Positions 1 through 64,000 of a DNA stretch of 64,000 bases are shown in pieces. This stretch comes from Thermodesulfobacteriota bacterium (GTDB taxonomy: Bacteria; Desulfobacterota; Desulfobacteria; Desulfobacterales; SURF-7). The stretch covers positions 146,622 to 210,621 of the forward strand of contig JBMORA010000001.1 in NCBI GenBank assembly GCA_049320885.1, in the 5' to 3' direction. The position numbers were made by a program, and so were the translations under genes. The notes beneath the pieces were generated by a model, which worked only from the letters and a program-made list of their open reading frames with translations, was not told the origin of the DNA and did no database searches. Numbering within the stretch: position 1 is the stretch's first letter; each line of letters opens with the position of its first letter.

Positions 1-89
1 TTCACGACAAATTAATCTGGTCATTGATGATGTTTCAAGTCTGGTATGAAACCTATATCGAAAATGATTATCCGGTTCACTCTGTCTGA
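1..89 (+). CDS. 3' end of a gene truncated by the window edge, likely an asparagine synthase (glutamine-hydrolysing)-type amidotransferase of the EPS cluster
   Basis: Reading from base 3 gives HDKLIWSLMMFQVWYETYIENDYPVHSV*, resembling the LWxLxMFxxW C-terminus of AsnB-type enzymes; not in the ORF track. Confidence 0.5.
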   Translation, partial: HDKLIWSLMMFQVWYETYIENDYPVHSV

Positions 90-146
90 AAAATCCACTT
101 TCCCATTCTTACAAGATGGGGTATATCTAAAAAACGGCATGTTCTC

Positions 147-1079
147 ATGACTCCAGTGACGATTTCCATATTAACGTACAATCGAAGTTCTCTGCTGAAA
201 ATACTCGTAACGGATCTGACCGCGCTCTCCTATCAGCCCCTTGAAATTATCGTTGTCGACAACCATTCTGAGGATGCCACGGAGCAGATCATGCGCACGG
301 AATTCCCCGATGTGATTTATGAACGTACGGAAACGAATTTGGGGGCCGGGGCAAGAAACATTGGAATGAAGCGGGCAAGGGGCGATATCGTCATTACACT
401 GGATGATGACGTTCGCGGTGTTACTGACACGGCAATTTGTGAAATCGTCCGATTGTTTCAAGGCCGCAACCGATTGGCTGCCGTTAATTTTAAGGTATTG
501 GACCATCAAACCGGCGAAATCTGCAATTGGGTGCACCATTGCCTTCCAGAGGGATTCTGTGGGAGAGAATTCAACACCTACGAAATCACCGAGGGTGCTG
601 TGGCCTTCCGGAAAACCGCCTTGGAACGAGCCGGGTATTATCCTCAACATTTTTTTCTCAGCCATGAGGGGCCTGACTTGGCCATGCGGTTGCTTGATCA
701 CGGTTATGACGTTATCTACTCGCCGAATATCGAGGTGATTCATTGCCACTCCCAGCTGGGACGAAAAACATGGACCAATTATTATTATGACAATCGCAAT
801 TTATTGTGGCTGGCGGCTCGGAATTTTCCTTTATCCTATGCCATTGTTTATTTAATTCGTGGACTGGGGTCCATGCTGGTGTATTCCATCCGGGATGGGT
901 ATTTCATTTATTGGCTCAAAGGTCTTCGGGACGGCTTCAGAGGCATGGGAGAGGCGTTGAGGGAGCGACGGGTATTGCGGAAACGCACCATACGATTCCT
1001 TAAGGAAATTGACGAAAACAGGCCCGATATCCGCTATATGATTCGGAAACGTCTGTTAAAAAAAGGAATAAGGCTATAG
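147..1079 (+). CDS. glycosyltransferase family 2 protein
   Basis: N-terminal ISILTYNR, IIVVDNHSED, GARNIG and LDDD (DxD) motifs of the GT-A fold. Confidence 0.9.
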   Translation: MTPVTISILTYNRSSLLKILVTDLTALSYQPLEIIVVDNHSEDATEQIMRTEFPDVIYERTETNLGAGARNIGMKRARGDIVITLDDDVRGVTDTAICEIVRLFQGRNRLAAVNFKVLDHQTGEICNWVHHCLPEGFCGREFNTYEITEGAVAFRKTALERAGYYPQHFFLSHEGPDLAMRLLDHGYDVIYSPNIEVIHCHSQLGRKTWTNYYYDNRNLLWLAARNFPLSYAIVYLIRGLGSMLVYSIRDGYFIYWLKGLRDGFRGMGEALRERRVLRKRTIRFLKEIDENRPDIRYMIRKRLLKKGIRL

Positions 1080-1368
1080 AGTTATTAATGGCAATTCAAT
1101 CTTTCCCAAGGAACGGAAATTTCCATCTTGATCATAATGATGTTTGTAACCTTTTTTAGCCATAATGCAAAAAATGAAACATCGGTTCTACCGAGTATGA
1201 AGCCGACACCCTTTCTTTTCATCCTGCTTCTATGCTATGAAGGAATAATGCGATTGCCGTTGTCCTTGACGGATTATTGGGGAAACACACCAAGATCAAT
1301 AAATAATCAGGTCTTAATGGTTGGACTGAATCACATGCAAGATGAATCGAGGCCACGGTTATTATCGA

Positions 1369-1384
1369 TGGCACAATGCTTGCT
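1369..1384 (+). promoter_or_regulatory. sigma-54 (RpoN) -24/-12 promoter
   Basis: TGGCACAATGCTTGCT matches TGGCAC-N5-TTGCW exactly, about 60 bp before the ATG at 1444 (RBS AGAAGGAGG). Confidence 0.8.
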
Positions 1385-1443
1385 TTTATTATGGCAAACA
1401 AAGCATTTGTTGGATTTTTTTAATAGAGAAGGAGGCTACGGCT

Positions 1444-2508
1444 ATGTTTAGAAAAAGCTTATGCATGGGATTAATACTGTTATTGTCCATCCCCGCGGTG
1501 GTGTTTTCTGCGCCATCCATCACCAGTGTTACGGGTACAATCGCCAAAGACGAAATACTGACCATTACCGGGGCGGCTTTTGGTACAAAGGCGACTCCCA
1601 AACCATTCAAATGGGATAATTTTGAAAAAGGAACGCTCGGAGCAAAAGTCGGTGCCCCCAGTTCATTGAGCGCGAATACGACAAATTGGATTCTGAAATC
1701 TTCCGGAGTCGCCGGTCGCGAACCGGTTTACAACGGTACCCAACTACGAAAGAACAGCGCGCGTTCCTCATACCATAACATGTCGGTGCCTGACGAAAAT
1801 TGTTATGGCAGTGGTTTGGGTATCGACTTCGCATCCGAAGATTTTATTTATCTGACCTGGTGGGGATATTATGAAGAGACAGGCAATCCGACCGACAACT
1901 GGAAATACTTCCGGCATTACGGCCCGCCGGTACATGGAATTACGAAATTGACTAGTCCCGTCTATTACATGGAGGGAATTGTAACCGATTATGTTAACAA
2001 ATCCATACCCAACAAGCAATGGGTCAGAATAGAATGTGCCTATAAAGCAGGCCTGGACGGTGCCGCCAAATTCTGGCTTCACACCACTTCACCGGAATCA
2101 ATCATTTTAAACAGCGATATCAGTGGAGATTACTCCGGATCGTTCAAAGAGCTGCGGATCATGGATTATTACCGACGCATGGCCGCGGGCTCCACTGTCG
2201 TGGATCGAGGCCTAAATGCATGGCTTGACGATGTGTACGTCGATACCACCCAGGCGAGGGTGGAAGCGGGGAATATGGAAACCTGGTCCGGCTGTACTCA
2301 CCGTGAAATACAGATTCCCTCTAAATGGGAATCGAATTCCATTTCGATAACCTTCAATCAGGGTTCGTTCGATAACGGGAAAACGGTGTTTGTCTATGTG
2401 GTGGATGCCAATGGGAGCGTCAATACCCAGGGATATCCCGTAACCATCGGCGGTACTGCGGCAGCCACGGCTCCGCCGGCGACCACGTTAAGCATCTCGA
2501 CCAATTGA
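1444..2508 (+). CDS. secreted hypothetical protein; Ig/IPT-like N- and C-terminal segments flanking a beta-rich (lectin/lyase-like) core
   Basis: Start moved to ATG 1444 (strong RBS); Sec signal MFRKSLCMGLILLLSIPAVVFS; APSITSV..LTITGAAFG at the N-terminus and W..NSISIT..VYVVDANG at the C-terminus. Confidence 0.7.
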   Translation: MFRKSLCMGLILLLSIPAVVFSAPSITSVTGTIAKDEILTITGAAFGTKATPKPFKWDNFEKGTLGAKVGAPSSLSANTTNWILKSSGVAGREPVYNGTQLRKNSARSSYHNMSVPDENCYGSGLGIDFASEDFIYLTWWGYYEETGNPTDNWKYFRHYGPPVHGITKLTSPVYYMEGIVTDYVNKSIPNKQWVRIECAYKAGLDGAAKFWLHTTSPESIILNSDISGDYSGSFKELRIMDYYRRMAAGSTVVDRGLNAWLDDVYVDTTQARVEAGNMETWSGCTHREIQIPSKWESNSISITFNQGSFDNGKTVFVYVVDANGSVNTQGYPVTIGGTAAATAPPATTLSISTN

Positions 2509-2537
2509 TCGTACCCTCGATCATTTTCAGCCATCAC

Positions 2538-2577
2538 AAAAAAGCAGGATCGACATTCCGGTCCTGCTTTTTTTTTT
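2538..2577. terminator. bidirectional intrinsic terminator
   Basis: AAAAAAGCAGGATCG-acattc-CGGTCCTGCTTTTTTTTTT between convergent genes. Confidence 0.85.
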
Positions 2578-2579
2578 GT

Positions 2580-3665
2580 TCAGGGCGCCACAATATCCCA
2601 AATCCGTTTGGATGCCTTGCCGTCCCACTTCGGTGGCAGACGGCGGTCTTTCATATCACGGGTTTGGCTTTCTCGATAGGCTTTCAGAATTCCGTCCTTT
2701 GATGTTCCGGCAAGGATATTCGTTCCCTGTTCGATGGTGATGGGGCGTTCGGTATTGTCCCGGATGGTGACGCAGGGCACTCCCAGGGCAGTGGTCTCTT
2801 CCTGAAGACCTCCGCTGTCGGTGAGCACCACGGCCGCATCCTTCCACAGAAACAACGCTTCCCTGAAACCCAAGGGCGACAGCAGATGGATGCCCTCTGC
2901 GAATCGGATTCCAAACGTTTCTTTCATCTTGGCGGTTCGCGGATGGATCGGGAAAAGAATGGGTCTTTCCCCTGCAATCGTATTCAAGGCAGATGCGATT
3001 TCCATGAATTTTTCCCGATCATCCACATTGGAAGGCCGGTGGAGGGTCAGAAAAGCATAGCCGGGATTCTGTTTTTTCAGGGTGGCTGTTTCAAAGGTCC
3101 GTTCCGATTCCTGGTTCAGACGGGCATTCTGGTGGAGCAGGTTGTCCACCATGACGTTGCCCACAAAATGAATGCGGCTTTCGGATTTGCCTTCCCGGAC
3201 CAGGTTATTCCGGCCGCTCTCTTCCGTAACAAACAGAAAATCGGAAAGGACATCCGTGACCATGCGGTTGATTTCCTCCGGCATCTGCAGATCGAAACTT
3301 CTCAGGCCGGCCTCCACATGGGCCACCTGAATGCCCAGTTTCTTCGCCACCACGCTGCAGGCCAGGGTTGAATTCACATCCCCCACCACCATCACCAGAT
3401 CCGGCTTCTCCTGTTCGCACACTTTTTCAAATTCCACCATGATCCTGGCAGTCTGCACCGCATGGCTGCCGGATCCGGCATTCAGAAAATGGACCGGCTG
3501 GGGAAGCTCCAGATCGTTGAAAAAAGTCTGGGACATATCATAATCATAGTGCTGGCCGGTGTGCACAATTCTGCAATCCACCAAAGACCGGGCCTTCGAT
3601 TCCCGGTAAATCGGGGCGATTTTCATGAAATTCGGCCTGGCGCCGGCCACAAGCAGCACTTTCAT
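2580..3665 (-). CDS. wecB: UDP-N-acetylglucosamine 2-epimerase (non-hydrolysing)
   Basis: GARPNFMK, HTGQHYD, HVEAGLRS, PEEINR, TDSGGLQEE and RDNTERP motifs. Confidence 0.95.
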   Translation of the reverse strand: MKVLLVAGARPNFMKIAPIYRESKARSLVDCRIVHTGQHYDYDMSQTFFNDLELPQPVHFLNAGSGSHAVQTARIMVEFEKVCEQEKPDLVMVVGDVNSTLACSVVAKKLGIQVAHVEAGLRSFDLQMPEEINRMVTDVLSDFLFVTEESGRNNLVREGKSESRIHFVGNVMVDNLLHQNARLNQESERTFETATLKKQNPGYAFLTLHRPSNVDDREKFMEIASALNTIAGERPILFPIHPRTAKMKETFGIRFAEGIHLLSPLGFREALFLWKDAAVVLTDSGGLQEETTALGVPCVTIRDNTERPITIEQGTNILAGTSKDGILKAYRESQTRDMKDRRLPPKWDGKASKRIWDIVAP

Positions 3666-3784
3666 TCCGCATTTCCTTCTTTGTTGGTGTTATTTCTCCG
3701 ATTATACACTTTGCCTGTCTCCGCGAAGACCTGTACTATAGAATAAACAGGTGAAAAGTGCAGCAATAAAATGATCCGGCATTC

Positions 3785-4675
3785 ATGGAATTGAAACAAC
3801 GGCTTTTTTCGAAATCTACCACGCTCTATTGGGCAGGCCCATGTCTCCTGATACTGGCGGTGATGGCATACGGTTATTGGCTGGAGCCTTTCTGGATCAG
3901 GACGACCCATGTGACCATCCCCGATGCACGGTTGAGCCGTATCCTGAAGGACAAAACCGTCATTCAGTTGAGCGATCTGCATATCGAGGGAATCGGCCGG
4001 CGGGAAAAGGCGGTCCTGCGGATATTGCAGGACTTGCGGCCGGATATTCTCCTGCTGACCGGAGATTATGTCCCATGGAAGGGCGACTACCGGCCGGCCC
4101 TGGATTTTTTATCCAGGCTGCGCGCCGGCACCGGGATATGGGCGGTCATGGGAGACCACGATTACAGTAATGACCGGCAGTCCTGCCTGTTCTGCCATGA
4201 ACCGGGAACCGGGAATCCCACACGGCGTCATCCGGTACGGTTTCTGCGCAATTCCCATGATACCATCGCCATCAACGGTGCCACCCTCTGCCTGTATGGC
4301 ATGGATTCCGGCGACATGGATCAAATCACGGAAAAAGCAGGAGCGACATGGGTCGGTGACAACCACCCCCTTATCGGGTTGGCCCATGACCCCTTATTGT
4401 TCGACACCGTTCATGATGATTCCGATATGGTTCTTCTGGCTGGCGACACCCATGGCGGTCAGATCGGATTTCTGAATGGTCTCGCCGGGTTTCTTGGATA
4501 TGAAAAAAACGATCGTTATCATTACGGCCTGTTCCGCCATGGTAAAAAACAACTGTTCGTCAGCAGGGGAATCGGGACCAGCCATGTGCCGATCCGGTTG
4601 CTGTGCCGGCCGGAAATTGTCGTCTTGCATTTTGTCGATCCGGCGGAGCCCGGAACAACTCCAGGAGGCCGGTAA
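3785..4675 (+). CDS. membrane-anchored calcineurin-like metallophosphoesterase (YkuE/YaeI-like)
   Basis: N-terminal TM helix; SDLH, TGDY, GDHD, AHDP, GDTHGGQ, SRGIG and R..C.PEI motifs. Confidence 0.85.
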   Translation: MELKQRLFSKSTTLYWAGPCLLILAVMAYGYWLEPFWIRTTHVTIPDARLSRILKDKTVIQLSDLHIEGIGRREKAVLRILQDLRPDILLLTGDYVPWKGDYRPALDFLSRLRAGTGIWAVMGDHDYSNDRQSCLFCHEPGTGNPTRRHPVRFLRNSHDTIAINGATLCLYGMDSGDMDQITEKAGATWVGDNHPLIGLAHDPLLFDTVHDDSDMVLLAGDTHGGQIGFLNGLAGFLGYEKNDRYHYGLFRHGKKQLFVSRGIGTSHVPIRLLCRPEIVVLHFVDPAEPGTTPGGR

Positions 4676-5374
4676 ATGATCAAGGCACCTCACGCTGGAT
4701 ATGGAGCGGCCCATTCGTTCCTGCTGCTGCTGGCGCTGCTGATGTTGCGCGGCTGCGAACCCGGAATGGTGGACGATGCGGTGCTCAACGATTTCGAGTC
4801 GGACGCGGATCTGGACGCGGTGCGCTGGACTTGCGGCCGGCTGTACGCCCTTTCGGAAAACCATGCCACGTCCGGACAAAAATCCCTGGTCATGACCCTG
4901 TATCCGGCTGCCTATCCGGGACTGGCCCTGAGGCTGCGGCAAACCGACTGGCGGGGATTCACCCATCTATGCATGGATATCTTCAATCCCCAACCGGAGA
5001 CATTGTCCATCACGATCCGGGTGGATGACCGCGAGGAGTATCCGCCATATGCGGATCGCTTCAATCAGAGCTTCTCGATGGCACCGGGTAACAATCACCT
5101 GGAGATACCGTTGAACAGCCTGATCACCTCCGGCTCCCGGCGGCCCCTGGACCTGGAAAACATCCGGCGGTTTTTATTTTTCATGGTGGATACGAAACAG
5201 ATCTATCACTTCCATGTCGACAACATCCGTCTCGTGAATGTGCTATCCTTCAACACTGTTTCTCACTCAATCACATACCGGACGACGGTCCACGTCCCGT
5301 TGTCATACAACACCCTGCCGGCATACTGCTTTGCCAGTTCCTTCCTGGTTGCCTCGTCCAGTAGAAATACATAG
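4676..5374 (+). CDS. exported galactose-binding-like/carbohydrate-binding domain protein, possible lipoprotein
   Basis: Hydrophobic N-terminus ending LRGC; DFES, DWRGF..L..DIFNP and VDNIRL pattern of jelly-roll CBM-like domains; abuts the upstream gene. Confidence 0.6.
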   Translation: MIKAPHAGYGAAHSFLLLLALLMLRGCEPGMVDDAVLNDFESDADLDAVRWTCGRLYALSENHATSGQKSLVMTLYPAAYPGLALRLRQTDWRGFTHLCMDIFNPQPETLSITIRVDDREEYPPYADRFNQSFSMAPGNNHLEIPLNSLITSGSRRPLDLENIRRFLFFMVDTKQIYHFHVDNIRLVNVLSFNTVSHSITYRTTVHVPLSYNTLPAYCFASSFLVASSSRNT

Positions 5375-7356
5375 TTTCTCTTCATCAGGACATCCGGGAT
5401 CCGGTATCCCTGGTACACGGCTTCCACGGTCCTGACCCTTTCCTCGATCTCCGCCTTCCCCAGGTATTTGCCCACCTTGCCGAAACGATACCCCTCTAAA
5501 TAAACAGGCCGTTCCGCGAACGTACTGGTCTGGTAGGCCACGGGTCGGCCGTTTTTCAGCTGAATGAACGGCGTGACCACCATGGTGTCCCGGGGAGTGT
5601 TCTCGCGGATATATTGCAGGGCCGCGTAGAGTTTCGGGGTAATAGTCTGATGGGCTTTTCGATAGTCGGTTTTGGAAAATTTGGCATCCATGGCCTGCCC
5701 GATTCTGCCGTACATGAAAAAATTATACGCATAGTCCTTGCGCACCCAGTTCGGCAGGCTCACAAACGGCAACGCCAGGATCACCAGTGCCCCGACCAAT
5801 CCATACAGCCGGCCGTTTCGGTAATAATCGGCCAGCAGGAAAAACACGTTTTCCCTTGCCAGATAGGACACGAAAAACAGATCCAGCAGGAAAACCGCGC
5901 TGGTGATGAAATAGGCCGTATCCTGGGGCCCCAGTCGGATACTGTAGGTGATGGCCAGGGAGCCGAGGATAACAAAGAGAATTTTGGTGTGATTCTCCTC
6001 CATACCAGCGGTTTTCATCCAATAGGGCACCAGCAGGCGGTATGAAAAATACAGCAACAGATAGATGGGCAAAATGCAAATGGTAAATACGGCATGGGCC
6101 GGGAGTTGAAACGATTCCGGCACATATTTGTAAATCACGTCCAGAAACGGCCTGGAAAAGGCATTGCCGGTTACGTATGAAAGCGGAACCAACCAGGCGC
6201 CGGACTTGCCCGCCACCTTATCCACCAGCACCTGCCCCCGAACCGGCAGCCAGAAAAAAGCGCCGTAGGCCGCGGCGAACCCCGTGAGGCCGCCGCCGAT
6301 ATCGGCCAGGTCCCGCCCATTGAACCGCTTCCGGGCAACCTGAAAAACTCCCCAGAAAAGCATACCGGCTGCAAGCGAGGCGCCGATGGAGCCTTTTGCC
6401 GCCGTGGCCAGAAAAAAGCCTGTCAGATAGACCAGGAGGCTGCCGGTTTTGGTATAGCGACCGCTATGGATCATCAGATGGATCACCGTAAAAAGCAGGA
6501 TAATCCCCATGAAATTGGTATTGCTGTTCAGATAGGAGTTGACCTTGACCTCATGAACCAGGGAGAAGCCCCCGCCGAAAAGCAGCACCGCCAGGCCATA
6601 AAATAGATAGGCCCGTTTACCCTTGACGAATTGTTGGAGAAGAAGCGCCATGTTCAGGATCAGAAACGGCACCAGCGGCACGAAACCATATTGCAGGCCC
6701 ACCATATGAGGGACCAGTCCGGTCACAAGCGCCAGGTGCGCGCCGAGAATGTGCACCAGGATATGATAGCCGACACCGGGACGACTCTCCACGTTCAGGG
6801 ACTTGAGGGGAAAGTCCGACACCAGGGAGACCGTATGCCCCGCATTCCAGACATGATCATGGAAAATATCCAGGGGCAGCAGGCCGGGCGTTGCCCTGGA
6901 CAGAAAAAACAGCCCGTTGAGAATCAGAACGAACAAGAGAAAAACCGCAAGGGTCCAGCCGGACAAAGCCGCGGCGGCGCGGAAATGGTATCCCGCGGCA
7001 TCCCGGAAAAGGTTCCTGAACGGCCCGGCTAAAAATGCAAGCATTGGCCAGACAACCCCGTAATAAAAACCAGGGAGTCCCGTCAACTGGCCGGCAAGAT
7101 AGGAGGCGCATACATTGGCCAGGCCGAAGATGGTCGCCAGGGGAAGGAGGGTGTCCCAGGCCGGTTGATGCGTGAAATCCCGCTGGAAAAACCGCAAAAA
7201 AACCAGGGCCATGATATATCCCGGCAGGAGCACTGCGACGAAAAAATGGCCCAGGGCCAGAAACACGCCGTCCAAACCGATGGCAAACAGATAAAAGAAC
7301 GCCAGGTTGGCGGCCAGCAACCCAATGGAAACCCCGATGGCAAGAGCTCTCATCAT
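5263..7356 (-). CDS. polytopic inner-membrane protein, possible GT-C-fold glycosyltransferase
   Basis: Start moved to ATG 7356 (RBS AGGAG); more than a dozen hydrophobic segments, an acidic/His loop (FHDHVWN..YHILVH) and a soluble C-terminal domain. Confidence 0.6.
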   Translation of the reverse strand: MMRALAIGVSIGLLAANLAFFYLFAIGLDGVFLALGHFFVAVLLPGYIMALVFLRFFQRDFTHQPAWDTLLPLATIFGLANVCASYLAGQLTGLPGFYYGVVWPMLAFLAGPFRNLFRDAAGYHFRAAAALSGWTLAVFLLFVLILNGLFFLSRATPGLLPLDIFHDHVWNAGHTVSLVSDFPLKSLNVESRPGVGYHILVHILGAHLALVTGLVPHMVGLQYGFVPLVPFLILNMALLLQQFVKGKRAYLFYGLAVLLFGGGFSLVHEVKVNSYLNSNTNFMGIILLFTVIHLMIHSGRYTKTGSLLVYLTGFFLATAAKGSIGASLAAGMLFWGVFQVARKRFNGRDLADIGGGLTGFAAAYGAFFWLPVRGQVLVDKVAGKSGAWLVPLSYVTGNAFSRPFLDVIYKYVPESFQLPAHAVFTICILPIYLLLYFSYRLLVPYWMKTAGMEENHTKILFVILGSLAITYSIRLGPQDTAYFITSAVFLLDLFFVSYLARENVFFLLADYYRNGRLYGLVGALVILALPFVSLPNWVRKDYAYNFFMYGRIGQAMDAKFSKTDYRKAHQTITPKLYAALQYIRENTPRDTMVVTPFIQLKNGRPVAYQTSTFAERPVYLEGYRFGKVGKYLGKAEIEERVRTVEAVYQGYRIPDVLMKRNYVFLLDEATRKELAKQYAGRVLYDNGTWTVVRYVIE

Positions 7357-7450
7357 GACTCCTTTTGTTCTGGTCTCCCGCCTTGGCGGAAGCAACGGAA
7401 GAAGGACCTGTCGGCGTGTCACTCTATAGAAGGAACGGGATTGTTATATT

Positions 7451-7490
7451 CCGACTTCTGATTCCTGTCTACTGACTTCTATGAAGTCAG
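7451..7490. repeat. degenerate 7-bp tandem repeat with a small inverted repeat
   Basis: CCGACTT CTGATTC CTGTCTA CTGACTT, overlapping CTGACTTC-tat-GAAGTCAG. Confidence 0.55.
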
Positions 7491-7539
7491 CAAAGTTTTC
7501 TTGTGGATGGATATTTGGGGGGTTGACGGACAGGAGAAT

Positions 7540-7576
7540 CGTGTTCCCCGTGCGCCATCGGCGCACAGGGAACACG
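7540..7576 (-). terminator. GC-rich hairpin just after the stop of paralog 1
   Basis: CGTGTTCCCCGTGCGCC-atc-GGCGCACAGGGAACACG; homologous hairpin at 10190-10227; no clear U-tract. Confidence 0.6.
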
Positions 7577-7585
7577 GATGGAACG

Positions 7586-9769
7586 CTACCTCATGGAAGG
7601 CGGCAGTTGGGTGAAATCATAATATTCGTAAAGACCGGTGTGAACGGAATTGAGATAGGTCAGCAACTGCTGGTCTGTATACCCATCGACGACATAACGC
7701 TTGATGAATCCCGTTTCAGCGCCGTTTTGCGAATTCCAGTTGGTGTAGAACATCCGGCCCTGGTGGAAGGTGTCGATATAGTATTTCCCGGAAAAGCAGG
7801 TGTTGAAGAAGATCATCTTGTATTTGCAGTCTTCCGGCTGGATGTCCTTGCTGTTGGTGGCATCTATGATGGTCTTGTTGCCGTACCGGGAGTCCTCGAA
7901 ATGGGACCGGTATTCGTCCTGGTTGTCGATGCGGGAGGACTGCCGGGTGTTGGCGGGGTTGACCGCGGACAGATAATCCGCGATCATCCGGCCGCTGCCA
8001 CTGCCGGTAAGGGTCACGGTGACCGCACCCTCCACCACCGGATAGGTGCCGATGGAAGCAGTCACATAATTGCCGGCCGGTGTGTCGGCGGGTTCCCGCT
8101 GGTTCAGGGTGACGGTCCCAAGCACGGTGTTGTTCTGTTGGATGGTGTAGGTCACGGCTGTATCATTGTTCGGATCCGGGTCATAGGTGACGGAAAAATC
8201 ATAGGTGCCGGCCGGATTTCTGGTAGGATAGAATGCCAGGGTATACGTGAAGGTGTCCGCAATCGTCTGGTTGGGGGTGAAACTGTAGGTATACCCGCGG
8301 AATCCATAGAGGGTGCTGTTTTTCTGCACCGCCCAGTTGCCGCTGTATTCCACGTGGCTGAATTCCGGTTTTGAGTTGACGATGAAATAACTCGGGTTGT
8401 TCACCGGATTCGGCTTGGCGCCCGTGGGGGAATACCAAGCCGAGCCGCTGCCCTGGAAGCGCTCGAGGTATTGGCCGTTGGACGAGGCTTCCACCCGGTA
8501 GTGGGTGGGATCGCCCGGCAGGGTATAGGTCAGGTAATAATTGTAAGCCGGCAGGCGGCCCGCCGGATCATCCCAGCCATAGGGCCATTTGGCGTCGCTG
8601 CCGTCCTGATAGATGGGCGTCCAGTTGGGATAGGCCTGGCTGTAGCGGAACCCGGCGGTGGTGACATCCACCATGTCCGAGGAGCAGTTGAAGATCAGGT
8701 TGTCGTCCACATAACGCACATTCTGGAGCGCGGTGTTAAACGGCGGGAAGGTCAGGCCCAGACCGTAATTGGAATGCCCGCGGATCAGGATCACGGCGCC
8801 CTCTTCCCGGACTGCAGCCAGGAATTGTTCCTTGGTCTTCACCGGGTGGAAGAAATAGGTCACCCCGTTTTTGGGACTGGTGTAACGCCAGATCCCGTCC
8901 ACCTTGACGGCGCCGTAGCGCGACAGGCTCTGGCCGGCCACTTCCGCGAAATTGGAAATGCCGCCGTAAATTTCCACGCAGTAGATATTTTCCGACGCGG
9001 AGGTCAGTTTGATGTAGGCCTCCTTCACCATGGTATCGCTGCCGAACTCATTGGAAGCGGTCAGGCTGACGGTATAGTCACCGTCTTGGTCATACACATG
9101 GGCCGGATTCTCCTCGAAGCTGGTCTGACCGTCACCGAAATCCCAATACCATTCGGTGGCCGCGCCGCCGGTGCTCAGGTCCGTGAACTGGATCGTGGCA
9201 GGCGCACCGCCGATGGTTTTATTGGCGGAAAACTCCGCCACCGGCGGCAGGGTGTTGATCACCTCGGTGAACTTCACCGCATCGGCGCAGGTGGTATAGG
9301 TGCTGTTGGTGCCGGTTATGGTGACTGTGTATACAATACCGGCCACGAAGGAATAGGTTCCAAGGACATTCCATTGCCCGCCGTTGACGCGCTGGTTGAC
9401 CCGGACCGTGGCGGTTCCGTTGGCATGCCGGATGGCAATGGGCGCGCTGGTCACCCGGTTGGCAAACACCGTCCACCAGGCGGAGACTTCATATTCGGCT
9501 GTGGTGGGCGGAATGAAGGTATAGGTATAGGTCGCATTGTTTTTGGCATAGATGCTGTCCACACCATAGGGATCCACGCCGCTGGAAACCAGCCACGTAC
9601 CGGTATAGGACGTTTCATTGTCGCCGTTGTCGATGATGATGTCGGCCGCGGCAGAGGCGAGCCCCACCACCATAGACAGTGTTAACAGGATAAATATACT
9701 GAATATACGGGCCGGAACCGGCCTCCATCTCGCATTTTTCTTTTCCGTGATGTTTCTGAAAGTGTTCAT
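7586..9769 (-). CDS. secreted modular protein, paralog 1: 1x[golvesin/xanthan-lyase-CBM-like + PKD] plus putative clan CD cysteine-peptidase-like core (727 aa)
   Basis: Start ATG 9769 (RBS GGAG); 42-aa signal ending ASAAA; IIIDNGD..TGTW..YEVSAWW..VNQR..GGQW..ADAVKF module; PKD WDFGDG..NPAHVY..YTVSLT; core ILIRGHS...FFNTCFSG. Confidence 0.85.
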   Translation of the reverse strand: MNTFRNITEKKNARWRPVPARIFSIFILLTLSMVVGLASAAADIIIDNGDNETSYTGTWLVSSGVDPYGVDSIYAKNNATYTYTFIPPTTAEYEVSAWWTVFANRVTSAPIAIRHANGTATVRVNQRVNGGQWNVLGTYSFVAGIVYTVTITGTNSTYTTCADAVKFTEVINTLPPVAEFSANKTIGGAPATIQFTDLSTGGAATEWYWDFGDGQTSFEENPAHVYDQDGDYTVSLTASNEFGSDTMVKEAYIKLTSASENIYCVEIYGGISNFAEVAGQSLSRYGAVKVDGIWRYTSPKNGVTYFFHPVKTKEQFLAAVREEGAVILIRGHSNYGLGLTFPPFNTALQNVRYVDDNLIFNCSSDMVDVTTAGFRYSQAYPNWTPIYQDGSDAKWPYGWDDPAGRLPAYNYYLTYTLPGDPTHYRVEASSNGQYLERFQGSGSAWYSPTGAKPNPVNNPSYFIVNSKPEFSHVEYSGNWAVQKNSTLYGFRGYTYSFTPNQTIADTFTYTLAFYPTRNPAGTYDFSVTYDPDPNNDTAVTYTIQQNNTVLGTVTLNQREPADTPAGNYVTASIGTYPVVEGAVTVTLTGSGSGRMIADYLSAVNPANTRQSSRIDNQDEYRSHFEDSRYGNKTIIDATNSKDIQPEDCKYKMIFFNTCFSGKYYIDTFHQGRMFYTNWNSQNGAETGFIKRYVVDGYTDQQLLTYLNSVHTGLYEYYDFTQLPPSMR
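8978..9643 (-). repeat. 666-bp CBM-like+PKD module, single copy in paralog 1
   Basis: Aligns by eye with the five copies in paralogs 2 and 3. Confidence 0.85.
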
Positions 9770-9880
9770 AGTCTCCGTTCTCCCATTGTTATCTTGATAC
9801 AAACAAGGATCATCATGTTGCGTGAATCCGGCCCACATCCATGGGCCGCATCCTTCCTGCTTTATGTACGGCATCAGTAG

Positions 9881-9896
9881 AGCAATAGGCATGCCA
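9881..9896 (-). promoter_or_regulatory. sigma-54 -24/-12 promoter of paralog 1
   Basis: Minus strand TGGCATGCCTATTGCT (GG-N10-GC). Confidence 0.8.
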
Positions 9897-9998
9897 CCCG
9901 CCCCTGCCGGTCACAAAGAAATCCATTGTTATATTATTATGTAATTTGAAATATTTATAATATTTCAAAATCGAGCGGTTCCGACATGCAACCGGCTT

Positions 9999-10037
9999 GT
10001 GTAATTGTTTTCCTATTTATCATGTACCATTTTACCG
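9999..10037 (-). promoter_or_regulatory. putative enhancer-binding-protein site (two degenerate 16-bp direct repeats)
   Basis: GTGTAATTGTTTTCCT-N7-ATGTACCATTTTACCG, 103 bp from the promoter edge; the same motif lies at the same offset before paralog 2. Confidence 0.55.
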
Positions 10038-10189
10038 ATATGCAGCACCTTACCGACTCATTTCTGCAACCCCGTTCCGTTGCAGGGAGGCATCCCACTC
10101 ATTTTTTGCAGCACCAGGGGGTATCCAGATGCTATCGTTGGAGTTTCTTGTGGATGAATGCGGCTGGCGCGGATGGCCGGGTGGGATCG

Positions 10190-10227
10190 TGCTCCCCGTG
10201 CGCCTGACAAAGGGCGCACGGGGAACA
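10190..10227 (-). terminator. GC-rich hairpin after the stop of paralog 2
   Basis: TGCTCCCCGTGCGCC-tgacaaag-GGCGCACGGGGAACA; homologous to 7540-7576. Confidence 0.6.
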
Positions 10228-10238
10228 GGGCTGGCCTG

Positions 10239-13088
10239 CTACCTCATGGAAGGCGGCAGCTTGGTGAAATCATAGTATTCATACAGGCCCGGATGTACGG
10301 AATTGATATAGGTCAGCAATTGCTGATCCGAATATCCATCCACGACATAGCGTTTGATGAATCCCGTTTCCGCGCCGTTCTGCGAATTCCAGTTGGTATA
10401 GAACATCCGGCCCTGGTGGAAGGTGTCGATGAAATATTTCCCGGAAAAGCAGGTGTTGAAGAACATCATTTTGTACTTGCAGTCTTCCGGCTGGATGTCC
10501 TTGCTGTTGGTGGCATCCAGGATGGTCTTGTTGCCGTACCGGGAATCCTCGAAATGGGACCGGTACTCATCCTGGTTGTCGATGCGGGAGGACTGCCGGG
10601 TGTTAAGGGGATTGACCGCCATCAAATAGTCCGCGATAATCCGGCCGCTGCCGCTGCCGGTAACCGTAACAGTCACAGCCCCTTCCACCACGGGATAGGT
10701 GCCAAGGGAAACGATTACATACTTGGCTGCCGCCGTATCCGCGGGTTCCCGCTGATTCAGGGTCACGGTCCCGAGCACGGTGTTGTTCTGTTGAATGGTA
10801 TAGGTCACGGCCGTGTCATTGTTCGGATCCGGGTCATAGGTGACCCGAAAATCATAGGTTCCTGCCGGATTTCTGGGCGCATAGAATGCCAGGGTATAGG
10901 TGAAGACATCTGCTCCCGTCTGGTTGGGGGTATAGCTGTAGGTATATCCTATGAATCCATAAAGCGAGCTGTTTCTCTGGGCGGCCCAGTTGCCGCTGTA
11001 TTCCACGTGGCTGAATTCCGGTTTCGTGTTCACAATAAAATAACTCGGATTGTTCAACGGATCGGGCTTGGCACCGGTGGGGGAATACCAGGCCGGGCCG
11101 CTTCCCGCGAAGCGCTCGAGGTATTGGCCGTTGGACGAGGCTTCCACCCGGTAATGCGTCGGATCGCCTGGCAGCGTGTAGGTCAGGTAATAATTGTAGG
11201 CCGGCAGGCGGCCCGCCGGATCATCCCAGTCATAGGGCCATTTGGCGTCCGTTCCGTCTTGATAGATGGGGGTCCAGTTGGGATAGGCCTGGCTGTAGCG
11301 GAACCCGGCCGTGGTCACATCCACCATGTCCGAGGAACAGTTGAAGATCAGATTGTCGTCCACATAGCGCACATTCTGGAGCGCGGTGTTGAACGGCGGG
11401 AAGGTCAGGCCCAGACCGTAATTGGAATGCCCGCGGATCAGGATCACGGCGCCCTCCTCCCGGACCGCCGCCAGGAACTGTTCCTGGGTCTTGACCGGAT
11501 GGAAGAAATAGGTCACGCCGTTTTTGGGGCTGGTGTAGCGCCAGAGTCCGTCCACCTTGACGGCGCCGTACCGCGACAGGCTCTGGCCCACGACTTCCGC
11601 GTAGTTGGTGATGCCGCCGTAGATTTCAACACAGTAGATGTTTTCCGACGCAGAGGTCAATTTGATGTAGGCCTCCTTCACCATGGTGCCGCTGCCGAAC
11701 TCATTGGAAGCGGTCAGGCTGACGGTATAGTCACCGTCTTGGTCATACACATGGGCCGGATTTTCCTCGAAGCTGGTCTGGCCGTCGCCGAAATCCCAAT
11801 ACCATTCGGTGGCCGCGCCGCCGGTGCTCAGGTCCGTGAACTGGATCGTGGCGGGAGCGCCGCCGGAGGTTTTATTGGCGGAAAACTCCGCCACCGGCGG
11901 CAGGGTGTTGATCACCTCGGTGAACTTCACCGCATCGGCGCAGGTGGTATAGGTCGTGGAAACGCCGGTTATCGTGACTGTGTAGACCATTCCGGCTACA
12001 AAGGAAAAGGTCCCCAGGGAATTCCATTGTCCGCCGTTCAGGCGCTGGTTGACATAGACGGTTGCTGTTCCGTTTGCATGCTGGATGCGTATCGGCGCGT
12101 TTGTGACCCGGTTCGAATAGTAAGTCCACCAAGCGGACACTTCATATTCGGTAGTGGTGGGTGGAATGAAGGTATACGTATAGGCGGCATTGTTCTTGGC
12201 ATAAACGCTGTCGACGCCGTAGGGATCCACCGCAGTGGAAACCAGCCAGGTTCCGGTGAAGGAAGTGCCATTGTCCCCATTGTCGATGATGACTTCACCC
12301 GGATCTCCGCCGGTTCCGGCGCTGATGGTGATGTAGGCCGTCTTGACAGCCGTATCGCTGCCGAATTCATTGGCGGCGGTGAGGGTCACGGTGTACACGC
12401 CTTCCTGCTCATATACATGGGCCGGATTCTGTTCGGTACTGGTCTGGCCGTCGCCGAAATCCCACAGCCAATCCGCAGGAATACCGCCCGTGCTCCGGTC
12501 GCTGAACTGGATGGTGGAAGGAACCCCGCCGGTGGTCCTGTCCGCTGAAAAATCGGCTGCCGGCGGTAGCGTATTGATGATTTCGGTGAATTTCACCGCA
12601 TCCGCGCAGGTGGTGTAGGTGCTGTTGGTGCCGGTGATGGTGACCGTGTACACAACCCCGGCGACAAAGGAGAAGGTCCCCAGGGAATTCCATTGCCCGC
12701 CGTTCAGACGCTGGTTGACATAGACGGTTGTTGTTCCGCTGGCGTGCTGGATGCGGATCGGCGCGCTGGAAACCCGGTTCGAAAAATAGGTCCACCAGGC
12801 AGACACCTCGTATTCCGAAGTGGTCGGCGCCGTGAAGCTATAGGTATAGGTTGCGTTGTTTTTACAGTAGATGCTGTCCACGCCATAGGGGTTGACACCG
12901 CTCGATACCAGCCAGGTTCCGGTTGCGGAAGTCCCGCTGTCGCCGTTGTCAATGATCACATCGGCTGATGAACTGGCGGCTCCGAACACCAGCGAAAGGG
13001 ACAGCATGATCACAACCGGTAAAAAATAGGCGTGCAGCTGCCTTGGCCTCATTTTTTTCTTTTGCAAATTATTCTTGAATGAATTCAT
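10239..13088 (-). CDS. secreted modular protein, paralog 2: 2x[CBM-like + PKD] plus the same core (949 aa)
   Basis: Start ATG 13088 (RBS GGAGG, 6-nt spacing); 42-aa signal; two modules joined by AGTGGDPGE; exactly 666 bp longer than paralog 1. Confidence 0.85.
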   Translation of the reverse strand: MNSFKNNLQKKKMRPRQLHAYFLPVVIMLSLSLVFGAASSSADVIIDNGDSGTSATGTWLVSSGVNPYGVDSIYCKNNATYTYSFTAPTTSEYEVSAWWTYFSNRVSSAPIRIQHASGTTTVYVNQRLNGGQWNSLGTFSFVAGVVYTVTITGTNSTYTTCADAVKFTEIINTLPPAADFSADRTTGGVPSTIQFSDRSTGGIPADWLWDFGDGQTSTEQNPAHVYEQEGVYTVTLTAANEFGSDTAVKTAYITISAGTGGDPGEVIIDNGDNGTSFTGTWLVSTAVDPYGVDSVYAKNNAAYTYTFIPPTTTEYEVSAWWTYYSNRVTNAPIRIQHANGTATVYVNQRLNGGQWNSLGTFSFVAGMVYTVTITGVSTTYTTCADAVKFTEVINTLPPVAEFSANKTSGGAPATIQFTDLSTGGAATEWYWDFGDGQTSFEENPAHVYDQDGDYTVSLTASNEFGSGTMVKEAYIKLTSASENIYCVEIYGGITNYAEVVGQSLSRYGAVKVDGLWRYTSPKNGVTYFFHPVKTQEQFLAAVREEGAVILIRGHSNYGLGLTFPPFNTALQNVRYVDDNLIFNCSSDMVDVTTAGFRYSQAYPNWTPIYQDGTDAKWPYDWDDPAGRLPAYNYYLTYTLPGDPTHYRVEASSNGQYLERFAGSGPAWYSPTGAKPDPLNNPSYFIVNTKPEFSHVEYSGNWAAQRNSSLYGFIGYTYSYTPNQTGADVFTYTLAFYAPRNPAGTYDFRVTYDPDPNNDTAVTYTIQQNNTVLGTVTLNQREPADTAAAKYVIVSLGTYPVVEGAVTVTVTGSGSGRIIADYLMAVNPLNTRQSSRIDNQDEYRSHFEDSRYGNKTILDATNSKDIQPEDCKYKMMFFNTCFSGKYFIDTFHQGRMFYTNWNSQNGAETGFIKRYVVDGYSDQQLLTYINSVHPGLYEYYDFTKLPPSMR
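11631..12962 (-). repeat. two tandem 666-bp CBM-like+PKD modules
   Basis: Matching landmarks at 12026 and 12692 are 666 bp apart. Confidence 0.9.
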
Positions 13089-13204
13089 ATTCATCCTCCG
13101 ATGGTTGTTGTCCCGCTTGGAAACAAGAATGCGCCATATTTTATGAATCCACCTGTCATCCATGTGGCGCGAACTTCCTAATTTTTCCTGTATGAACGTT
13201 TTAA

Positions 13205-13220
13205 CGCAATAGACATGCCA
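13205..13220 (-). promoter_or_regulatory. sigma-54 -24/-12 promoter of paralog 2
   Basis: Minus strand TGGCATGTCTATTGCG. Confidence 0.8.
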
Positions 13221-13322
13221 GCCCCGATACCAAAAAATGACGGGAAAATCAATTTTAATTTCTATTTTATTCAAACGAGTTATAAAATATTGCCGTCCAG
13301 CCGCGCTGGCCCGGAAAGAACT

Positions 13323-13361
13323 ATGCAATATTTTTCCTATTTATTGTGAAAAAATATACCG
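13323..13361 (-). promoter_or_regulatory. putative enhancer-binding-protein site
   Basis: ATGCAATATTTTTCCT-N7-GTGAAAAAATATACCG, 103 bp from the promoter edge as in paralog 1. Confidence 0.55.
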
Positions 13362-13448
13362 AAATAGCACCGGTCCGTTATAGTCCAAATTCTGATTGAT
13401 CTCTATCGGCTTTTTTCAGATGGGAGCAGTCGCGGATGACAGGGAGGG

Positions 13449-13493
13449 TTCCGGTTTCCAGTGCATCCATCAAGGACGAACCGGAAACCGGGA
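13449..13493 (-). terminator. hairpin after the stop of paralog 3
   Basis: TTCCGGTTTCC...GGAAACCGGGA inverted repeat; not homologous to the other two hairpins. Confidence 0.45.
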
Positions 13494-13501
13494 ATGGCCC
13501 G

Positions 13502-16500
13502 CTACCGCATGGAAGGCGGCAGTTTGGTGAAATCATAGTATTCATACAGGCCCGGATGAACGGAATTCACATAGTCCAGCAACTGCTGATCCGAATATCC
13601 ATCCACCACATAGCGTTTGATGAATCCCATTTCAGCACCGTTTTCCGAATTCCAGTTGGTATAGAACATCCGTCCCTGATGGAAGCTGTCGATGAAATAT
13701 TTCCCGGAAAAACAGGTATTGAAAAACATCATTTTGTATTTACAGTCTTCCGGACGGATGTCCTGGCAATTGGTGGTGTCCAGGATGGTCTTGTTGCCGT
13801 ACCGGGAGTCCTCGAAATGGGACCGGTATTCGTCATTGTTGTCGACCGCGAAGAACTGCCAGGGGATGGCCGGATTGAATGCCGCCAGACCATCCGCGAT
13901 CATCCAGCCGCTGCCGCTGCCGGTCAGGGTAACGGTGACCGCGCCTTCCGCCACGGAAAAGGTTCCAAGAGAGGCGAGCACATAACTCCCGGCCGGTGTG
14001 CCGGCGGGTTCCTGCTGGTTCAAGGTCACGGTGCCGAGCACGGTATTGTTCTGTTGAATGGTGTAGGTCACGGCCGGGTCATTGGTCGGCTCCGGATCAT
14101 AAGTGACTTTGAAGTCGTAGGTACCGGCTGGATTTCTGGGTGCGTAAAACGTCAGGGTATAGGTAAACGTATCGGCGATTGTCTGGTTGGGAGTGTAGCT
14201 GAAGGTATATCCCGCGATCCCATAAAGGGTGGCGTCTTTCTGCACCGCCCAGTTGCCGCTGTGCTCCACGTGGCTGTATTCCGGTCTGGTATTGGCGATG
14301 AAAACCTCCGGATTGCTCACCGGATCGGGCTTGGCGCCCGTGGGGGAATACCAGGCCGGACCGCTGCCGGCGAAACGCTCAAGGTATTTTCCGGTGGAGG
14401 AGGATTCCACCCGGTAGTGGGTGGGATCGCCCGGCAGGGTGTAGGTCAGATAATAATTGTAGGCCGGCGTGCGGCCCGCCGGATCATCCCAGGCATAGGG
14501 CCAAATGGCGTCCGTGCCGTCCTGGTAGATGGGCGTCCAGTTGGGATAGGCCTGGCTGTACCGCAGACCGGCCGTGCTGACGTCCACCATGTGGGAGGAA
14601 CAGTTGAAAATCAGGTTGTCGTCCACATAACGCACATTCTGGAGCGCGGTGTTAAACGGCGGGAAGGTCAGGCCCAACCCGTAATTGGAATGCCCGCGGA
14701 TCAGGATCACGGCACCCTCCTCCCGGACCGCGGCCAGGAACTGTTCCTGGGTCGTGACCGGATGCAGAAAATAGGTCACGCCGGTATTGGGATTGGTATA
14801 GCGCCAGATGCCGTCCACCTTGACGGCTCCGTACCGCGACAGGCTCTGGCCGGCGACTTCCGCATAATCGGTGATGCCGCCGTAAATTTCCACACAGTAG
14901 ATATTTTCCGACGCGGAGGTCAGCTTGATATAGGCCGCCTTCACCATGGTGTCGCTGCCGAATTCATTGGCAGCGGTCAGGCTCACGGTATACTCGCCCT
15001 CCTGCTCATACACATGGGCCGGATTCTGCTCGGTGCTGGTCTGGCCGTCGCCGAAATCCCACAGCCATTCGGTGGCGTTACCGCCGGAGCTCAGATCCGT
15101 GAACTGGATGGTGGCGGGTGCGCCGCCGATGGTCTTGTTCGCTGAGAAATCAGCTGCCGGTGGGAGCGTGTTGATGATTTCGGTGAATTTCACCGCATCG
15201 GCGCAGGTGGTATAGGTGCTGTTGGCACCGGTGATGGTGACCGTGTACACAACCCCGGCGACAAAGGAGAAGGTCCCCAGGGAATTCCATTGCCCGCCGT
15301 TCAGACGCTGGTTGACATAGACGGTTGCAGTTCCGCCGGCATGCTGGATGCGGATCGGTGCGTTGGTGACCCGGTTCGAAAAGTAGGTCCACCAGGCGGA
15401 AACTTCATATTCAGCCGTGGTGGATGGAATGAAGGTATATGTATAGGCGGCATTGTTCTTGGCATAAACGCTGTCGACGCCGTAGGGATCCACTGCAGTG
15501 GAAACCAGCCAGGTGCCGGTGAAGGAGGTGCCATTGTCCCCGTTGTCGATGATGACTTCTCCCGGGTCTCCGCCCGTTCCGGCGGTAATGGTGATATAGG
15601 CCGTCTTGACAGCCGTATCGTTGCCGAATCCATTGGTGGCGGTGAGGGAGACGGTGTACACGCCTTCCTGCTCATATACATGGGCCGGATTCTGTTCGGT
15701 GCTGGTCTGGCCGTCGCCGAAATCCCACAGCCATTCGGTGGGGATACCGCCCTCACTTTGATCGGTGAACTGGATGGTGGCAGGAGCGACACCGGTGGTT
15801 CTGTCCGCTGAGAAATCGGCTGCCGGTGGGAGCGTGTTGATGATTTCGGTGAATTTCACCGCATCGGCGCAGGTGGTGTACGTGCTGTTGGCGCCAGTGA
15901 TGGTGACCGTGTAGGTTATTCCGGCGACAAAGGAGAATGTCCCCAGGGAATTCCATTGGCCGCCGTTCAGGCGCTGGTTGACATAGACGGTTGTTGTTCC
16001 GCTGGCATGCTGGATGCGGATCGGAGCGCTGGAAACTCGGTTCGAAAAATAGGTCCACCAGGCAGATACCTCATATTCGGACGTTTTCGGCGCCGTGAAA
16101 CTGTAGGTATAAGCGGCATTGTTCTTGGCATAAACGCTGTCAACACCGTAGGGATCCAGCGCGGTGGAAACCAGCCAGGTTCCGGTTGCGGAAGTTCCAT
16201 AATCCCCGTTGTCGATGATGATTTCCCCCGGGTCGCCGCCTGTTCCGGCGGTAATGGTGATGTAGGCCGTCTTGACAGCCATATCGCTGCCGTATTCATT
16301 GGCGGCGGTGAGGGTGACGGTGTACACGCCCTCCTGCTCATACACGTGCGATGGATTCTGCCCGGTGCTGGTCTGGCCGTCGCCGAAATCCCACAGCCAA
16401 TCCGTGGGAATACCGCCCGTGCTCCGGTCGCTGAACTGGATGGTGGCCGGAACCATGCCGGTGGTCCTGTCCGCTGAAAAATCGGCTGCCGGCGGGAGCG

Positions 16501-17017
16501 TATTGACAATCTCGGTGAACTTCATTGCATCGGCGCAGGTGGTGTACGTGCTGTTGGCGCCGGTGATGGTGATTGTGTAGGTAATTCCGGCGACAAAGGA
16601 GAATGTCCCCAGGGAATTCCATTGGCCGCCGTTCAGGCGCTGGTTGACATAGACGGTTGTTGTTCCGCTGGCATGCTGGATGCGGATCGGGGCGCTGGAA
16701 ACCCGGTTCGAAAAGTAAGTCCACCAGGCAGACACCTCGTATTCCGAAGTTGTCGGCGCCGTGAAACTGTAAGTGTAGGTGGCATTGTTCTTGGCATAAA
16801 CGCTGTCAGCGCCGTAGGGATCCAGCGCGGTGGAAACCAGCCAGGTGCCGGTGGCGGAAGTCCCGCTGTCGCCGTTGTCGATGATGATGTCAGCCGCTTC
16901 ACCGGCCGTTCCAGCCGCCAATGTCAGGACCAGCATGATAACCACATGGAACAAAGAGGTCTGTAACCGCCAAAGCCACATGTTGTTCTTTTCCGCGTTG
17001 TTTCTGAATCTGTTCAT
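13502..17017 (-). CDS. secreted modular protein, paralog 3: 3x[CBM-like + PKD] plus the same core (1171 aa)
   Basis: Start ATG 17017; 42-aa signal ending AGEAA; three modules; exactly 666 bp longer than paralog 2. Confidence 0.85.
   Translation of the reverse strand: [1171 protein letters not shown]
14894..16891 (-). repeat. three tandem 666-bp CBM-like+PKD modules
   Basis: Matching landmarks at 15289, 15955 and 16621 (period 666). Confidence 0.9.
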
Positions 17018-17125
17018 TACGTCCGCCCCCGGGTTTGTTATCTGAATCACTAAATGGTTTTGCCTGTTACAGCGTCAATCCGCCAGCACCTATGGTATCT
17101 ATTATCAATAGCGCCCCATCGCAAA

Positions 17126-17141
17126 AGCAATAGACATGCCA
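17126..17141 (-). promoter_or_regulatory. sigma-54 -24/-12 promoter of paralog 3
   Basis: Minus strand TGGCATGTCTATTGCT. Confidence 0.8.
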
Positions 17142-17229
17142 GTGCCCCATGCGAGCCATAAAAAAACATTGTTCTATTTTACGGGGTTACAATGCGGGAA
17201 AAAAACGGCAGCTGTTTCAAGGGGAAACT

Positions 17230-17266
17230 ATGCACTATTGTTCCTATGCTATGTACTATTTTTCGT
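17230..17266 (-). promoter_or_regulatory. putative enhancer-binding-protein site
   Basis: ATGCACTATTGTTCCT-N5-ATGTACTATTTTTCGT direct repeat, similar to the motifs at 9999 and 13323. Confidence 0.5.
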
Positions 17267-17370
17267 ATTATTATATAAAATTTTAACCATATACAAACCT
17301 GCCCACCTGCCTTAGGCAGGACGCTATCCGTTGCCGGGCATCCTTCCCCCAGCCGTTTTTCCATCACGGA

Positions 17371-18513
17371 TCAGCGACTGGCAAAAAACCCCTTGATGGA
17401 ATCCACCACCAGATCCTGTTCCTCGGATGTCAACTCATAAAAGAACGGCAACCGGAGAAGCCGGCCGCTCATGGTTTCCGTGACCGGCAATTGCCCGTCC
17501 GTATATCCCATGGACCGGCCGATGGGCGAAAGATGCAGCGGAAGATAATGGAAAACCGCCATGATTCCCTTTGTTTTCAAATAGGCCATGAGGGCATCGC
17601 GGGTATTTTCATCGTTCAGGATGATATAAAACAGGTGGCTGTTGCCCTGGCATTCGCTGGAAAGATAGGGCAGCCGGAGCTTGCCGTCGTTCACGAGGGG
17701 AATCAATGCCTTGAAATAATAATTGTAGAGTTCCTCCCGCTGGCTGTTGATCTTGTCCATGTTTTCCAGCTGGGCGAACAAAAAAGCGGCCAGCAGGTCG
17801 GAAGGGAGATAGGATGACCCCACGTCCACCCAGTTGTATTTGTCCACCTGGCCCCGGAAGAACTTGCTGCGGTCGGTCCCCTTTTCGCGGATGATTTCGG
17901 CCCGTTCGATAAATTTTGGATTGTTGATCGCAATGGCCCCGCCTTCGCCGCTGATGAAATTTTTCGTCTCATGGAAGCTGTAGGCCCCGATGTCGCCGAT
18001 GGTTCCAAGGAATTTGTCCTTGTATTTGGCGTTGACGCCCTGGGCCGCGTCCTCGATGACATACAGGTTGTGCCGCCGGGCGATATCCATAATGACTCCC
18101 ATATGGCAGCCCTGGCCGGCATAATGTACCGGGACGATGGCTTTCGTTCTTTCCGTAATCGCCGCTTCGATTTTGGTCTCATCAATGTTCAAGGTGTCGG
18201 GGCGGATGTCCACGAACACCAGCTTGGCCCCCCGCAGATAAAAGGCGTTGGCCGTGGAGACGAAGGTGAAGGAGGGCAATATCACTTCATCGCCGGGTCC
18301 GACTTCGCACAGCAGGGCGGCCATCTCCAGGGCGGCGGTACAGGAATGGGTCAGCAGGACCTTGGGGATATTGAATTTTCTTTCCAGCAACTCATGACAT
18401 TTTTTAGTGAACAGACCGTCCCCGGCGATTTGTCCGCTTAACACCGACTGGGAGATGTAATACAATTCCTTGCCCACGATGAAAGGCTTGTTGAACGGTA
18501 TACTGTAATCCAT
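17371..18513 (-). CDS. wecE: dTDP-4-amino-4,6-dideoxygalactose transaminase (DegT/DnrJ/EryC1 family)
   Basis: Start ATG 18513 (MDYSIPFNKP); LTHSCTAALEMAA, EDAAQG, SFHETKN (PLP lysine), FFRGQVDKY.WVD.GSS. Confidence 0.93.
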   Translation of the reverse strand: MDYSIPFNKPFIVGKELYYISQSVLSGQIAGDGLFTKKCHELLERKFNIPKVLLTHSCTAALEMAALLCEVGPGDEVILPSFTFVSTANAFYLRGAKLVFVDIRPDTLNIDETKIEAAITERTKAIVPVHYAGQGCHMGVIMDIARRHNLYVIEDAAQGVNAKYKDKFLGTIGDIGAYSFHETKNFISGEGGAIAINNPKFIERAEIIREKGTDRSKFFRGQVDKYNWVDVGSSYLPSDLLAAFLFAQLENMDKINSQREELYNYYFKALIPLVNDGKLRLPYLSSECQGNSHLFYIILNDENTRDALMAYLKTKGIMAVFHYLPLHLSPIGRSMGYTDGQLPVTETMSGRLLRLPFFYELTSEEQDLVVDSIKGFFASR

Positions 18514-18577
18514 GGCCGCGGCCCCTGTCTTGAACGTCGTGCTGGTTTTTGTGGACAAGTCGCCCTCCTCAGATAAT

Positions 18578-19894
18578 TCAGATATATTCATGCCCGATTT
18601 TCGATACAATGAACGGCGTTTTCCCGCTGTTCCTTCTTTCCAACTGGGCAACGAGCTTATAATCGATTTTGATCTCATTCCCCAATCGTTTCCGCAAGCC
18701 GGCCTCCAGGGCTTTTTTAGAATCCTCGCTGTAGCTGCCGTCGACGATCAGGTTCAGATAGATATGATCCACGGCGTCCTGCACGCACTGGGACAGCATC
18801 ACCCCTTTTGCGCCGTCAACGGAGTGCTCCAGGACATTGCCCAGGTATCGGCCGTCGGGGGTGACGATATAATCGTTCTGCCTCCCGACGATGGCTTTTA
18901 TCTTGCGGAAATGCCGGCCGCATCGGCAGACGGCAGGGTCCTTATCCAATATAACCCGGTCGCCGGTTCGATAGCGGATCAAGGGCATGGCGTAGTTGAC
19001 AAACCCGGTACCGATGAGTTCTCCTTCTCCGAGCCGGGAAGAGTCGTTGCCGGTTTCATCCACAATCTCGTTGTAGGCGAAATCCTCGCAGATATGTTTG
19101 GTCTGGTGACCGCATTCCGAAATGATGGTCACATTCTCATGATGGGAATAAAAATCATATACCTTGCAGCGGTAGGCTTCCTCCAGCAGTTTCCGTCTTT
19201 GTTCGGACAGGGTTTCGCCGGCGGTGACGATGGATGTAAGGGGCCGGATCGGTTTTCCCTGCTCCCGGGCGAACCGGGCCAGCATATAAATGGAAAACGG
19301 ATACCCGATAAAAACAGACGGACCGATCCGCGCAATCATGTCCAGCAGCGTTGCCGCCGAGTCTTTTTTCAATTGCTTTGCATCAAATCTCCACAGCCGG
19401 GCCATGGGGTAGTGCTTGAAGAACGCCCCGGGATCATCAAATTTATAGCTCTGAAACGAAAACGTTTTTCTGCCGGGAAAGTGTCCGGCCCACTGATAGC
19501 TTCTCAGCACACAGGCCAGCTTTTGCGCTTTGGCCGCATGATCCACGATAAAATGAAGGGGCGTGCCGGTGGAGCCGCTGGTGGAATCCCAATTAATACC
19601 GTATTCGGCGGCATTTTCGGCAACAAACTCGTCTTGATGGGTCCGCAGGATCTCCTTGCTCAATAACGGGATTTTATGCATGTCCTGCCGGCCGCGGAAG
19701 GTGGAAGGGTCGAGTTGTATTTTGTTAAAAAGATTTCGATAATATGGAACGTTTGCAGCGGCATGGCGCACGATGTTGATGAGCCGCTCATCCTGGTAGG
19801 CATGGATTCTCGCCCGATCCCATTTCTGGCTCGTCAAAAAGAAAAAATATTGCTGCGCCACCCTTGCCGCGAAACCTAGTGTCGATGTGTTCAT
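18578..19894 (-). CDS. phenylacetate-CoA ligase family / CapK-like AMP-forming ligase
   Basis: Start ATG 19894; TSGSTGTP loop, AMPLIRYRTGD, C.CGR, GRQND. Confidence 0.85.
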   Translation of the reverse strand: MNTSTLGFAARVAQQYFFFLTSQKWDRARIHAYQDERLINIVRHAAANVPYYRNLFNKIQLDPSTFRGRQDMHKIPLLSKEILRTHQDEFVAENAAEYGINWDSTSGSTGTPLHFIVDHAAKAQKLACVLRSYQWAGHFPGRKTFSFQSYKFDDPGAFFKHYPMARLWRFDAKQLKKDSAATLLDMIARIGPSVFIGYPFSIYMLARFAREQGKPIRPLTSIVTAGETLSEQRRKLLEEAYRCKVYDFYSHHENVTIISECGHQTKHICEDFAYNEIVDETGNDSSRLGEGELIGTGFVNYAMPLIRYRTGDRVILDKDPAVCRCGRHFRKIKAIVGRQNDYIVTPDGRYLGNVLEHSVDGAKGVMLSQCVQDAVDHIYLNLIVDGSYSEDSKKALEAGLRKRLGNEIKIDYKLVAQLERRNSGKTPFIVSKIGHEYI

Positions 19895-19937
19895 CCCGGA
19901 TTCCTTTTTACTGCTCACGGTTGCGGACAGACACCCA

Positions 19938-21176
19938 CTACCATTCAATACCCCGAATACCACCGGGTGTTGCGACTTCAATCACCAGCGTTTCCTGAAC
20001 CTGCTTGATGGTTTCCTGCAAATCGTTCCGGTCCTTTCCGGCAACCAGAATCGGCCCGAGCCGCAGAGTCTTGTCTTTCAGTGGACTGATATGATTTCCC
20101 ACCCGGATGTCCTCCAGGCTGACTTTTTTCACCCCCGGCAGGGAGCTGAGTTCCTCGATGCCGCTTACTCGCCGGATTTCCCCTTCCGGCAGATAAAAAC
20201 AGAGATAACCCGAGGACCGGTGCTGGATATCGGCCTTGTCGATCCGGACCCTGCCGGAATCGGTGGCGCAGGTGATCAACAGTTCGTTGACATTGATGCC
20301 GGAAGCCAAGGGGACGAGATCCGAGGAAATGAAGACGCCGCCTCCCCGGATGGCGGTTTCCACCAGATGGACATCGCCGGTGTCCGGATCGATGAGGTAT
20401 TCGCTGTGGGTGTTGCCGAATTTCGGCGCGAAACTCTTGATCAGATGTTCGTTAATGTTCAATACTTTTTGCTGAATATCCCCCGGCAGCAGGGAGGGAT
20501 ACAGGGTTTGCTTGGGGATGAACATATCGGGAAGATGGAAATAATACCGGTCGCCGATGGTCAGGTTGGTAAACTGGAAATCAAAGGCGAATCCCTGGAC
20601 AACCACCTCTTTCCGGTTCGGCAGAAACTGCTCTACGATGGCGGTCTTGCAGGCGGAAAAGCCGATGGCACTGTTCAATTTGTCTTTCAGATCATGCCGG
20701 CCGTTGACCCTGCTGACGCCGCGGCTGCCCTGACTGTCCACCGGCTTCACAACCAGGGGAAAGCCCAGTTCTTCCGCCCGATCCCGGGCGTCTTCATAGG
20801 ATTTGGACAGGAAATGCTTTGGCACGGGGACCCCGATGCTGTCGCAATATTCCCTCATCTGGAATTTATTGGTGAACCGCAGGGCGCAATCGTACCCGAT
20901 CCCGGGGAGTCCCAGTTGCTCCGCAATATAGGCGGCCGTCAGAACCGGGATATCCGTCTGATCGGTCAAAATCCCGCAGATATTTTCGGCTTTCGCAACC
21001 CTCAGGATTTCATCCTGATCCCGCACGTCGATTTCACAGGCCTTGTCGGCGGTTTTGAATCCGGGATAATCCCCCTTCATGCTCACCGCGATGGTGAAGA
21101 AACCCATTTCCTGGGCCTGCCGGATGACCGGCACCTGACATTTTCCCGCACCTAAAATCATCAGTTTTTGTTTCAA
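19938..21176 (-). CDS. ATP-grasp domain ligase
   Basis: LGAGKCQ Rossmann start, NKFQMR, PLVVKPVDSQGSRGV, VEQFL, ETAIRGGG. Confidence 0.85.
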   Translation of the reverse strand: MKQKLMILGAGKCQVPVIRQAQEMGFFTIAVSMKGDYPGFKTADKACEIDVRDQDEILRVAKAENICGILTDQTDIPVLTAAYIAEQLGLPGIGYDCALRFTNKFQMREYCDSIGVPVPKHFLSKSYEDARDRAEELGFPLVVKPVDSQGSRGVSRVNGRHDLKDKLNSAIGFSACKTAIVEQFLPNRKEVVVQGFAFDFQFTNLTIGDRYYFHLPDMFIPKQTLYPSLLPGDIQQKVLNINEHLIKSFAPKFGNTHSEYLIDPDTGDVHLVETAIRGGGVFISSDLVPLASGINVNELLITCATDSGRVRIDKADIQHRSSGYLCFYLPEGEIRRVSGIEELSSLPGVKKVSLEDIRVGNHISPLKDKTLRLGPILVAGKDRNDLQETIKQVQETLVIEVATPGGIRGIEW

Positions 21177-22171
21177 TTATCGTTTCCCTCCGCTCCGGTT
21201 GCATCCGATATGGCCAGTTTCGGTGTTTGTTCACGAATCACATAGGGCGGTTTTCCCATGGTCCGAAAATGCATCCTGGCCAGATATTCTCCGATGATGC
21301 CGATGGCAAACAACTGGAGACCGGCGAAGAGCGCGATTTCCGCCGCCATGAAGGCGAAGCCGGGGACATAGCGGGTCTGTATAATGCGCCGCACAATCAC
21401 GTACACAAACATCAAAAAACCCATGAAAGAAGTAACCAGCCCCAGGGCGCTGGCGATCCGCAGGGGTAGCGTCGAATAGCCGGTCAACATATTGAAGGCC
21501 AGCAACATCAATTTGGTCAAGGAATAACTCGACCTGCCGACCTTGCGCGGCTGATGATCAACCGGAATATTGGTCACGCCGGCCACGCTCCACGACAACA
21601 ACACATCGATGGACAACTGGGGATCGTTGAAATTCTGAAAGCCTTTCATCAGAATGGAACGAAAGGCCCGGAATGCGCTGCTGTGCCCTCCCATCTCGGC
21701 GCCGAGCACCACTTTTAATATGCCTTTCAACATCCGGGACGAGAAATTGCGGGCCGCGCTGTGCTGCCGGACCCTCGGCTTGCCGTACACCACATCGTAT
21801 CCCTCGACAAGCTTCGCGAGCAGGTTGGGAATTTCTTCCGGCGGATTCTGCAAATCGTCATCGATGGTGACGATAAAATCGTATCTCGCGTTTTGAATGC
21901 CCGCCAGCAACGCATTATGCTGGCCATAGTTGTGCATCAAGGTCATGCCGCGGACCTGCTTATTCGAACGCGACAAATCGGTGATCACCTGCCAGCTTCT
22001 GTCACGACTCCCGTCGTTGACGAATATGATCTCAAATCGATCCACCAGCGGCGTCAGTGCCAGACCGATCCTCTCGGCAAGCTCGGCCAGGGTCGCCTCG
22101 CTGTTATAAACCGGAACAACCACGGAAACGGAACTGGACGATAGAAGCTCATGTTTTTCGTTACCGGTCAT
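21173..22171 (-). CDS. GT2 polyprenyl-phosphate glycosyltransferase (ArnC/GtrB-like)
   Basis: VVVPVYN, VNDGSRD, NYGQHNA, DDDLQNPP, two C-terminal TM helices, GIIGEY. Confidence 0.9.
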   Translation of the reverse strand: MTGNEKHELLSSSSVSVVVPVYNSEATLAELAERIGLALTPLVDRFEIIFVNDGSRDRSWQVITDLSRSNKQVRGMTLMHNYGQHNALLAGIQNARYDFIVTIDDDLQNPPEEIPNLLAKLVEGYDVVYGKPRVRQHSAARNFSSRMLKGILKVVLGAEMGGHSSAFRAFRSILMKGFQNFNDPQLSIDVLLSWSVAGVTNIPVDHQPRKVGRSSYSLTKLMLLAFNMLTGYSTLPLRIASALGLVTSFMGFLMFVYVIVRRIIQTRYVPGFAFMAAEIALFAGLQLFAIGIIGEYLARMHFRTMGKPPYVIREQTPKLAISDATGAEGNDN

Positions 22172-22216
22172 CCTTTACCTCGTATTTGTATCGGTTCTTC
22201 CCTTATGCCTGGTTGA

Positions 22217-24349
22217 CTACCAATACCAGCCGATCGTGCCGGTCACCCCCCGCACATTGTCATAGTCGACCTGGATGACAATCGGCCATTTCAGATACTC
22301 CGGGAAATAACTCAGCCCCCCGCCATAGAGGGCCTGAATTTTGCTGTCCGACGATTCCTCATAGATTCGCCCCGTGGCTTCCGAGCGGGAAAGCTCGCTT
22401 TCGGTGTATATGGTGCACCCGCCGATGGCCGACAGGTAGAGATCGGTGGAACCGATCTCCACCCCCAATTTGCCGAGCAGGCCGAATTCGGTTCCCTTTC
22501 TCTCACTCTCCAACCGGATGCAATCATCATTGGGACATGGCGAGGAAATCGTTGGCTCCGGGAGAGCCCTGTCGCTATGGGGAATAAACGGGATTCCGAC
22601 TCCGAACAACAGGTTCAGATTGCCGAGGCGGATTTCATTGGCACCGGTTTCCACCGTGACATTAAATTCATCCGCCTCGCCGCCGCCGCCGCCGCCCGCG
22701 GCAAAATATCCTGCCCGGGCGGGAGTGGTCATGGACAGAAGCCCCACCAGCAGGAACGACCAAATGATCAGCCGGGTTCTCCTTGCGGCCCGTGCGGCCG
22801 CGATCACCAGGAATAGGGCGGACGCGAGCAGAAAGAGGCCATGCCGCCCTTCATATGCACTGTCTGATATGCTGGACGGCGACAGGGCGCCGATAAAGCA
22901 ACCACCGATGTCCACAACGGGAAGCGCCTCGTCCGGCCGCACCGTAACGGTGGTCGTGTCCGTATGCGATATGCCGGATCCGGTTGAGACGGTTAACTGA
23001 AACTGGAGGACAACCCCACTGGCGCCTCCCAGGGGCGCCACAAAAGAGGCAACCCGGCCCTCCGGTTCTTTCAACCTGACTGTGGGTCCGGAGGTTTGCC
23101 GCCATTGATAGACCGCGGTCCCGTCCGGATCATAGGAGCTGCTTCCATCCAACGTCACCTCCTGATCGGCGAAGGCTTCCTGATCCGCGCCGGCGTCCGC
23201 CACCGGGGGGTAGGACAGGCTCGATCCGGCTCCAGCAAAGGCCTCACCGGCAATCGGCTGGTATTCGACAACGGGTAAGCGGTAGTCATTGTTGTGATCA
23301 TAAATCGAATTGTCGATGACTGTCGAATCGGCGGTCCCCCACCAGTTGCCGGTCATCGCCAGTGTGGACAGGCTTTCCGCCCAGTCGTAGGTATATACGA
23401 TGTATCCGGGATAGCCCTCCAGACTGAAATTGTTTCCCGTGATCCGCAATTCAAAAGCGGCCGCGTCCGCAACGCTGACGGCGATAAGACCGACGACGGA
23501 ATGTTCGGCCTGCAACTCATTGGCGGTGATGCCGATTTCGGCCGGAGTTACCGGACCATCGGAAACAGTGGCGTTGAAAACAAGCCGCATAGCGCTTCCG
23601 ATGGCATTCGAATCCGTGTCGACCACCGTATTGTTGACCACCTGAAGATCATGGGAACGGATGGAGAAATCCAAGGCCCGCTTGTTATTCAACAAATAAT
23701 TGTCGGCGACAAGCCCTCCCTCGGCTGAAAACAAAATGCCGGTTGCATTGCCGTAGATCTGGTTTGAAACGATCCGGATATCACCGCTGGGGGAAATGAG
23801 GTTGCTTGAATTGGCTGCGGCGGTGGATGAGATCCCCGCCGAGGAACTGAACCGAATCGCATTGCCGACAATATAGGGCATGGCGTTGGCGGTGACAATC
23901 ATCCCGGTGACATCGGGATCATTTCCGCCATACTCGACGATGCAATAGGCGATTACGCTTCCGGTTCCGGTGGATTCGTTATAATCCCGGCTGCTGTCAC
24001 TGAAGACAATCGCCCCCCAGGGAATCCGCCTGTCCAGACTGGTAAACACAATGGGGGTAGCGGGGGTTCCCCTGGCGACAAGGGTCCCCTCCACCCGGAT
24101 GGTGTGCCCCCGGCTGCCGTCCGGACGCGGCGTGAAAATCACCTCCACACCGGGTTCAATGGTCAGGACGGCGCTCTGTTCGATCAGAACATCGCCGGTT
24201 ATGACGATGGGGCTGTCCGATACATTCCAGCCGGTGTCCGAACTGATGACACCGTTGAAATTCATGGAGGCGAACACGGATAACGGTCCGCCCGACACCA
24301 GGATCAGCATCAAGAAAGACCCGACGACAAGGCCTTTTCGTATTCGCAT
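22217..24349 (-). CDS. secreted beta-helix + PKD/REJ-like protein with a GGCFI-TM tail, fused in frame to a C-terminal outer-membrane beta-barrel-like domain
   Basis: Sec signal; right-handed beta-helix repeats, GNWWG, PPVADAGADQ Ig domain, GGCFIGAL, two hydrophobic segments, amphipathic strands ending GTIGWYW. Confidence 0.7.
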   Translation of the reverse strand: MRIRKGLVVGSFLMLILVSGGPLSVFASMNFNGVISSDTGWNVSDSPIVITGDVLIEQSAVLTIEPGVEVIFTPRPDGSRGHTIRVEGTLVARGTPATPIVFTSLDRRIPWGAIVFSDSSRDYNESTGTGSVIAYCIVEYGGNDPDVTGMIVTANAMPYIVGNAIRFSSSAGISSTAAANSSNLISPSGDIRIVSNQIYGNATGILFSAEGGLVADNYLLNNKRALDFSIRSHDLQVVNNTVVDTDSNAIGSAMRLVFNATVSDGPVTPAEIGITANELQAEHSVVGLIAVSVADAAAFELRITGNNFSLEGYPGYIVYTYDWAESLSTLAMTGNWWGTADSTVIDNSIYDHNNDYRLPVVEYQPIAGEAFAGAGSSLSYPPVADAGADQEAFADQEVTLDGSSSYDPDGTAVYQWRQTSGPTVRLKEPEGRVASFVAPLGGASGVVLQFQLTVSTGSGISHTDTTTVTVRPDEALPVVDIGGCFIGALSPSSISDSAYEGRHGLFLLASALFLVIAAARAARRTRLIIWSFLLVGLLSMTTPARAGYFAAGGGGGGEADEFNVTVETGANEIRLGNLNLLFGVGIPFIPHSDRALPEPTISSPCPNDDCIRLESERKGTEFGLLGKLGVEIGSTDLYLSAIGGCTIYTESELSRSEATGRIYEESSDSKIQALYGGGLSYFPEYLKWPIVIQVDYDNVRGVTGTIGWYW

Positions 24350-24439
24350 GCAACCTCCAGATATAGTGGCTTCATTGTGTTAGCGGTCATCCAGCCCGAT
24401 CCCGCGGCCTGTTCATTTCCATCATATGCCGGTTTCCGT

Positions 24440-25729
24440 TCACGGGTTTAACCGGACTTCCCGCTCGGGCTTCAGGGATACCGATAATATTCCGCGGTTC
24501 TCCACATAGTTGTTGGCGGTATCGTCCGAGTATAACTTCCGGAAAACGTATTCCAGCCGCACAGCCATCCAGGGCAATGCCTGATAAACCAGTCCGGCGT
24601 TGCTTCGCCATATGGTGTCTTCCCGCTCGGGAGCCTGGTCCATGTAGATGTTCCGGCGGTAACCGGTGCCGATCGAACCGGACAGCCTTTTGCCCAGCTG
24701 CTGGCTCACGCTTCCCGACATATGATAAAAAGGGCTGAACCCCAGATTTTCAGCTCCATAAGAGGCGATATCATACCCGACCTTGCCGGAGACGGCAATG
24801 GCGCTGCCTTCATCCCAGCTGTAGGCGCTTTCTATGGAGCCGACAATTCCGGTATCATCATCACCCGCCTCGGTGTCCCGGAAAAAATAACCGAAACTGG
24901 CCCCCAAACTTGAATTGGCTTGTTCCTTCCAGTCGAATCCCACCAGGGAACTGTGGACCTGATAGTCATCCCCCCCGGCCATGAAAACCGTATCCACGTG
25001 CGAATAGGCGATGTACCCCTCGAATTGACGCCCAAAACGCTTGATCAGACGCAGTTTGTTCATCACATCGTCAAAGTCTTCAGAAATTTCAAGGTCGTTA
25101 CGTGTATATTTGCATTCCCATTCCAGGGCATATCGGCTGGGCGACATCCAGTACATGAGCAAAAGACTTGGTCGATAGTATTCCTTGTTTTCAAGACTCG
25201 GGTCTTCGTTGTCGATCAGATAGTATTCATACCGGAGTGCGATGGAATCGTTTTTGCCGAATTGATTCAGGATGCCGAAACTGGCCGTATTGGTCTGATA
25301 GGGCTCGCGGCCCTGCCGGACGGTGAAATCCGTATCGGAAATCGGATCCTCCGTATACAGATACCGGTTTCCCAGTTCGATCCTGGTATTGTCGGTAATC
25401 TTGCCCCAGGCCCCGACGGCTGCGCTGTGGCGCAAAATGTTGTTTTCGGGGAAACGGGTATAGGAGGCGTAGGTCGGGTTGTAGGAAATGGTGAGGGCGC
25501 TGTTCCTCTCGTACATGCTCAAATCCACCCCCGGATTGAGTGTGGTGATATAGTCATATTCCTCATCCTCGGGGGTCAGGCTGGCATTGTCCGTGAAAGT
25601 GCTGCTGATGGTGAGTCCGGGCGTGAACTGAATGGTGGCGGCGGCTCTTGCCGTCATCAGAAGAAAGCACAGCACAATAACGCCCAGATATCTCATGGCA
25701 TGATAACTATATGAATTCATTGTGCGCAA
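24440..25729 (-). CDS. outer-membrane beta-barrel protein associated with exopolysaccharide export
   Basis: Signal peptide; F.P.L.IS..FTDN start, alternating amphipathic strands, Y.ENR near the C-terminus; the start could be 25720 or 25696. Confidence 0.75.
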   Translation of the reverse strand: MRTMNSYSYHAMRYLGVIVLCFLLMTARAAATIQFTPGLTISSTFTDNASLTPEDEEYDYITTLNPGVDLSMYERNSALTISYNPTYASYTRFPENNILRHSAAVGAWGKITDNTRIELGNRYLYTEDPISDTDFTVRQGREPYQTNTASFGILNQFGKNDSIALRYEYYLIDNEDPSLENKEYYRPSLLLMYWMSPSRYALEWECKYTRNDLEISEDFDDVMNKLRLIKRFGRQFEGYIAYSHVDTVFMAGGDDYQVHSSLVGFDWKEQANSSLGASFGYFFRDTEAGDDDTGIVGSIESAYSWDEGSAIAVSGKVGYDIASYGAENLGFSPFYHMSGSVSQQLGKRLSGSIGTGYRRNIYMDQAPEREDTIWRSNAGLVYQALPWMAVRLEYVFRKLYSDDTANNYVENRGILSVSLKPEREVRLNP

Positions 25730-25978
25730 TAAATGTCGTTCTCTTCCAATCCGCTTGATTTACACGAATGCCGGACATTTCTTTCTTCCGCTCTCCGCGA
25801 TTGATGACAATATGCATGAGACAAGCAGTTCCGCGCCCTGTTTTTCCTTGAAAAACAGACGCAAGTTCACCGAACCCGGCATGGCGGCAGGGGGCTGTTT
25901 TCTCAAGTGCCCTTTTATATTAAAAAAACAATTACGTGTCAAGGAGATATCACCGATTTTTCCGGATAAATAATATCA

Positions 25979-27574
25979 TTGAGATATCGATGTCGATGCA
26001 CTATGATACTTCGCCAAAAAGGCGCGCAACGGGAATCAGGGAAAAGCGTGGGGAAGAACTCAGAAAAAAAACCAACCGGTGACGGATCGTTCGGCGTCAA
26101 TGTGGCTTTAATGGCCGGTGGAACAACCTTTTCCAGCGCCCTGGTGTTCCTGGCCGAACCGGTTACGTCCAGGATGTTTCCGCCGGAAGCCTTCGGGGCG
26201 GCGTCCACATTCTATGCCGGGGCGACCATTCTTGGCACCGTCGCTTGCCTGAGATATGAAATGGCCCTGCTGCTGCCGAAGGAGGAAGAAGATGCGGGCA
26301 ATATCTTTTTTCTGTGTATTTTCATTCTCACGGCAATAACGGTCTTAGCCGGCATTTCGGTCTATGGCATCGGGCGGCATGTCCTGGCGCTGCTGCGCAT
26401 GGAAGCACTCTGGCCTGCAAGCCTGTGGCTGTTCCCGGCCGCCGTATTTTTGACCGGACTGGATTTGCTGCTCCGTAGATGGCATACGCGTCAAAAGCGG
26501 TTCAACAGCATCGCCTTATCCCGCGCGATGCAATCCATCCCACGGGTCCTTGCGGAGGTCTGCGGCGGGGCGGCCGGTTTCATCAGCGCCACCAATTTTA
26601 CTTCCTTCAGGGTTTTCGGACTCATCGGCAGCCCGTTGAATCTCTCCTATGCCTTCCTGAAGCACGATCTAACCAGGGTGTATCAGCACTTTACGAAAGC
26701 AGGTTTGCTTGCCGCCGCCATTCGATACATCAAATTCCCGCTGTATGAATCCGCATCCGCCCTGGTGATGCTGCTGTCCTTATATTCACCCATCATTCTG
26801 CTGTCTTCCTTCTTCGGCCCCGACAAGGCAGGACTGTTTTCGAAGGCTTTTTACCTGTTGTATATGCCCATCCTGATAGTCGGAGACTCGACCAGCCAGG
26901 CGTTTTTTCAATTGTCCTCGCATAGAAAAGCCATGGGCAAGGAATTGGGCGCCGTGGTGGAATCGGTTCTTACCAGAATGATCAGTATCGGCGTGCTTCC
27001 ATTCTCCCTCATCGCTTTGGCAGGACCGAAGATCTTCAGCTTTGTCCTGGGCTCCTGGTGGTCCGAAGCCGGCATATATGCCCAAATCATTTGCCCCTGG
27101 CTGTTCGTCGTGCTGTTGAACAATTCCATTTCAACCCTTTTCGGGACACTCGAACGTCAGGGTGCCGGCCTCCTGTTTAATCTCGTCCTCATTGCGTTTC
27201 GTTTGGGCGTTCTGTTCCTGGGGGGATTGCTGATAAAAGATGCGCTTGTCACCGCCATGCTTTTCACGGCAACCAGCGTTCTGATCATCCTGCTGATGTC
27301 TTCTTATCTCATCCGGCAAGTCGGTTCATCCTACCGGCGGTTATGGCGGCATTTTTTCCAAAGCCTCCTGATGGCGTTCCCAACCCTGGTGATGACGGCC
27401 TTGGTCGACCGGGTTTTCAAGGCGCCACCCGGATATGTCTTTGTCACGGCTGTGCTTTCGTCACTGCCTTACCTCATGATGGTTTTTCGCTCTGATCCGG
27501 AATTACGGAATTTATCGCTGAATCTTCTGGAAAAACTGGGTGTACATGGTAAAAGAAATTCCGACAAAAATTGA
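25979..27574 (+). CDS. wzx: Wzx-type oligosaccharide flippase
   Basis: P..SR.F.PE.FG, LRYE.A..LP, many TM helices, G..W..AG; the true start is probably further downstream (e.g. GTG 26048). Confidence 0.85.
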   Translation: MRYRCRCTMILRQKGAQRESGKSVGKNSEKKPTGDGSFGVNVALMAGGTTFSSALVFLAEPVTSRMFPPEAFGAASTFYAGATILGTVACLRYEMALLLPKEEEDAGNIFFLCIFILTAITVLAGISVYGIGRHVLALLRMEALWPASLWLFPAAVFLTGLDLLLRRWHTRQKRFNSIALSRAMQSIPRVLAEVCGGAAGFISATNFTSFRVFGLIGSPLNLSYAFLKHDLTRVYQHFTKAGLLAAAIRYIKFPLYESASALVMLLSLYSPIILLSSFFGPDKAGLFSKAFYLLYMPILIVGDSTSQAFFQLSSHRKAMGKELGAVVESVLTRMISIGVLPFSLIALAGPKIFSFVLGSWWSEAGIYAQIICPWLFVVLLNNSISTLFGTLERQGAGLLFNLVLIAFRLGVLFLGGLLIKDALVTAMLFTATSVLIILLMSSYLIRQVGSSYRRLWRHFFQSLLMAFPTLVMTALVDRVFKAPPGYVFVTAVLSSLPYLMMVFRSDPELRNLSLNLLEKLGVHGKRNSDKN

Positions 27575-27615
27575 TATCTCATCTGCCCCTTATCGTGATC
27601 AAGTAGGGTGATAAC

Positions 27616-29139
27616 ATGAAAGTAAACATGCGTTGCCACGAAGTGAAGGAACTGCCGAAACTGGCATGGATCGCCTCTCATGAACTTGGTTCCGGGACAA
27701 TCACCGTCTGCCATGGTTCCGCCGTGGAATACGGAGATACCTGGATCGTGGAAGGCGTGTGGGACAATGACTTCCATTCGGCCGATTTTCACACAAGCGA
27801 CATTTTTTTTGGCAGCGGCATCCGGGTCGACGACGAGACGATCCATTTCGTTCCCTCGAGGGCCTTGGTGGACAGAATCGTATACTGCCGTAACGACCGG
27901 CGTCTGATCGTGTCCAACAGTCTCGTCGTGCTTATGGCCCATACCGGCGCACGCCTGAATCTGGAACATGATTACCGGTCCGAAGCGTTCACGATCCTTG
28001 ACGGCGTCAAAAAGTATAAACGGGAATTTTCCATCCTGCATCCGGAAATCACCTGCTTTTACCAGTTGTTCCGCCACAATCTCTTGGTTACCGGTGAGGC
28101 GATCTCCTTTTCGGATGAAAAGGAGTCCAGACCGATCCGCTCGTTCGCAGAATACCATGGTCTTATGACGGAAACACTGGAGAGGATCAGGCGGAACTAC
28201 GAAAGCAGCGACAGGAAGCACCCGGTTTCGACCTTCACCACCATGTCGTCCGGATACGACTCCACCGCCGTATCGGCGCTCGTCAGCAAGATCGGGGTGG
28301 ACGATTGTTTTACCAGTAAAATGAGCAATTCGATTCTGCCGGCCTGGCTCAGCCCCAGAATCGCCATGGACGACGGAAGCCCCGTGGCCGAGTCCTTGGG
28401 CTATACCGTTCACTACCTGGATCATGACAACATTTCCGAGGACGAATTATACTTTCTGGCGGCAAGTTGCGCCGGGCCGGAGTCGGTTTATTATTCTTTG
28501 GCCCGGAAAATTTATTCCGATTGCCAGGTCGGATTGGTTTTCACCGGATATCACGGCGATGTCATGTGGGATCTGAAACTGAAACCCGGAGAATCCGGGG
28601 GCGACATCATACGTGGGGACACATCCGGATTCAATCTGGCGGAAATCCGCTTGAAAAGCGGGTTCATTCATGTGCCTGTTCCCTTCATGTACGCGAGCAG
28701 CGTCAAGGATGTTGTGGGAATCAGTCTGTCCGAGGAGATGTTTCCGTGGCGCCTGTTCAACGATTATGACCGGCCTGTCGCAAGACGCATCCTGGAAACT
28801 TCCGGCGTGCCTCGAAATTATTTTGGATTCCGCAAAAAAGGAGTCACCAGGTATTACAACTACCCCAAGAACATGAAACTGAGAAGGCGGTTTTTCACGT
28901 TTCTGAAACAGCAGCAACAGACATCATCCCTCCTCGTTTATGCCTATGCTTTTTTCGTTCACTACCCCGTCCTGATCCTGATGGGCGTGCTGTACAATAT
29001 CGGGCTTGGGAAAATCATCGACAAAAATCGGCGGCCGGGATTGGATTTGTCCAGGAAAATGTTCGTGTGGGCGGCCAATTCATTGGCTGAAACCACTGCT
29101 CACGACTGCAACGGATTCTCCATCGGTGAAGCTCCATGA
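27616..29139 (+). CDS. divergent asparagine-synthase-like / PP-loop adenylating protein
   Basis: TMSSGYDSTAVS (SGGxDS-like) and FTGYHGD motifs; no Met-Cys N-terminus. Confidence 0.55.
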   Translation: MKVNMRCHEVKELPKLAWIASHELGSGTITVCHGSAVEYGDTWIVEGVWDNDFHSADFHTSDIFFGSGIRVDDETIHFVPSRALVDRIVYCRNDRRLIVSNSLVVLMAHTGARLNLEHDYRSEAFTILDGVKKYKREFSILHPEITCFYQLFRHNLLVTGEAISFSDEKESRPIRSFAEYHGLMTETLERIRRNYESSDRKHPVSTFTTMSSGYDSTAVSALVSKIGVDDCFTSKMSNSILPAWLSPRIAMDDGSPVAESLGYTVHYLDHDNISEDELYFLAASCAGPESVYYSLARKIYSDCQVGLVFTGYHGDVMWDLKLKPGESGGDIIRGDTSGFNLAEIRLKSGFIHVPVPFMYASSVKDVVGISLSEEMFPWRLFNDYDRPVARRILETSGVPRNYFGFRKKGVTRYYNYPKNMKLRRRFFTFLKQQQQTSSLLVYAYAFFVHYPVLILMGVLYNIGLGKIIDKNRRPGLDLSRKMFVWAANSLAETTAHDCNGFSIGEAP

Positions 29140-30062
29140 AATTTAAACGGTATCACAAATCCATGCAGCTGGACGACTCCCAGATGATTCCGGAAGCCCC
29201 TTCCTGCGCCTTTTGCTTTTCCAAGGACAGGATTCCTGTCTGGGTCTTGCAGAACAATCCGGCGGTGACCTTACTGCTTTGCCGAAATTGCGACGCCGTT
29301 TCCGCCTCGCGCATGCCGACCGGCGAGACCCTTTCCGATTTTTACAATGACTACTATGATGAAAAAAGTTACTACGGAAAAGGGAACAAAGTTACCTTTG
29401 ATTTGACCAATAAATTCGCCAAACACATTATGCGCCTAGCTGCCCGGCATCTGAAGCAAAATAAATTATCCCTCCTCGATTTCGGCGGCGGGGATGGATC
29501 AATGGCCGTGCAACTGGGGAAAGAACTCCTGAAAACGACCTGCTCCCAGATTCACATCACCGTAGTCGACTATCATACCGTCTTGCCGGCTGTCGATGAT
29601 GACAGGATTCAGCTTGAATTCGCCGCCGACCTCGCGGATGTCATATCTGACGGCTATCATTTGGTTATCGCCAGCGCGGTCCTGGAACATCTGCCCGAAC
29701 CCGGGAAAACCCTCGCCCGATTATTGAGCCTGTTGAAAATTGACGGCCTTTTTTATGCCAGAACGCCGTATATGCTGCCTTTCATGAGGGGCGCCCATTC
29801 AATCGGTCATGAATGGGATTTCCACTACCCGTCCCATCTTCACGATCTGGGCCCATTGTTCTGGAACAAGATTTTTCCGATCATCGATCCCGGGAATTCT
29901 TACAGGACACTTCGATCACAACCCTCCATCGTCGAAACCTCCTTCCGAAAACATTTTTTGCGGACACTGATCGCCTATGGGTTCAAGCTCCCTTGGTATT
30001 TGCTGGGAAACCGCTACAAGATGGTGGGGGGATGGGAAATTCTCACAATAAAATCACAATAA
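29136..30062 (+). CDS. class I SAM-dependent methyltransferase with N-terminal CxxC..CxxC
   Basis: CAFC/CRNC, LLDFGGGDG, VLEHLPEP, PSHL. Confidence 0.85.
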   Translation: MKFKRYHKSMQLDDSQMIPEAPSCAFCFSKDRIPVWVLQNNPAVTLLLCRNCDAVSASRMPTGETLSDFYNDYYDEKSYYGKGNKVTFDLTNKFAKHIMRLAARHLKQNKLSLLDFGGGDGSMAVQLGKELLKTTCSQIHITVVDYHTVLPAVDDDRIQLEFAADLADVISDGYHLVIASAVLEHLPEPGKTLARLLSLLKIDGLFYARTPYMLPFMRGAHSIGHEWDFHYPSHLHDLGPLFWNKIFPIIDPGNSYRTLRSQPSIVETSFRKHFLRTLIAYGFKLPWYLLGNRYKMVGGWEILTIKSQ

Positions 30063-30134
30063 AAAAATAACGAAATCAAAACTTTATGCACATAAGAATC
30101 ATCCGAGCGGCTGGATGATTTTACATTCTTAATA

Positions 30135-30182
30135 AAAAAAAGGGTTGCGGTACTTGATTTCCCGCAAACCCTTTTGTTTTTT
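30135..30182. terminator. bidirectional terminator between the methyltransferase and tRNA-Leu
   Basis: AAAAGGGTTGCGG-N11-CCGCAAACCCTTTT with flanking A- and T-tracts. Confidence 0.75.
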
Positions 30183-30183
30183 G

Positions 30184-30270
30184 TGGTGCCGAAGGGGAGA
30201 CTCGAACTCCCACCGGGGACCCCCGACTAGACCCTGAACCTAGCGCGTCTACCAGTTCCGCCACTTCGGC
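30184..30270 (-). tRNA. tRNA-Leu (anticodon CAG)
   Basis: GCCGAAGTGGCGGAACTGGTAGACGCGCTAGGTTCAGGGTCTAGT...GTTCGAGTC..TTCGGCACCA; 87 nt, long variable arm, encoded CCA. Confidence 0.97.
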
Positions 30271-30373
30271 TTGATCTGAAAGCAAAAAACTGTTTGCTTT
30301 CAAATTTGAGATACACTATGTATACTGATTTGATATGCCTGTCAAGCAGATTATCAAGGATTTGTAAGCAACC

Positions 30374-31309
30374 ATGAAACTAATTCAAAACATTTATGAA
30401 TTCACCGAAAAACTCCCGAATGCGGTGGTTACCATCGGCAATTTTGACGGCGTTCACAAAGGGCACCAGGCCCTGCTGGCCGAAGTCAAACAAAAGGCGG
30501 CCGCCCTGTCCGGAACATCCGTTGCCGTGACCTTCGAGCCCCATCCGATTCATGTGCTCCAGAACAATACCTACCTTCCCCACATCACGTTGTTCGACCA
30601 GAAAATGGAGCTCCTCTCCCAAACAGGCATTGACGTAACGGTCTGCATTCCCTTCACAAAAGAATTCGCCAAGCTGACCGCCAAACAGTTTGTGGAAGAT
30701 ATCCTCGTTCGTCGCATCGGCATGAAAGCCATTGTGGTGGGAAAAGACTATGCTTTCGGTAAAAACCGCGAGGGAAACGTCGCTTTTTTGCAGGCCTGCG
30801 GGGAGCAACTCGGATTTGAAGTCATTATCAAAGATTGGGAGCGATACGGGGGAAACAAAGCGGAAAGGATCAGCAGCACCCAGATCCGGGAAACCGTAAT
30901 GGAGGGAGACGTGGAAAAGGCCCGGGATTTTTTGGGCCGCTATTATCAAATCCGGGGAACCGTGGAAAAAGGCCGCGACCGCGGTGGGAAATTACTGGGT
31001 TTCCCCACCGCCAATATCCGGCTGCAGGGCGAGCTCTGCCCGAAAAGCGGTGTCTACGCCGTAACCGTGGAATGTGCTGGCGGCCTTTACAAAGGCGTGG
31101 CCAATATCGGATACAGCCCGACGTTTACCGACCACCTGTTTACCATCGAGGTTCACATAATGGACTTTAACGACAATATTTATAACCAAACCATATACGT
31201 GAATTTCGTCAAACGGTTACGGGATGAAAAGAAATTCTCCGACATTGCCCAACTTTCCGTACAGATCAACCAGGATATCCTGGCGGCGAGACATCTGCTG
31301 AATGAATAA
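30374..31309 (+). CDS. ribF: bifunctional riboflavin kinase/FAD synthetase
   Basis: IGNFDGVHKGH, ISSTQIR, LGFPTAN, EVHI.DF. Confidence 0.96.
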   Translation: MKLIQNIYEFTEKLPNAVVTIGNFDGVHKGHQALLAEVKQKAAALSGTSVAVTFEPHPIHVLQNNTYLPHITLFDQKMELLSQTGIDVTVCIPFTKEFAKLTAKQFVEDILVRRIGMKAIVVGKDYAFGKNREGNVAFLQACGEQLGFEVIIKDWERYGGNKAERISSTQIRETVMEGDVEKARDFLGRYYQIRGTVEKGRDRGGKLLGFPTANIRLQGELCPKSGVYAVTVECAGGLYKGVANIGYSPTFTDHLFTIEVHIMDFNDNIYNQTIYVNFVKRLRDEKKFSDIAQLSVQINQDILAARHLLNE

Positions 31310-32390
31310 AAAAATCATTCTCTCCCTTTTGTTCGGTGGCATTTTATCGATCATCACCCTGTATTTCGCATTCCGGAACGTGCCGTTCGCCGCACTGATC
31401 GATTATCTGGGTTCCATCAACTTCATCTGGATCATCCCCTCCGTTCTGTTTGTTTTGATCGGTTTCATGGGACGGGCTCTGCGCTGGCAGGTTATTCTGC
31501 AATCCTCCCATCAGATTCGGTATTGGCGGGCCTTCCATCCCATGATGATCGGTTTCATGCTGAACTGCATACTGCCCGCCAGAATCGGTGAATTGGCCAG
31601 ACCGGCGGTATTGCTCAAAAAAGACCATGTCCCGTATACCACCGGCCTGGCCACGGTAGCCACGGAAAGAGTCTTCGATCTGCTGATCATGATCACCCTG
31701 TTTACCATCGTATTCCTGAATGTCCGGATCGATCCGAATCTGGAAATACCCTTTGGTGCCTACAAGTTGAATAAGGATACGCTGGAAAGCATCGGCAGCG
31801 GGATGATCAAATTGTTATTGGTTCTGATCGCCGGCATTGTCATCATCAGCATCGACCGGGTGAAGACGGGCATCATTCGGATCATATCGCGACTGCCAGA
31901 CCTGTTTTTTGTTGCAGGTCCGGGCGCACAACAAATGATCTCCCGGTTCATTGCCCTGCCTCTTGTTCGGGTCGTCGAAAACGTCGCCGCCGGTTTCGTC
32001 CTGGTAAAAGATGGCAGGAGAATGCTGCTGTGCATTCTTCTGTCGTCCATCATATGGGTCATAAACGCCACCTCGTATTATCTGATGGCCCTGGGATGCC
32101 CGGACCTCGGACTTTCTCCCCTTGAAATCACGGCCGTCATGCTGATTATCTGCTTTTTCATTGCCCTGCCCTCGGTTCCGGGATTCTGGGGGTTGTGGGA
32201 AGCGGGAGGCGTGTTCGCCCTTTCGTTATTCTCCATACCAGCCAAGGACGCAGCCGGCTTTGCCCTTGCCAGCCATGCCGTGCAAATGTTCCCTGTCATC
32301 TTCATCGGCATGGTGTCGGCCCTGGTCTATGGCATCAATATCCGGGCCATACAAGTACAGCCAGTCAGTAACGGCGCAATGGATCCATAG
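31302..32390 (+). CDS. lysylphosphatidylglycerol synthase TM (UPF0104) family membrane protein
   Basis: RALRW, N.ILPARIGELAR, ERVFD, PSVPGFWG..E. Confidence 0.85.
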   Translation: MNKKIILSLLFGGILSIITLYFAFRNVPFAALIDYLGSINFIWIIPSVLFVLIGFMGRALRWQVILQSSHQIRYWRAFHPMMIGFMLNCILPARIGELARPAVLLKKDHVPYTTGLATVATERVFDLLIMITLFTIVFLNVRIDPNLEIPFGAYKLNKDTLESIGSGMIKLLLVLIAGIVIISIDRVKTGIIRIISRLPDLFFVAGPGAQQMISRFIALPLVRVVENVAAGFVLVKDGRRMLLCILLSSIIWVINATSYYLMALGCPDLGLSPLEITAVMLIICFFIALPSVPGFWGLWEAGGVFALSLFSIPAKDAAGFALASHAVQMFPVIFIGMVSALVYGINIRAIQVQPVSNGAMDP

Positions 32391-32464
32391 CTTTTCTCCG
32401 GATATGCATTATCATACAATCGTCAGACCAATAAAATGGAAATTCATGATGAAAGGAATATGGA

Positions 32465-32977
32465 ATGGCCGTACTTGAGATCCTAACCTATCCGGATCCA
32501 TTTCTCAAAACCAGGACCCGCCCGGTCATTCAATTTGATGACAATCTCCAGGAACTTTTACGGAACATGGCCGATACCATGTACGATGCTCCGGGAGTCG
32601 GGCTTGCCGCAACCCAGATCGGCTCGGATCAGAGCATCATCGTATTTGATCCGACCGCCGATAAGGAAAATCGTCCCTACCGGGTTCTGATCAACCCGAA
32701 AATCATTGCCGCCGAGGGGGAAATCATCTCTGAAAACGAAGGCTGTCTGAGCGTGCCGGAATTCAGGTCCGATGTGAAACGATCCGAAAAAATGTTGGTG
32801 GAAGGCCTGGATGGCTGCGGGGCGCCTGTCAAGATCGAGGCGGAGGGTCTCCTGGCCATCATTCTGCAACATGAAATCGATCATTTGAACGGGGTCTTGT
32901 TCATCGACCGCATCAGCACGCTCAAACGGGAAATCTATAAACGCAAGGTCAGAAAGCAATTGAAAACCAGTGCCTGA
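32465..32977 (+). CDS. def: peptide deformylase
   Basis: GVGLAATQIG, EGCLS, QHEIDHLNG. Confidence 0.97.
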   Translation: MAVLEILTYPDPFLKTRTRPVIQFDDNLQELLRNMADTMYDAPGVGLAATQIGSDQSIIVFDPTADKENRPYRVLINPKIIAAEGEIISENEGCLSVPEFRSDVKRSEKMLVEGLDGCGAPVKIEAEGLLAIILQHEIDHLNGVLFIDRISTLKREIYKRKVRKQLKTSA

Positions 32978-33938
32978 TTCTTTGACCATCATATTCATGG
33001 GAACCCCGGCATTCGCCTTGCCGGCATTGACGGCGCTCCACCGGAGCCCCCACCGGATTTCCCTTGTGGTGACCCAGCCGGACCGTCCCAAAGGGCGCGG
33101 CCGGAAACCCGTCGCCCCCCCGGTTAAAGTTGCCGCGGAACTGTACGGCTATCCGGTGGTGCAACCGGAGTCCGTCAAAACGGAAGCTTTTCTCCATCAA
33201 GTGGCGGCGCTGAAGCCGGATTTTCTCTGCGTGGTTGCCTTTGGTCAGCTGTTGCCCGAAGCTCTGTTGCGGATACCTCGTTTTTCCGCCTTGAACATCC
33301 ATCCCTCCCTTTTACCCAAATATCGCGGCCCGGCCCCGATCCAGTGGGCTATCCTGAATGAAGAACCGCAAACCGGCGTCACCATCATGGCCCTTGACGC
33401 CGGAATGGATTCCGGGGACATACTGTTATCCGCGACCTATCCGATTCAAGCTGTCGATACGGCCGCCACCCTGCATGACCGTCTCTCGGAAATCGGGGCG
33501 AGCCTGCTCGTCGAGACCATCGACCGTTTTTCCAGGGGGACCATCAGGCCCATTCCCCAGGACTCCTCCCTTGCGACCTTGGCGCCGCTCTTACAAAAAT
33601 CCGACGGGATGATCGACTGGCGCCGGCCGGCCTCACAAATCCATGCCCTCGTGCGGGCAATGGACCCGTGGCCCGGCGCCTTCACTTTCTGGCAGCAATC
33701 CCGTCTGAAAATCTTCTCCGTTCAACAGGCGGAAATGAGCGAACCGGCCGCACCCGGAACGGTCATTCGCGGTTTCGCGGAAGAACTCCGGGTAGCAACG
33801 GGAGACGGCGCCATTTCCATCCTGGAAATCCAGGGTGAATCCGGGAAACGAATGCCCGTGCAGCATTTTTTACGCGGCAAAAACCTGCCGCCCGGAACAG
33901 TTTTTCAAATGGTTCTGTCCTCTGATGAAAAAAAATAA
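32970..33938 (+). CDS. fmt: methionyl-tRNA formyltransferase
   Basis: FMGTP.FA, VTQPDRP.GRG, HPSLLPKYRGPAP, MDSGD. Confidence 0.97.
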   Translation: MPDSLTIIFMGTPAFALPALTALHRSPHRISLVVTQPDRPKGRGRKPVAPPVKVAAELYGYPVVQPESVKTEAFLHQVAALKPDFLCVVAFGQLLPEALLRIPRFSALNIHPSLLPKYRGPAPIQWAILNEEPQTGVTIMALDAGMDSGDILLSATYPIQAVDTAATLHDRLSEIGASLLVETIDRFSRGTIRPIPQDSSLATLAPLLQKSDGMIDWRRPASQIHALVRAMDPWPGAFTFWQQSRLKIFSVQQAEMSEPAAPGTVIRGFAEELRVATGDGAISILEIQGESGKRMPVQHFLRGKNLPPGTVFQMVLSSDEKK

Positions 33939-35310
33939 CGCTTCCGGTCCGGACGATGCCCGCGGCATGGCCGTGATGATCCTCAACCTGCTGTCATCCT
34001 CCCGGACCACCCTCGATCAAGCCGTCGAGGAATACCTGACCCGGGACCGAATGCCGTCACACCGCGAACGCTCGCTGGCCATGGCCATTCTGTACGGTGT
34101 CATGCGGTGGCGCGCCAGGCTTGACCATATGATCCGCCATTTCTCCGCTACGCCGCTGAATAAAATCGATCCGGAGATTCTCAACATCCTGAGGATCAGT
34201 CTCTTTCAGCTGTTGTACCTAGACCGCGTTCCGACGTCCGCCGCCGTCAACACGGCGGTGGAACTGACCAAAAAATATGGCCGCCCTTATATCACGCGGT
34301 ACGTGAACGGCGTCCTGAGAAATGCGGCGCGGTCTTTCCAAACGGTTCCGTTTCCTTCCATCGAGGAGGACCCGATTCAAGCCCTGGCGGCTGAGTACGC
34401 ATTTCCCGCATGGCTCATGGAACGTTGGCTCCATCGATTTGGAATGGACCAAACCAGGAAGTTGTGTGAAGCCGTCAATACCATCCCCCCCATCACGATT
34501 CGGGTCAATCCATTGAAGACCTCCCGAGAAACCGTTTACGGAACCTTATCCCCCGCTGTCGAGAGCATCTCACCGACGCCGTATTCACCGGAAGGCCTCC
34601 AGCTGTCCGGACCGTCGACCGCCATTCCGGATTTCCAGGAATTCAAGGATGGGCTCTTCCAGGTTCAGGATGAAGCCTCGCAATTGGTGGCCTATCTCCT
34701 CGCCCCCCGACCCGATGAAACAGTGCTGGACGCCTGTGCCGGCCTCGGCGGGAAAACAGCCAACATTGCCCAGATGATGAACAACAGGGGCAGGCTGGTT
34801 GCCATGGATCTCAGCAGCGCCAAATTGAACCGTCTGGCAACGGAAATGAACCGCATGGGAATCTCCATGGTATATCCGGCGGCTCAGGATATACTGCTTG
34901 AATTCGGCCCGGAGGTTTTGTGCCAATATGACCGGGTTCTTCTGGATGCCCCCTGCTCCGGTTTGGGGGTCCTGCGGAGAAATCCGGATGGGAAATGGTC
35001 CGATGCCAAAAAAAAGCTGCTCCGCTTCCAGCGTAACCAGCTGGCCCTGATCAACCGTCTTGCGGCGCTGGTGAAACCCGGCGGGATCCTGGTCTATTCC
35101 GTTTGCAGTTTCGAACCGGAAGAAAATGAATTGCTGATCGAGACGTTTTTAAACCACCATCCTCAATTCTTCCTGGAAAAACCACCGGAAACGTTCCCGA
35201 ATACGGCCCTTGGATTGATCGATTCCAGGGGCTTTCTGAAAACCTATCCCCACCTTCATCATACCGATGGTTTTTTCGGCGCCCGTCTGCGCAGAAAAAC
35301 ATCCAGTTGA
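33925..35310 (+). CDS. rsmB: 16S rRNA m5C967 methyltransferase
   Basis: Start moved to ATG 33925; NusB-like N-terminus, VQDEASQ, LDACAGLGGKT, DAPCSG.G, YSVCS. Confidence 0.95.
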   Translation: MKKNNASGPDDARGMAVMILNLLSSSRTTLDQAVEEYLTRDRMPSHRERSLAMAILYGVMRWRARLDHMIRHFSATPLNKIDPEILNILRISLFQLLYLDRVPTSAAVNTAVELTKKYGRPYITRYVNGVLRNAARSFQTVPFPSIEEDPIQALAAEYAFPAWLMERWLHRFGMDQTRKLCEAVNTIPPITIRVNPLKTSRETVYGTLSPAVESISPTPYSPEGLQLSGPSTAIPDFQEFKDGLFQVQDEASQLVAYLLAPRPDETVLDACAGLGGKTANIAQMMNNRGRLVAMDLSSAKLNRLATEMNRMGISMVYPAAQDILLEFGPEVLCQYDRVLLDAPCSGLGVLRRNPDGKWSDAKKKLLRFQRNQLALINRLAALVKPGGILVYSVCSFEPEENELLIETFLNHHPQFFLEKPPETFPNTALGLIDSRGFLKTYPHLHHTDGFFGARLRRKTSS

Positions 35311-35331
35311 TGGGGTTTCAAAAAAAGAGGA

Positions 35332-35360
35332 TTGACAGGTTCCGATTTCTCCATTAAAGT
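35332..35360 (+). promoter_or_regulatory. sigma-70 promoter of the rrf2-hmc operon
   Basis: TTGACA-17 nt-TAAAGT. Confidence 0.6.
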
Positions 35361-35366
35361 TCACCT

Positions 35367-35391
35367 TTTCTTGACCATGGTGATCAAGAAA
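35367..35391. promoter_or_regulatory. palindromic operator, probable Rrf2-family binding site
   Basis: TTTCTTGA-ccatggtga-TCAAGAAA just downstream of the -10 box. Confidence 0.6.
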
Positions 35392-35406
35392 GGGGCTTGA
35401 CGGACA

Positions 35407-35868
35407 ATGCTGATCACACAAAAATCACAATACGCGCTGAGAGCCTTATATGAGCTGGCCAGGCGCAGGGGTGATGGCCCTGTCAAGATTTCCGAAATCG
35501 CCGGTGCCCAGAAGATACCTCATCGCTTTCTGGAGGTGATCCTGAGCCAGTTGCGACGCTCGGGCATGGTCGATTCCAAACGCGGTTATCATGGTGGTTA
35601 CGTTCTGAGCCGTGAACCGGAAAAAATTTCAGTCGGCGATGTCCTTCGATTTCTACAGCAAACCACCAGCCCGGAACAGTGCATTGCCTGCGAGACGAAA
35701 TACAATTGCCCGTTCATGGGCGATTGTGTTTTCATGCCCATGTGGAATAAAGTGCGAATGGCCATTTTCGATATCTACGACAAAACCACCATTCAAGAAC
35801 TCCTCACAACAGACAAACGAACCAAAGTTGGATCGGGAAGAATCAGGAAAAAAACAGCCGCCAAATGA
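35407..35868 (+). CDS. rrf2: Rrf2 family transcriptional regulator
   Basis: YALRAL.ELA, FLEVIL.QL, SKRG..GGY.L; Cys cluster CIAC..NC..DC. Confidence 0.92.
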   Translation: MLITQKSQYALRALYELARRRGDGPVKISEIAGAQKIPHRFLEVILSQLRRSGMVDSKRGYHGGYVLSREPEKISVGDVLRFLQQTTSPEQCIACETKYNCPFMGDCVFMPMWNKVRMAIFDIYDKTTIQELLTTDKRTKVGSGRIRKKTAAK

Positions 35869-37451
35869 ATAAGGAAGTCAACATGAAGATGGGAATAGCG
35901 CTACGATGGAAGGGAATTTTTTGTATTATAGCCCTGTTGTCTATTTCAACCATCCGGGTTTCCGGAACCGAGACCCAACAACAGGCGGATTCCGCACCCG
36001 ATCCAGCCGGTATCATCTCCATCGATGGCATGAAAATTTTCGGCGATCTGGAACGACCCCCCGTTCTGTTTCAGCATGACCGGCATACAGCCGCCGTCCA
36101 AAAACAGGGAAAGGACTGCACGGTCTGTCATCTGCAACAGGAAGGCAACCTGCTGCTGCTTTTCAAACGCGCCGAAAACAGCGCCCCCAAGGCGGTGATG
36201 AATTTGTATCATGAGAACTGCATTGCCTGCCACAAGGAAACCGATGCAGCCAAACAGCCGTCAGGACCGGTGGAATGCGGCGGCTGTCATGTGGAGAAAC
36301 CGACCGTTCAACCGGCTCAACAACCTGCGGGCATGGATAAATCCCTGCATTTCCGTCACAGCAAGGCCTTGGAAAACAAATGCGACAGCTGCCACCATGA
36401 GTACGACAGCGTGGCCAAAAAACTGATCTATGTCAAAGATGCGGAGGGTTCCTGCAGATTTTGCCATAAACAGGTCACCGAGGAAAACAGGATATCCATC
36501 TCGCTGGCCGCTCACAAGGCCTGTATCGGCTGCCATCTCAAAACCGCTTCCCGGCAGCAGAAAACCGGCCCCTTCACCTGTGCCGGTTGCCATAATGCGG
36601 AATCCCGGCGACTCGTTGAAAAAATCTCGCCGGTCCCGCGCATGGAACGCAAACAGCCGGATGTCGCGATGATCAAAACCGGAAAAGAACAAGTCGAACA
36701 TCGCATGAATTTTACCCCCTTCGACCATAAGGCCCATGAAAATTACAATGATACCTGCCGTGTCTGCCATCACGCCGGGATGCAGGCCTGCAATACCTGT
36801 CATACCATGGACGGCAAAAAGGAGGGTGCGGACATTCGCCTGGAACAGGCCATGCATCGAATCAATGCCGATCCGAGTTGCATCGGTTGCCATACCCGGC
36901 AGCAGCAAAAAAGAGAATGCGCCGGCTGCCACGCCCTGATGTCCCCGGATGGCGGCAGCTCCGATGCGACCTGCGCCAAATGCCATTCCGCAATTCCCAC
37001 GGCTGACCAACAATCCGTCACCCCGGAAGAAGAAAAAGCCGCTGCCGCGGCCCTTCTCGGCGCACGGACGTTCATTACCGGATTGCCGGAAGAAAAAGAC
37101 ATCCCGGAAAAGGTTGTCATCAAAAGAATGTCCGACAAATATGAACCGGTGGAGCTCCCCCACCGGAAAATTGTAAAGACCCTGTTTGAAGAAATCAAGG
37201 ACAACAAACTCGCCGGTTATTTCCATGCCAGACAGGAGACCATTTGTCAGGGATGCCACCATAACAGCCCGGCCTCGCTGAATCCGCCCCAATGCGTCAG
37301 CTGTCATGGGAAGCCCTTCAGCGATCCGGACGTTCTGAAGCCTGGTCTTCTGGGCGCCTACCATATTCAATGCATGGAATGTCATAAAAAAATGGAAATT
37401 GACAAACCCGCGACTTGTACCGAATGTCATAAAAAAAAGAATACGAATTGA
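35865..37451 (+). CDS. hmcA: 16-heme high-molecular-weight cytochrome c
   Basis: 16 CxxCH motifs counted; signal peptide; operon context. Confidence 0.93.
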   Translation: MNKEVNMKMGIALRWKGIFCIIALLSISTIRVSGTETQQQADSAPDPAGIISIDGMKIFGDLERPPVLFQHDRHTAAVQKQGKDCTVCHLQQEGNLLLLFKRAENSAPKAVMNLYHENCIACHKETDAAKQPSGPVECGGCHVEKPTVQPAQQPAGMDKSLHFRHSKALENKCDSCHHEYDSVAKKLIYVKDAEGSCRFCHKQVTEENRISISLAAHKACIGCHLKTASRQQKTGPFTCAGCHNAESRRLVEKISPVPRMERKQPDVAMIKTGKEQVEHRMNFTPFDHKAHENYNDTCRVCHHAGMQACNTCHTMDGKKEGADIRLEQAMHRINADPSCIGCHTRQQQKRECAGCHALMSPDGGSSDATCAKCHSAIPTADQQSVTPEEEKAAAAALLGARTFITGLPEEKDIPEKVVIKRMSDKYEPVELPHRKIVKTLFEEIKDNKLAGYFHARQETICQGCHHNSPASLNPPQCVSCHGKPFSDPDVLKPGLLGAYHIQCMECHKKMEIDKPATCTECHKKKNTN

Positions 37452-37512
37452 GTGCGCTTTGTCGCCATGAAACGGACCCTGTCCATTTATGAACAACGTA
37501 GAGGTAAGATAA

Positions 37513-38631
37513 ATGGCCATATCTAGACGAAAATTTTTAGGCTGGATGGGTGCAGCAGGAATCGGTTCCACTATCGGCAAATCCGCCGGGGCCGCCTCCA
37601 CGGAACATTTCACCGGCCACCCGGACAGCTTCGGCGTATTGCATGATATCACCCGTTGCGTCGGGTGTCGCAAATGCGAAGCAGCTTGCAATACCGTCAA
37701 CCAGCTGCCGGCCCCTGCAAAACCGTTTGACGACTTGACGGTGCTGGATCACAAACGCGGCACCGCCAACGACGCTTATACGGTTGTGAATCGATATGAG
37801 AATGCATCCAATCCCGCCGGCCTGCCGATTTTCAGAAAGATTCAATGCAACCACTGCCTGGAACCTGCCTGCGCTTCCGTATGTTTTGTCCGCGCTTTCC
37901 GGAAAACGGATAAAGGCCCGGTAGTATATGATGAATCGGTCTGCGTCGGTTGTCGGTATTGCATGGTCGCATGCCCGTTTGAAATTCCGACCTATGAATA
38001 CGACCAACCGCTGACCCCGCGAGTGCTGAAATGCACCCTTTGCGCGCCTCGATTGGAACAAGGGCTGTTACCGGGTTGTGTGGAGGCCTGCCCGAAAGAA
38101 GCACTTACTTTCGGAAAACGTGATGACCTGATCCAGACCGCCAGGGAGCGCATCCGCAGATATCCGGGCAGATATATGGATCATATTTACGGTGAGAGCG
38201 AGATGGGAGGAACCAGCTGGCTCTATCTATCCGGGGTTCCCTTTGCATCCATCGGAATGCGGGAGGATTTGGGAATCAAGCCCGCTCCCGAACTGACCGC
38301 CGGCGCGCTCAGCATAGTCCCCATGGTGGTTGGATTATGGCCGGTTCTGTTGACCGGGGTCTATGCCATGAGCAAGCGCAAGGAAAAAATCGCCGACGAG
38401 GAAAAATCCGCCGCCGTTCTCGCGGCCATAGAGGAAACGGAAGACAACGCCCGCGCGAATCTGGCTCAGGCATTGGAAAAAGCGAAGAAGGAAAAAGAAA
38501 AGGCCTTGGAACAGGCTGAAAAAGCCAAAGCCCAGGCCATCAAGCAAGCGTTGGAAGAAGCGGCGAAAACCCAAACCGGGAGCACTCAAGAACCTGGGTC
38601 TCAGCCGCAAGGTAAGGGGGAGGAGTCCTGA
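37513..38631 (+). CDS. hmcB: Hmc complex periplasmic Fe-S subunit
   Basis: Tat signal SRRKFL; four 4Fe-4S Cys groups; C-terminal TM helix. Confidence 0.92.
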
Positions 38632-39803
38632 TGTCCGGAGAACGTACTGCTGTCAGCAAATCCATTTTCACACCGTTCAATCTGATTGCCGGCGTTATCG
38701 TGCTCGTCGGGCTGTTCATCACCGTGCTGCGTTTTGTGAAGGGCCTGGGAGCGACGACCAACTTGTCGAACCATACACCCTGGGGCATATGGATCGGTTT
38801 TGACCTGCTGGTGGGCGTAGCGCTGGCAGCCGGGGGCTACGTCACATCCGCCGCCGTTTATGTGTTCGGCATGAAGCGATATCATTCAGCTGTCCGCCCG
38901 GCTGTGCTGACCGGCTTCCTCGGATACCTGTTCGTCGTCATCGCGCTGCATTATGACGTCGGCCGTCCCTGGCGTCTGCCCTACCCTTTCATCGTCGGCT
39001 GGGGCACCACATCCCTGCTGTTTGAGGTCGGTCTTTGCGTAGCCCTCTATCTCACCGTTCTTTTCCTGGAATTTACTCCCGCTCCGCTGGAATGGCTGGG
39101 ATTGAAAAAGACCCGCGACCTCGCGGTGAAACTGACCATGGTGCTGACCATTTTCGGTGTGGTTCTATCAACCCTGCATCAGTCATCCCTGGGCGCGCTT
39201 TTCCTGATTGCTCCCTCCAAGCTGCACCCCCTCTGGTATTCACCTTATCTGCCGGTTTTCTTTTTTGTTTCAAGCATTATAGCCGGCCTTTCCATGGTGA
39301 TGTTCGAGGGTTCGCTTTCCCATAAGGCGTTTCATCATAAAATGGATGAGACCCATCTGGCCGAAAGCGACCCCCTGGTGCTCGGATTCGGGAAAGCGGC
39401 CGCTCTCGTCCTTGCCGGATATTTCACCATCAAAATCGTGGGACTCACGGCCGGAAACCACTGGCATCTGCTGACAACCCCCTACGGGTACTGGTTTTTA
39501 CTTGAACTGATCGGATTTGTTGCGCTACCTTGTTTTCTGTACGCCATCGGCGCAAGGGAAAAGAATGTCAAACTCATCCGTTTCACCGCCGCATGGACAG
39601 TGGCCGGCATCGTTTTAAACCGTTTGAACGTATCGGTAATCGCATTCAATTATCATCTGCCGGCGAGCGAACGGTATGTGCCCCACTGGATGGAGATCGG
39701 CATCTCGGTTTTCATGGTGACATTGCTGATCCTTTTTTTCCGTTTCATCGTAACCCGGATGCCGATTCTGTATGAGCATCCGGATTATAAAACCGGCCAT
39801 TAG
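38631..39803 (+). CDS. hmcC: Hmc complex NrfD/HybB-type membrane subunit
   Basis: PWGIWIGFD, ALAAGG, DVGRPWR, LSTLHQSSLG. Confidence 0.92.
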   Translation: MSGERTAVSKSIFTPFNLIAGVIVLVGLFITVLRFVKGLGATTNLSNHTPWGIWIGFDLLVGVALAAGGYVTSAAVYVFGMKRYHSAVRPAVLTGFLGYLFVVIALHYDVGRPWRLPYPFIVGWGTTSLLFEVGLCVALYLTVLFLEFTPAPLEWLGLKKTRDLAVKLTMVLTIFGVVLSTLHQSSLGALFLIAPSKLHPLWYSPYLPVFFFVSSIIAGLSMVMFEGSLSHKAFHHKMDETHLAESDPLVLGFGKAAALVLAGYFTIKIVGLTAGNHWHLLTTPYGYWFLLELIGFVALPCFLYAIGAREKNVKLIRFTAAWTVAGIVLNRLNVSVIAFNYHLPASERYVPHWMEIGISVFMVTLLILFFRFIVTRMPILYEHPDYKTGH

Positions 39804-39822
39804 CAAAGGGAAGGACCGTTAA

Positions 39823-39993
39823 ATGCATCCTGTCTTTTTTACACTGCATGATTTTTTATTGCATACGGAAAGCTTGACCTATTTGGTAATGTTGCTCTCC
39901 CTGCTGAGCTTCCTCGGTTTCTGGTTTTTTCTGACCGAACGGGACGATGAGGAGCGGGAGGAAAATCAACAAAAGCATCAGGGGCATCACTAG
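39823..39993 (+). CDS. hmcD: small membrane subunit of the Hmc complex (56 aa)
   Basis: Translated by hand: MHPVFFTLHDFLLHTESLTYLVMLLSLLSFLGFWFFLTERDDEEREENQQKHQGHH; RBS GGAAGGA; lies between hmcC and hmcE; absent from the ORF track. Confidence 0.85.
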   Translation: MHPVFFTLHDFLLHTESLTYLVMLLSLLSFLGFWFFLTERDDEEREENQQKHQGHH

Positions 39994-40028
39994 TTCCGCC
40001 ACCTGTTCGTGTAAGTGTAGGAGAAATT

Positions 40029-40706
40029 ATGTACGAGATCGTTACCGGACCACTGGCTTGGCTGTCATTTCTCATTTTTTCCATCGGGATATTGGTGCGT
40101 ATCGTCCTTTATATCAAAGGGCTTGACTGGAAGCTTGACCGTGTCACCTATTCCGTCAACACGGCTTACGGCATCAAGGGGGCTGTCCGCTCCATCCTGT
40201 TCTGGATCGTGCCCTTCGGCGCGAGAAGCTGGCGCACAAAACCTCTTTTTACCGTCATGGTTTTTACGTTTCATATCGGTTTGCTGGTCACGCCTGTTTT
40301 CCTCATCGGACATAACCTCCTGCTCCAGGAACGCTGGGGAATCACCTTATGGACCCTGAGTGAGAATACCGCCGATCTCCTTACGTTGATCGTCATTATT
40401 TCAGCTGTTTTCTTGGCCCTGCGGCGGATCGCCCTCCCCGAGGTGCGCATCCTGACCACTGCATACGATTATCTGTTGCTCCTGATAGCAGTCGCGCCAT
40501 TCATAACCGGCTTTTTGGCTCACCGCCAGGTGACGGATTACCAGTTCTGGCTTATTCTTCACATCCTGAGCGGTGAAATCTGGCTGATCGCCATTCCGTT
40601 TACCAAGCTTTCTCACATCGTCATGTTCTTTTTGTCCCGAGCCCAGATCGGCATGGATTTCGGCATCAAACGGGGGGGGATGAAAGGTCGGGGGATGGTT
40701 TGGTAG
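40029..40706 (+). CDS. hmcE: Hmc complex NarI-like cytochrome b subunit
   Basis: FHIG, GHN, LHIL and IPFTKLSH heme-b histidines. Confidence 0.92.
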   Translation: MYEIVTGPLAWLSFLIFSIGILVRIVLYIKGLDWKLDRVTYSVNTAYGIKGAVRSILFWIVPFGARSWRTKPLFTVMVFTFHIGLLVTPVFLIGHNLLLQERWGITLWTLSENTADLLTLIVIISAVFLALRRIALPEVRILTTAYDYLLLLIAVAPFITGFLAHRQVTDYQFWLILHILSGEIWLIAIPFTKLSHIVMFFLSRAQIGMDFGIKRGGMKGRGMVW

Positions 40707-40745
40707 GATATTGTTGGACCATTAATCTTTTCGGGAATCGACACC

Positions 40746-42134
40746 ATGGCTGAAGGAAAACTTTGCAATCGAAAACCGGTAACCACCAAGGAAGAACTCC
40801 AGGCGCTTCTGGATGATAAAAACGGCATCCAGTATTATCAGGAAATGAATCAGCTCGATGTGGACCGCGGCGCTCTCTGGGACACGATTCAGAAAACCTG
40901 CAAATCGCGGCTAAGGACATGGCTCGAAATCTGTGCCCGATGCGGACTTTGCGCCGACAGCTGTTTTTTTTACCTGGCGAACAAAAAGGACCCCAAACAA
41001 GTCCCCTCCTATAAAATCCAATCCACCCTCGGTGAAATCGTCCGACGGAAGGGCGACGTTACCAATGCTTTCATGCAGATGGTAATGGATACGGCCTGGG
41101 GAAAGTGCACCTGCTGCAACCGCTGCGCCCTTTACTGCCCATTCGGAATCGATATGGGGGTCATGTTCGGATACCTCCGCGGTCTTTGCTTTTCACAGGG
41201 ATTCGTGCCATGGGAGTTGAAAATCGGTGCCGGAATGCATCGCATTTACAAAGCACAGATGGATGTGACTTCCGAAGACTGGGTGGAAACCTGTGAATGG
41301 ATGTGTGATGAAAACCAGGAAGACTGGCCCGGTCTGGAGATCCCCGTCGACAAAGAGAATGCCGATTTTATCTACACGGTCAATGCCCGTGAACCCAAGC
41401 ATTATCCGGAGGATCTGGCGGAAGCCGCCATTTTGTTCCATATCGCCGGTGAAAACTGGACGGTGCCGAGTGAAGGATGGGAAGAAACCAGTCTGGCCAT
41501 GTTCGCCGGCGACTGGGAAGGATGCCGGCAGCAAGTAACGGCCGTCTATGATGCCATGGAGCGATTGAAACCGAAACGGATGGTCGTGACCGAATGCGGT
41601 CATGCCTATCGGGCCACGGTGATTGAAGGGCCCTATTGGGCCGGTTTGAAAAGCGGGAAAACACCGGTTGAAACGCTTCACTACGTCGAATGGGTGGCGG
41701 AAGCCTTGCGAACCGGCAAGCTGAAGATCGACCCCGCCAAAAAGATCAAGGAACCGGTGACCTATCAAGACTCGTGCAATTATATCCGCAATGCCGGGCT
41801 GAAAGATGCGGCCCGGTATATCATGAGTCAAATAGCGGAAGATTTCAGGGAAATGACTCCCAACAGGGAGCATAATTTCTGTTGCGGCGGCGGCGGCGGG
41901 ATGAACGGCCTCGGCCGCTACCGCAAGGAACGTAACATCGGTCTGAAAGTCAAGCGGGATCAAATTCTTGCCACCGGCGCCAAACTGGTCATTTCTCCCT
42001 GTCACAACTGCTGGGATGCCATCAGGGATCTGGAAGAAGTGTATGAAATCGGTATCCGCTGGTCCTTCCTCAAACCATTGTTGTTAAAAATGGTGGTCAT
42101 CCCGGATCACCTCAAGCCGGAAGAAGAAGAATAA
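40746..42134 (+). CDS. hmcF: Hmc complex cytoplasmic Fe-S/CCG (HdrD-like) subunit
   Basis: [44 protein letters not shown]. Confidence 0.92.
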
Positions 42135-42160
42135 TAATCCACCCACCGCGAAAGTCGCCG

Positions 42161-42194
42161 AAAGGGAGCGTCGAAAGACGTCTCCCTTTTTTTT
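42161..42194 (+). terminator. intrinsic terminator of the hmc operon
   Basis: AAAGGGAGCGTC-GAAA-GACGTCTCCCTTTTTTTT. Confidence 0.85.
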
Positions 42195-42329
42195 CTTCCG
42201 CGCCTTGATCCGGTCCGCCCCTGCGGAAATGCGCCGAAAATGCATCGTTGAGCCGATTGACATCTGCAAGGATTCTGACTACAATCCCCACCAAAACGTG
42301 ACGCATCCGCCCCTATTACGGTTTTCATC

Positions 42330-43301
42330 ATGATCGCAAAAGTTTTCAGAATGGCGGCTTTATTCCTTGCCGTTTTCTTCGTCGCCGGGATGAGTGCCTA
42401 TTTCGCGTTGACCGCGATCATCAGGACGGAAGAAACCGTGATCGTGCCGGATCTCACCGGCAAGAGCCTGGTGCACACCCTGGAACTGATGACGAAACTG
42501 GGACTGAACACCAAGGTGAAAGGATCGGAATACAGCGGTATGACCCCGAAACATCATATCCTGTTTCAGGACCCGCTGCCGGGCAGGAAAATCAAAAAGG
42601 GACGGGATATCCGTATCATCCTCTCAAAGGGGGCCAAATCCATAAAAATGCCGAATCTGAGAGCCCTCACCGCTCAGCAGGCCCAGCTCGCCATTGAGGA
42701 AAACGATCTCATTGCCGGAACGAATGCCTTTGTCTTTTCCCCTGTCTGGGAAAAAGATCAGGTAATCGCTCATTCGCCACCGGCGGGAAACCGCATCCAT
42801 CCTGGCGACCAGGTTAATCTCCTGATCAGCATAGGGGCTCGCCCAAAATTTTATATGATGCCGGATTTGAGAGATTTATCGCTCGATGAAGCGGTGGCGC
42901 GAATTGCCAGAATCAGCATGCGCATCGGGGAAATACAATATATCTTCAAATCCGATCAGCCATTGAATACCATTGTATCCCAAGAACCGCGGACCGGACA
43001 ACGGATCCAGCAGGGAACACCGGTGGATCTCATCATAAACCGGCAGCAAACCCCTGAACCTCGTAAAATATCGAACTTGTTTTCAGGCCCGCGGTTGTTT
43101 CGATACCGGTTAGGCGAAGGATTCATGAAAAAACGTATCCGCGTCCAGGTCGAGTGCTTCGGTCTGTCCGCGGATTTCCACAATAGCCTGGTCAAACCGG
43201 GAACCGAAATATGGTCCCTGGTGCCGAGCAATACCAAAGCAACGATGTTCCTGTACAGCAATGACAAACTGGTAACAGCGGAAGTATTTGACACCTGGTG
43301 A
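42330..43301 (+). CDS. PASTA domain-containing membrane protein
   Basis: N-terminal TM helix plus three (V/M)PxLxx..Q.P..G repeats. Confidence 0.88.
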   Translation: MIAKVFRMAALFLAVFFVAGMSAYFALTAIIRTEETVIVPDLTGKSLVHTLELMTKLGLNTKVKGSEYSGMTPKHHILFQDPLPGRKIKKGRDIRIILSKGAKSIKMPNLRALTAQQAQLAIEENDLIAGTNAFVFSPVWEKDQVIAHSPPAGNRIHPGDQVNLLISIGARPKFYMMPDLRDLSLDEAVARIARISMRIGEIQYIFKSDQPLNTIVSQEPRTGQRIQQGTPVDLIINRQQTPEPRKISNLFSGPRLFRYRLGEGFMKKRIRVQVECFGLSADFHNSLVKPGTEIWSLVPSNTKATMFLYSNDKLVTAEVFDTW

Positions 43302-43343
43302 TCGAAGTGTTGTATCAACTCATATCAAAGGGGATGAAAAAAA

Positions 43344-44000
43344 ATGAAGTTAATAGCGCCATCCATTTTATCGGCCGACTTCACAAAATTGGGTGATGAA
43401 ATCAAGGCGGTTGAGGACGCGGGAGCGGACTGGATTCACATTGATGTCATGGACGGACATTTTGTACCCAATATCACCTATGGTCCGATCATTGTGGAAG
43501 CATGCCGGAGGGTCACGAACCTGCCGCTGGATGTGCATTTGATGATTGAAAAACCGGATTTGCTGATAAATGATTTCATTTCAGCCGGAGCGGACCTGGT
43601 TTCCGTGCATGTCGAAACCTGCCCCCATCTGCATCGCTCCGTTCAGCTGATCAGGAATGCCGGAGCCAAGGCCGGCGTGGCCTTGAACCCGGCCACACCG
43701 GTTGCAGCCCTGGAATTGGTTTTAGAGCATCTTGATTTTGTACTGATCATGAGCGTCAACCCGGGATTCGGGGGACAATCCTTCATCCCGGAAACATTGG
43801 GTAAGGTCCGCCAGCTCAAGGATATGATCCGGAAAAAAAACCTGAATCCCCTCATCCAGCTCGATGGCGGCGTCAACGCCCAGACAATCGAAAAGATCGC
43901 CTCCGCCGGGACGGATGTATTTGTCGCCGGTTCAGCCATCTTCGGCAGCGGCCATTATGATGAAATCATTCAGTTGTTCCGTAAAACAATAGGCCGGTGA
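43344..44000 (+). CDS. rpe: ribulose-phosphate 3-epimerase
   Basis: IAPSILSADF, HIDVMDGHFVPN, MSVNPGFGGQ, DGG. Confidence 0.97.
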   Translation: MKLIAPSILSADFTKLGDEIKAVEDAGADWIHIDVMDGHFVPNITYGPIIVEACRRVTNLPLDVHLMIEKPDLLINDFISAGADLVSVHVETCPHLHRSVQLIRNAGAKAGVALNPATPVAALELVLEHLDFVLIMSVNPGFGGQSFIPETLGKVRQLKDMIRKKNLNPLIQLDGGVNAQTIEKIASAGTDVFVAGSAIFGSGHYDEIIQLFRKTIGR

Positions 44001-44032
44001 CGACTCCCCCGGTACCCCAGGAGACAAACGAT

Positions 44033-44500
44033 ATGAAACAAGCAGATAGCGAAGCCTTCAGGGTGTTGGTGATTCATGGTCCCAATCTGAATATGCTCGG
44101 CAAACGGGAACCCGAAATATACGGGACCGTCACGTTGGAGGACATCAATACCGGCCTTATCCGCCAGGGGAAAAAACTCGGTTTGCTGGTGGATGCCTAT
44201 CAGTCCAACCATGAAGGCGCTATTGTCGATCGGCTCCAATCAGCCGCGGGCCGCTGCCATGGCGTTATCATCAATCCCGCCGCGTATACGCATACCAGCA
44301 TCGCCATCCGGGACGCATTGCTGCTGCTCAAGGTTCCCGTTGTGGAAATCCACCTGAGCAACATCTACAAACGGGAACCCTTTCGCCACAAGTCCATGAT
44401 TGCGGACATCGCCACCGGTCAAATAACCGGCATGGGGGTTTTGGGGTATGAGCTGGCCCTCACGGCAATCGCGCAGATGATTCACCCGTCGAAAGGTTGA
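44033..44500 (+). CDS. aroQ: type II 3-dehydroquinate dehydratase
   Basis: Start ATG 44033 (RBS AGGAG); HGPNLNMLGKREP..YG, QSNHEG, EIHLSN..RE.FRH. Confidence 0.96.
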   Translation: MKQADSEAFRVLVIHGPNLNMLGKREPEIYGTVTLEDINTGLIRQGKKLGLLVDAYQSNHEGAIVDRLQSAAGRCHGVIINPAAYTHTSIAIRDALLLLKVPVVEIHLSNIYKREPFRHKSMIADIATGQITGMGVLGYELALTAIAQMIHPSKG

Positions 44501-44513
44501 TCATCTCATTTTT

Positions 44514-45986
44514 TTATTGATATTGATCCAGCACTTGGCGCAAAAAAGCCGGCAGACATTCCTGGTTTTGTCGCAGATACGGCAAGGCCTGGGTCATCAG
44601 CACTTCCTCGGGAGACAGTCGATCCCATTTCAAAAGCCGCCTGTAATCATCGTAATACAACATCGGCATATATACGTCCGATTTCCCCTGCATAATATCA
44701 TGACATAACCGGGCCATATATAAAACGGTCAGGTGCTCGAGTATTTCTTCCGGAATTTTTGACGGCGGCACAAAATCCGGATGGAATAAATATTCAACCG
44801 TTTGACAAACGCTTTCCGGCAGATCCCATTCTTGAACCAGCAGGGTTCCAATCTGGGAATGATCCAGTGTGTCGATGAAAACACCGATGCCGGGATAGTT
44901 GTTTTTCAAGAGGGCCATGACCAGTTGGCCGATATTGTATAGCAATCCGATTATTGCCACTTGAACCGGAGAACCTTTTTGGGAGGAACCGGATATGGCG
45001 AAAGCGATATACGACATGGTTACCGACTGGGCATGCAGACGTTCCAGGTCGGGCAAATCCGGCATGCTGTGACGAATTGCTTCCGCGACAAATGTCCGAT
45101 ACACTGTCTGAAAACCCATCTGCGATACGGCCGCGTTGATGTCCGGAAGCGGGTTGGGGAAAGCGAAATAGGATGAATTGATTTTTTTCATGACCTCATC
45201 CACCAACTGCTGTTCCCCCGCTGTCAATTCCGCTATCAATACATTGATATCGGGGGACATACTGGCGATATCCCCCATTTTCCCGAAAAACGAACTCACA
45301 AACAGCGGCAACCTGGGAATCTTTTGAATAACCGCCTTGACCACTTCCGATCTTTCCAAATCCGGCCGTTGTCCGGCTTTCGCCGCGAAAAGGGCATCGG
45401 CCAAGCGGGCGTTTTTCGTTTGCAGCGTTATTTTTTGGTTTTCCAGTTGACTTAATTTTAAAGCAGACAGATTGTTCAGGCGTTTGTAAAAATAGAGCTG
45501 GGTCTGCTTTTCCAGGGAATTGATCGTCTCCTTGTCCAGAGCCATCACGGAAGCAGGAGAATCCGCAACCGCCGTGTTCGTACGCTTTGAGCGCGCGAAA
45601 GCGGTTTCCCCCATCCAGGTCCCGGCGCTCAACCTGATGACCTCCTCCGAACGATCATCGCCCATTTGAATGATTTTGATTCTGCCTTCCAAAATCACGT
45701 AAATGCGTTGATCGATATCCCCTTCACGATACAGATAGTCGCCGGATTTCATCTTCAGAATATTGGCCATGCTGTAAAGTGTGTTCAGCTCTTTTTCGTC
45801 CAGCCCCTTGAAAATTGACTCGCGCTCCTGCTGCTTTGCCTCCGCTACCTTCGGGGTAGTCCCTTTTTCCACAATCCGCTTGCGGCCATCGTCCTTGGCC
45901 GGCTTTTTTTTGGGCCAACCGATCGGGCTCATCATTCCTTTTCCCTTATCCTCAAAGTAATCCGTTTCAGATATCTGCGAACTCAA
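44514..45986 (-). CDS. cyclic-nucleotide-binding + HDOD domain signalling protein
   Basis: YVILEG.I..GE.A..R..TAVA (cNMP-binding); INSSYF..I..AV..MG, GLLYNIG, W.LPE (HDOD); start uncertain. Confidence 0.75.
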   Translation of the reverse strand: MSSQISETDYFEDKGKGMMSPIGWPKKKPAKDDGRKRIVEKGTTPKVAEAKQQERESIFKGLDEKELNTLYSMANILKMKSGDYLYREGDIDQRIYVILEGRIKIIQMGDDRSEEVIRLSAGTWMGETAFARSKRTNTAVADSPASVMALDKETINSLEKQTQLYFYKRLNNLSALKLSQLENQKITLQTKNARLADALFAAKAGQRPDLERSEVVKAVIQKIPRLPLFVSSFFGKMGDIASMSPDINVLIAELTAGEQQLVDEVMKKINSSYFAFPNPLPDINAAVSQMGFQTVYRTFVAEAIRHSMPDLPDLERLHAQSVTMSYIAFAISGSSQKGSPVQVAIIGLLYNIGQLVMALLKNNYPGIGVFIDTLDHSQIGTLLVQEWDLPESVCQTVEYLFHPDFVPPSKIPEEILEHLTVLYMARLCHDIMQGKSDVYMPMLYYDDYRRLLKWDRLSPEEVLMTQALPYLRQNQECLPAFLRQVLDQYQ

Positions 45987-46044
45987 CCATCACCGGCATC
46001 GAATCTCAATCCATATCGGCTTGATTCGGTATCATCATCCGATA

Positions 46045-48219
46045 TTACCAGCGTGCGGCAATGCTTTCGGATGAAAGCAGGATATAATCCGCTAAAACAT
46101 TTCCACTTTCCGTCAGAATCGGATCGAATGACTCCTCCTTTTCCGGTTCCTGAATTTCTTCATTTTCCTCGTCTTCTTCGGCCTCCAGTTCCTCCGTCCC
46201 CTTCAACAATGGAAGGCCTTCCGCTTTTCTACGCATATTGGTCAGTTCCAGTCGCAATACATCCGCTTTTTTTCGTTCTTCAAGCCTTTTCTTTTCCTCC
46301 AGGGAAACCTGGGTCTGGCTTCTTGCTTCCTCCAGACGCTCCACCGCGGCCATCAAATAGCCAAACCCGGCATCGGCCCGGATCCGGTCATCATGCAGTT
46401 TTTTCAAACGCCGTATTCGTTCTTCCAGGTCCGGATACGGTTGATAAGGCACCGGAGGAATGGAGGCCCATGGCAGTGCTTCTGGAAGAGCGCTTTCACC
46501 GATTTTGCTCTGGTCGTACAGGGATGGAAATTCGATATCCGGAACAATGCCCCTGTTTTGTGTACTTGCCCCGGATATCCTGTAAAACATGCCGTGGGTC
46601 AATTTCAATTGGCCCCGTTTCAGATTCTCCAGTGTTTGGACGGTGCCCTTGCCAAAAGTCCGGCTGCCGACAACGATACCCCGGTGATAGTCCTGGACGG
46701 CGCCGGCGAATATCTCGGAAGCCGAAGCGCTGATTCGGTTGGTGATCACCACCAGCGGCCCGTCGTACAATACCGCGGGATCAGGATCATTTAAAGCCCG
46801 GATTCGTCCCCGGTCGTCCTTCACCTGAACCACGGGACCGGATTCGATAAACAGACCGGTCAGCTGATTCGCCTCCTGCAACGCGCCACCGCCATTGTCC
46901 CGCAGATCAATGACGACCCCATCGATAGCTTCCTTTCGAAACTCCTCCAGGATTCGTCGCACATCCCGCGTCGTGCTGCGGAAATCCCTTTTGCCGTTTT
47001 GATAGGCTTCGAAATCAATGTAAAAGGTGGGGATATCGATGACACCGATTCGATGGGTTTTTCCCTCCCTGCCGTTCATGACCATAACTTTTTTCTTGAC
47101 AGCCTGATCTTCCAGCTTGACCGTGTTGCGGGTGATGTTGACAATTTTTGTCTGGTGCTCATCAACCGCGTCCACGGGAATAACCTCGAGCCGGACCACG
47201 GTTTCCTTGGGTCCGCGAATTAAATCCACGACATCATCCAGACGCCAGCCGACGACATCGGTCATTTCGCCGTCAAGGCCCTGGGCCACGCCGACAATGC
47301 GATCCCCGGGTTTGAGCAGACCGGATTTGTCGGCGGGTCCGGCTGCGATCAGGCGGACGATTTTTACATATTCATCGCTGTTCTGCAGGACGGCCCCGAT
47401 TCCCTCAAGGGAAAGCCGCATCATGATATTAAAGTTTTCCGTCAACTGGGGTGAAAAATACTGGGTATGGGGGTCATAACTCTGGGTATATGCATTGATG
47501 TATATTCGAAAAACATCTTCGCTGTTTCGCTGCTTTATCCGCGTCAGTTGATTCTCATACCGTTTCTTCAAGGTGCTGCGTATTTTCTCCAGAGGCTTTC
47601 CGGCAAGACGAAGATTCAATACTTCATTTTTCAAGCGTTTGCGCCACAGGTCGTTCATTTCCTGTTCATCGGCCGGCCATGGGACTTTCTCTCTTTCAAT
47701 CTCAATCCGTTCATCGATCGAAAAATCCATTGACTCCAATTCGGTGTCAATTTGCCGGAGAACGAATTCAATCCGTTCCAGCACCCGGTGCTGATAGCGG
47801 TTGAAAATCAGATAAGCCGGTTGCAAATCGCCCTCGGACAACGCGTCGTCCAGTTGAAAACGAAAAGGCTCGAACAGCTTGATATCGCTTCCAATAAAAT
47901 AAAGATGCATGCGATCGAGCTCCGTCAGGTATCGATCATAGACCTTACTCGCAAACGCATCGTTTACATCCACATCCCTGAAATATCCCTGCTGGAGATA
48001 GGTGACAACCTCGACACTGGTTTTTGCATGCTGTTCCTCGGGAGCCAGTATGCCGGTGGAACGTTCGCTGAGAAAAGCCACATCTTCCGGAAAAGCCGAC
48101 GGTTTGATCGACGAGCGCGCTTCCGTGCAGGCGATGAACAGCAGGGTGCTGCCGGCCACAACGCCGCATACCAGGCTGCCCACCAACAACTTGAGGATTA
48201 CCCGATTCCGTATTTTCAT
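46045..48219 (-). CDS. prc: carboxy-terminal processing (tail-specific) protease, S41 family
   Basis: Start ATG 48219; DPHTQY, LEGIGAVL PDZ, DLRDNGGG, SASASEI, TFGKGTVQ. Confidence 0.93.
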   Translation of the reverse strand: MKIRNRVILKLLVGSLVCGVVAGSTLLFIACTEARSSIKPSAFPEDVAFLSERSTGILAPEEQHAKTSVEVVTYLQQGYFRDVDVNDAFASKVYDRYLTELDRMHLYFIGSDIKLFEPFRFQLDDALSEGDLQPAYLIFNRYQHRVLERIEFVLRQIDTELESMDFSIDERIEIEREKVPWPADEQEMNDLWRKRLKNEVLNLRLAGKPLEKIRSTLKKRYENQLTRIKQRNSEDVFRIYINAYTQSYDPHTQYFSPQLTENFNIMMRLSLEGIGAVLQNSDEYVKIVRLIAAGPADKSGLLKPGDRIVGVAQGLDGEMTDVVGWRLDDVVDLIRGPKETVVRLEVIPVDAVDEHQTKIVNITRNTVKLEDQAVKKKVMVMNGREGKTHRIGVIDIPTFYIDFEAYQNGKRDFRSTTRDVRRILEEFRKEAIDGVVIDLRDNGGGALQEANQLTGLFIESGPVVQVKDDRGRIRALNDPDPAVLYDGPLVVITNRISASASEIFAGAVQDYHRGIVVGSRTFGKGTVQTLENLKRGQLKLTHGMFYRISGASTQNRGIVPDIEFPSLYDQSKIGESALPEALPWASIPPVPYQPYPDLEERIRRLKKLHDDRIRADAGFGYLMAAVERLEEARSQTQVSLEEKKRLEERKKADVLRLELTNMRRKAEGLPLLKGTEELEAEEDEENEEIQEPEKEESFDPILTESGNVLADYILLSSESIAARW

Positions 48220-48262
48220 GAAACATTCTCCACTATATCCGTACAATTGCCGATGCTGGTTT

Positions 48263-48715
48263 TCATATATCGGCATCGATGGCATAGGCCTCCAACTGTT
48301 CTGGAAGAACATAGCATCCCGATATCACCTTATTCCTGACTGAAATTCCAGCCTCATGAACAGACTCCGGACGACCGGAAACCAACGGATGCCACCATTC
48401 CAATTCCTTTCCCTCCGCAAGGTATCGATAGGCACAGGTGAGCGGCATCCACTGGATGCTTTCGAGATTATGCGGCGTCAACCTCAGGCACTCCGGCTCT
48501 ATCACCGATCTCGTTTCATACGATCCGCACCGGCACTCCCATGTATCCAGATGAGGGCAGGTAACACTGGTGTAAACAACCGCACCGGTATCCGGGTCTT
48601 CGATCTTTTCCAAACAGCACCGACCGCAACCGTCACACAAGGATTCCCATTCTGCATGGGTCATTTCCGAAAGCGGCTTGATTTTCCAGAAGGGCCGGTC
48701 ATCGTTATCAGTCAT
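48263..48715 (-). CDS. YcgN (UPF0260) cysteine cluster protein
   Basis: EWESLCDGCGRCC, TCAYR, WHPLVSG. Confidence 0.92.
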   Translation of the reverse strand: MTDNDDRPFWKIKPLSEMTHAEWESLCDGCGRCCLEKIEDPDTGAVVYTSVTCPHLDTWECRCGSYETRSVIEPECLRLTPHNLESIQWMPLTCAYRYLAEGKELEWWHPLVSGRPESVHEAGISVRNKVISGCYVLPEQLEAYAIDADI

Positions 48716-49020
48716 GGATGCCTTCTCATTTACAGGTATTCCAATTTTTTGATGGAAAATGGAACCAGCTGGATCGATTCAGTGATAATATCATTATATC
48801 AATAGGATTACAAGACGTTCGAGCATGATGTCGTGTATTTTCCTGAAAATCCATTAAGAACCTGTTGCTTTTATACCATCAGTCTGTTTACATTGGTTAT
48901 GCTCGGTAACAGCAAACCTGTCGTTTGCACGTTCGGCGGGATTCAATGCCGGACGGAAACCGGCGCCACAACCGCCAAATTGTCACATAAAAAAGAATGT
49001 ATGGAAGGCTTTAATACAAC

Positions 49021-50040
49021 ATGTCCGACAAACCGGTCACGATCGAGTCTGTTGCCTATGAACTTCCCCCCCATCGCATCACTTCCGCATGGCTTGAAAA
49101 TCAGATCAGTGGTCTGCTGAACCGCCTGCGTATAACGCCAGGCCAAATCCTGGCACTGACCGGGATTCGTGAAAGACGCTTCTGGGACCCGCATGTCACA
49201 CCCAGCCAGGCAGCCACCATGGCTGCCCGAAAAGCAATTGAAAAAGCCGGAATTGCTTACCGGGATATCGGCGTCCTGGTCAGCACGTCTGTTTGCAAGG
49301 ATTATATCGAACCTTCCGTGGCCTGCCTGGTGCACCACAATTTGCAGCTCTCTCCCCACTGCCTGAATTTTGATATCGGCAATGCCTGCCTGGCATTCAT
49401 CAATGCCATTACCATCGTCGGCATGATGATCGAAAAAGGTCAGGTGGAATACGGCCTGATCGTCGATGGAGAAAGCTCCCGCCAGGTGGTGGAATCCACC
49501 ATACAAATCCTGAATTCGCCGGAATCCACGATGCAGAGCCTATCAGACCACTTCGCGACATTGACACTCGGCTCCGGCGCCGCGGCCATGGTTCTTTCCC
49601 ATCGCAACCGATCCCGGACAAACCATGTCATTCAACAGTCAGTGAGCCTGGCCGCCACGGAGCATGCGCATCTTTGCCGCGGCCAGCGGGACCAGATGAT
49701 CACCAATGCTTCGTCGGTAATGGTCAATGGGGTCAAATTGGCGCACGACACCTGGATGCTCGCCTCCAAACAAATCAGGAACTGGAGCGACGCAACCATC
49801 GATCATTATATACCCCACCAGGTCAGCCAGCGGAATATGGATGTCTTGAACCGGAAACTGGGCCTGACCCCTGAAAAACACTGCCTGACTTTCCCCTACC
49901 TCGGCAACATCGGACCTGCGGCGGTTCCGATCTCACTGGCCATTGCGGAAGAAGAAGGCCGTTTCAAGCCAGGTGACCATTTGGCCCTCATGGGTATCGG
50001 CAGCGGGCTGAACTGCACCATGATGAGCATCATCTGGTAA
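49021..50040 (+). CDS. OleA-like thiolase/3-oxoacyl-ACP synthase III family protein
   Basis: GIRERRFW, EPSVA, NACLAF, LTLGSGA, HQVS, GNIGPA, GIGSGLNC. Confidence 0.85.
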   Translation: MSDKPVTIESVAYELPPHRITSAWLENQISGLLNRLRITPGQILALTGIRERRFWDPHVTPSQAATMAARKAIEKAGIAYRDIGVLVSTSVCKDYIEPSVACLVHHNLQLSPHCLNFDIGNACLAFINAITIVGMMIEKGQVEYGLIVDGESSRQVVESTIQILNSPESTMQSLSDHFATLTLGSGAAAMVLSHRNRSRTNHVIQQSVSLAATEHAHLCRGQRDQMITNASSVMVNGVKLAHDTWMLASKQIRNWSDATIDHYIPHQVSQRNMDVLNRKLGLTPEKHCLTFPYLGNIGPAAVPISLAIAEEEGRFKPGDHLALMGIGSGLNCTMMSIIW

Positions 50041-50093
50041 CAGCCGGGACTTTTTAGCCACAGGTCAAGGTTTTGGAATGATTTTCAGGCACA

Positions 50094-53000
50094 TCAATGG
50101 AACTTGCGCTTGCGATATCCAATGGAATTGGAATTCTTTCCATCCGGTTTGGCCTCACTGCATCTCGTTTCCACGGCATCATATCCGAGCAAGCCGTTGA
50201 TCGCCGCAATCATGTCCTGGTCCGCACATAACCGATAGGTTTCCGGGAACGCGATCACCGTCTCGGTTTTACCGGGCTCTTCCAGATGCAGAAATCCGCT
50301 GCACTCACCGGATTGCTGGCAGATGATTTCCTTCAATTTTTTCAAACGGTCCGCATCCGTCCTGGTTAGATCGATTCGTACGTGAACACTCCCGGTCCAG
50401 GTCTCTGCCGCGTCTTCCACGCGAACGATCATATTCACCAGAAGCTTGCTACCGTTTTCTTCTTTTTGCACTTCCCCCTGGAGCAGCACGGCCTTGTCTT
50501 CCATCAGCAAATCCGCATACGCCTCATACTCTTTTGGAAAAACAACGGCTTCAACCGCTCCGTTCATATCCTCCAGGGAGACAAAGGCCATCAAATCTCC
50601 TTTCTTCGTTCTCGTTCGTTTGATTCCCCGGATGATTCCGCCGATCCGAACCACGGATTTGTCGGCGACCTCATTGAGCGCCACGGCATCGGTATTGGCG
50701 AATTTCCGCAGCACCGGCTGGTACCGCTCCAACGGATGGCCGCTGATATAAAATCCAAGGGCCTCCTTTTCCAGATGAAGACGCTCCTTCTCATCCCATT
50801 CATCCACCATGGGAAGTGACGGCTTGTTCAATTGAATGGCGGCGCCCCCCCCCATATCAAACAACCCCATTTGGGGATCCGCTTTTTCCCTCTGCAATTT
50901 TTGCCCGTAATCCAGGGCATCCTCCAGAGCCGCCGTCATTCGGGCCCGATTTTGCCCGGTACAATCAAATGCCCCGCATTTGATCAGGCTCTCCACCACC
51001 CGTTTGTTGACTTTTCGCAGGTCGACCCGTTCACAGAAATCGAACAGATCCGTAAAAGGCCCGTTTTTTCTCTCTTCAATAATGGCATCAATTGCCGTTT
51101 CGCCGACATTCTTCACCGCCACCAGGCCGAATCGGATCTCATTCCCCATCACCGTGAAGGTCTTGTCGCTCTCGTTGATGCTCGGCGGAAGCACCTGAAT
51201 TCCATGGCTGCGGCATTCCGAGATATATTTGACGACACTTTCCGAAGACTGCATCTCGCTCGTCAGTAACGCCGCCATGAACTCAACCGGAAAATGCGTT
51301 TTGAGAAAAGCGGTCTGGTAGGCGATCAATGCATAGGCGGCGCTATGGGATTTATTGAATCCATATCCTCCAAATTTTTCCATCAAATCGAATATTTGTG
51401 ATGATTTGTCCTCCGGCAGATTTTTCCCGATGGCCCCTTTCAGAAACTTGTCCCGATTCTTGGCCATGGTCTCGGGATCCTTTTTTCCCATGGCTTTCCG
51501 CAACCCATCCGCTTCGGCCATGGAATAGTTCGCCAATTCACTGGCGATTTTCATCACCTGTTCCTGGTACAGGATCACGCCATAGGTTTCCTTCAGAATC
51601 GGCTCCAGCTCCGGCAGCAGATATACAACCGGTTTTCGGCCGTGCTTGCACTCCACGTAATCGCTCACCATGCCGCTGTCCAGAGGGCCGGGACGGTACA
51701 GTGCCACGAGGGCCGTGACATCAGCAAAATTTTCCGGCTTCAACCGCACCAGAAGTTCCTTCATCCCTGAGCTTTCCAGCTGAAAAACCCCGGTTGTGTC
51801 ACCTTTGGACAACAATCGATAGGTCTCCTGGTCGCCCAGATCCAATTCAGCCAACACCGGAGGAGTCTTGCCCTGTTTCCTGATCAGCGTCAGGGTGTCT
51901 TCGATGACGGTCAGGTTGCGCAGACCAAGGAAATCGAATTTAACCAAGCCGATTTTTTCAACCCGCTTCATGTCAAGCTGGGTGACAACCTCCCCCTTTT
52001 TCCCCCGATACAACGGGAGATACTCCACCAGCGGCTTGTCACCGATGACCACACCCGCGGCATGGGTGGACGCATGCCGGGGCAATCCTTCCAGCACTCT
52101 GCAAATCTGCATCAGATTGGCGATATCCGGACGACTGCCGGCCAGCTCTCTCAGTTTCGGCTCCTGCTCCAGGGCCTCATCCAGGCTGATATTCAAGGTA
52201 TCCGGCACCATTTTCGCGATGGCATCCACTTCCGACAAGGGGATATCCAGAGCGCGGCCGACATCCCGGATCACCGCCCGGGTTTTCAATTTTCCATACG
52301 TAATGATCTGAGCTACATAATCCCCCCCGCCATACCGCTCCACTACGTATTTGAACACTTTTTCCCGGCCGTTGATGCAGAAATCCACATCGATATCCGG
52401 CATGCTGATCCGGGCCGGATTTAAAAACCGCTCAAAGATCAGACCATGTTCAATGGGATCCAGATCGGTAATACCCAGCGAATACGCCACAATGCTGCCG
52501 GCTGCCGAGCCTCTTCCCGGTCCCACCGGCACCTTGTTTTCTTTGCCGAAACGAATGAAATCCGCCACAATCAGGAAATATCCGGTAAACCCCATGCGCT
52601 TGATCATTTCGATCTCATACTCAAGGCGCTCGTCATAGGGTTTCTGATCCAGGGAGGGCTTTTTTTCCCGCAATTTCCTCAACCGGTTGAGATATCCCTT
52701 GCGAACCTCCTGCTCGAACAATTCATCGGGGGTGTGGGTCTCATCCTTGCTGAAACGGGGAAAATGATAGGTGTTGAAATCGAATTCAACCTCACAACGG
52801 TCGGCGATTTTTACCGTATTTTCAATGGCGCCCGGATATTGCCCCAGGGTCGCCCGCATTTCCTGCCCGGACTTGAAATACAACTGGTCGGTGCTGAAAC
52901 GAAACCGGTCGGTTTCGTTTACCGTTTTCCCGGTCTGGATACAGAGGAGCACGTCATGGGCGCGGACATCCTCTTTTTTCAGATAATGGCAGTCGTTGGT

Positions 53001-53629
53001 CGCCACCATGGGGATGGAAAGCCGGCCGCTGATATCCAGCAAAGCGGCGTTCACCTGGTTCTGGACATCGATTCCATTGTGCTGCACCTCCAGGAAAAAA
53101 TTGTTCTCACCGAAAACTTCTTGATAAAACCGGGCCGCGGCTTCCGCTTCCGATATTTTCCCGGCTTTGATCAGCTGCGGTATTTCACCATGCAGGCAGG
53201 CGGACAGAGCGATCAAACCCCGGTGATGCTCCTTCAACACCGATTTATCGATTCGCGGGCGGTAGTAAAAACCATCCAGCTGTGCGATGGTCGCCAGTTT
53301 GCACAGGTTGCGATACCCCTCCATATTTTCCGCCAGAAGAACGATATGGCTGACCCCCTTGCTGTCAAAGGGGGTTTTATCCCGGAGGCTCCGCGGGGCG
53401 ATATAGCATTCACAGCCGACAATCGGTTTGATATTGGCTTTCAGCGCTTTTTCATAAAATTCCACAACACCGAACATCGTCCCGTGATCCGTTATCGCCA
53501 CGGAATTCATATGAAATTCCCTGGCCTGACCGAGAAGAGCGGAAAGACGGATGGCGCCGTCCAGCAGGCTGTACTCGGTATGAACATGCAGGTGGACGAA
53601 ATCGGGCTGTTCGGTTCCCATTTGAGACA

Positions 53630-53630
<1 letters not shown>
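50094..53630 (-). CDS. dnaE: DNA polymerase III alpha subunit
   Basis: HLHVHTEYSLLDG, GRGSAAGS, MPDIDVDF, YGFNKSH; start overlaps the guaB stop (TAATG). Confidence 0.98.
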
Positions 53631-55942
<2,312 letters not shown>

Positions 55943-56047
55943 CAGCGGAACAGCGCGGGATGGCGCTGGCATTCCAGCTGTTGGGATACGCGATACGACC
56001 TTTTCCCCCCGGGGTGTCCGGTTTCAGGCAAGTCCGAAAGCCGGCCT

Positions 56048-56938
56048 TCAGGGCCTCGGTTCGTACCGGTATTCGGCGGCGATGTCGGACCGTGACAGGC
56101 GGCTGAAAAGGCTGTCCAGGGAGGACTCGGTCAGGTACTGCAAAAAAGACAGGGGCTTTTCTTCCGGATACACCGTCGAAATTTTCCCCTTGATCCCGCC
56201 CAGCCTCCCGGCCCATTCAACAGCATCCTCGAAATTACCGGTGCGGTCGACCAATCCCAGCATTTTTGCTTCCTCTCCGGAGAAAATCCTGCCGTCCGCC
56301 AGTTTCCCCATTTGCAGGGGATCCATTTTTCTTCCAAGGGAAACATCCTGCACGAACTGGCGATGGATCGTATCCACAAATTTCTGAAGGATTTCTTTCT
56401 CCGGGGCCGTCATTTCGCGCAAGGGTGACCCGATATCCTTATACTCACCACTTTTGATGACAATGGGCAGCAGACCGATCTTTTGAAAAATTTCACGGAA
56501 ATTGGTGTATCCCATAATCACACCGATGCTGCCGGTTATTGTCCCGGGATTGGCGACGATGCCGTCCGATGCGGCGGCGATGTAATAACCGCCGGAAGCA
56601 GCCACGGAACCCATGGAGGCGATCACTTTCTTTTTTTCGATGGTTTTTCGAACCTCCCGGTAGATTTCCTGGGATGGTCCCACTGCCCCGCCCGGGGAAT
56701 CGATGCGCAATACGATGGCTTTGATACTCTCATCCTCACGATATTCCTTGAGCTGCCGAACCGTATCCTTGGATTCCATGATGACCCCTTCGATTTCCAC
56801 AATGCCCACCGTGTCACCGGCAAAGGATGGGGATTTTTGAACGCCGACGATCAGCATGGTCATGGTCACGAACATGCCGGAAACGATGGCCGTGAAAACC
56901 AGGATAAAAAAAAGATAGGGGTGTCTTCTTGAAAACAT
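56048..56938 (-). CDS. sppA: signal peptide peptidase (short form)
   Basis: RIDSPGG, AASGGYY, TGSIGV, KSG.YKD. Confidence 0.95.
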   Translation of the reverse strand: MFSRRHPYLFFILVFTAIVSGMFVTMTMLIVGVQKSPSFAGDTVGIVEIEGVIMESKDTVRQLKEYREDESIKAIVLRIDSPGGAVGPSQEIYREVRKTIEKKKVIASMGSVAASGGYYIAAASDGIVANPGTITGSIGVIMGYTNFREIFQKIGLLPIVIKSGEYKDIGSPLREMTAPEKEILQKFVDTIHRQFVQDVSLGRKMDPLQMGKLADGRIFSGEEAKMLGLVDRTGNFEDAVEWAGRLGGIKGKISTVYPEEKPLSFLQYLTESSLDSLFSRLSRSDIAAEYRYEPRP

Positions 56939-56993
56939 AATCCGATCATGACCTCGTTTTCTATGATTTCATTCCGCTGCCGGAACACACAAC

Positions 56994-57070
56994 AAAAAAG
57001 CGCCAGCCCGGTGAATCGTTCCTGCCGGCAATGGATTGCGCGGCAGGAACGACATGCGGCTAACGCTTTT
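56994..57070 (-). terminator. long hairpin/terminator after rpsA
   Basis: Inner stem TCGTTCCTGCCG..CGGCAGGAACGA (57016-57052), outer AAAAGCG/CGCTTTT, U-tract on the minus strand. Confidence 0.6.
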
Positions 57071-57102
57071 ATGGTTTGTTCGGACTGAAACCAGGTTTCC
57101 AG

Positions 57103-58962
57103 CTATTCCGCTTTCTCCCGATCCGCTTTTCGGCCGTCGCCGTCCGTGGCACCATTGAGTTTTTCCTGCAGGTTTTCCCGCAGAATTTCGCCAAAGGAAG
57201 ACGTCGCCGGCTTCATATTATTGACATACTCTTTCAGCGTGGTCTCGTCGTCATCCATGTCAATGCGCTTGATGGACAAGCCGATCCGGCGTTCCTCGGT
57301 GTTCACATTCATGACCTTGGCGGTCAGGGTGTCCCCCACATTGTATTGGCCCACCGGCGTCTTGATTTTCTCCTTGCTGATTTCGGAAACATGGACAAGG
57401 CCCTCAATACCCTCTTCCAGTTCAACAAAAATACCGAAATCGGTGACATTGGTAACCGTGCCGGAAATCACCTTGCCCACTTCGTATCGTTCCCGGACGG
57501 TTTTCCAGGGATCCTGCTGGAGCTGTTTGACGCCCAGTGAAAATCGTTCGCTTTCCTTATCAATATCCAGAACGATGGCTTGAACCACATCCCCTTTTTT
57601 ATATACCTCGGACGGATGCTTGATCCGCTTGGTCCATGAAATATCCGAAATGTGAACCAGACCGTCGATATCGTCATCAATGCCGATAAATAAACCGAAA
57701 TCCGTTATATTTTTGATTTTTCCCTCAATTGTCGTGCCGATCGGATACTTTTCGCTGATCACTTCCCATGGATTGGGGACAACTTGTTTCATACCAAGGG
57801 ATATTCTCCGGCTTTCCGGTTTGAGATCCAGCACGACCGCTTCCACCATCTCACCGGTGGAGACGACTTTGGAAGGATGTCGGACCTTCCTGGTCCAGGA
57901 CATCTCGGACACATGAATAAGCCCCTCGACCCCCTCTTCCAACTCGACGAAAGCGCCATAATCGGTCAGACTGACGACTTTGCCTTTCACCTTTGATCCC
58001 ACCGCATATTTTTTGGTTGCCACGGTCCAGGGATCCGGGGACAACTGTTTCATCCCCAAAGAGACTCGTTCTTTCTCCAGGTCAAATGAAAGAACCTTGA
58101 CCTTGATCTTATCTCCCACGGTGAACATTTCCGAAGGATGCTTGACCCGGCCCCAGGAAATATCGGTGATATGCAGCAGTCCGTCCACGCCGCCCAGATC
58201 CACGAAAATTCCATATTCGGTGATATTTTTCACAATGCCTTCCAGCACCTGACCTTCGGTAATGGAAGACAGCGTGGCCGATCGTTTGGACTCTCTTTCC
58301 TGCTCCAGGATGGCCCGGCGCGACAGGACGATATTGCTTCTTTTGCGATTATATTTCAGTATCTTGAATTTAAACGTCTGGCCAACCATTTCATCCAGAT
58401 TCCGAATGGGACGAAGATCCGCCTGGGACCCCGGCAGAAATGCCTGGAGACCGACATCAACGGAAAATCCGCCTTTCACCCGGCTGGTGATCACGCCTTC
58501 GATGGTGCCGTCCGTATCGTATGTTTCCCGGATGGTTTCCCAGACCTTGACTTTTTCAGCCTTTTCTTTCGAAAGTACGACCCGTTCCTCTTCTTCATCC
58601 CAGAATTCAACCATGACTTCGACCTCGTCATGGATGTTCGCATGGACGGCGCCGCTTTCATCTTTGAATTCCTGGATACGGATCTGCCCTTCCGACTTAT
58701 ATCCGATATCGACAAGGACATAATCCTTGTCGACGGCGATAATTCTACCGGTAACGACTTCTCCCTCCGCGAATCTCTTAAAACTTTCCTCGTACAGACC
58801 CATCAGCTCATCCATGCCGCCTTCCCCCTTTCGGGAGCCTTCGGCGAATCCGTCCGCAGTCGGATCATCGGTGGGTTGCGCGCTGCTGTGAAATACAGCC
58901 GCCTCCAACAGGTCATCTCCAATAACATTCTGATTTACATCGCTTTTAAAAGTGTTTTCCAT
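57103..58962 (-). CDS. rpsA: 30S ribosomal protein S1
   Basis: Start ATG 58962 (RBS AAGGGGG); six S1 repeats (YGAFV..EGL.H.SE). Confidence 0.98.
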   Translation of the reverse strand: MENTFKSDVNQNVIGDDLLEAAVFHSSAQPTDDPTADGFAEGSRKGEGGMDELMGLYEESFKRFAEGEVVTGRIIAVDKDYVLVDIGYKSEGQIRIQEFKDESGAVHANIHDEVEVMVEFWDEEEERVVLSKEKAEKVKVWETIRETYDTDGTIEGVITSRVKGGFSVDVGLQAFLPGSQADLRPIRNLDEMVGQTFKFKILKYNRKRSNIVLSRRAILEQERESKRSATLSSITEGQVLEGIVKNITEYGIFVDLGGVDGLLHITDISWGRVKHPSEMFTVGDKIKVKVLSFDLEKERVSLGMKQLSPDPWTVATKKYAVGSKVKGKVVSLTDYGAFVELEEGVEGLIHVSEMSWTRKVRHPSKVVSTGEMVEAVVLDLKPESRRISLGMKQVVPNPWEVISEKYPIGTTIEGKIKNITDFGLFIGIDDDIDGLVHISDISWTKRIKHPSEVYKKGDVVQAIVLDIDKESERFSLGVKQLQQDPWKTVRERYEVGKVISGTVTNVTDFGIFVELEEGIEGLVHVSEISKEKIKTPVGQYNVGDTLTAKVMNVNTEERRIGLSIKRIDMDDDETTLKEYVNNMKPATSSFGEILRENLQEKLNGATDGDGRKADREKAE

Positions 58963-59182
58963 GAACTGTAATACCCCCTTAACCAAATTTTTATTCCGCG
59001 CCCGTGAAGAGCGCGCAATAAGTGAAAGGGCTTATACCAAACGAGCCTGGAAAACACAATGATTAATTCGTCCAACGGATGGATGAGGTCCGCAAGGACT
59101 GCGAAGGCCTATTCCGGATGATCTGGAAGGGGTTTCATGCTTGGCGCCAAAATGGTTGCAGCAAAAGTGGGGCCGGCACCAA

Positions 59183-59854
59183 TCACCGGCCATGTTTTCC
59201 ATGTATCTCCATCAGCATGCGATCCACCACTTCCGTGATGGAAAGCAATGTGGAATCAATGACAATGGCGTCCTCCGCCGGCTTCAGGGGAGCCACTGCA
59301 CGCGTGCTGTCATTTTGATCCCGGCGCATGATGTCGGCCTCGACTTCTTCCAGGCTCTGGGACGATTTTCCGGCCAGCTCACCGAATCGGCGCAATGCCC
59401 GGGTGCGAACCGACGCTTCCAAAAAAAACTTGACGTCGGCTTTGGGAAACACAACCGTGCCCATATCCCGGCCCTCGAAAACCGCTCCGCCTTCGGCCCC
59501 CAGCCTGCGTTGAAGATCGAAAAGGCATTCGCGCACCACCGGTTTGGCGGATATGGCCGACGCCAGCATGGTGATTTCAGGTGTCCGGATGCAATCGGTG
59601 ATATCCCGTTCACTGGACAGCAACCGCAAACCCTGCCCTGCGAACACCAGGCGCAGATCCACCGCCCGGCATAATTTTTCGAGGTCGGCCGGATCTTCAT
59701 GGCGGATATTTCGAAGTTTCGCCTCGTAGGCGATCCCTCGATACAAGGCACCGGTATCGACATAGGTATAGTTCAGGCGCTCCGCCAGGATACGGCTGGC
59801 CGTTGTTTTCCCGGCCCCTGCCGGACCATCGATGGTAATGATCAATTTTCGCAT
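59183..59854 (-). CDS. cmk: cytidylate kinase
   Basis: IDGPAGAGKTT, DTGALYR, EGRDMGTVVFP. Confidence 0.97.
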   Translation of the reverse strand: MRKLIITIDGPAGAGKTTASRILAERLNYTYVDTGALYRGIAYEAKLRNIRHEDPADLEKLCRAVDLRLVFAGQGLRLLSSERDITDCIRTPEITMLASAISAKPVVRECLFDLQRRLGAEGGAVFEGRDMGTVVFPKADVKFFLEASVRTRALRRFGELAGKSSQSLEEVEADIMRRDQNDSTRAVAPLKPAEDAIVIDSTLLSITEVVDRMLMEIHGKHGR

Positions 59855-59964
59855 ATTCCGGGCTCCGAATGGGAAAGACGATTTCCAGGCTATGTGTTTT
59901 ATGATAGTATAACCGATATTCCTGAATCAGGCTATATTCCTTTTTTTCAGTATCGAGGTTCTCC

Positions 59965-61137
59965 ATGACGATTGTTCAAACCGGACTGGAACATTTTATT
60001 GATTCCCCCCCTGGTTGGATTTCAGGCAAACGCATCGGCTTGTTATGCAATCCGGCTTCCGTTGACCGCCGTTTCCGACACGCCCGGGACCTGATCGCTG
60101 AAAGATTTCCCGGCCAATTGACCGCGCTGTTTGCACCCCAACACGGTTTCTTTGCGGAAAAACAGGACAACATGGTGGAATCCGAGGATACCACCGACCC
60201 TCACTGGAACATACCGATTTTCAGCCTGTACGGGAAAACCCGCGTCCCGACAAAAAAAATGTTCGACGCCATCGATATGTTGCTGGTGGACATACAGGAT
60301 GCGGGGACCCGGGTTTATACCTTCATTTATACGCTTTCCTATTGCCTTGAAGTCGCCCGGGAGCAAGGGAAAACAGTGGTCGTGCTGGATCGACCGAATC
60401 CCCTGGGGGGCGTGGCGGTTGAAGGAAACTGTCTCCGGTCCGACTGCGCCTCCTTTGTCGGCCGCTATCCGATTCCCATGCGTCACGGCCTGACCATCGG
60501 TGAAATCGCGCAGCTGTTCAACGAACACTATGGTATCCAATGCGATCTTTCCGTTTTTCCCATGCTCGGGTGGAAACGGTCCATGCTTTTCCCTGAAACC
60601 GGACTTCCCTGGGTCCCCCCGTCGCCCAATCTCCCCACCCCTGCATCCGCCCTGGTTTATCCGGGCCAGGTCCTGTGGGAAGGCACCAATGTTTCCGAAG
60701 GGCGTGGCACGACTCAGCCCTTTGAACTCTTCGGCGCTCCGTTTATCCGTCCGGAACGGTTGGTACGGGAATTGGCGGACGAACCGCTGGAGGGGGTTGT
60801 CCTGAGGCCGGTGATCTTTGAACCCACATCCAATAAATGGAGCGGGAAAAGCTGTTTCGGCTTTCAACTGCATGTGGTCGATTCCGATGCCTACCGGCCC
60901 TATGCGACTTCCCTGAAATTGCTGAAGGCAACCATCCGGCTTCACGGGGATTCTTTTCGTTGGAAGTCTCCCCCCTATGAATATGAATTCAACCGCTGGC
61001 CCATTGATCTCATCATCGGCGACAAGGATGTCCGGCGACGGATCGAGCAAGGTGAATCAATCGAGACAATGGAAAAAGGCTGGCGGCAGGAAGTGGAATC
61101 GTTTCGGGAAATCAGCAACAGGTTCCAACTATATTGA
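59965..61137 (+). CDS. DUF1343 / NamZ-like exo-beta-N-acetylmuramidase family protein
   Basis: LFAPQHG, DIQDAG.R.YT, LDRPNP, RHGLTIGE, PSPN.P, SEGRGT. Confidence 0.9.
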   Translation: MTIVQTGLEHFIDSPPGWISGKRIGLLCNPASVDRRFRHARDLIAERFPGQLTALFAPQHGFFAEKQDNMVESEDTTDPHWNIPIFSLYGKTRVPTKKMFDAIDMLLVDIQDAGTRVYTFIYTLSYCLEVAREQGKTVVVLDRPNPLGGVAVEGNCLRSDCASFVGRYPIPMRHGLTIGEIAQLFNEHYGIQCDLSVFPMLGWKRSMLFPETGLPWVPPSPNLPTPASALVYPGQVLWEGTNVSEGRGTTQPFELFGAPFIRPERLVRELADEPLEGVVLRPVIFEPTSNKWSGKSCFGFQLHVVDSDAYRPYATSLKLLKATIRLHGDSFRWKSPPYEYEFNRWPIDLIIGDKDVRRRIEQGESIETMEKGWRQEVESFREISNRFQLY

Positions 61138-61188
61138 AGCCCGTCCGGGGAATGCGTATTCCACCCGAAATCGCGACAAGAAGGATAC

Positions 61189-61229
61189 AAAAAGCAGGAA
61201 CCCCTCGGAGCCGTGACAGGGTTCCTGCT
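61189..61229 (-). terminator. intrinsic terminator between convergent genes
   Basis: AGCAGGAACCC-N15-GGGTTCCTGCT with a preceding A-tract. Confidence 0.7.
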
Positions 61230-61238
61230 GTTGGACCA

Positions 61239-61511
61239 TCAGGCTTTCTTCTTCAAACTATCGATTTCTTTTTTCAGCTCGGATATCTGCCGGTCCTTGT
61301 CATCCCCAAGCGGGGCCACCGGGTCGACTCCCTCGTCTTTTTTCCAGGTGTCTTTCAATTCGTCAAAACCAAGATACAGGGCCAGACATCCTCCCAGCAG
61401 CAGCATGGCGGGAACAACCCCGGCCAACAGCTGCAGGAATGGTTTAAACCATATCGCCATGCCGATAATTCCCAGGAGAGCTCCAACCGCGCCACCAATT
61501 AATGTTTTCAT
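61239..61511 (-). CDS. small two-TM hypothetical protein with a charged C-terminal tail
   Basis: Strong RBS AAGGAGG; two hydrophobic helices; own terminator. Confidence 0.8.
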   Translation of the reverse strand: MKTLIGGAVGALLGIIGMAIWFKPFLQLLAGVVPAMLLLGGCLALYLGFDELKDTWKKDEGVDPVAPLGDDKDRQISELKKEIDSLKKKA

Positions 61512-61937
61512 AAAACCGTTTCCTCCTTTGACTTGTCATAAATGATTTATTTGATGTGATCCTGAATGAATTTACAGTCACCGATCCACGGTCGGCATGG
61601 CCTGATCCGCGAGCCCTTTGCTACGCGCCGAAGACCATATTTTATAGCCGTTATTTCAAATAGATATACAACTTTTTACCGCTCAACCCAAATTTGCGCA
61701 AAAAGTAACACAACCAACCATCTAACGCAAGACCATTTTTTCAAAAGAAAATCGTTGGAATCCCACAGGGAAGGGGGTTCGTGCCCAAATTGGGAAGAAA
61801 CCTCAACAGCCAGCCGGGACTCCCGAGGGGCAACAATCATATTGCATTGCAAAGAGCCATTTGATAGTTTTACTATTTTTGGTGAATGCGGAAATGGTAC
61901 ACGGCTTGGATCCAACTCATGGACAGGGAAGACTGGA

Positions 61938-64000
61938 ATGATACATGCGCTGAAAAAGGCTTTGCGCCGGTTGAAAACCCTATTGGATAACCTGTTGAAC
62001 AAAGCACTCGATGGAACCCACGATCACTTCGCCTGTCATCTCCCGCCCAAGACCGGCTTCCTGACCAGTTTGGTGCTGCGCTTTTTCCTGTTCGGCATCG
62101 GAATAGACGAAAAAAAAGCTGCCAAACTGAAGGGCCTGGAAAAAGAAGGGGTGGTTGTCTATGTGAATAAATATAAGAGCCGTTTTGAATTTCTGCTCCA
62201 CCACACCCGCTACCAGGCCCTCGGCCTTCCTTTTCCGGAAATCGGGTTTTACTACAACTTCCCCGTATTGCTGCCCCTGACTCGTCTGCTTAGAATTTTT
62301 CTGTCATATGTGGATTATTTCTTTCGGTACTTCCATGCCCCGGATCCCTTCATCAGTGGGTTTATCCGGAATCAATTACTCGAAGGCAAGGCCGGATTCT
62401 TTTCTCTTATCGACAAAAAAGGCTTTCAAAGACGATTCATCAAGGCCAAAACCGATCCTGTGCGGTACCTGATCGAAATACAGCATACCATCGACCGGCC
62501 GGTTTTTGTCATTCCCCAATTGATTTTCTACAGCAAACGCCCCATCCGCACCTCGCCGACACTGATCGATTTCCTGTTCGGCGCGGAAGAATCACCGGGC
62601 AGGATCAGACGTCTGATCACACTGGTTCAGAAACCGAAAAAAATTTTCGTAGAGAATTCAGAGCCCGTCAACCTTAAGGAATTTCTATCGATTCCACGAT
62701 ACAGGACCATGAGTATCGACCAACAGGCCAGAACCCTGCGGGAATATTTGTTGTCCACCATCGATCGACATCGACGCAGCATCATCGGACCGGTGCTGAA
62801 ATCCCGGGTTGAATTGAAAGAAAGCGTTCTCACGAACCGGCATGTTCAGCAATTCATTCAGCAACATGCCAAGGAGGAAGCCGTTTCCATCCGGCATGTC
62901 CAAAAAAAAGCCAACGATTATATTGAAGAAATCGCCGCCAATTACAGCCAGAACTGGATTCAGGTGTTCGATCTTTCCCTGCGCCTCATCCTGCGGATGC
63001 TGTTTGACGGCATGGTGATCGACATGGAAGGGCTTGCCCGGATTAAGGAGCTGTCCACCAAAGGACCGTTGGTGCTGGTCCCATGTCATAAAAGTCATCT
63101 CGACTATCTGATTCTTTCGTTCATTTTTCATCATAACAATATGCCCTGTCCACATATCGCTGCGGGAAAAAACTTGTCATTCTGGCCCATGGGGACGATT
63201 TTCAGGGGCGGCGGTGCTTTTTTCCTGAGGCGCACATTCAAGGGCAATATGCTGTATTCCATCATTTTTTCGCGTTATATCTATAAGATATTACAAGAAG
63301 GATTCAACATCGAATTTTTTATCGAAGGAACCCGCAGCCGAACGGGAAAGCTGCTGATGCCGAAATTGGGACTTCTTTCCATTATCGTGGAGTCCTACCT
63401 GAAAGGAGCCTGTGACGATATCCTCTTCGTACCGATCTTCATCGGTTATGACCGGGTGATTGAGGAAAAATCCTACCTGCATGAGGTCGAGGGGGGCCAG
63501 AAAGAGCCCGAAAGCCTCAAACAGGTGATAAAAGCGCGGAAAACCCTGAAAAAGCGCTATGGCAAGGTATATGTCAACTTCCACGATCCCTTGTCGCTGA
63601 AAGAGTATCTGCATGACCGGGAATACACCAGCCACGAATTGTCCCGTGAAACGCAAAAGGAGATCTGCCAGGATCTCGGTTTCCGGTTCGTCAACGGCAT
63701 CAACCATGTTGCCGTTGTGACGCCCTACGGCGTTGTCGCGAGCGCCATTCTGAACATTTCCAAAAAAAGAGTGCCGTACGAAACCATCGAAGCGTATTTG
63801 ACCGTATACATGGACTACCTGATTTCCATCAAGGCGAAGCGGAGCGACAGTCTCTTATCCCATGACCATCAAAAAACATTTAACTCCGTGTTATCCGTTT
63901 TCGTCCAGCGCAAATTCATCGAGCAGGCCATCTCCAATGAGGAGGAAAGATTACCGAGCAAAAGGCGGCTTTATAAAGTCAATGAAAGCCGGCGCCCCGG
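61938..64000 (+). CDS. plsB: glycerol-3-phosphate O-acyltransferase (runs off the window end)
   Basis: Not in the ORF track (no stop in the window); ATG 61938 is in frame with PCHKSHLDY (63081), GAFFLRR and FIEGTRSRTGK (63318). Confidence 0.9.
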   Translation, partial: MIHALKKALRRLKTLLDNLLNKALDGTHDHFACHLPPKTGFLTSLVLRFFLFGIGIDEKKAAKLKGLEKEGVVVYVNKYKSRFEFLLHHTRYQALGLPFPEIGFYYNFPVLLPLTRLLRIFLSYVDYFFRYFHAPDPFISGFIRNQLLEGKAGFFSLIDKKGFQRRFIKAKTDPVRYLIEIQHTIDRPVFVIPQLIFYSKRPIRTSPTLIDFLFGAEESPGRIRRLITLVQKPKKIFVENSEPVNLKEFLSIPRYRTMSIDQQARTLREYLLSTIDRHRRSIIGPVLKSRVELKESVLTNRHVQQFIQQHAKEEAVSIRHVQKKANDYIEEIAANYSQNWIQVFDLSLRLILRMLFDGMVIDMEGLARIKELSTKGPLVLVPCHKSHLDYLILSFIFHHNNMPCPHIAAGKNLSFWPMGTIFRGGGAFFLRRTFKGNMLYSIIFSRYIYKILQEGFNIEFFIEGTRSRTGKLLMPKLGLLSIIVESYLKGACDDILFVPIFIGYDRVIEEKSYLHEVEGGQKEPESLKQVIKARKTLKKRYGKVYVNFHDPLSLKEYLHDREYTSHELSRETQKEICQDLGFRFVNGINHVAVVTPYGVVASAILNISKKRVPYETIEAYLTVYMDYLISIKAKRSDSLLSHDHQKTFNSVLSVFVQRKFIEQAISNEEERLPSKRRLYKVNESRRP

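Follow-up and report, generated by a model that had tools for sequence, protein, structure and literature searches.

Within the window, the whole stretch of 64,000 nucleotides that was analysed, three tandem open reading frames (ORFs) lie on the minus strand at 7586-9892, 10239-13328 and 13502-17050, encoding paralogous proteins with a common layout: a likely signal peptide, then one, two or three units of 222 residues (Golvesin_C plus PKD), then a shared 470-residue core. From its first ATG, the paralog 1 ORF reaches up to 9892 (768 aa); a Met at 9769, preceded by a GGAG site, is its likely start, giving a gene at 7586..9769 and a protein of 727 aa. This protein comprises a likely Sec signal peptide (9650..9769; basic n-region, hydrophobic stretch and ASAAA-DII cleavage region, judged by eye), an N-terminal CBM-like module, Golvesin_C (PF25275; 9266..9640, HMM match over residues 85-209), a PKD domain (9011..9247, HMM match over residues 216-294) and a split peptidase core, all on the minus strand. 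Paralog 2 (10239..13094, minus strand), with a likely start at 13094 or 13088 after GGAGG, carries two Golvesin_C+PKD units and a core at 10242-11651 with an insert at 10605-11015, and paralog 3 (13502..17017, minus strand; likely start 17017) carries three units and a core at 13505-14914 with an insert at 13868-14278. Copies of the unit recur at 666-bp spacing through 8998-16557 (one, two and three per paralog) and are 74-96% alike. Judging the N-termini by eye, all three paralogs likely carry a signal peptide and would hence be secreted. Relative to paralog 1, the other two cores show 83 and 92% identity, 93% of columns agree, and dN/dS among the cores is 0.09-0.17, indicating purifying selection. 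Large plus-strand ORFs opposite the paralogs (for example, 10158-12548) were treated as shadows, because homologs and Pfam matches sit on the minus strand. Three RNA runs yielded just short, dispersed fragments at low depth, which do not demonstrate expression. The sequence TGGCATGTCTATTGC precedes paralogs 3 and 2 (17140-17120 and 13221-13200, minus strand), and paralog 1 has TGGCATGCCTATTGC at its first ATG (about 9897-9883); both resemble a sigma-54 -24/-12 promoter. Sigma-54 sites are reported for PEP-CTERM genes in PMC1569441.

The paralogs belong to an XrtA-type locus and sit towards its distal end. Co-oriented polysaccharide-type genes occupy 17371..25729 (minus strand) upstream, namely a sugar aminotransferase, a CapK/AMP-ligase-like protein, an ATP-grasp protein, a GT2, a PKD protein and a TIGR03016-like outer-membrane protein; a flippase-like gene also adjoins the paralogs. 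The 0-30 kb before the window hold a chain-length determinant, tyrosine kinase, priming glycosyltransferase, export protein, deacetylase, exosortase, EpsI, glycosyltransferases and amidotransferase. The 710-aa PKD protein of the polysaccharide locus (22217-24349, minus strand) shares weak similarity with sortase-dependent M36 peptidases, in their non-catalytic parts. Several proteins near the paralogs have no above-cut-off family match (5263-7422, minus strand; 27616-29139, 1342-2508 and 4676-5374, plus strand), among them a 719-aa multi-pass membrane protein directly downstream of the paralogs. Farther along, 35865-42134 holds genes for a multiheme cytochrome c3, a ferredoxin and an NrfD-type membrane complex, and such sets are typical of sulfate-reducer-type deltaproteobacteria.

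Conserved motifs of the putative catalytic dyad

The sequence-only reading had placed a split clan CD cysteine peptidase here on the basis of two motifs, AVILIRGHSNYG and M(I/M)FFNTCFSG, which are indeed seen in all three minus-strand ORFs. Its codons are right as well: His at 8774-8776, 11427-11429 and 14690-14692, and Cys at 7796-7798, 10449-10451 and 13712-13714 in paralogs 1, 2 and 3, respectively. The 326 residues that it counted between His and Cys in paralog 1 recur in each of the three; its H332 and C658, counted from the Met at 9769, are H373 and C699 of the 768-aa ORF. Only the span required adjustment, since the core starts near 8998, slightly beyond the 8977 that bounded the claimed 7586..8977. 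The invariance of the motifs among the paralogs is true but weak as evidence, because the proteins are so nearly identical.

Conservation was therefore read from a broader sample. A word-seeded search with the core yielded 45 proteins, a core search at E≤0.001 yielded 311 cluster representatives (150 of them listed), some of them Golvesin-only, and later searches added 22 and 29 proteins; genome loci numbered 55. Proteins and locus ORFs with both core halves made up the conservation set of 200 sequences, 188 of them distinct, with a median identity to paralog 1 of 31%; another 21 new proteins from the last search lie outside the 188, and 17 of them have both motifs by pattern. The predicted nucleophile Cys is present in 188/188 cores and the predicted catalytic His in 187 (one Glu), so that the dyad residues of the proposed GHS and NxC motifs are kept in homologs, but the Asn of NxC in only 21/188. 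Gly precedes the His in 175 cores and Asn stands at His+2 in 186, while the residue after the His is Ser in 143, Ala in 43 and Gly in 2; a small residue (S 120, G 33, T 18, A 16) stands before the Cys. The family motifs thus read hhhxGH[SA]N[YF]GxG and Rh[FL]hx[SGTA]Cx[ST]xxY. A second His, H664 (codon 7901-7903), is conserved in 182/188. According to PMC4357240, the Gly after the catalytic His is conserved across clan CD, and its near loss in this family speaks against the main reading; one C25 locus, L093, also reads GHS. A tandem pair occurs in L054, and its second member (L054:2349-4130, P0067) has Glu where the conserved His would stand; its sequence makes it a probable inactive paralog next to an intact one.

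A predicted caspase-like fold

The core consists of an N-terminal half (8756..8998, minus strand), predicted to hold strands 1-3 and helices 1-2 and ending in GHSNYGLG, and a C-terminal half (7589..7828, minus strand) with strands 4-6. In the AF2 model of paralog 1, the His directly follows strand 367-371 and the Cys strand 693-697, and the predicted models show a six-stranded sheet in the order 2-1-3-4-5-6 with helices on its flanks. Covariation pairs strands 1-2, 1-3, 3-4 and 4-5, with a register offset of 326 that brings the two dyad strands together, although AF2 and covariation are not independent because the underlying sequences overlap. The two residues are accordingly placed, in the models, where the earlier reading had expected them, at the ends of neighbouring strands (3 and 4), with the His before the Cys and both conserved, as in the clan CD dyad, their adjacency being deduced from the strand pairing. 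Structural searches with the split core and with a short natural homolog returned clan CD enzymes, the closest being CHAT and separase, before the gingipain and caspases named in that reading; GPI transamidase and the ligase OaAEP1 were also among the fold matches.

Individual scores were modest. With Foldseek, the short model had its best PDB row in 8tl0 (E 0.29) and none at E≤0.001, and the full core had CBM-type hits only among the matches listed; against BFVD, the short homolog likewise had none at E≤0.001, the best row being a C14 caspase-domain protein (E 0.062). The insert-free profile comparison proposed earlier did not bear out the assignment: hhalign of the family against CHAT, C25 and DUF6345 aligned both dyad residues, but non-significantly (probability 0.6-3.4%, 0.6% for CHAT; E 0.013-0.096). 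When solved structures were searched by sequence, the core found nothing relevant (best E 0.025, carbonic anhydrase), and the family alignment matched only Golvesin_C, PKD and helical-repeat parts. On the strength of the predicted models, structural matches and covariation, the core almost certainly has a clan CD (caspase-hemoglobinase) fold.

The insertion between His and Cys

A large insertion splits the catalytic domain, as had been proposed, and it has two layers, a family-specific subdomain and optional modules. In paralog 1, the first part of the subdomain (8363..8755), with QAYPNW and PAYNYY motifs, is followed by a Golvesin_C/CBM-like beta-sandwich (7952..8362) and a return segment (7829..7951) containing H664 and a short helix before strand 4, all on the minus strand. 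The module is assigned to Golvesin_C (PF25275) in the paralogs by an HMM score above the 31.6-bit cut-off and by its beta-sandwich fold. Counted in alignment columns, His and Cys stand 132-213 apart in cores without a module (43/188), 283 with one PKD (1/188), 306-331 with one Golvesin_C (30/188, including the window's genes), 476-1078 with Golvesin_C and two PKD, sometimes more (113/188), and 605 in one further core; the longest inserts are filled by Big_9/cadherin-like domains (P0093). Since even the shortest spacing is 132, against 42 in caspase-7, 46 in PmC11 and 49 in MARTX-CPD (PMC4357240), the L3 loop of every member appears to hold the family-specific subdomain, from which optional Golvesin_C/PKD modules bud. 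Word-seeded searches, which have limited reach, found no contiguous relative with a gap below 132.

The short forms P0158 and P0179-P0194 have lipoprotein-like N-termini and long Asp-rich linkers without any Golvesin_C; in P0183, P0185-P0187, P0189 and P0190 the gap is longer (212-213), and those of them that were read show an extra segment of about 78 residues after the His motif. The 188 cores were placed on a FastTree tree rooted at its midpoint, where short forms branch repeatedly from within the 490-type forms. On it, the proteins of the window cluster with P0004, P0046 and P0003 (spacing 489-490), which suggests that they lost two PKD domains. The insertion had also been thought to hide the family from annotation. 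It contributes, but the short natural forms have no Pfam/NCBIfam match either, and therefore sequence divergence accounts for the missed annotation as much as the insert; with the insert-free profile also non-significant, the insert as sole cause is rejected.

Distribution and a helical partner

By record, carriers are deltaproteobacteria (Syntrophorhabdus, Desulfobacterales, Desulfosarcina), Phycisphaerae and other planctomycetes, with a few Omnitrophota and Nitrospirota; cultured carriers include Desulfosarcina widdelii PP31 and D. variabilis. The core is rare: it was absent from 40/40 relatives searched (one Golvesin-only match) and present in 2/300 other genomes sampled from the order, with up to four candidates scored per genome, three more having the Golvesin part only. 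Tandem copies of family genes are common.

One clade of the peptidase is accompanied by a helical domain of about 200 residues, which has HEAT-like look-alikes but no Pfam/NCBIfam match. It is encoded as a separate signal-peptide protein directly downstream in 12/55 loci (for example, L045:8985-9677 and L036:7493-8200) and fused to the C-terminus in 10/55; 25/188 cores are fused, among them P0020, P0022, P0038, L029, L034, L038, L040, L041, L043, L044, L049, L059 and L060. The partner has a conserved LR[IV]CDxAYNQxV motif, is likely secreted and, on the core tree, tracks one large clade and one short form; it was not found in the window's own genome. By analogy with the blocking domains of clan CD zymogens, it might be an inhibitor or prodomain, or else an activator, though this is a guess.

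Proposed function and alternatives

The unnamed family likely acts on the bacterial slime layer, an exopolysaccharide-protein matrix. An active dyad enzyme is highly probable; that it hydrolyses peptide or amide bonds in matrix proteins, a substrate suggested by gene context, is the reading that we favour with moderate confidence. The two core halves would refold into one six-stranded alpha/beta sandwich, with the His after strand 3 and the Cys after strand 4, and from the tip of the L3 subdomain zero to several Golvesin_C, PKD or Ig modules would bud out. By analogy with other clan CD enzymes, the Cys would attack the carbonyl and the His serve as general base; conserved Tyr, Trp, Asp, Arg and His residues of the inserted subdomain may shape substrate access, and the Golvesin_C modules (one to three N-terminal, one in the insert) may anchor the enzyme to acidic polysaccharide of the same cell. 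The substrate would be a matrix or surface protein that the enzyme processes or releases by hydrolysis; PEP-CTERM cargo and its own linker would be examples. At least one marker of the polysaccharide, amidoligase or exosortase classes occurs in 38/55 family loci versus 33/277 own-genome tiles of 17.9 kb (ABC ATPase excluded), a contrast that is overstated, since the queries were taken from these very loci and many of the genomes are relatives of one another. Multi-Golvesin_C neighbours also occur (L045:11898-15854, L052:2060-4900, L014:2679-5744, L044:2747-5920), two with a GDSL esterase and one also with a polysaccharide deacetylase domain, and their sequences suggest that they share a polysaccharide-docking toolkit with the peptidase.

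With the same fold and dyad, the enzyme might instead be a PorU-like transpeptidase, in which an amine of the exopolysaccharide resolves the acyl-enzyme, so that surface proteins become tied to the matrix. Such a reaction has been proposed for PorU, a C25-family sortase, with A-LPS (PMC4560394, PMC8545088), the fold matches include a transamidase and a ligase, and polysaccharide-binding-like modules adjoin the active site; the own locus has the exosortase, EpsI, amidotransferase and two sugar aminotransferases, and seven of eight pattern matches in the genome are proteins with VPEP/IPEP-type, PEP-CTERM-like tails. Yet the exosortase itself has been proposed as the transpeptidase of that system (PMC1569441), only 11/55 loci have an exosortase or EpsI gene within 8 kb, and a core found in only 2/300 genomes of the order is therefore not a core sorting part, all of which leaves this possibility unlikely.

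Alternatively, the substrate could be the polysaccharide, from which the enzyme would remove, or through which it would cross-link, amino-acid or acyl decorations added by the neighbouring ATP-grasp, GNAT, CapK-like and asparagine-synthase-like enzymes. Amidoligase-type genes are found in 30/55 loci versus 11/277 control tiles, a contrast overstated in the same way, and the esterase and deacetylase domains of other Golvesin_C proteins, the changed residue after the His and the many conserved aromatics of the subdomain are in keeping with it. Against this, clan CD enzymes are not known to act on glycans, 17/55 loci lack any marker and the decoration chemistry is itself only predicted; we regard this activity as quite improbable.

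That the protein is a catalytically dead caspase-fold scaffold or adhesin, its His and Cys being structural or metal-binding, is very unlikely: the canonical His-Gly is lost, H664 could take part in a metal site and one tandem copy has Glu for His, but the dyad is all but invariant although neighbouring residues vary freely, and pseudo-peptidases usually lose the catalytic Cys. A generic Rossmann/flavodoxin-like alpha/beta fold with motifs matching by chance is extremely improbable.

Significance

This is likely a new clan CD family, whose fold, in predicted models, tolerates 130 to more than 1000 residues of folded modules between the catalytic residues. For deltaproteobacterial and planctomycete proteins annotated as 'PKD repeat protein' or 'hypothetical', it supplies a catalytic hypothesis open to testing, and the link to exosortase/exopolysaccharide loci offers a handle on the maturation or remodelling of the protein-polysaccharide matrix in sludge and sediment anaerobes. 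It is tempting, albeit speculative and on balance doubtful, to picture matrix-building transamidases that join peptide decorations or surface proteins to exopolysaccharide of the same cell. L3 would be an evolutionary plug-in socket that sets exchangeable glycan-binding modules next to the dyad, and one large clade would be under the control of a dedicated HEAT-like partner, fused or separately secreted.

Comparison with known families

Pfam, NCBIfam and PHROGs hold no model for the core. The CHAT HMM (PF12770) had no match at E≤0.1 in the three window proteins or at E≤0.05 in 19 homologs, including five short forms; the Peptidase C25 HMM (PF01364) left the core unmatched, its only own-genome match being on another contig; the DUF6345 HMM (PF19872) matched neither paralogs and homologs nor anything in the own genome; and C14, C11, C13, C50 and C80 were absent from the Pfam/NCBIfam matches of paralogs and homologs. 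The literature searched gave no description of the family, which subscription papers, MEROPS, InterPro and supplements, outside its scope, may hold; the Lipocone preprint mentions neither caspase, golvesin nor exosortase.

Identity to CHAT (SAVED-CHAT 8tl0, Csx29/TPR-CHAT, DdvA) and separase C50 is 9-15%. Whereas CHAT is controlled by TPR or SAVED, the family is likely secreted with CBM-like modules, and its His-Cys gap is 132-1078, compared with about 45 in CHAT (134 and 179 in the CHAT locus L061). Relative to C25 (gingipains RgpB/Kgp, PorU sortase), in which GHG stands about 30-35 residues before the Cys, GH[SA]N replaces GHG, L3 bears a large insert, and a gingipain N-terminal subdomain or T9SS signal is not seen. 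In relation to clostripain C11 and legumain C13, His133 and Cys179 of PmC11 are 46 apart, and the portion of the review drawn on here describes no folded domains between the dyad (PMC4357240). DUF6345 is a language-model neighbour, one member of which reads YTGHANGSG, similar to GH[SA]NYGLG, but has a His-Cys gap of 38; the profile comparison, with three sequences only, was non-significant. The insert and N-terminal repeats match Golvesin_C and the C-terminal module of Paenibacillus xanthan lyase (6f2p) by HMM and structure, at 20% identity to 6f2p, but here the module sits inside a peptidase loop; xanthan-binding modules of such enzymes are filed as CBM84 (PMC11002231), to which the likeness is one of fold only. 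Because the modelled fold and dyad positions are those of clan CD and the HMMs of every named family checked failed to match, the paralogs are best regarded as members of an unnamed family, likely new within the clan, with an unusual, expandable insertion inside its catalytic domain.
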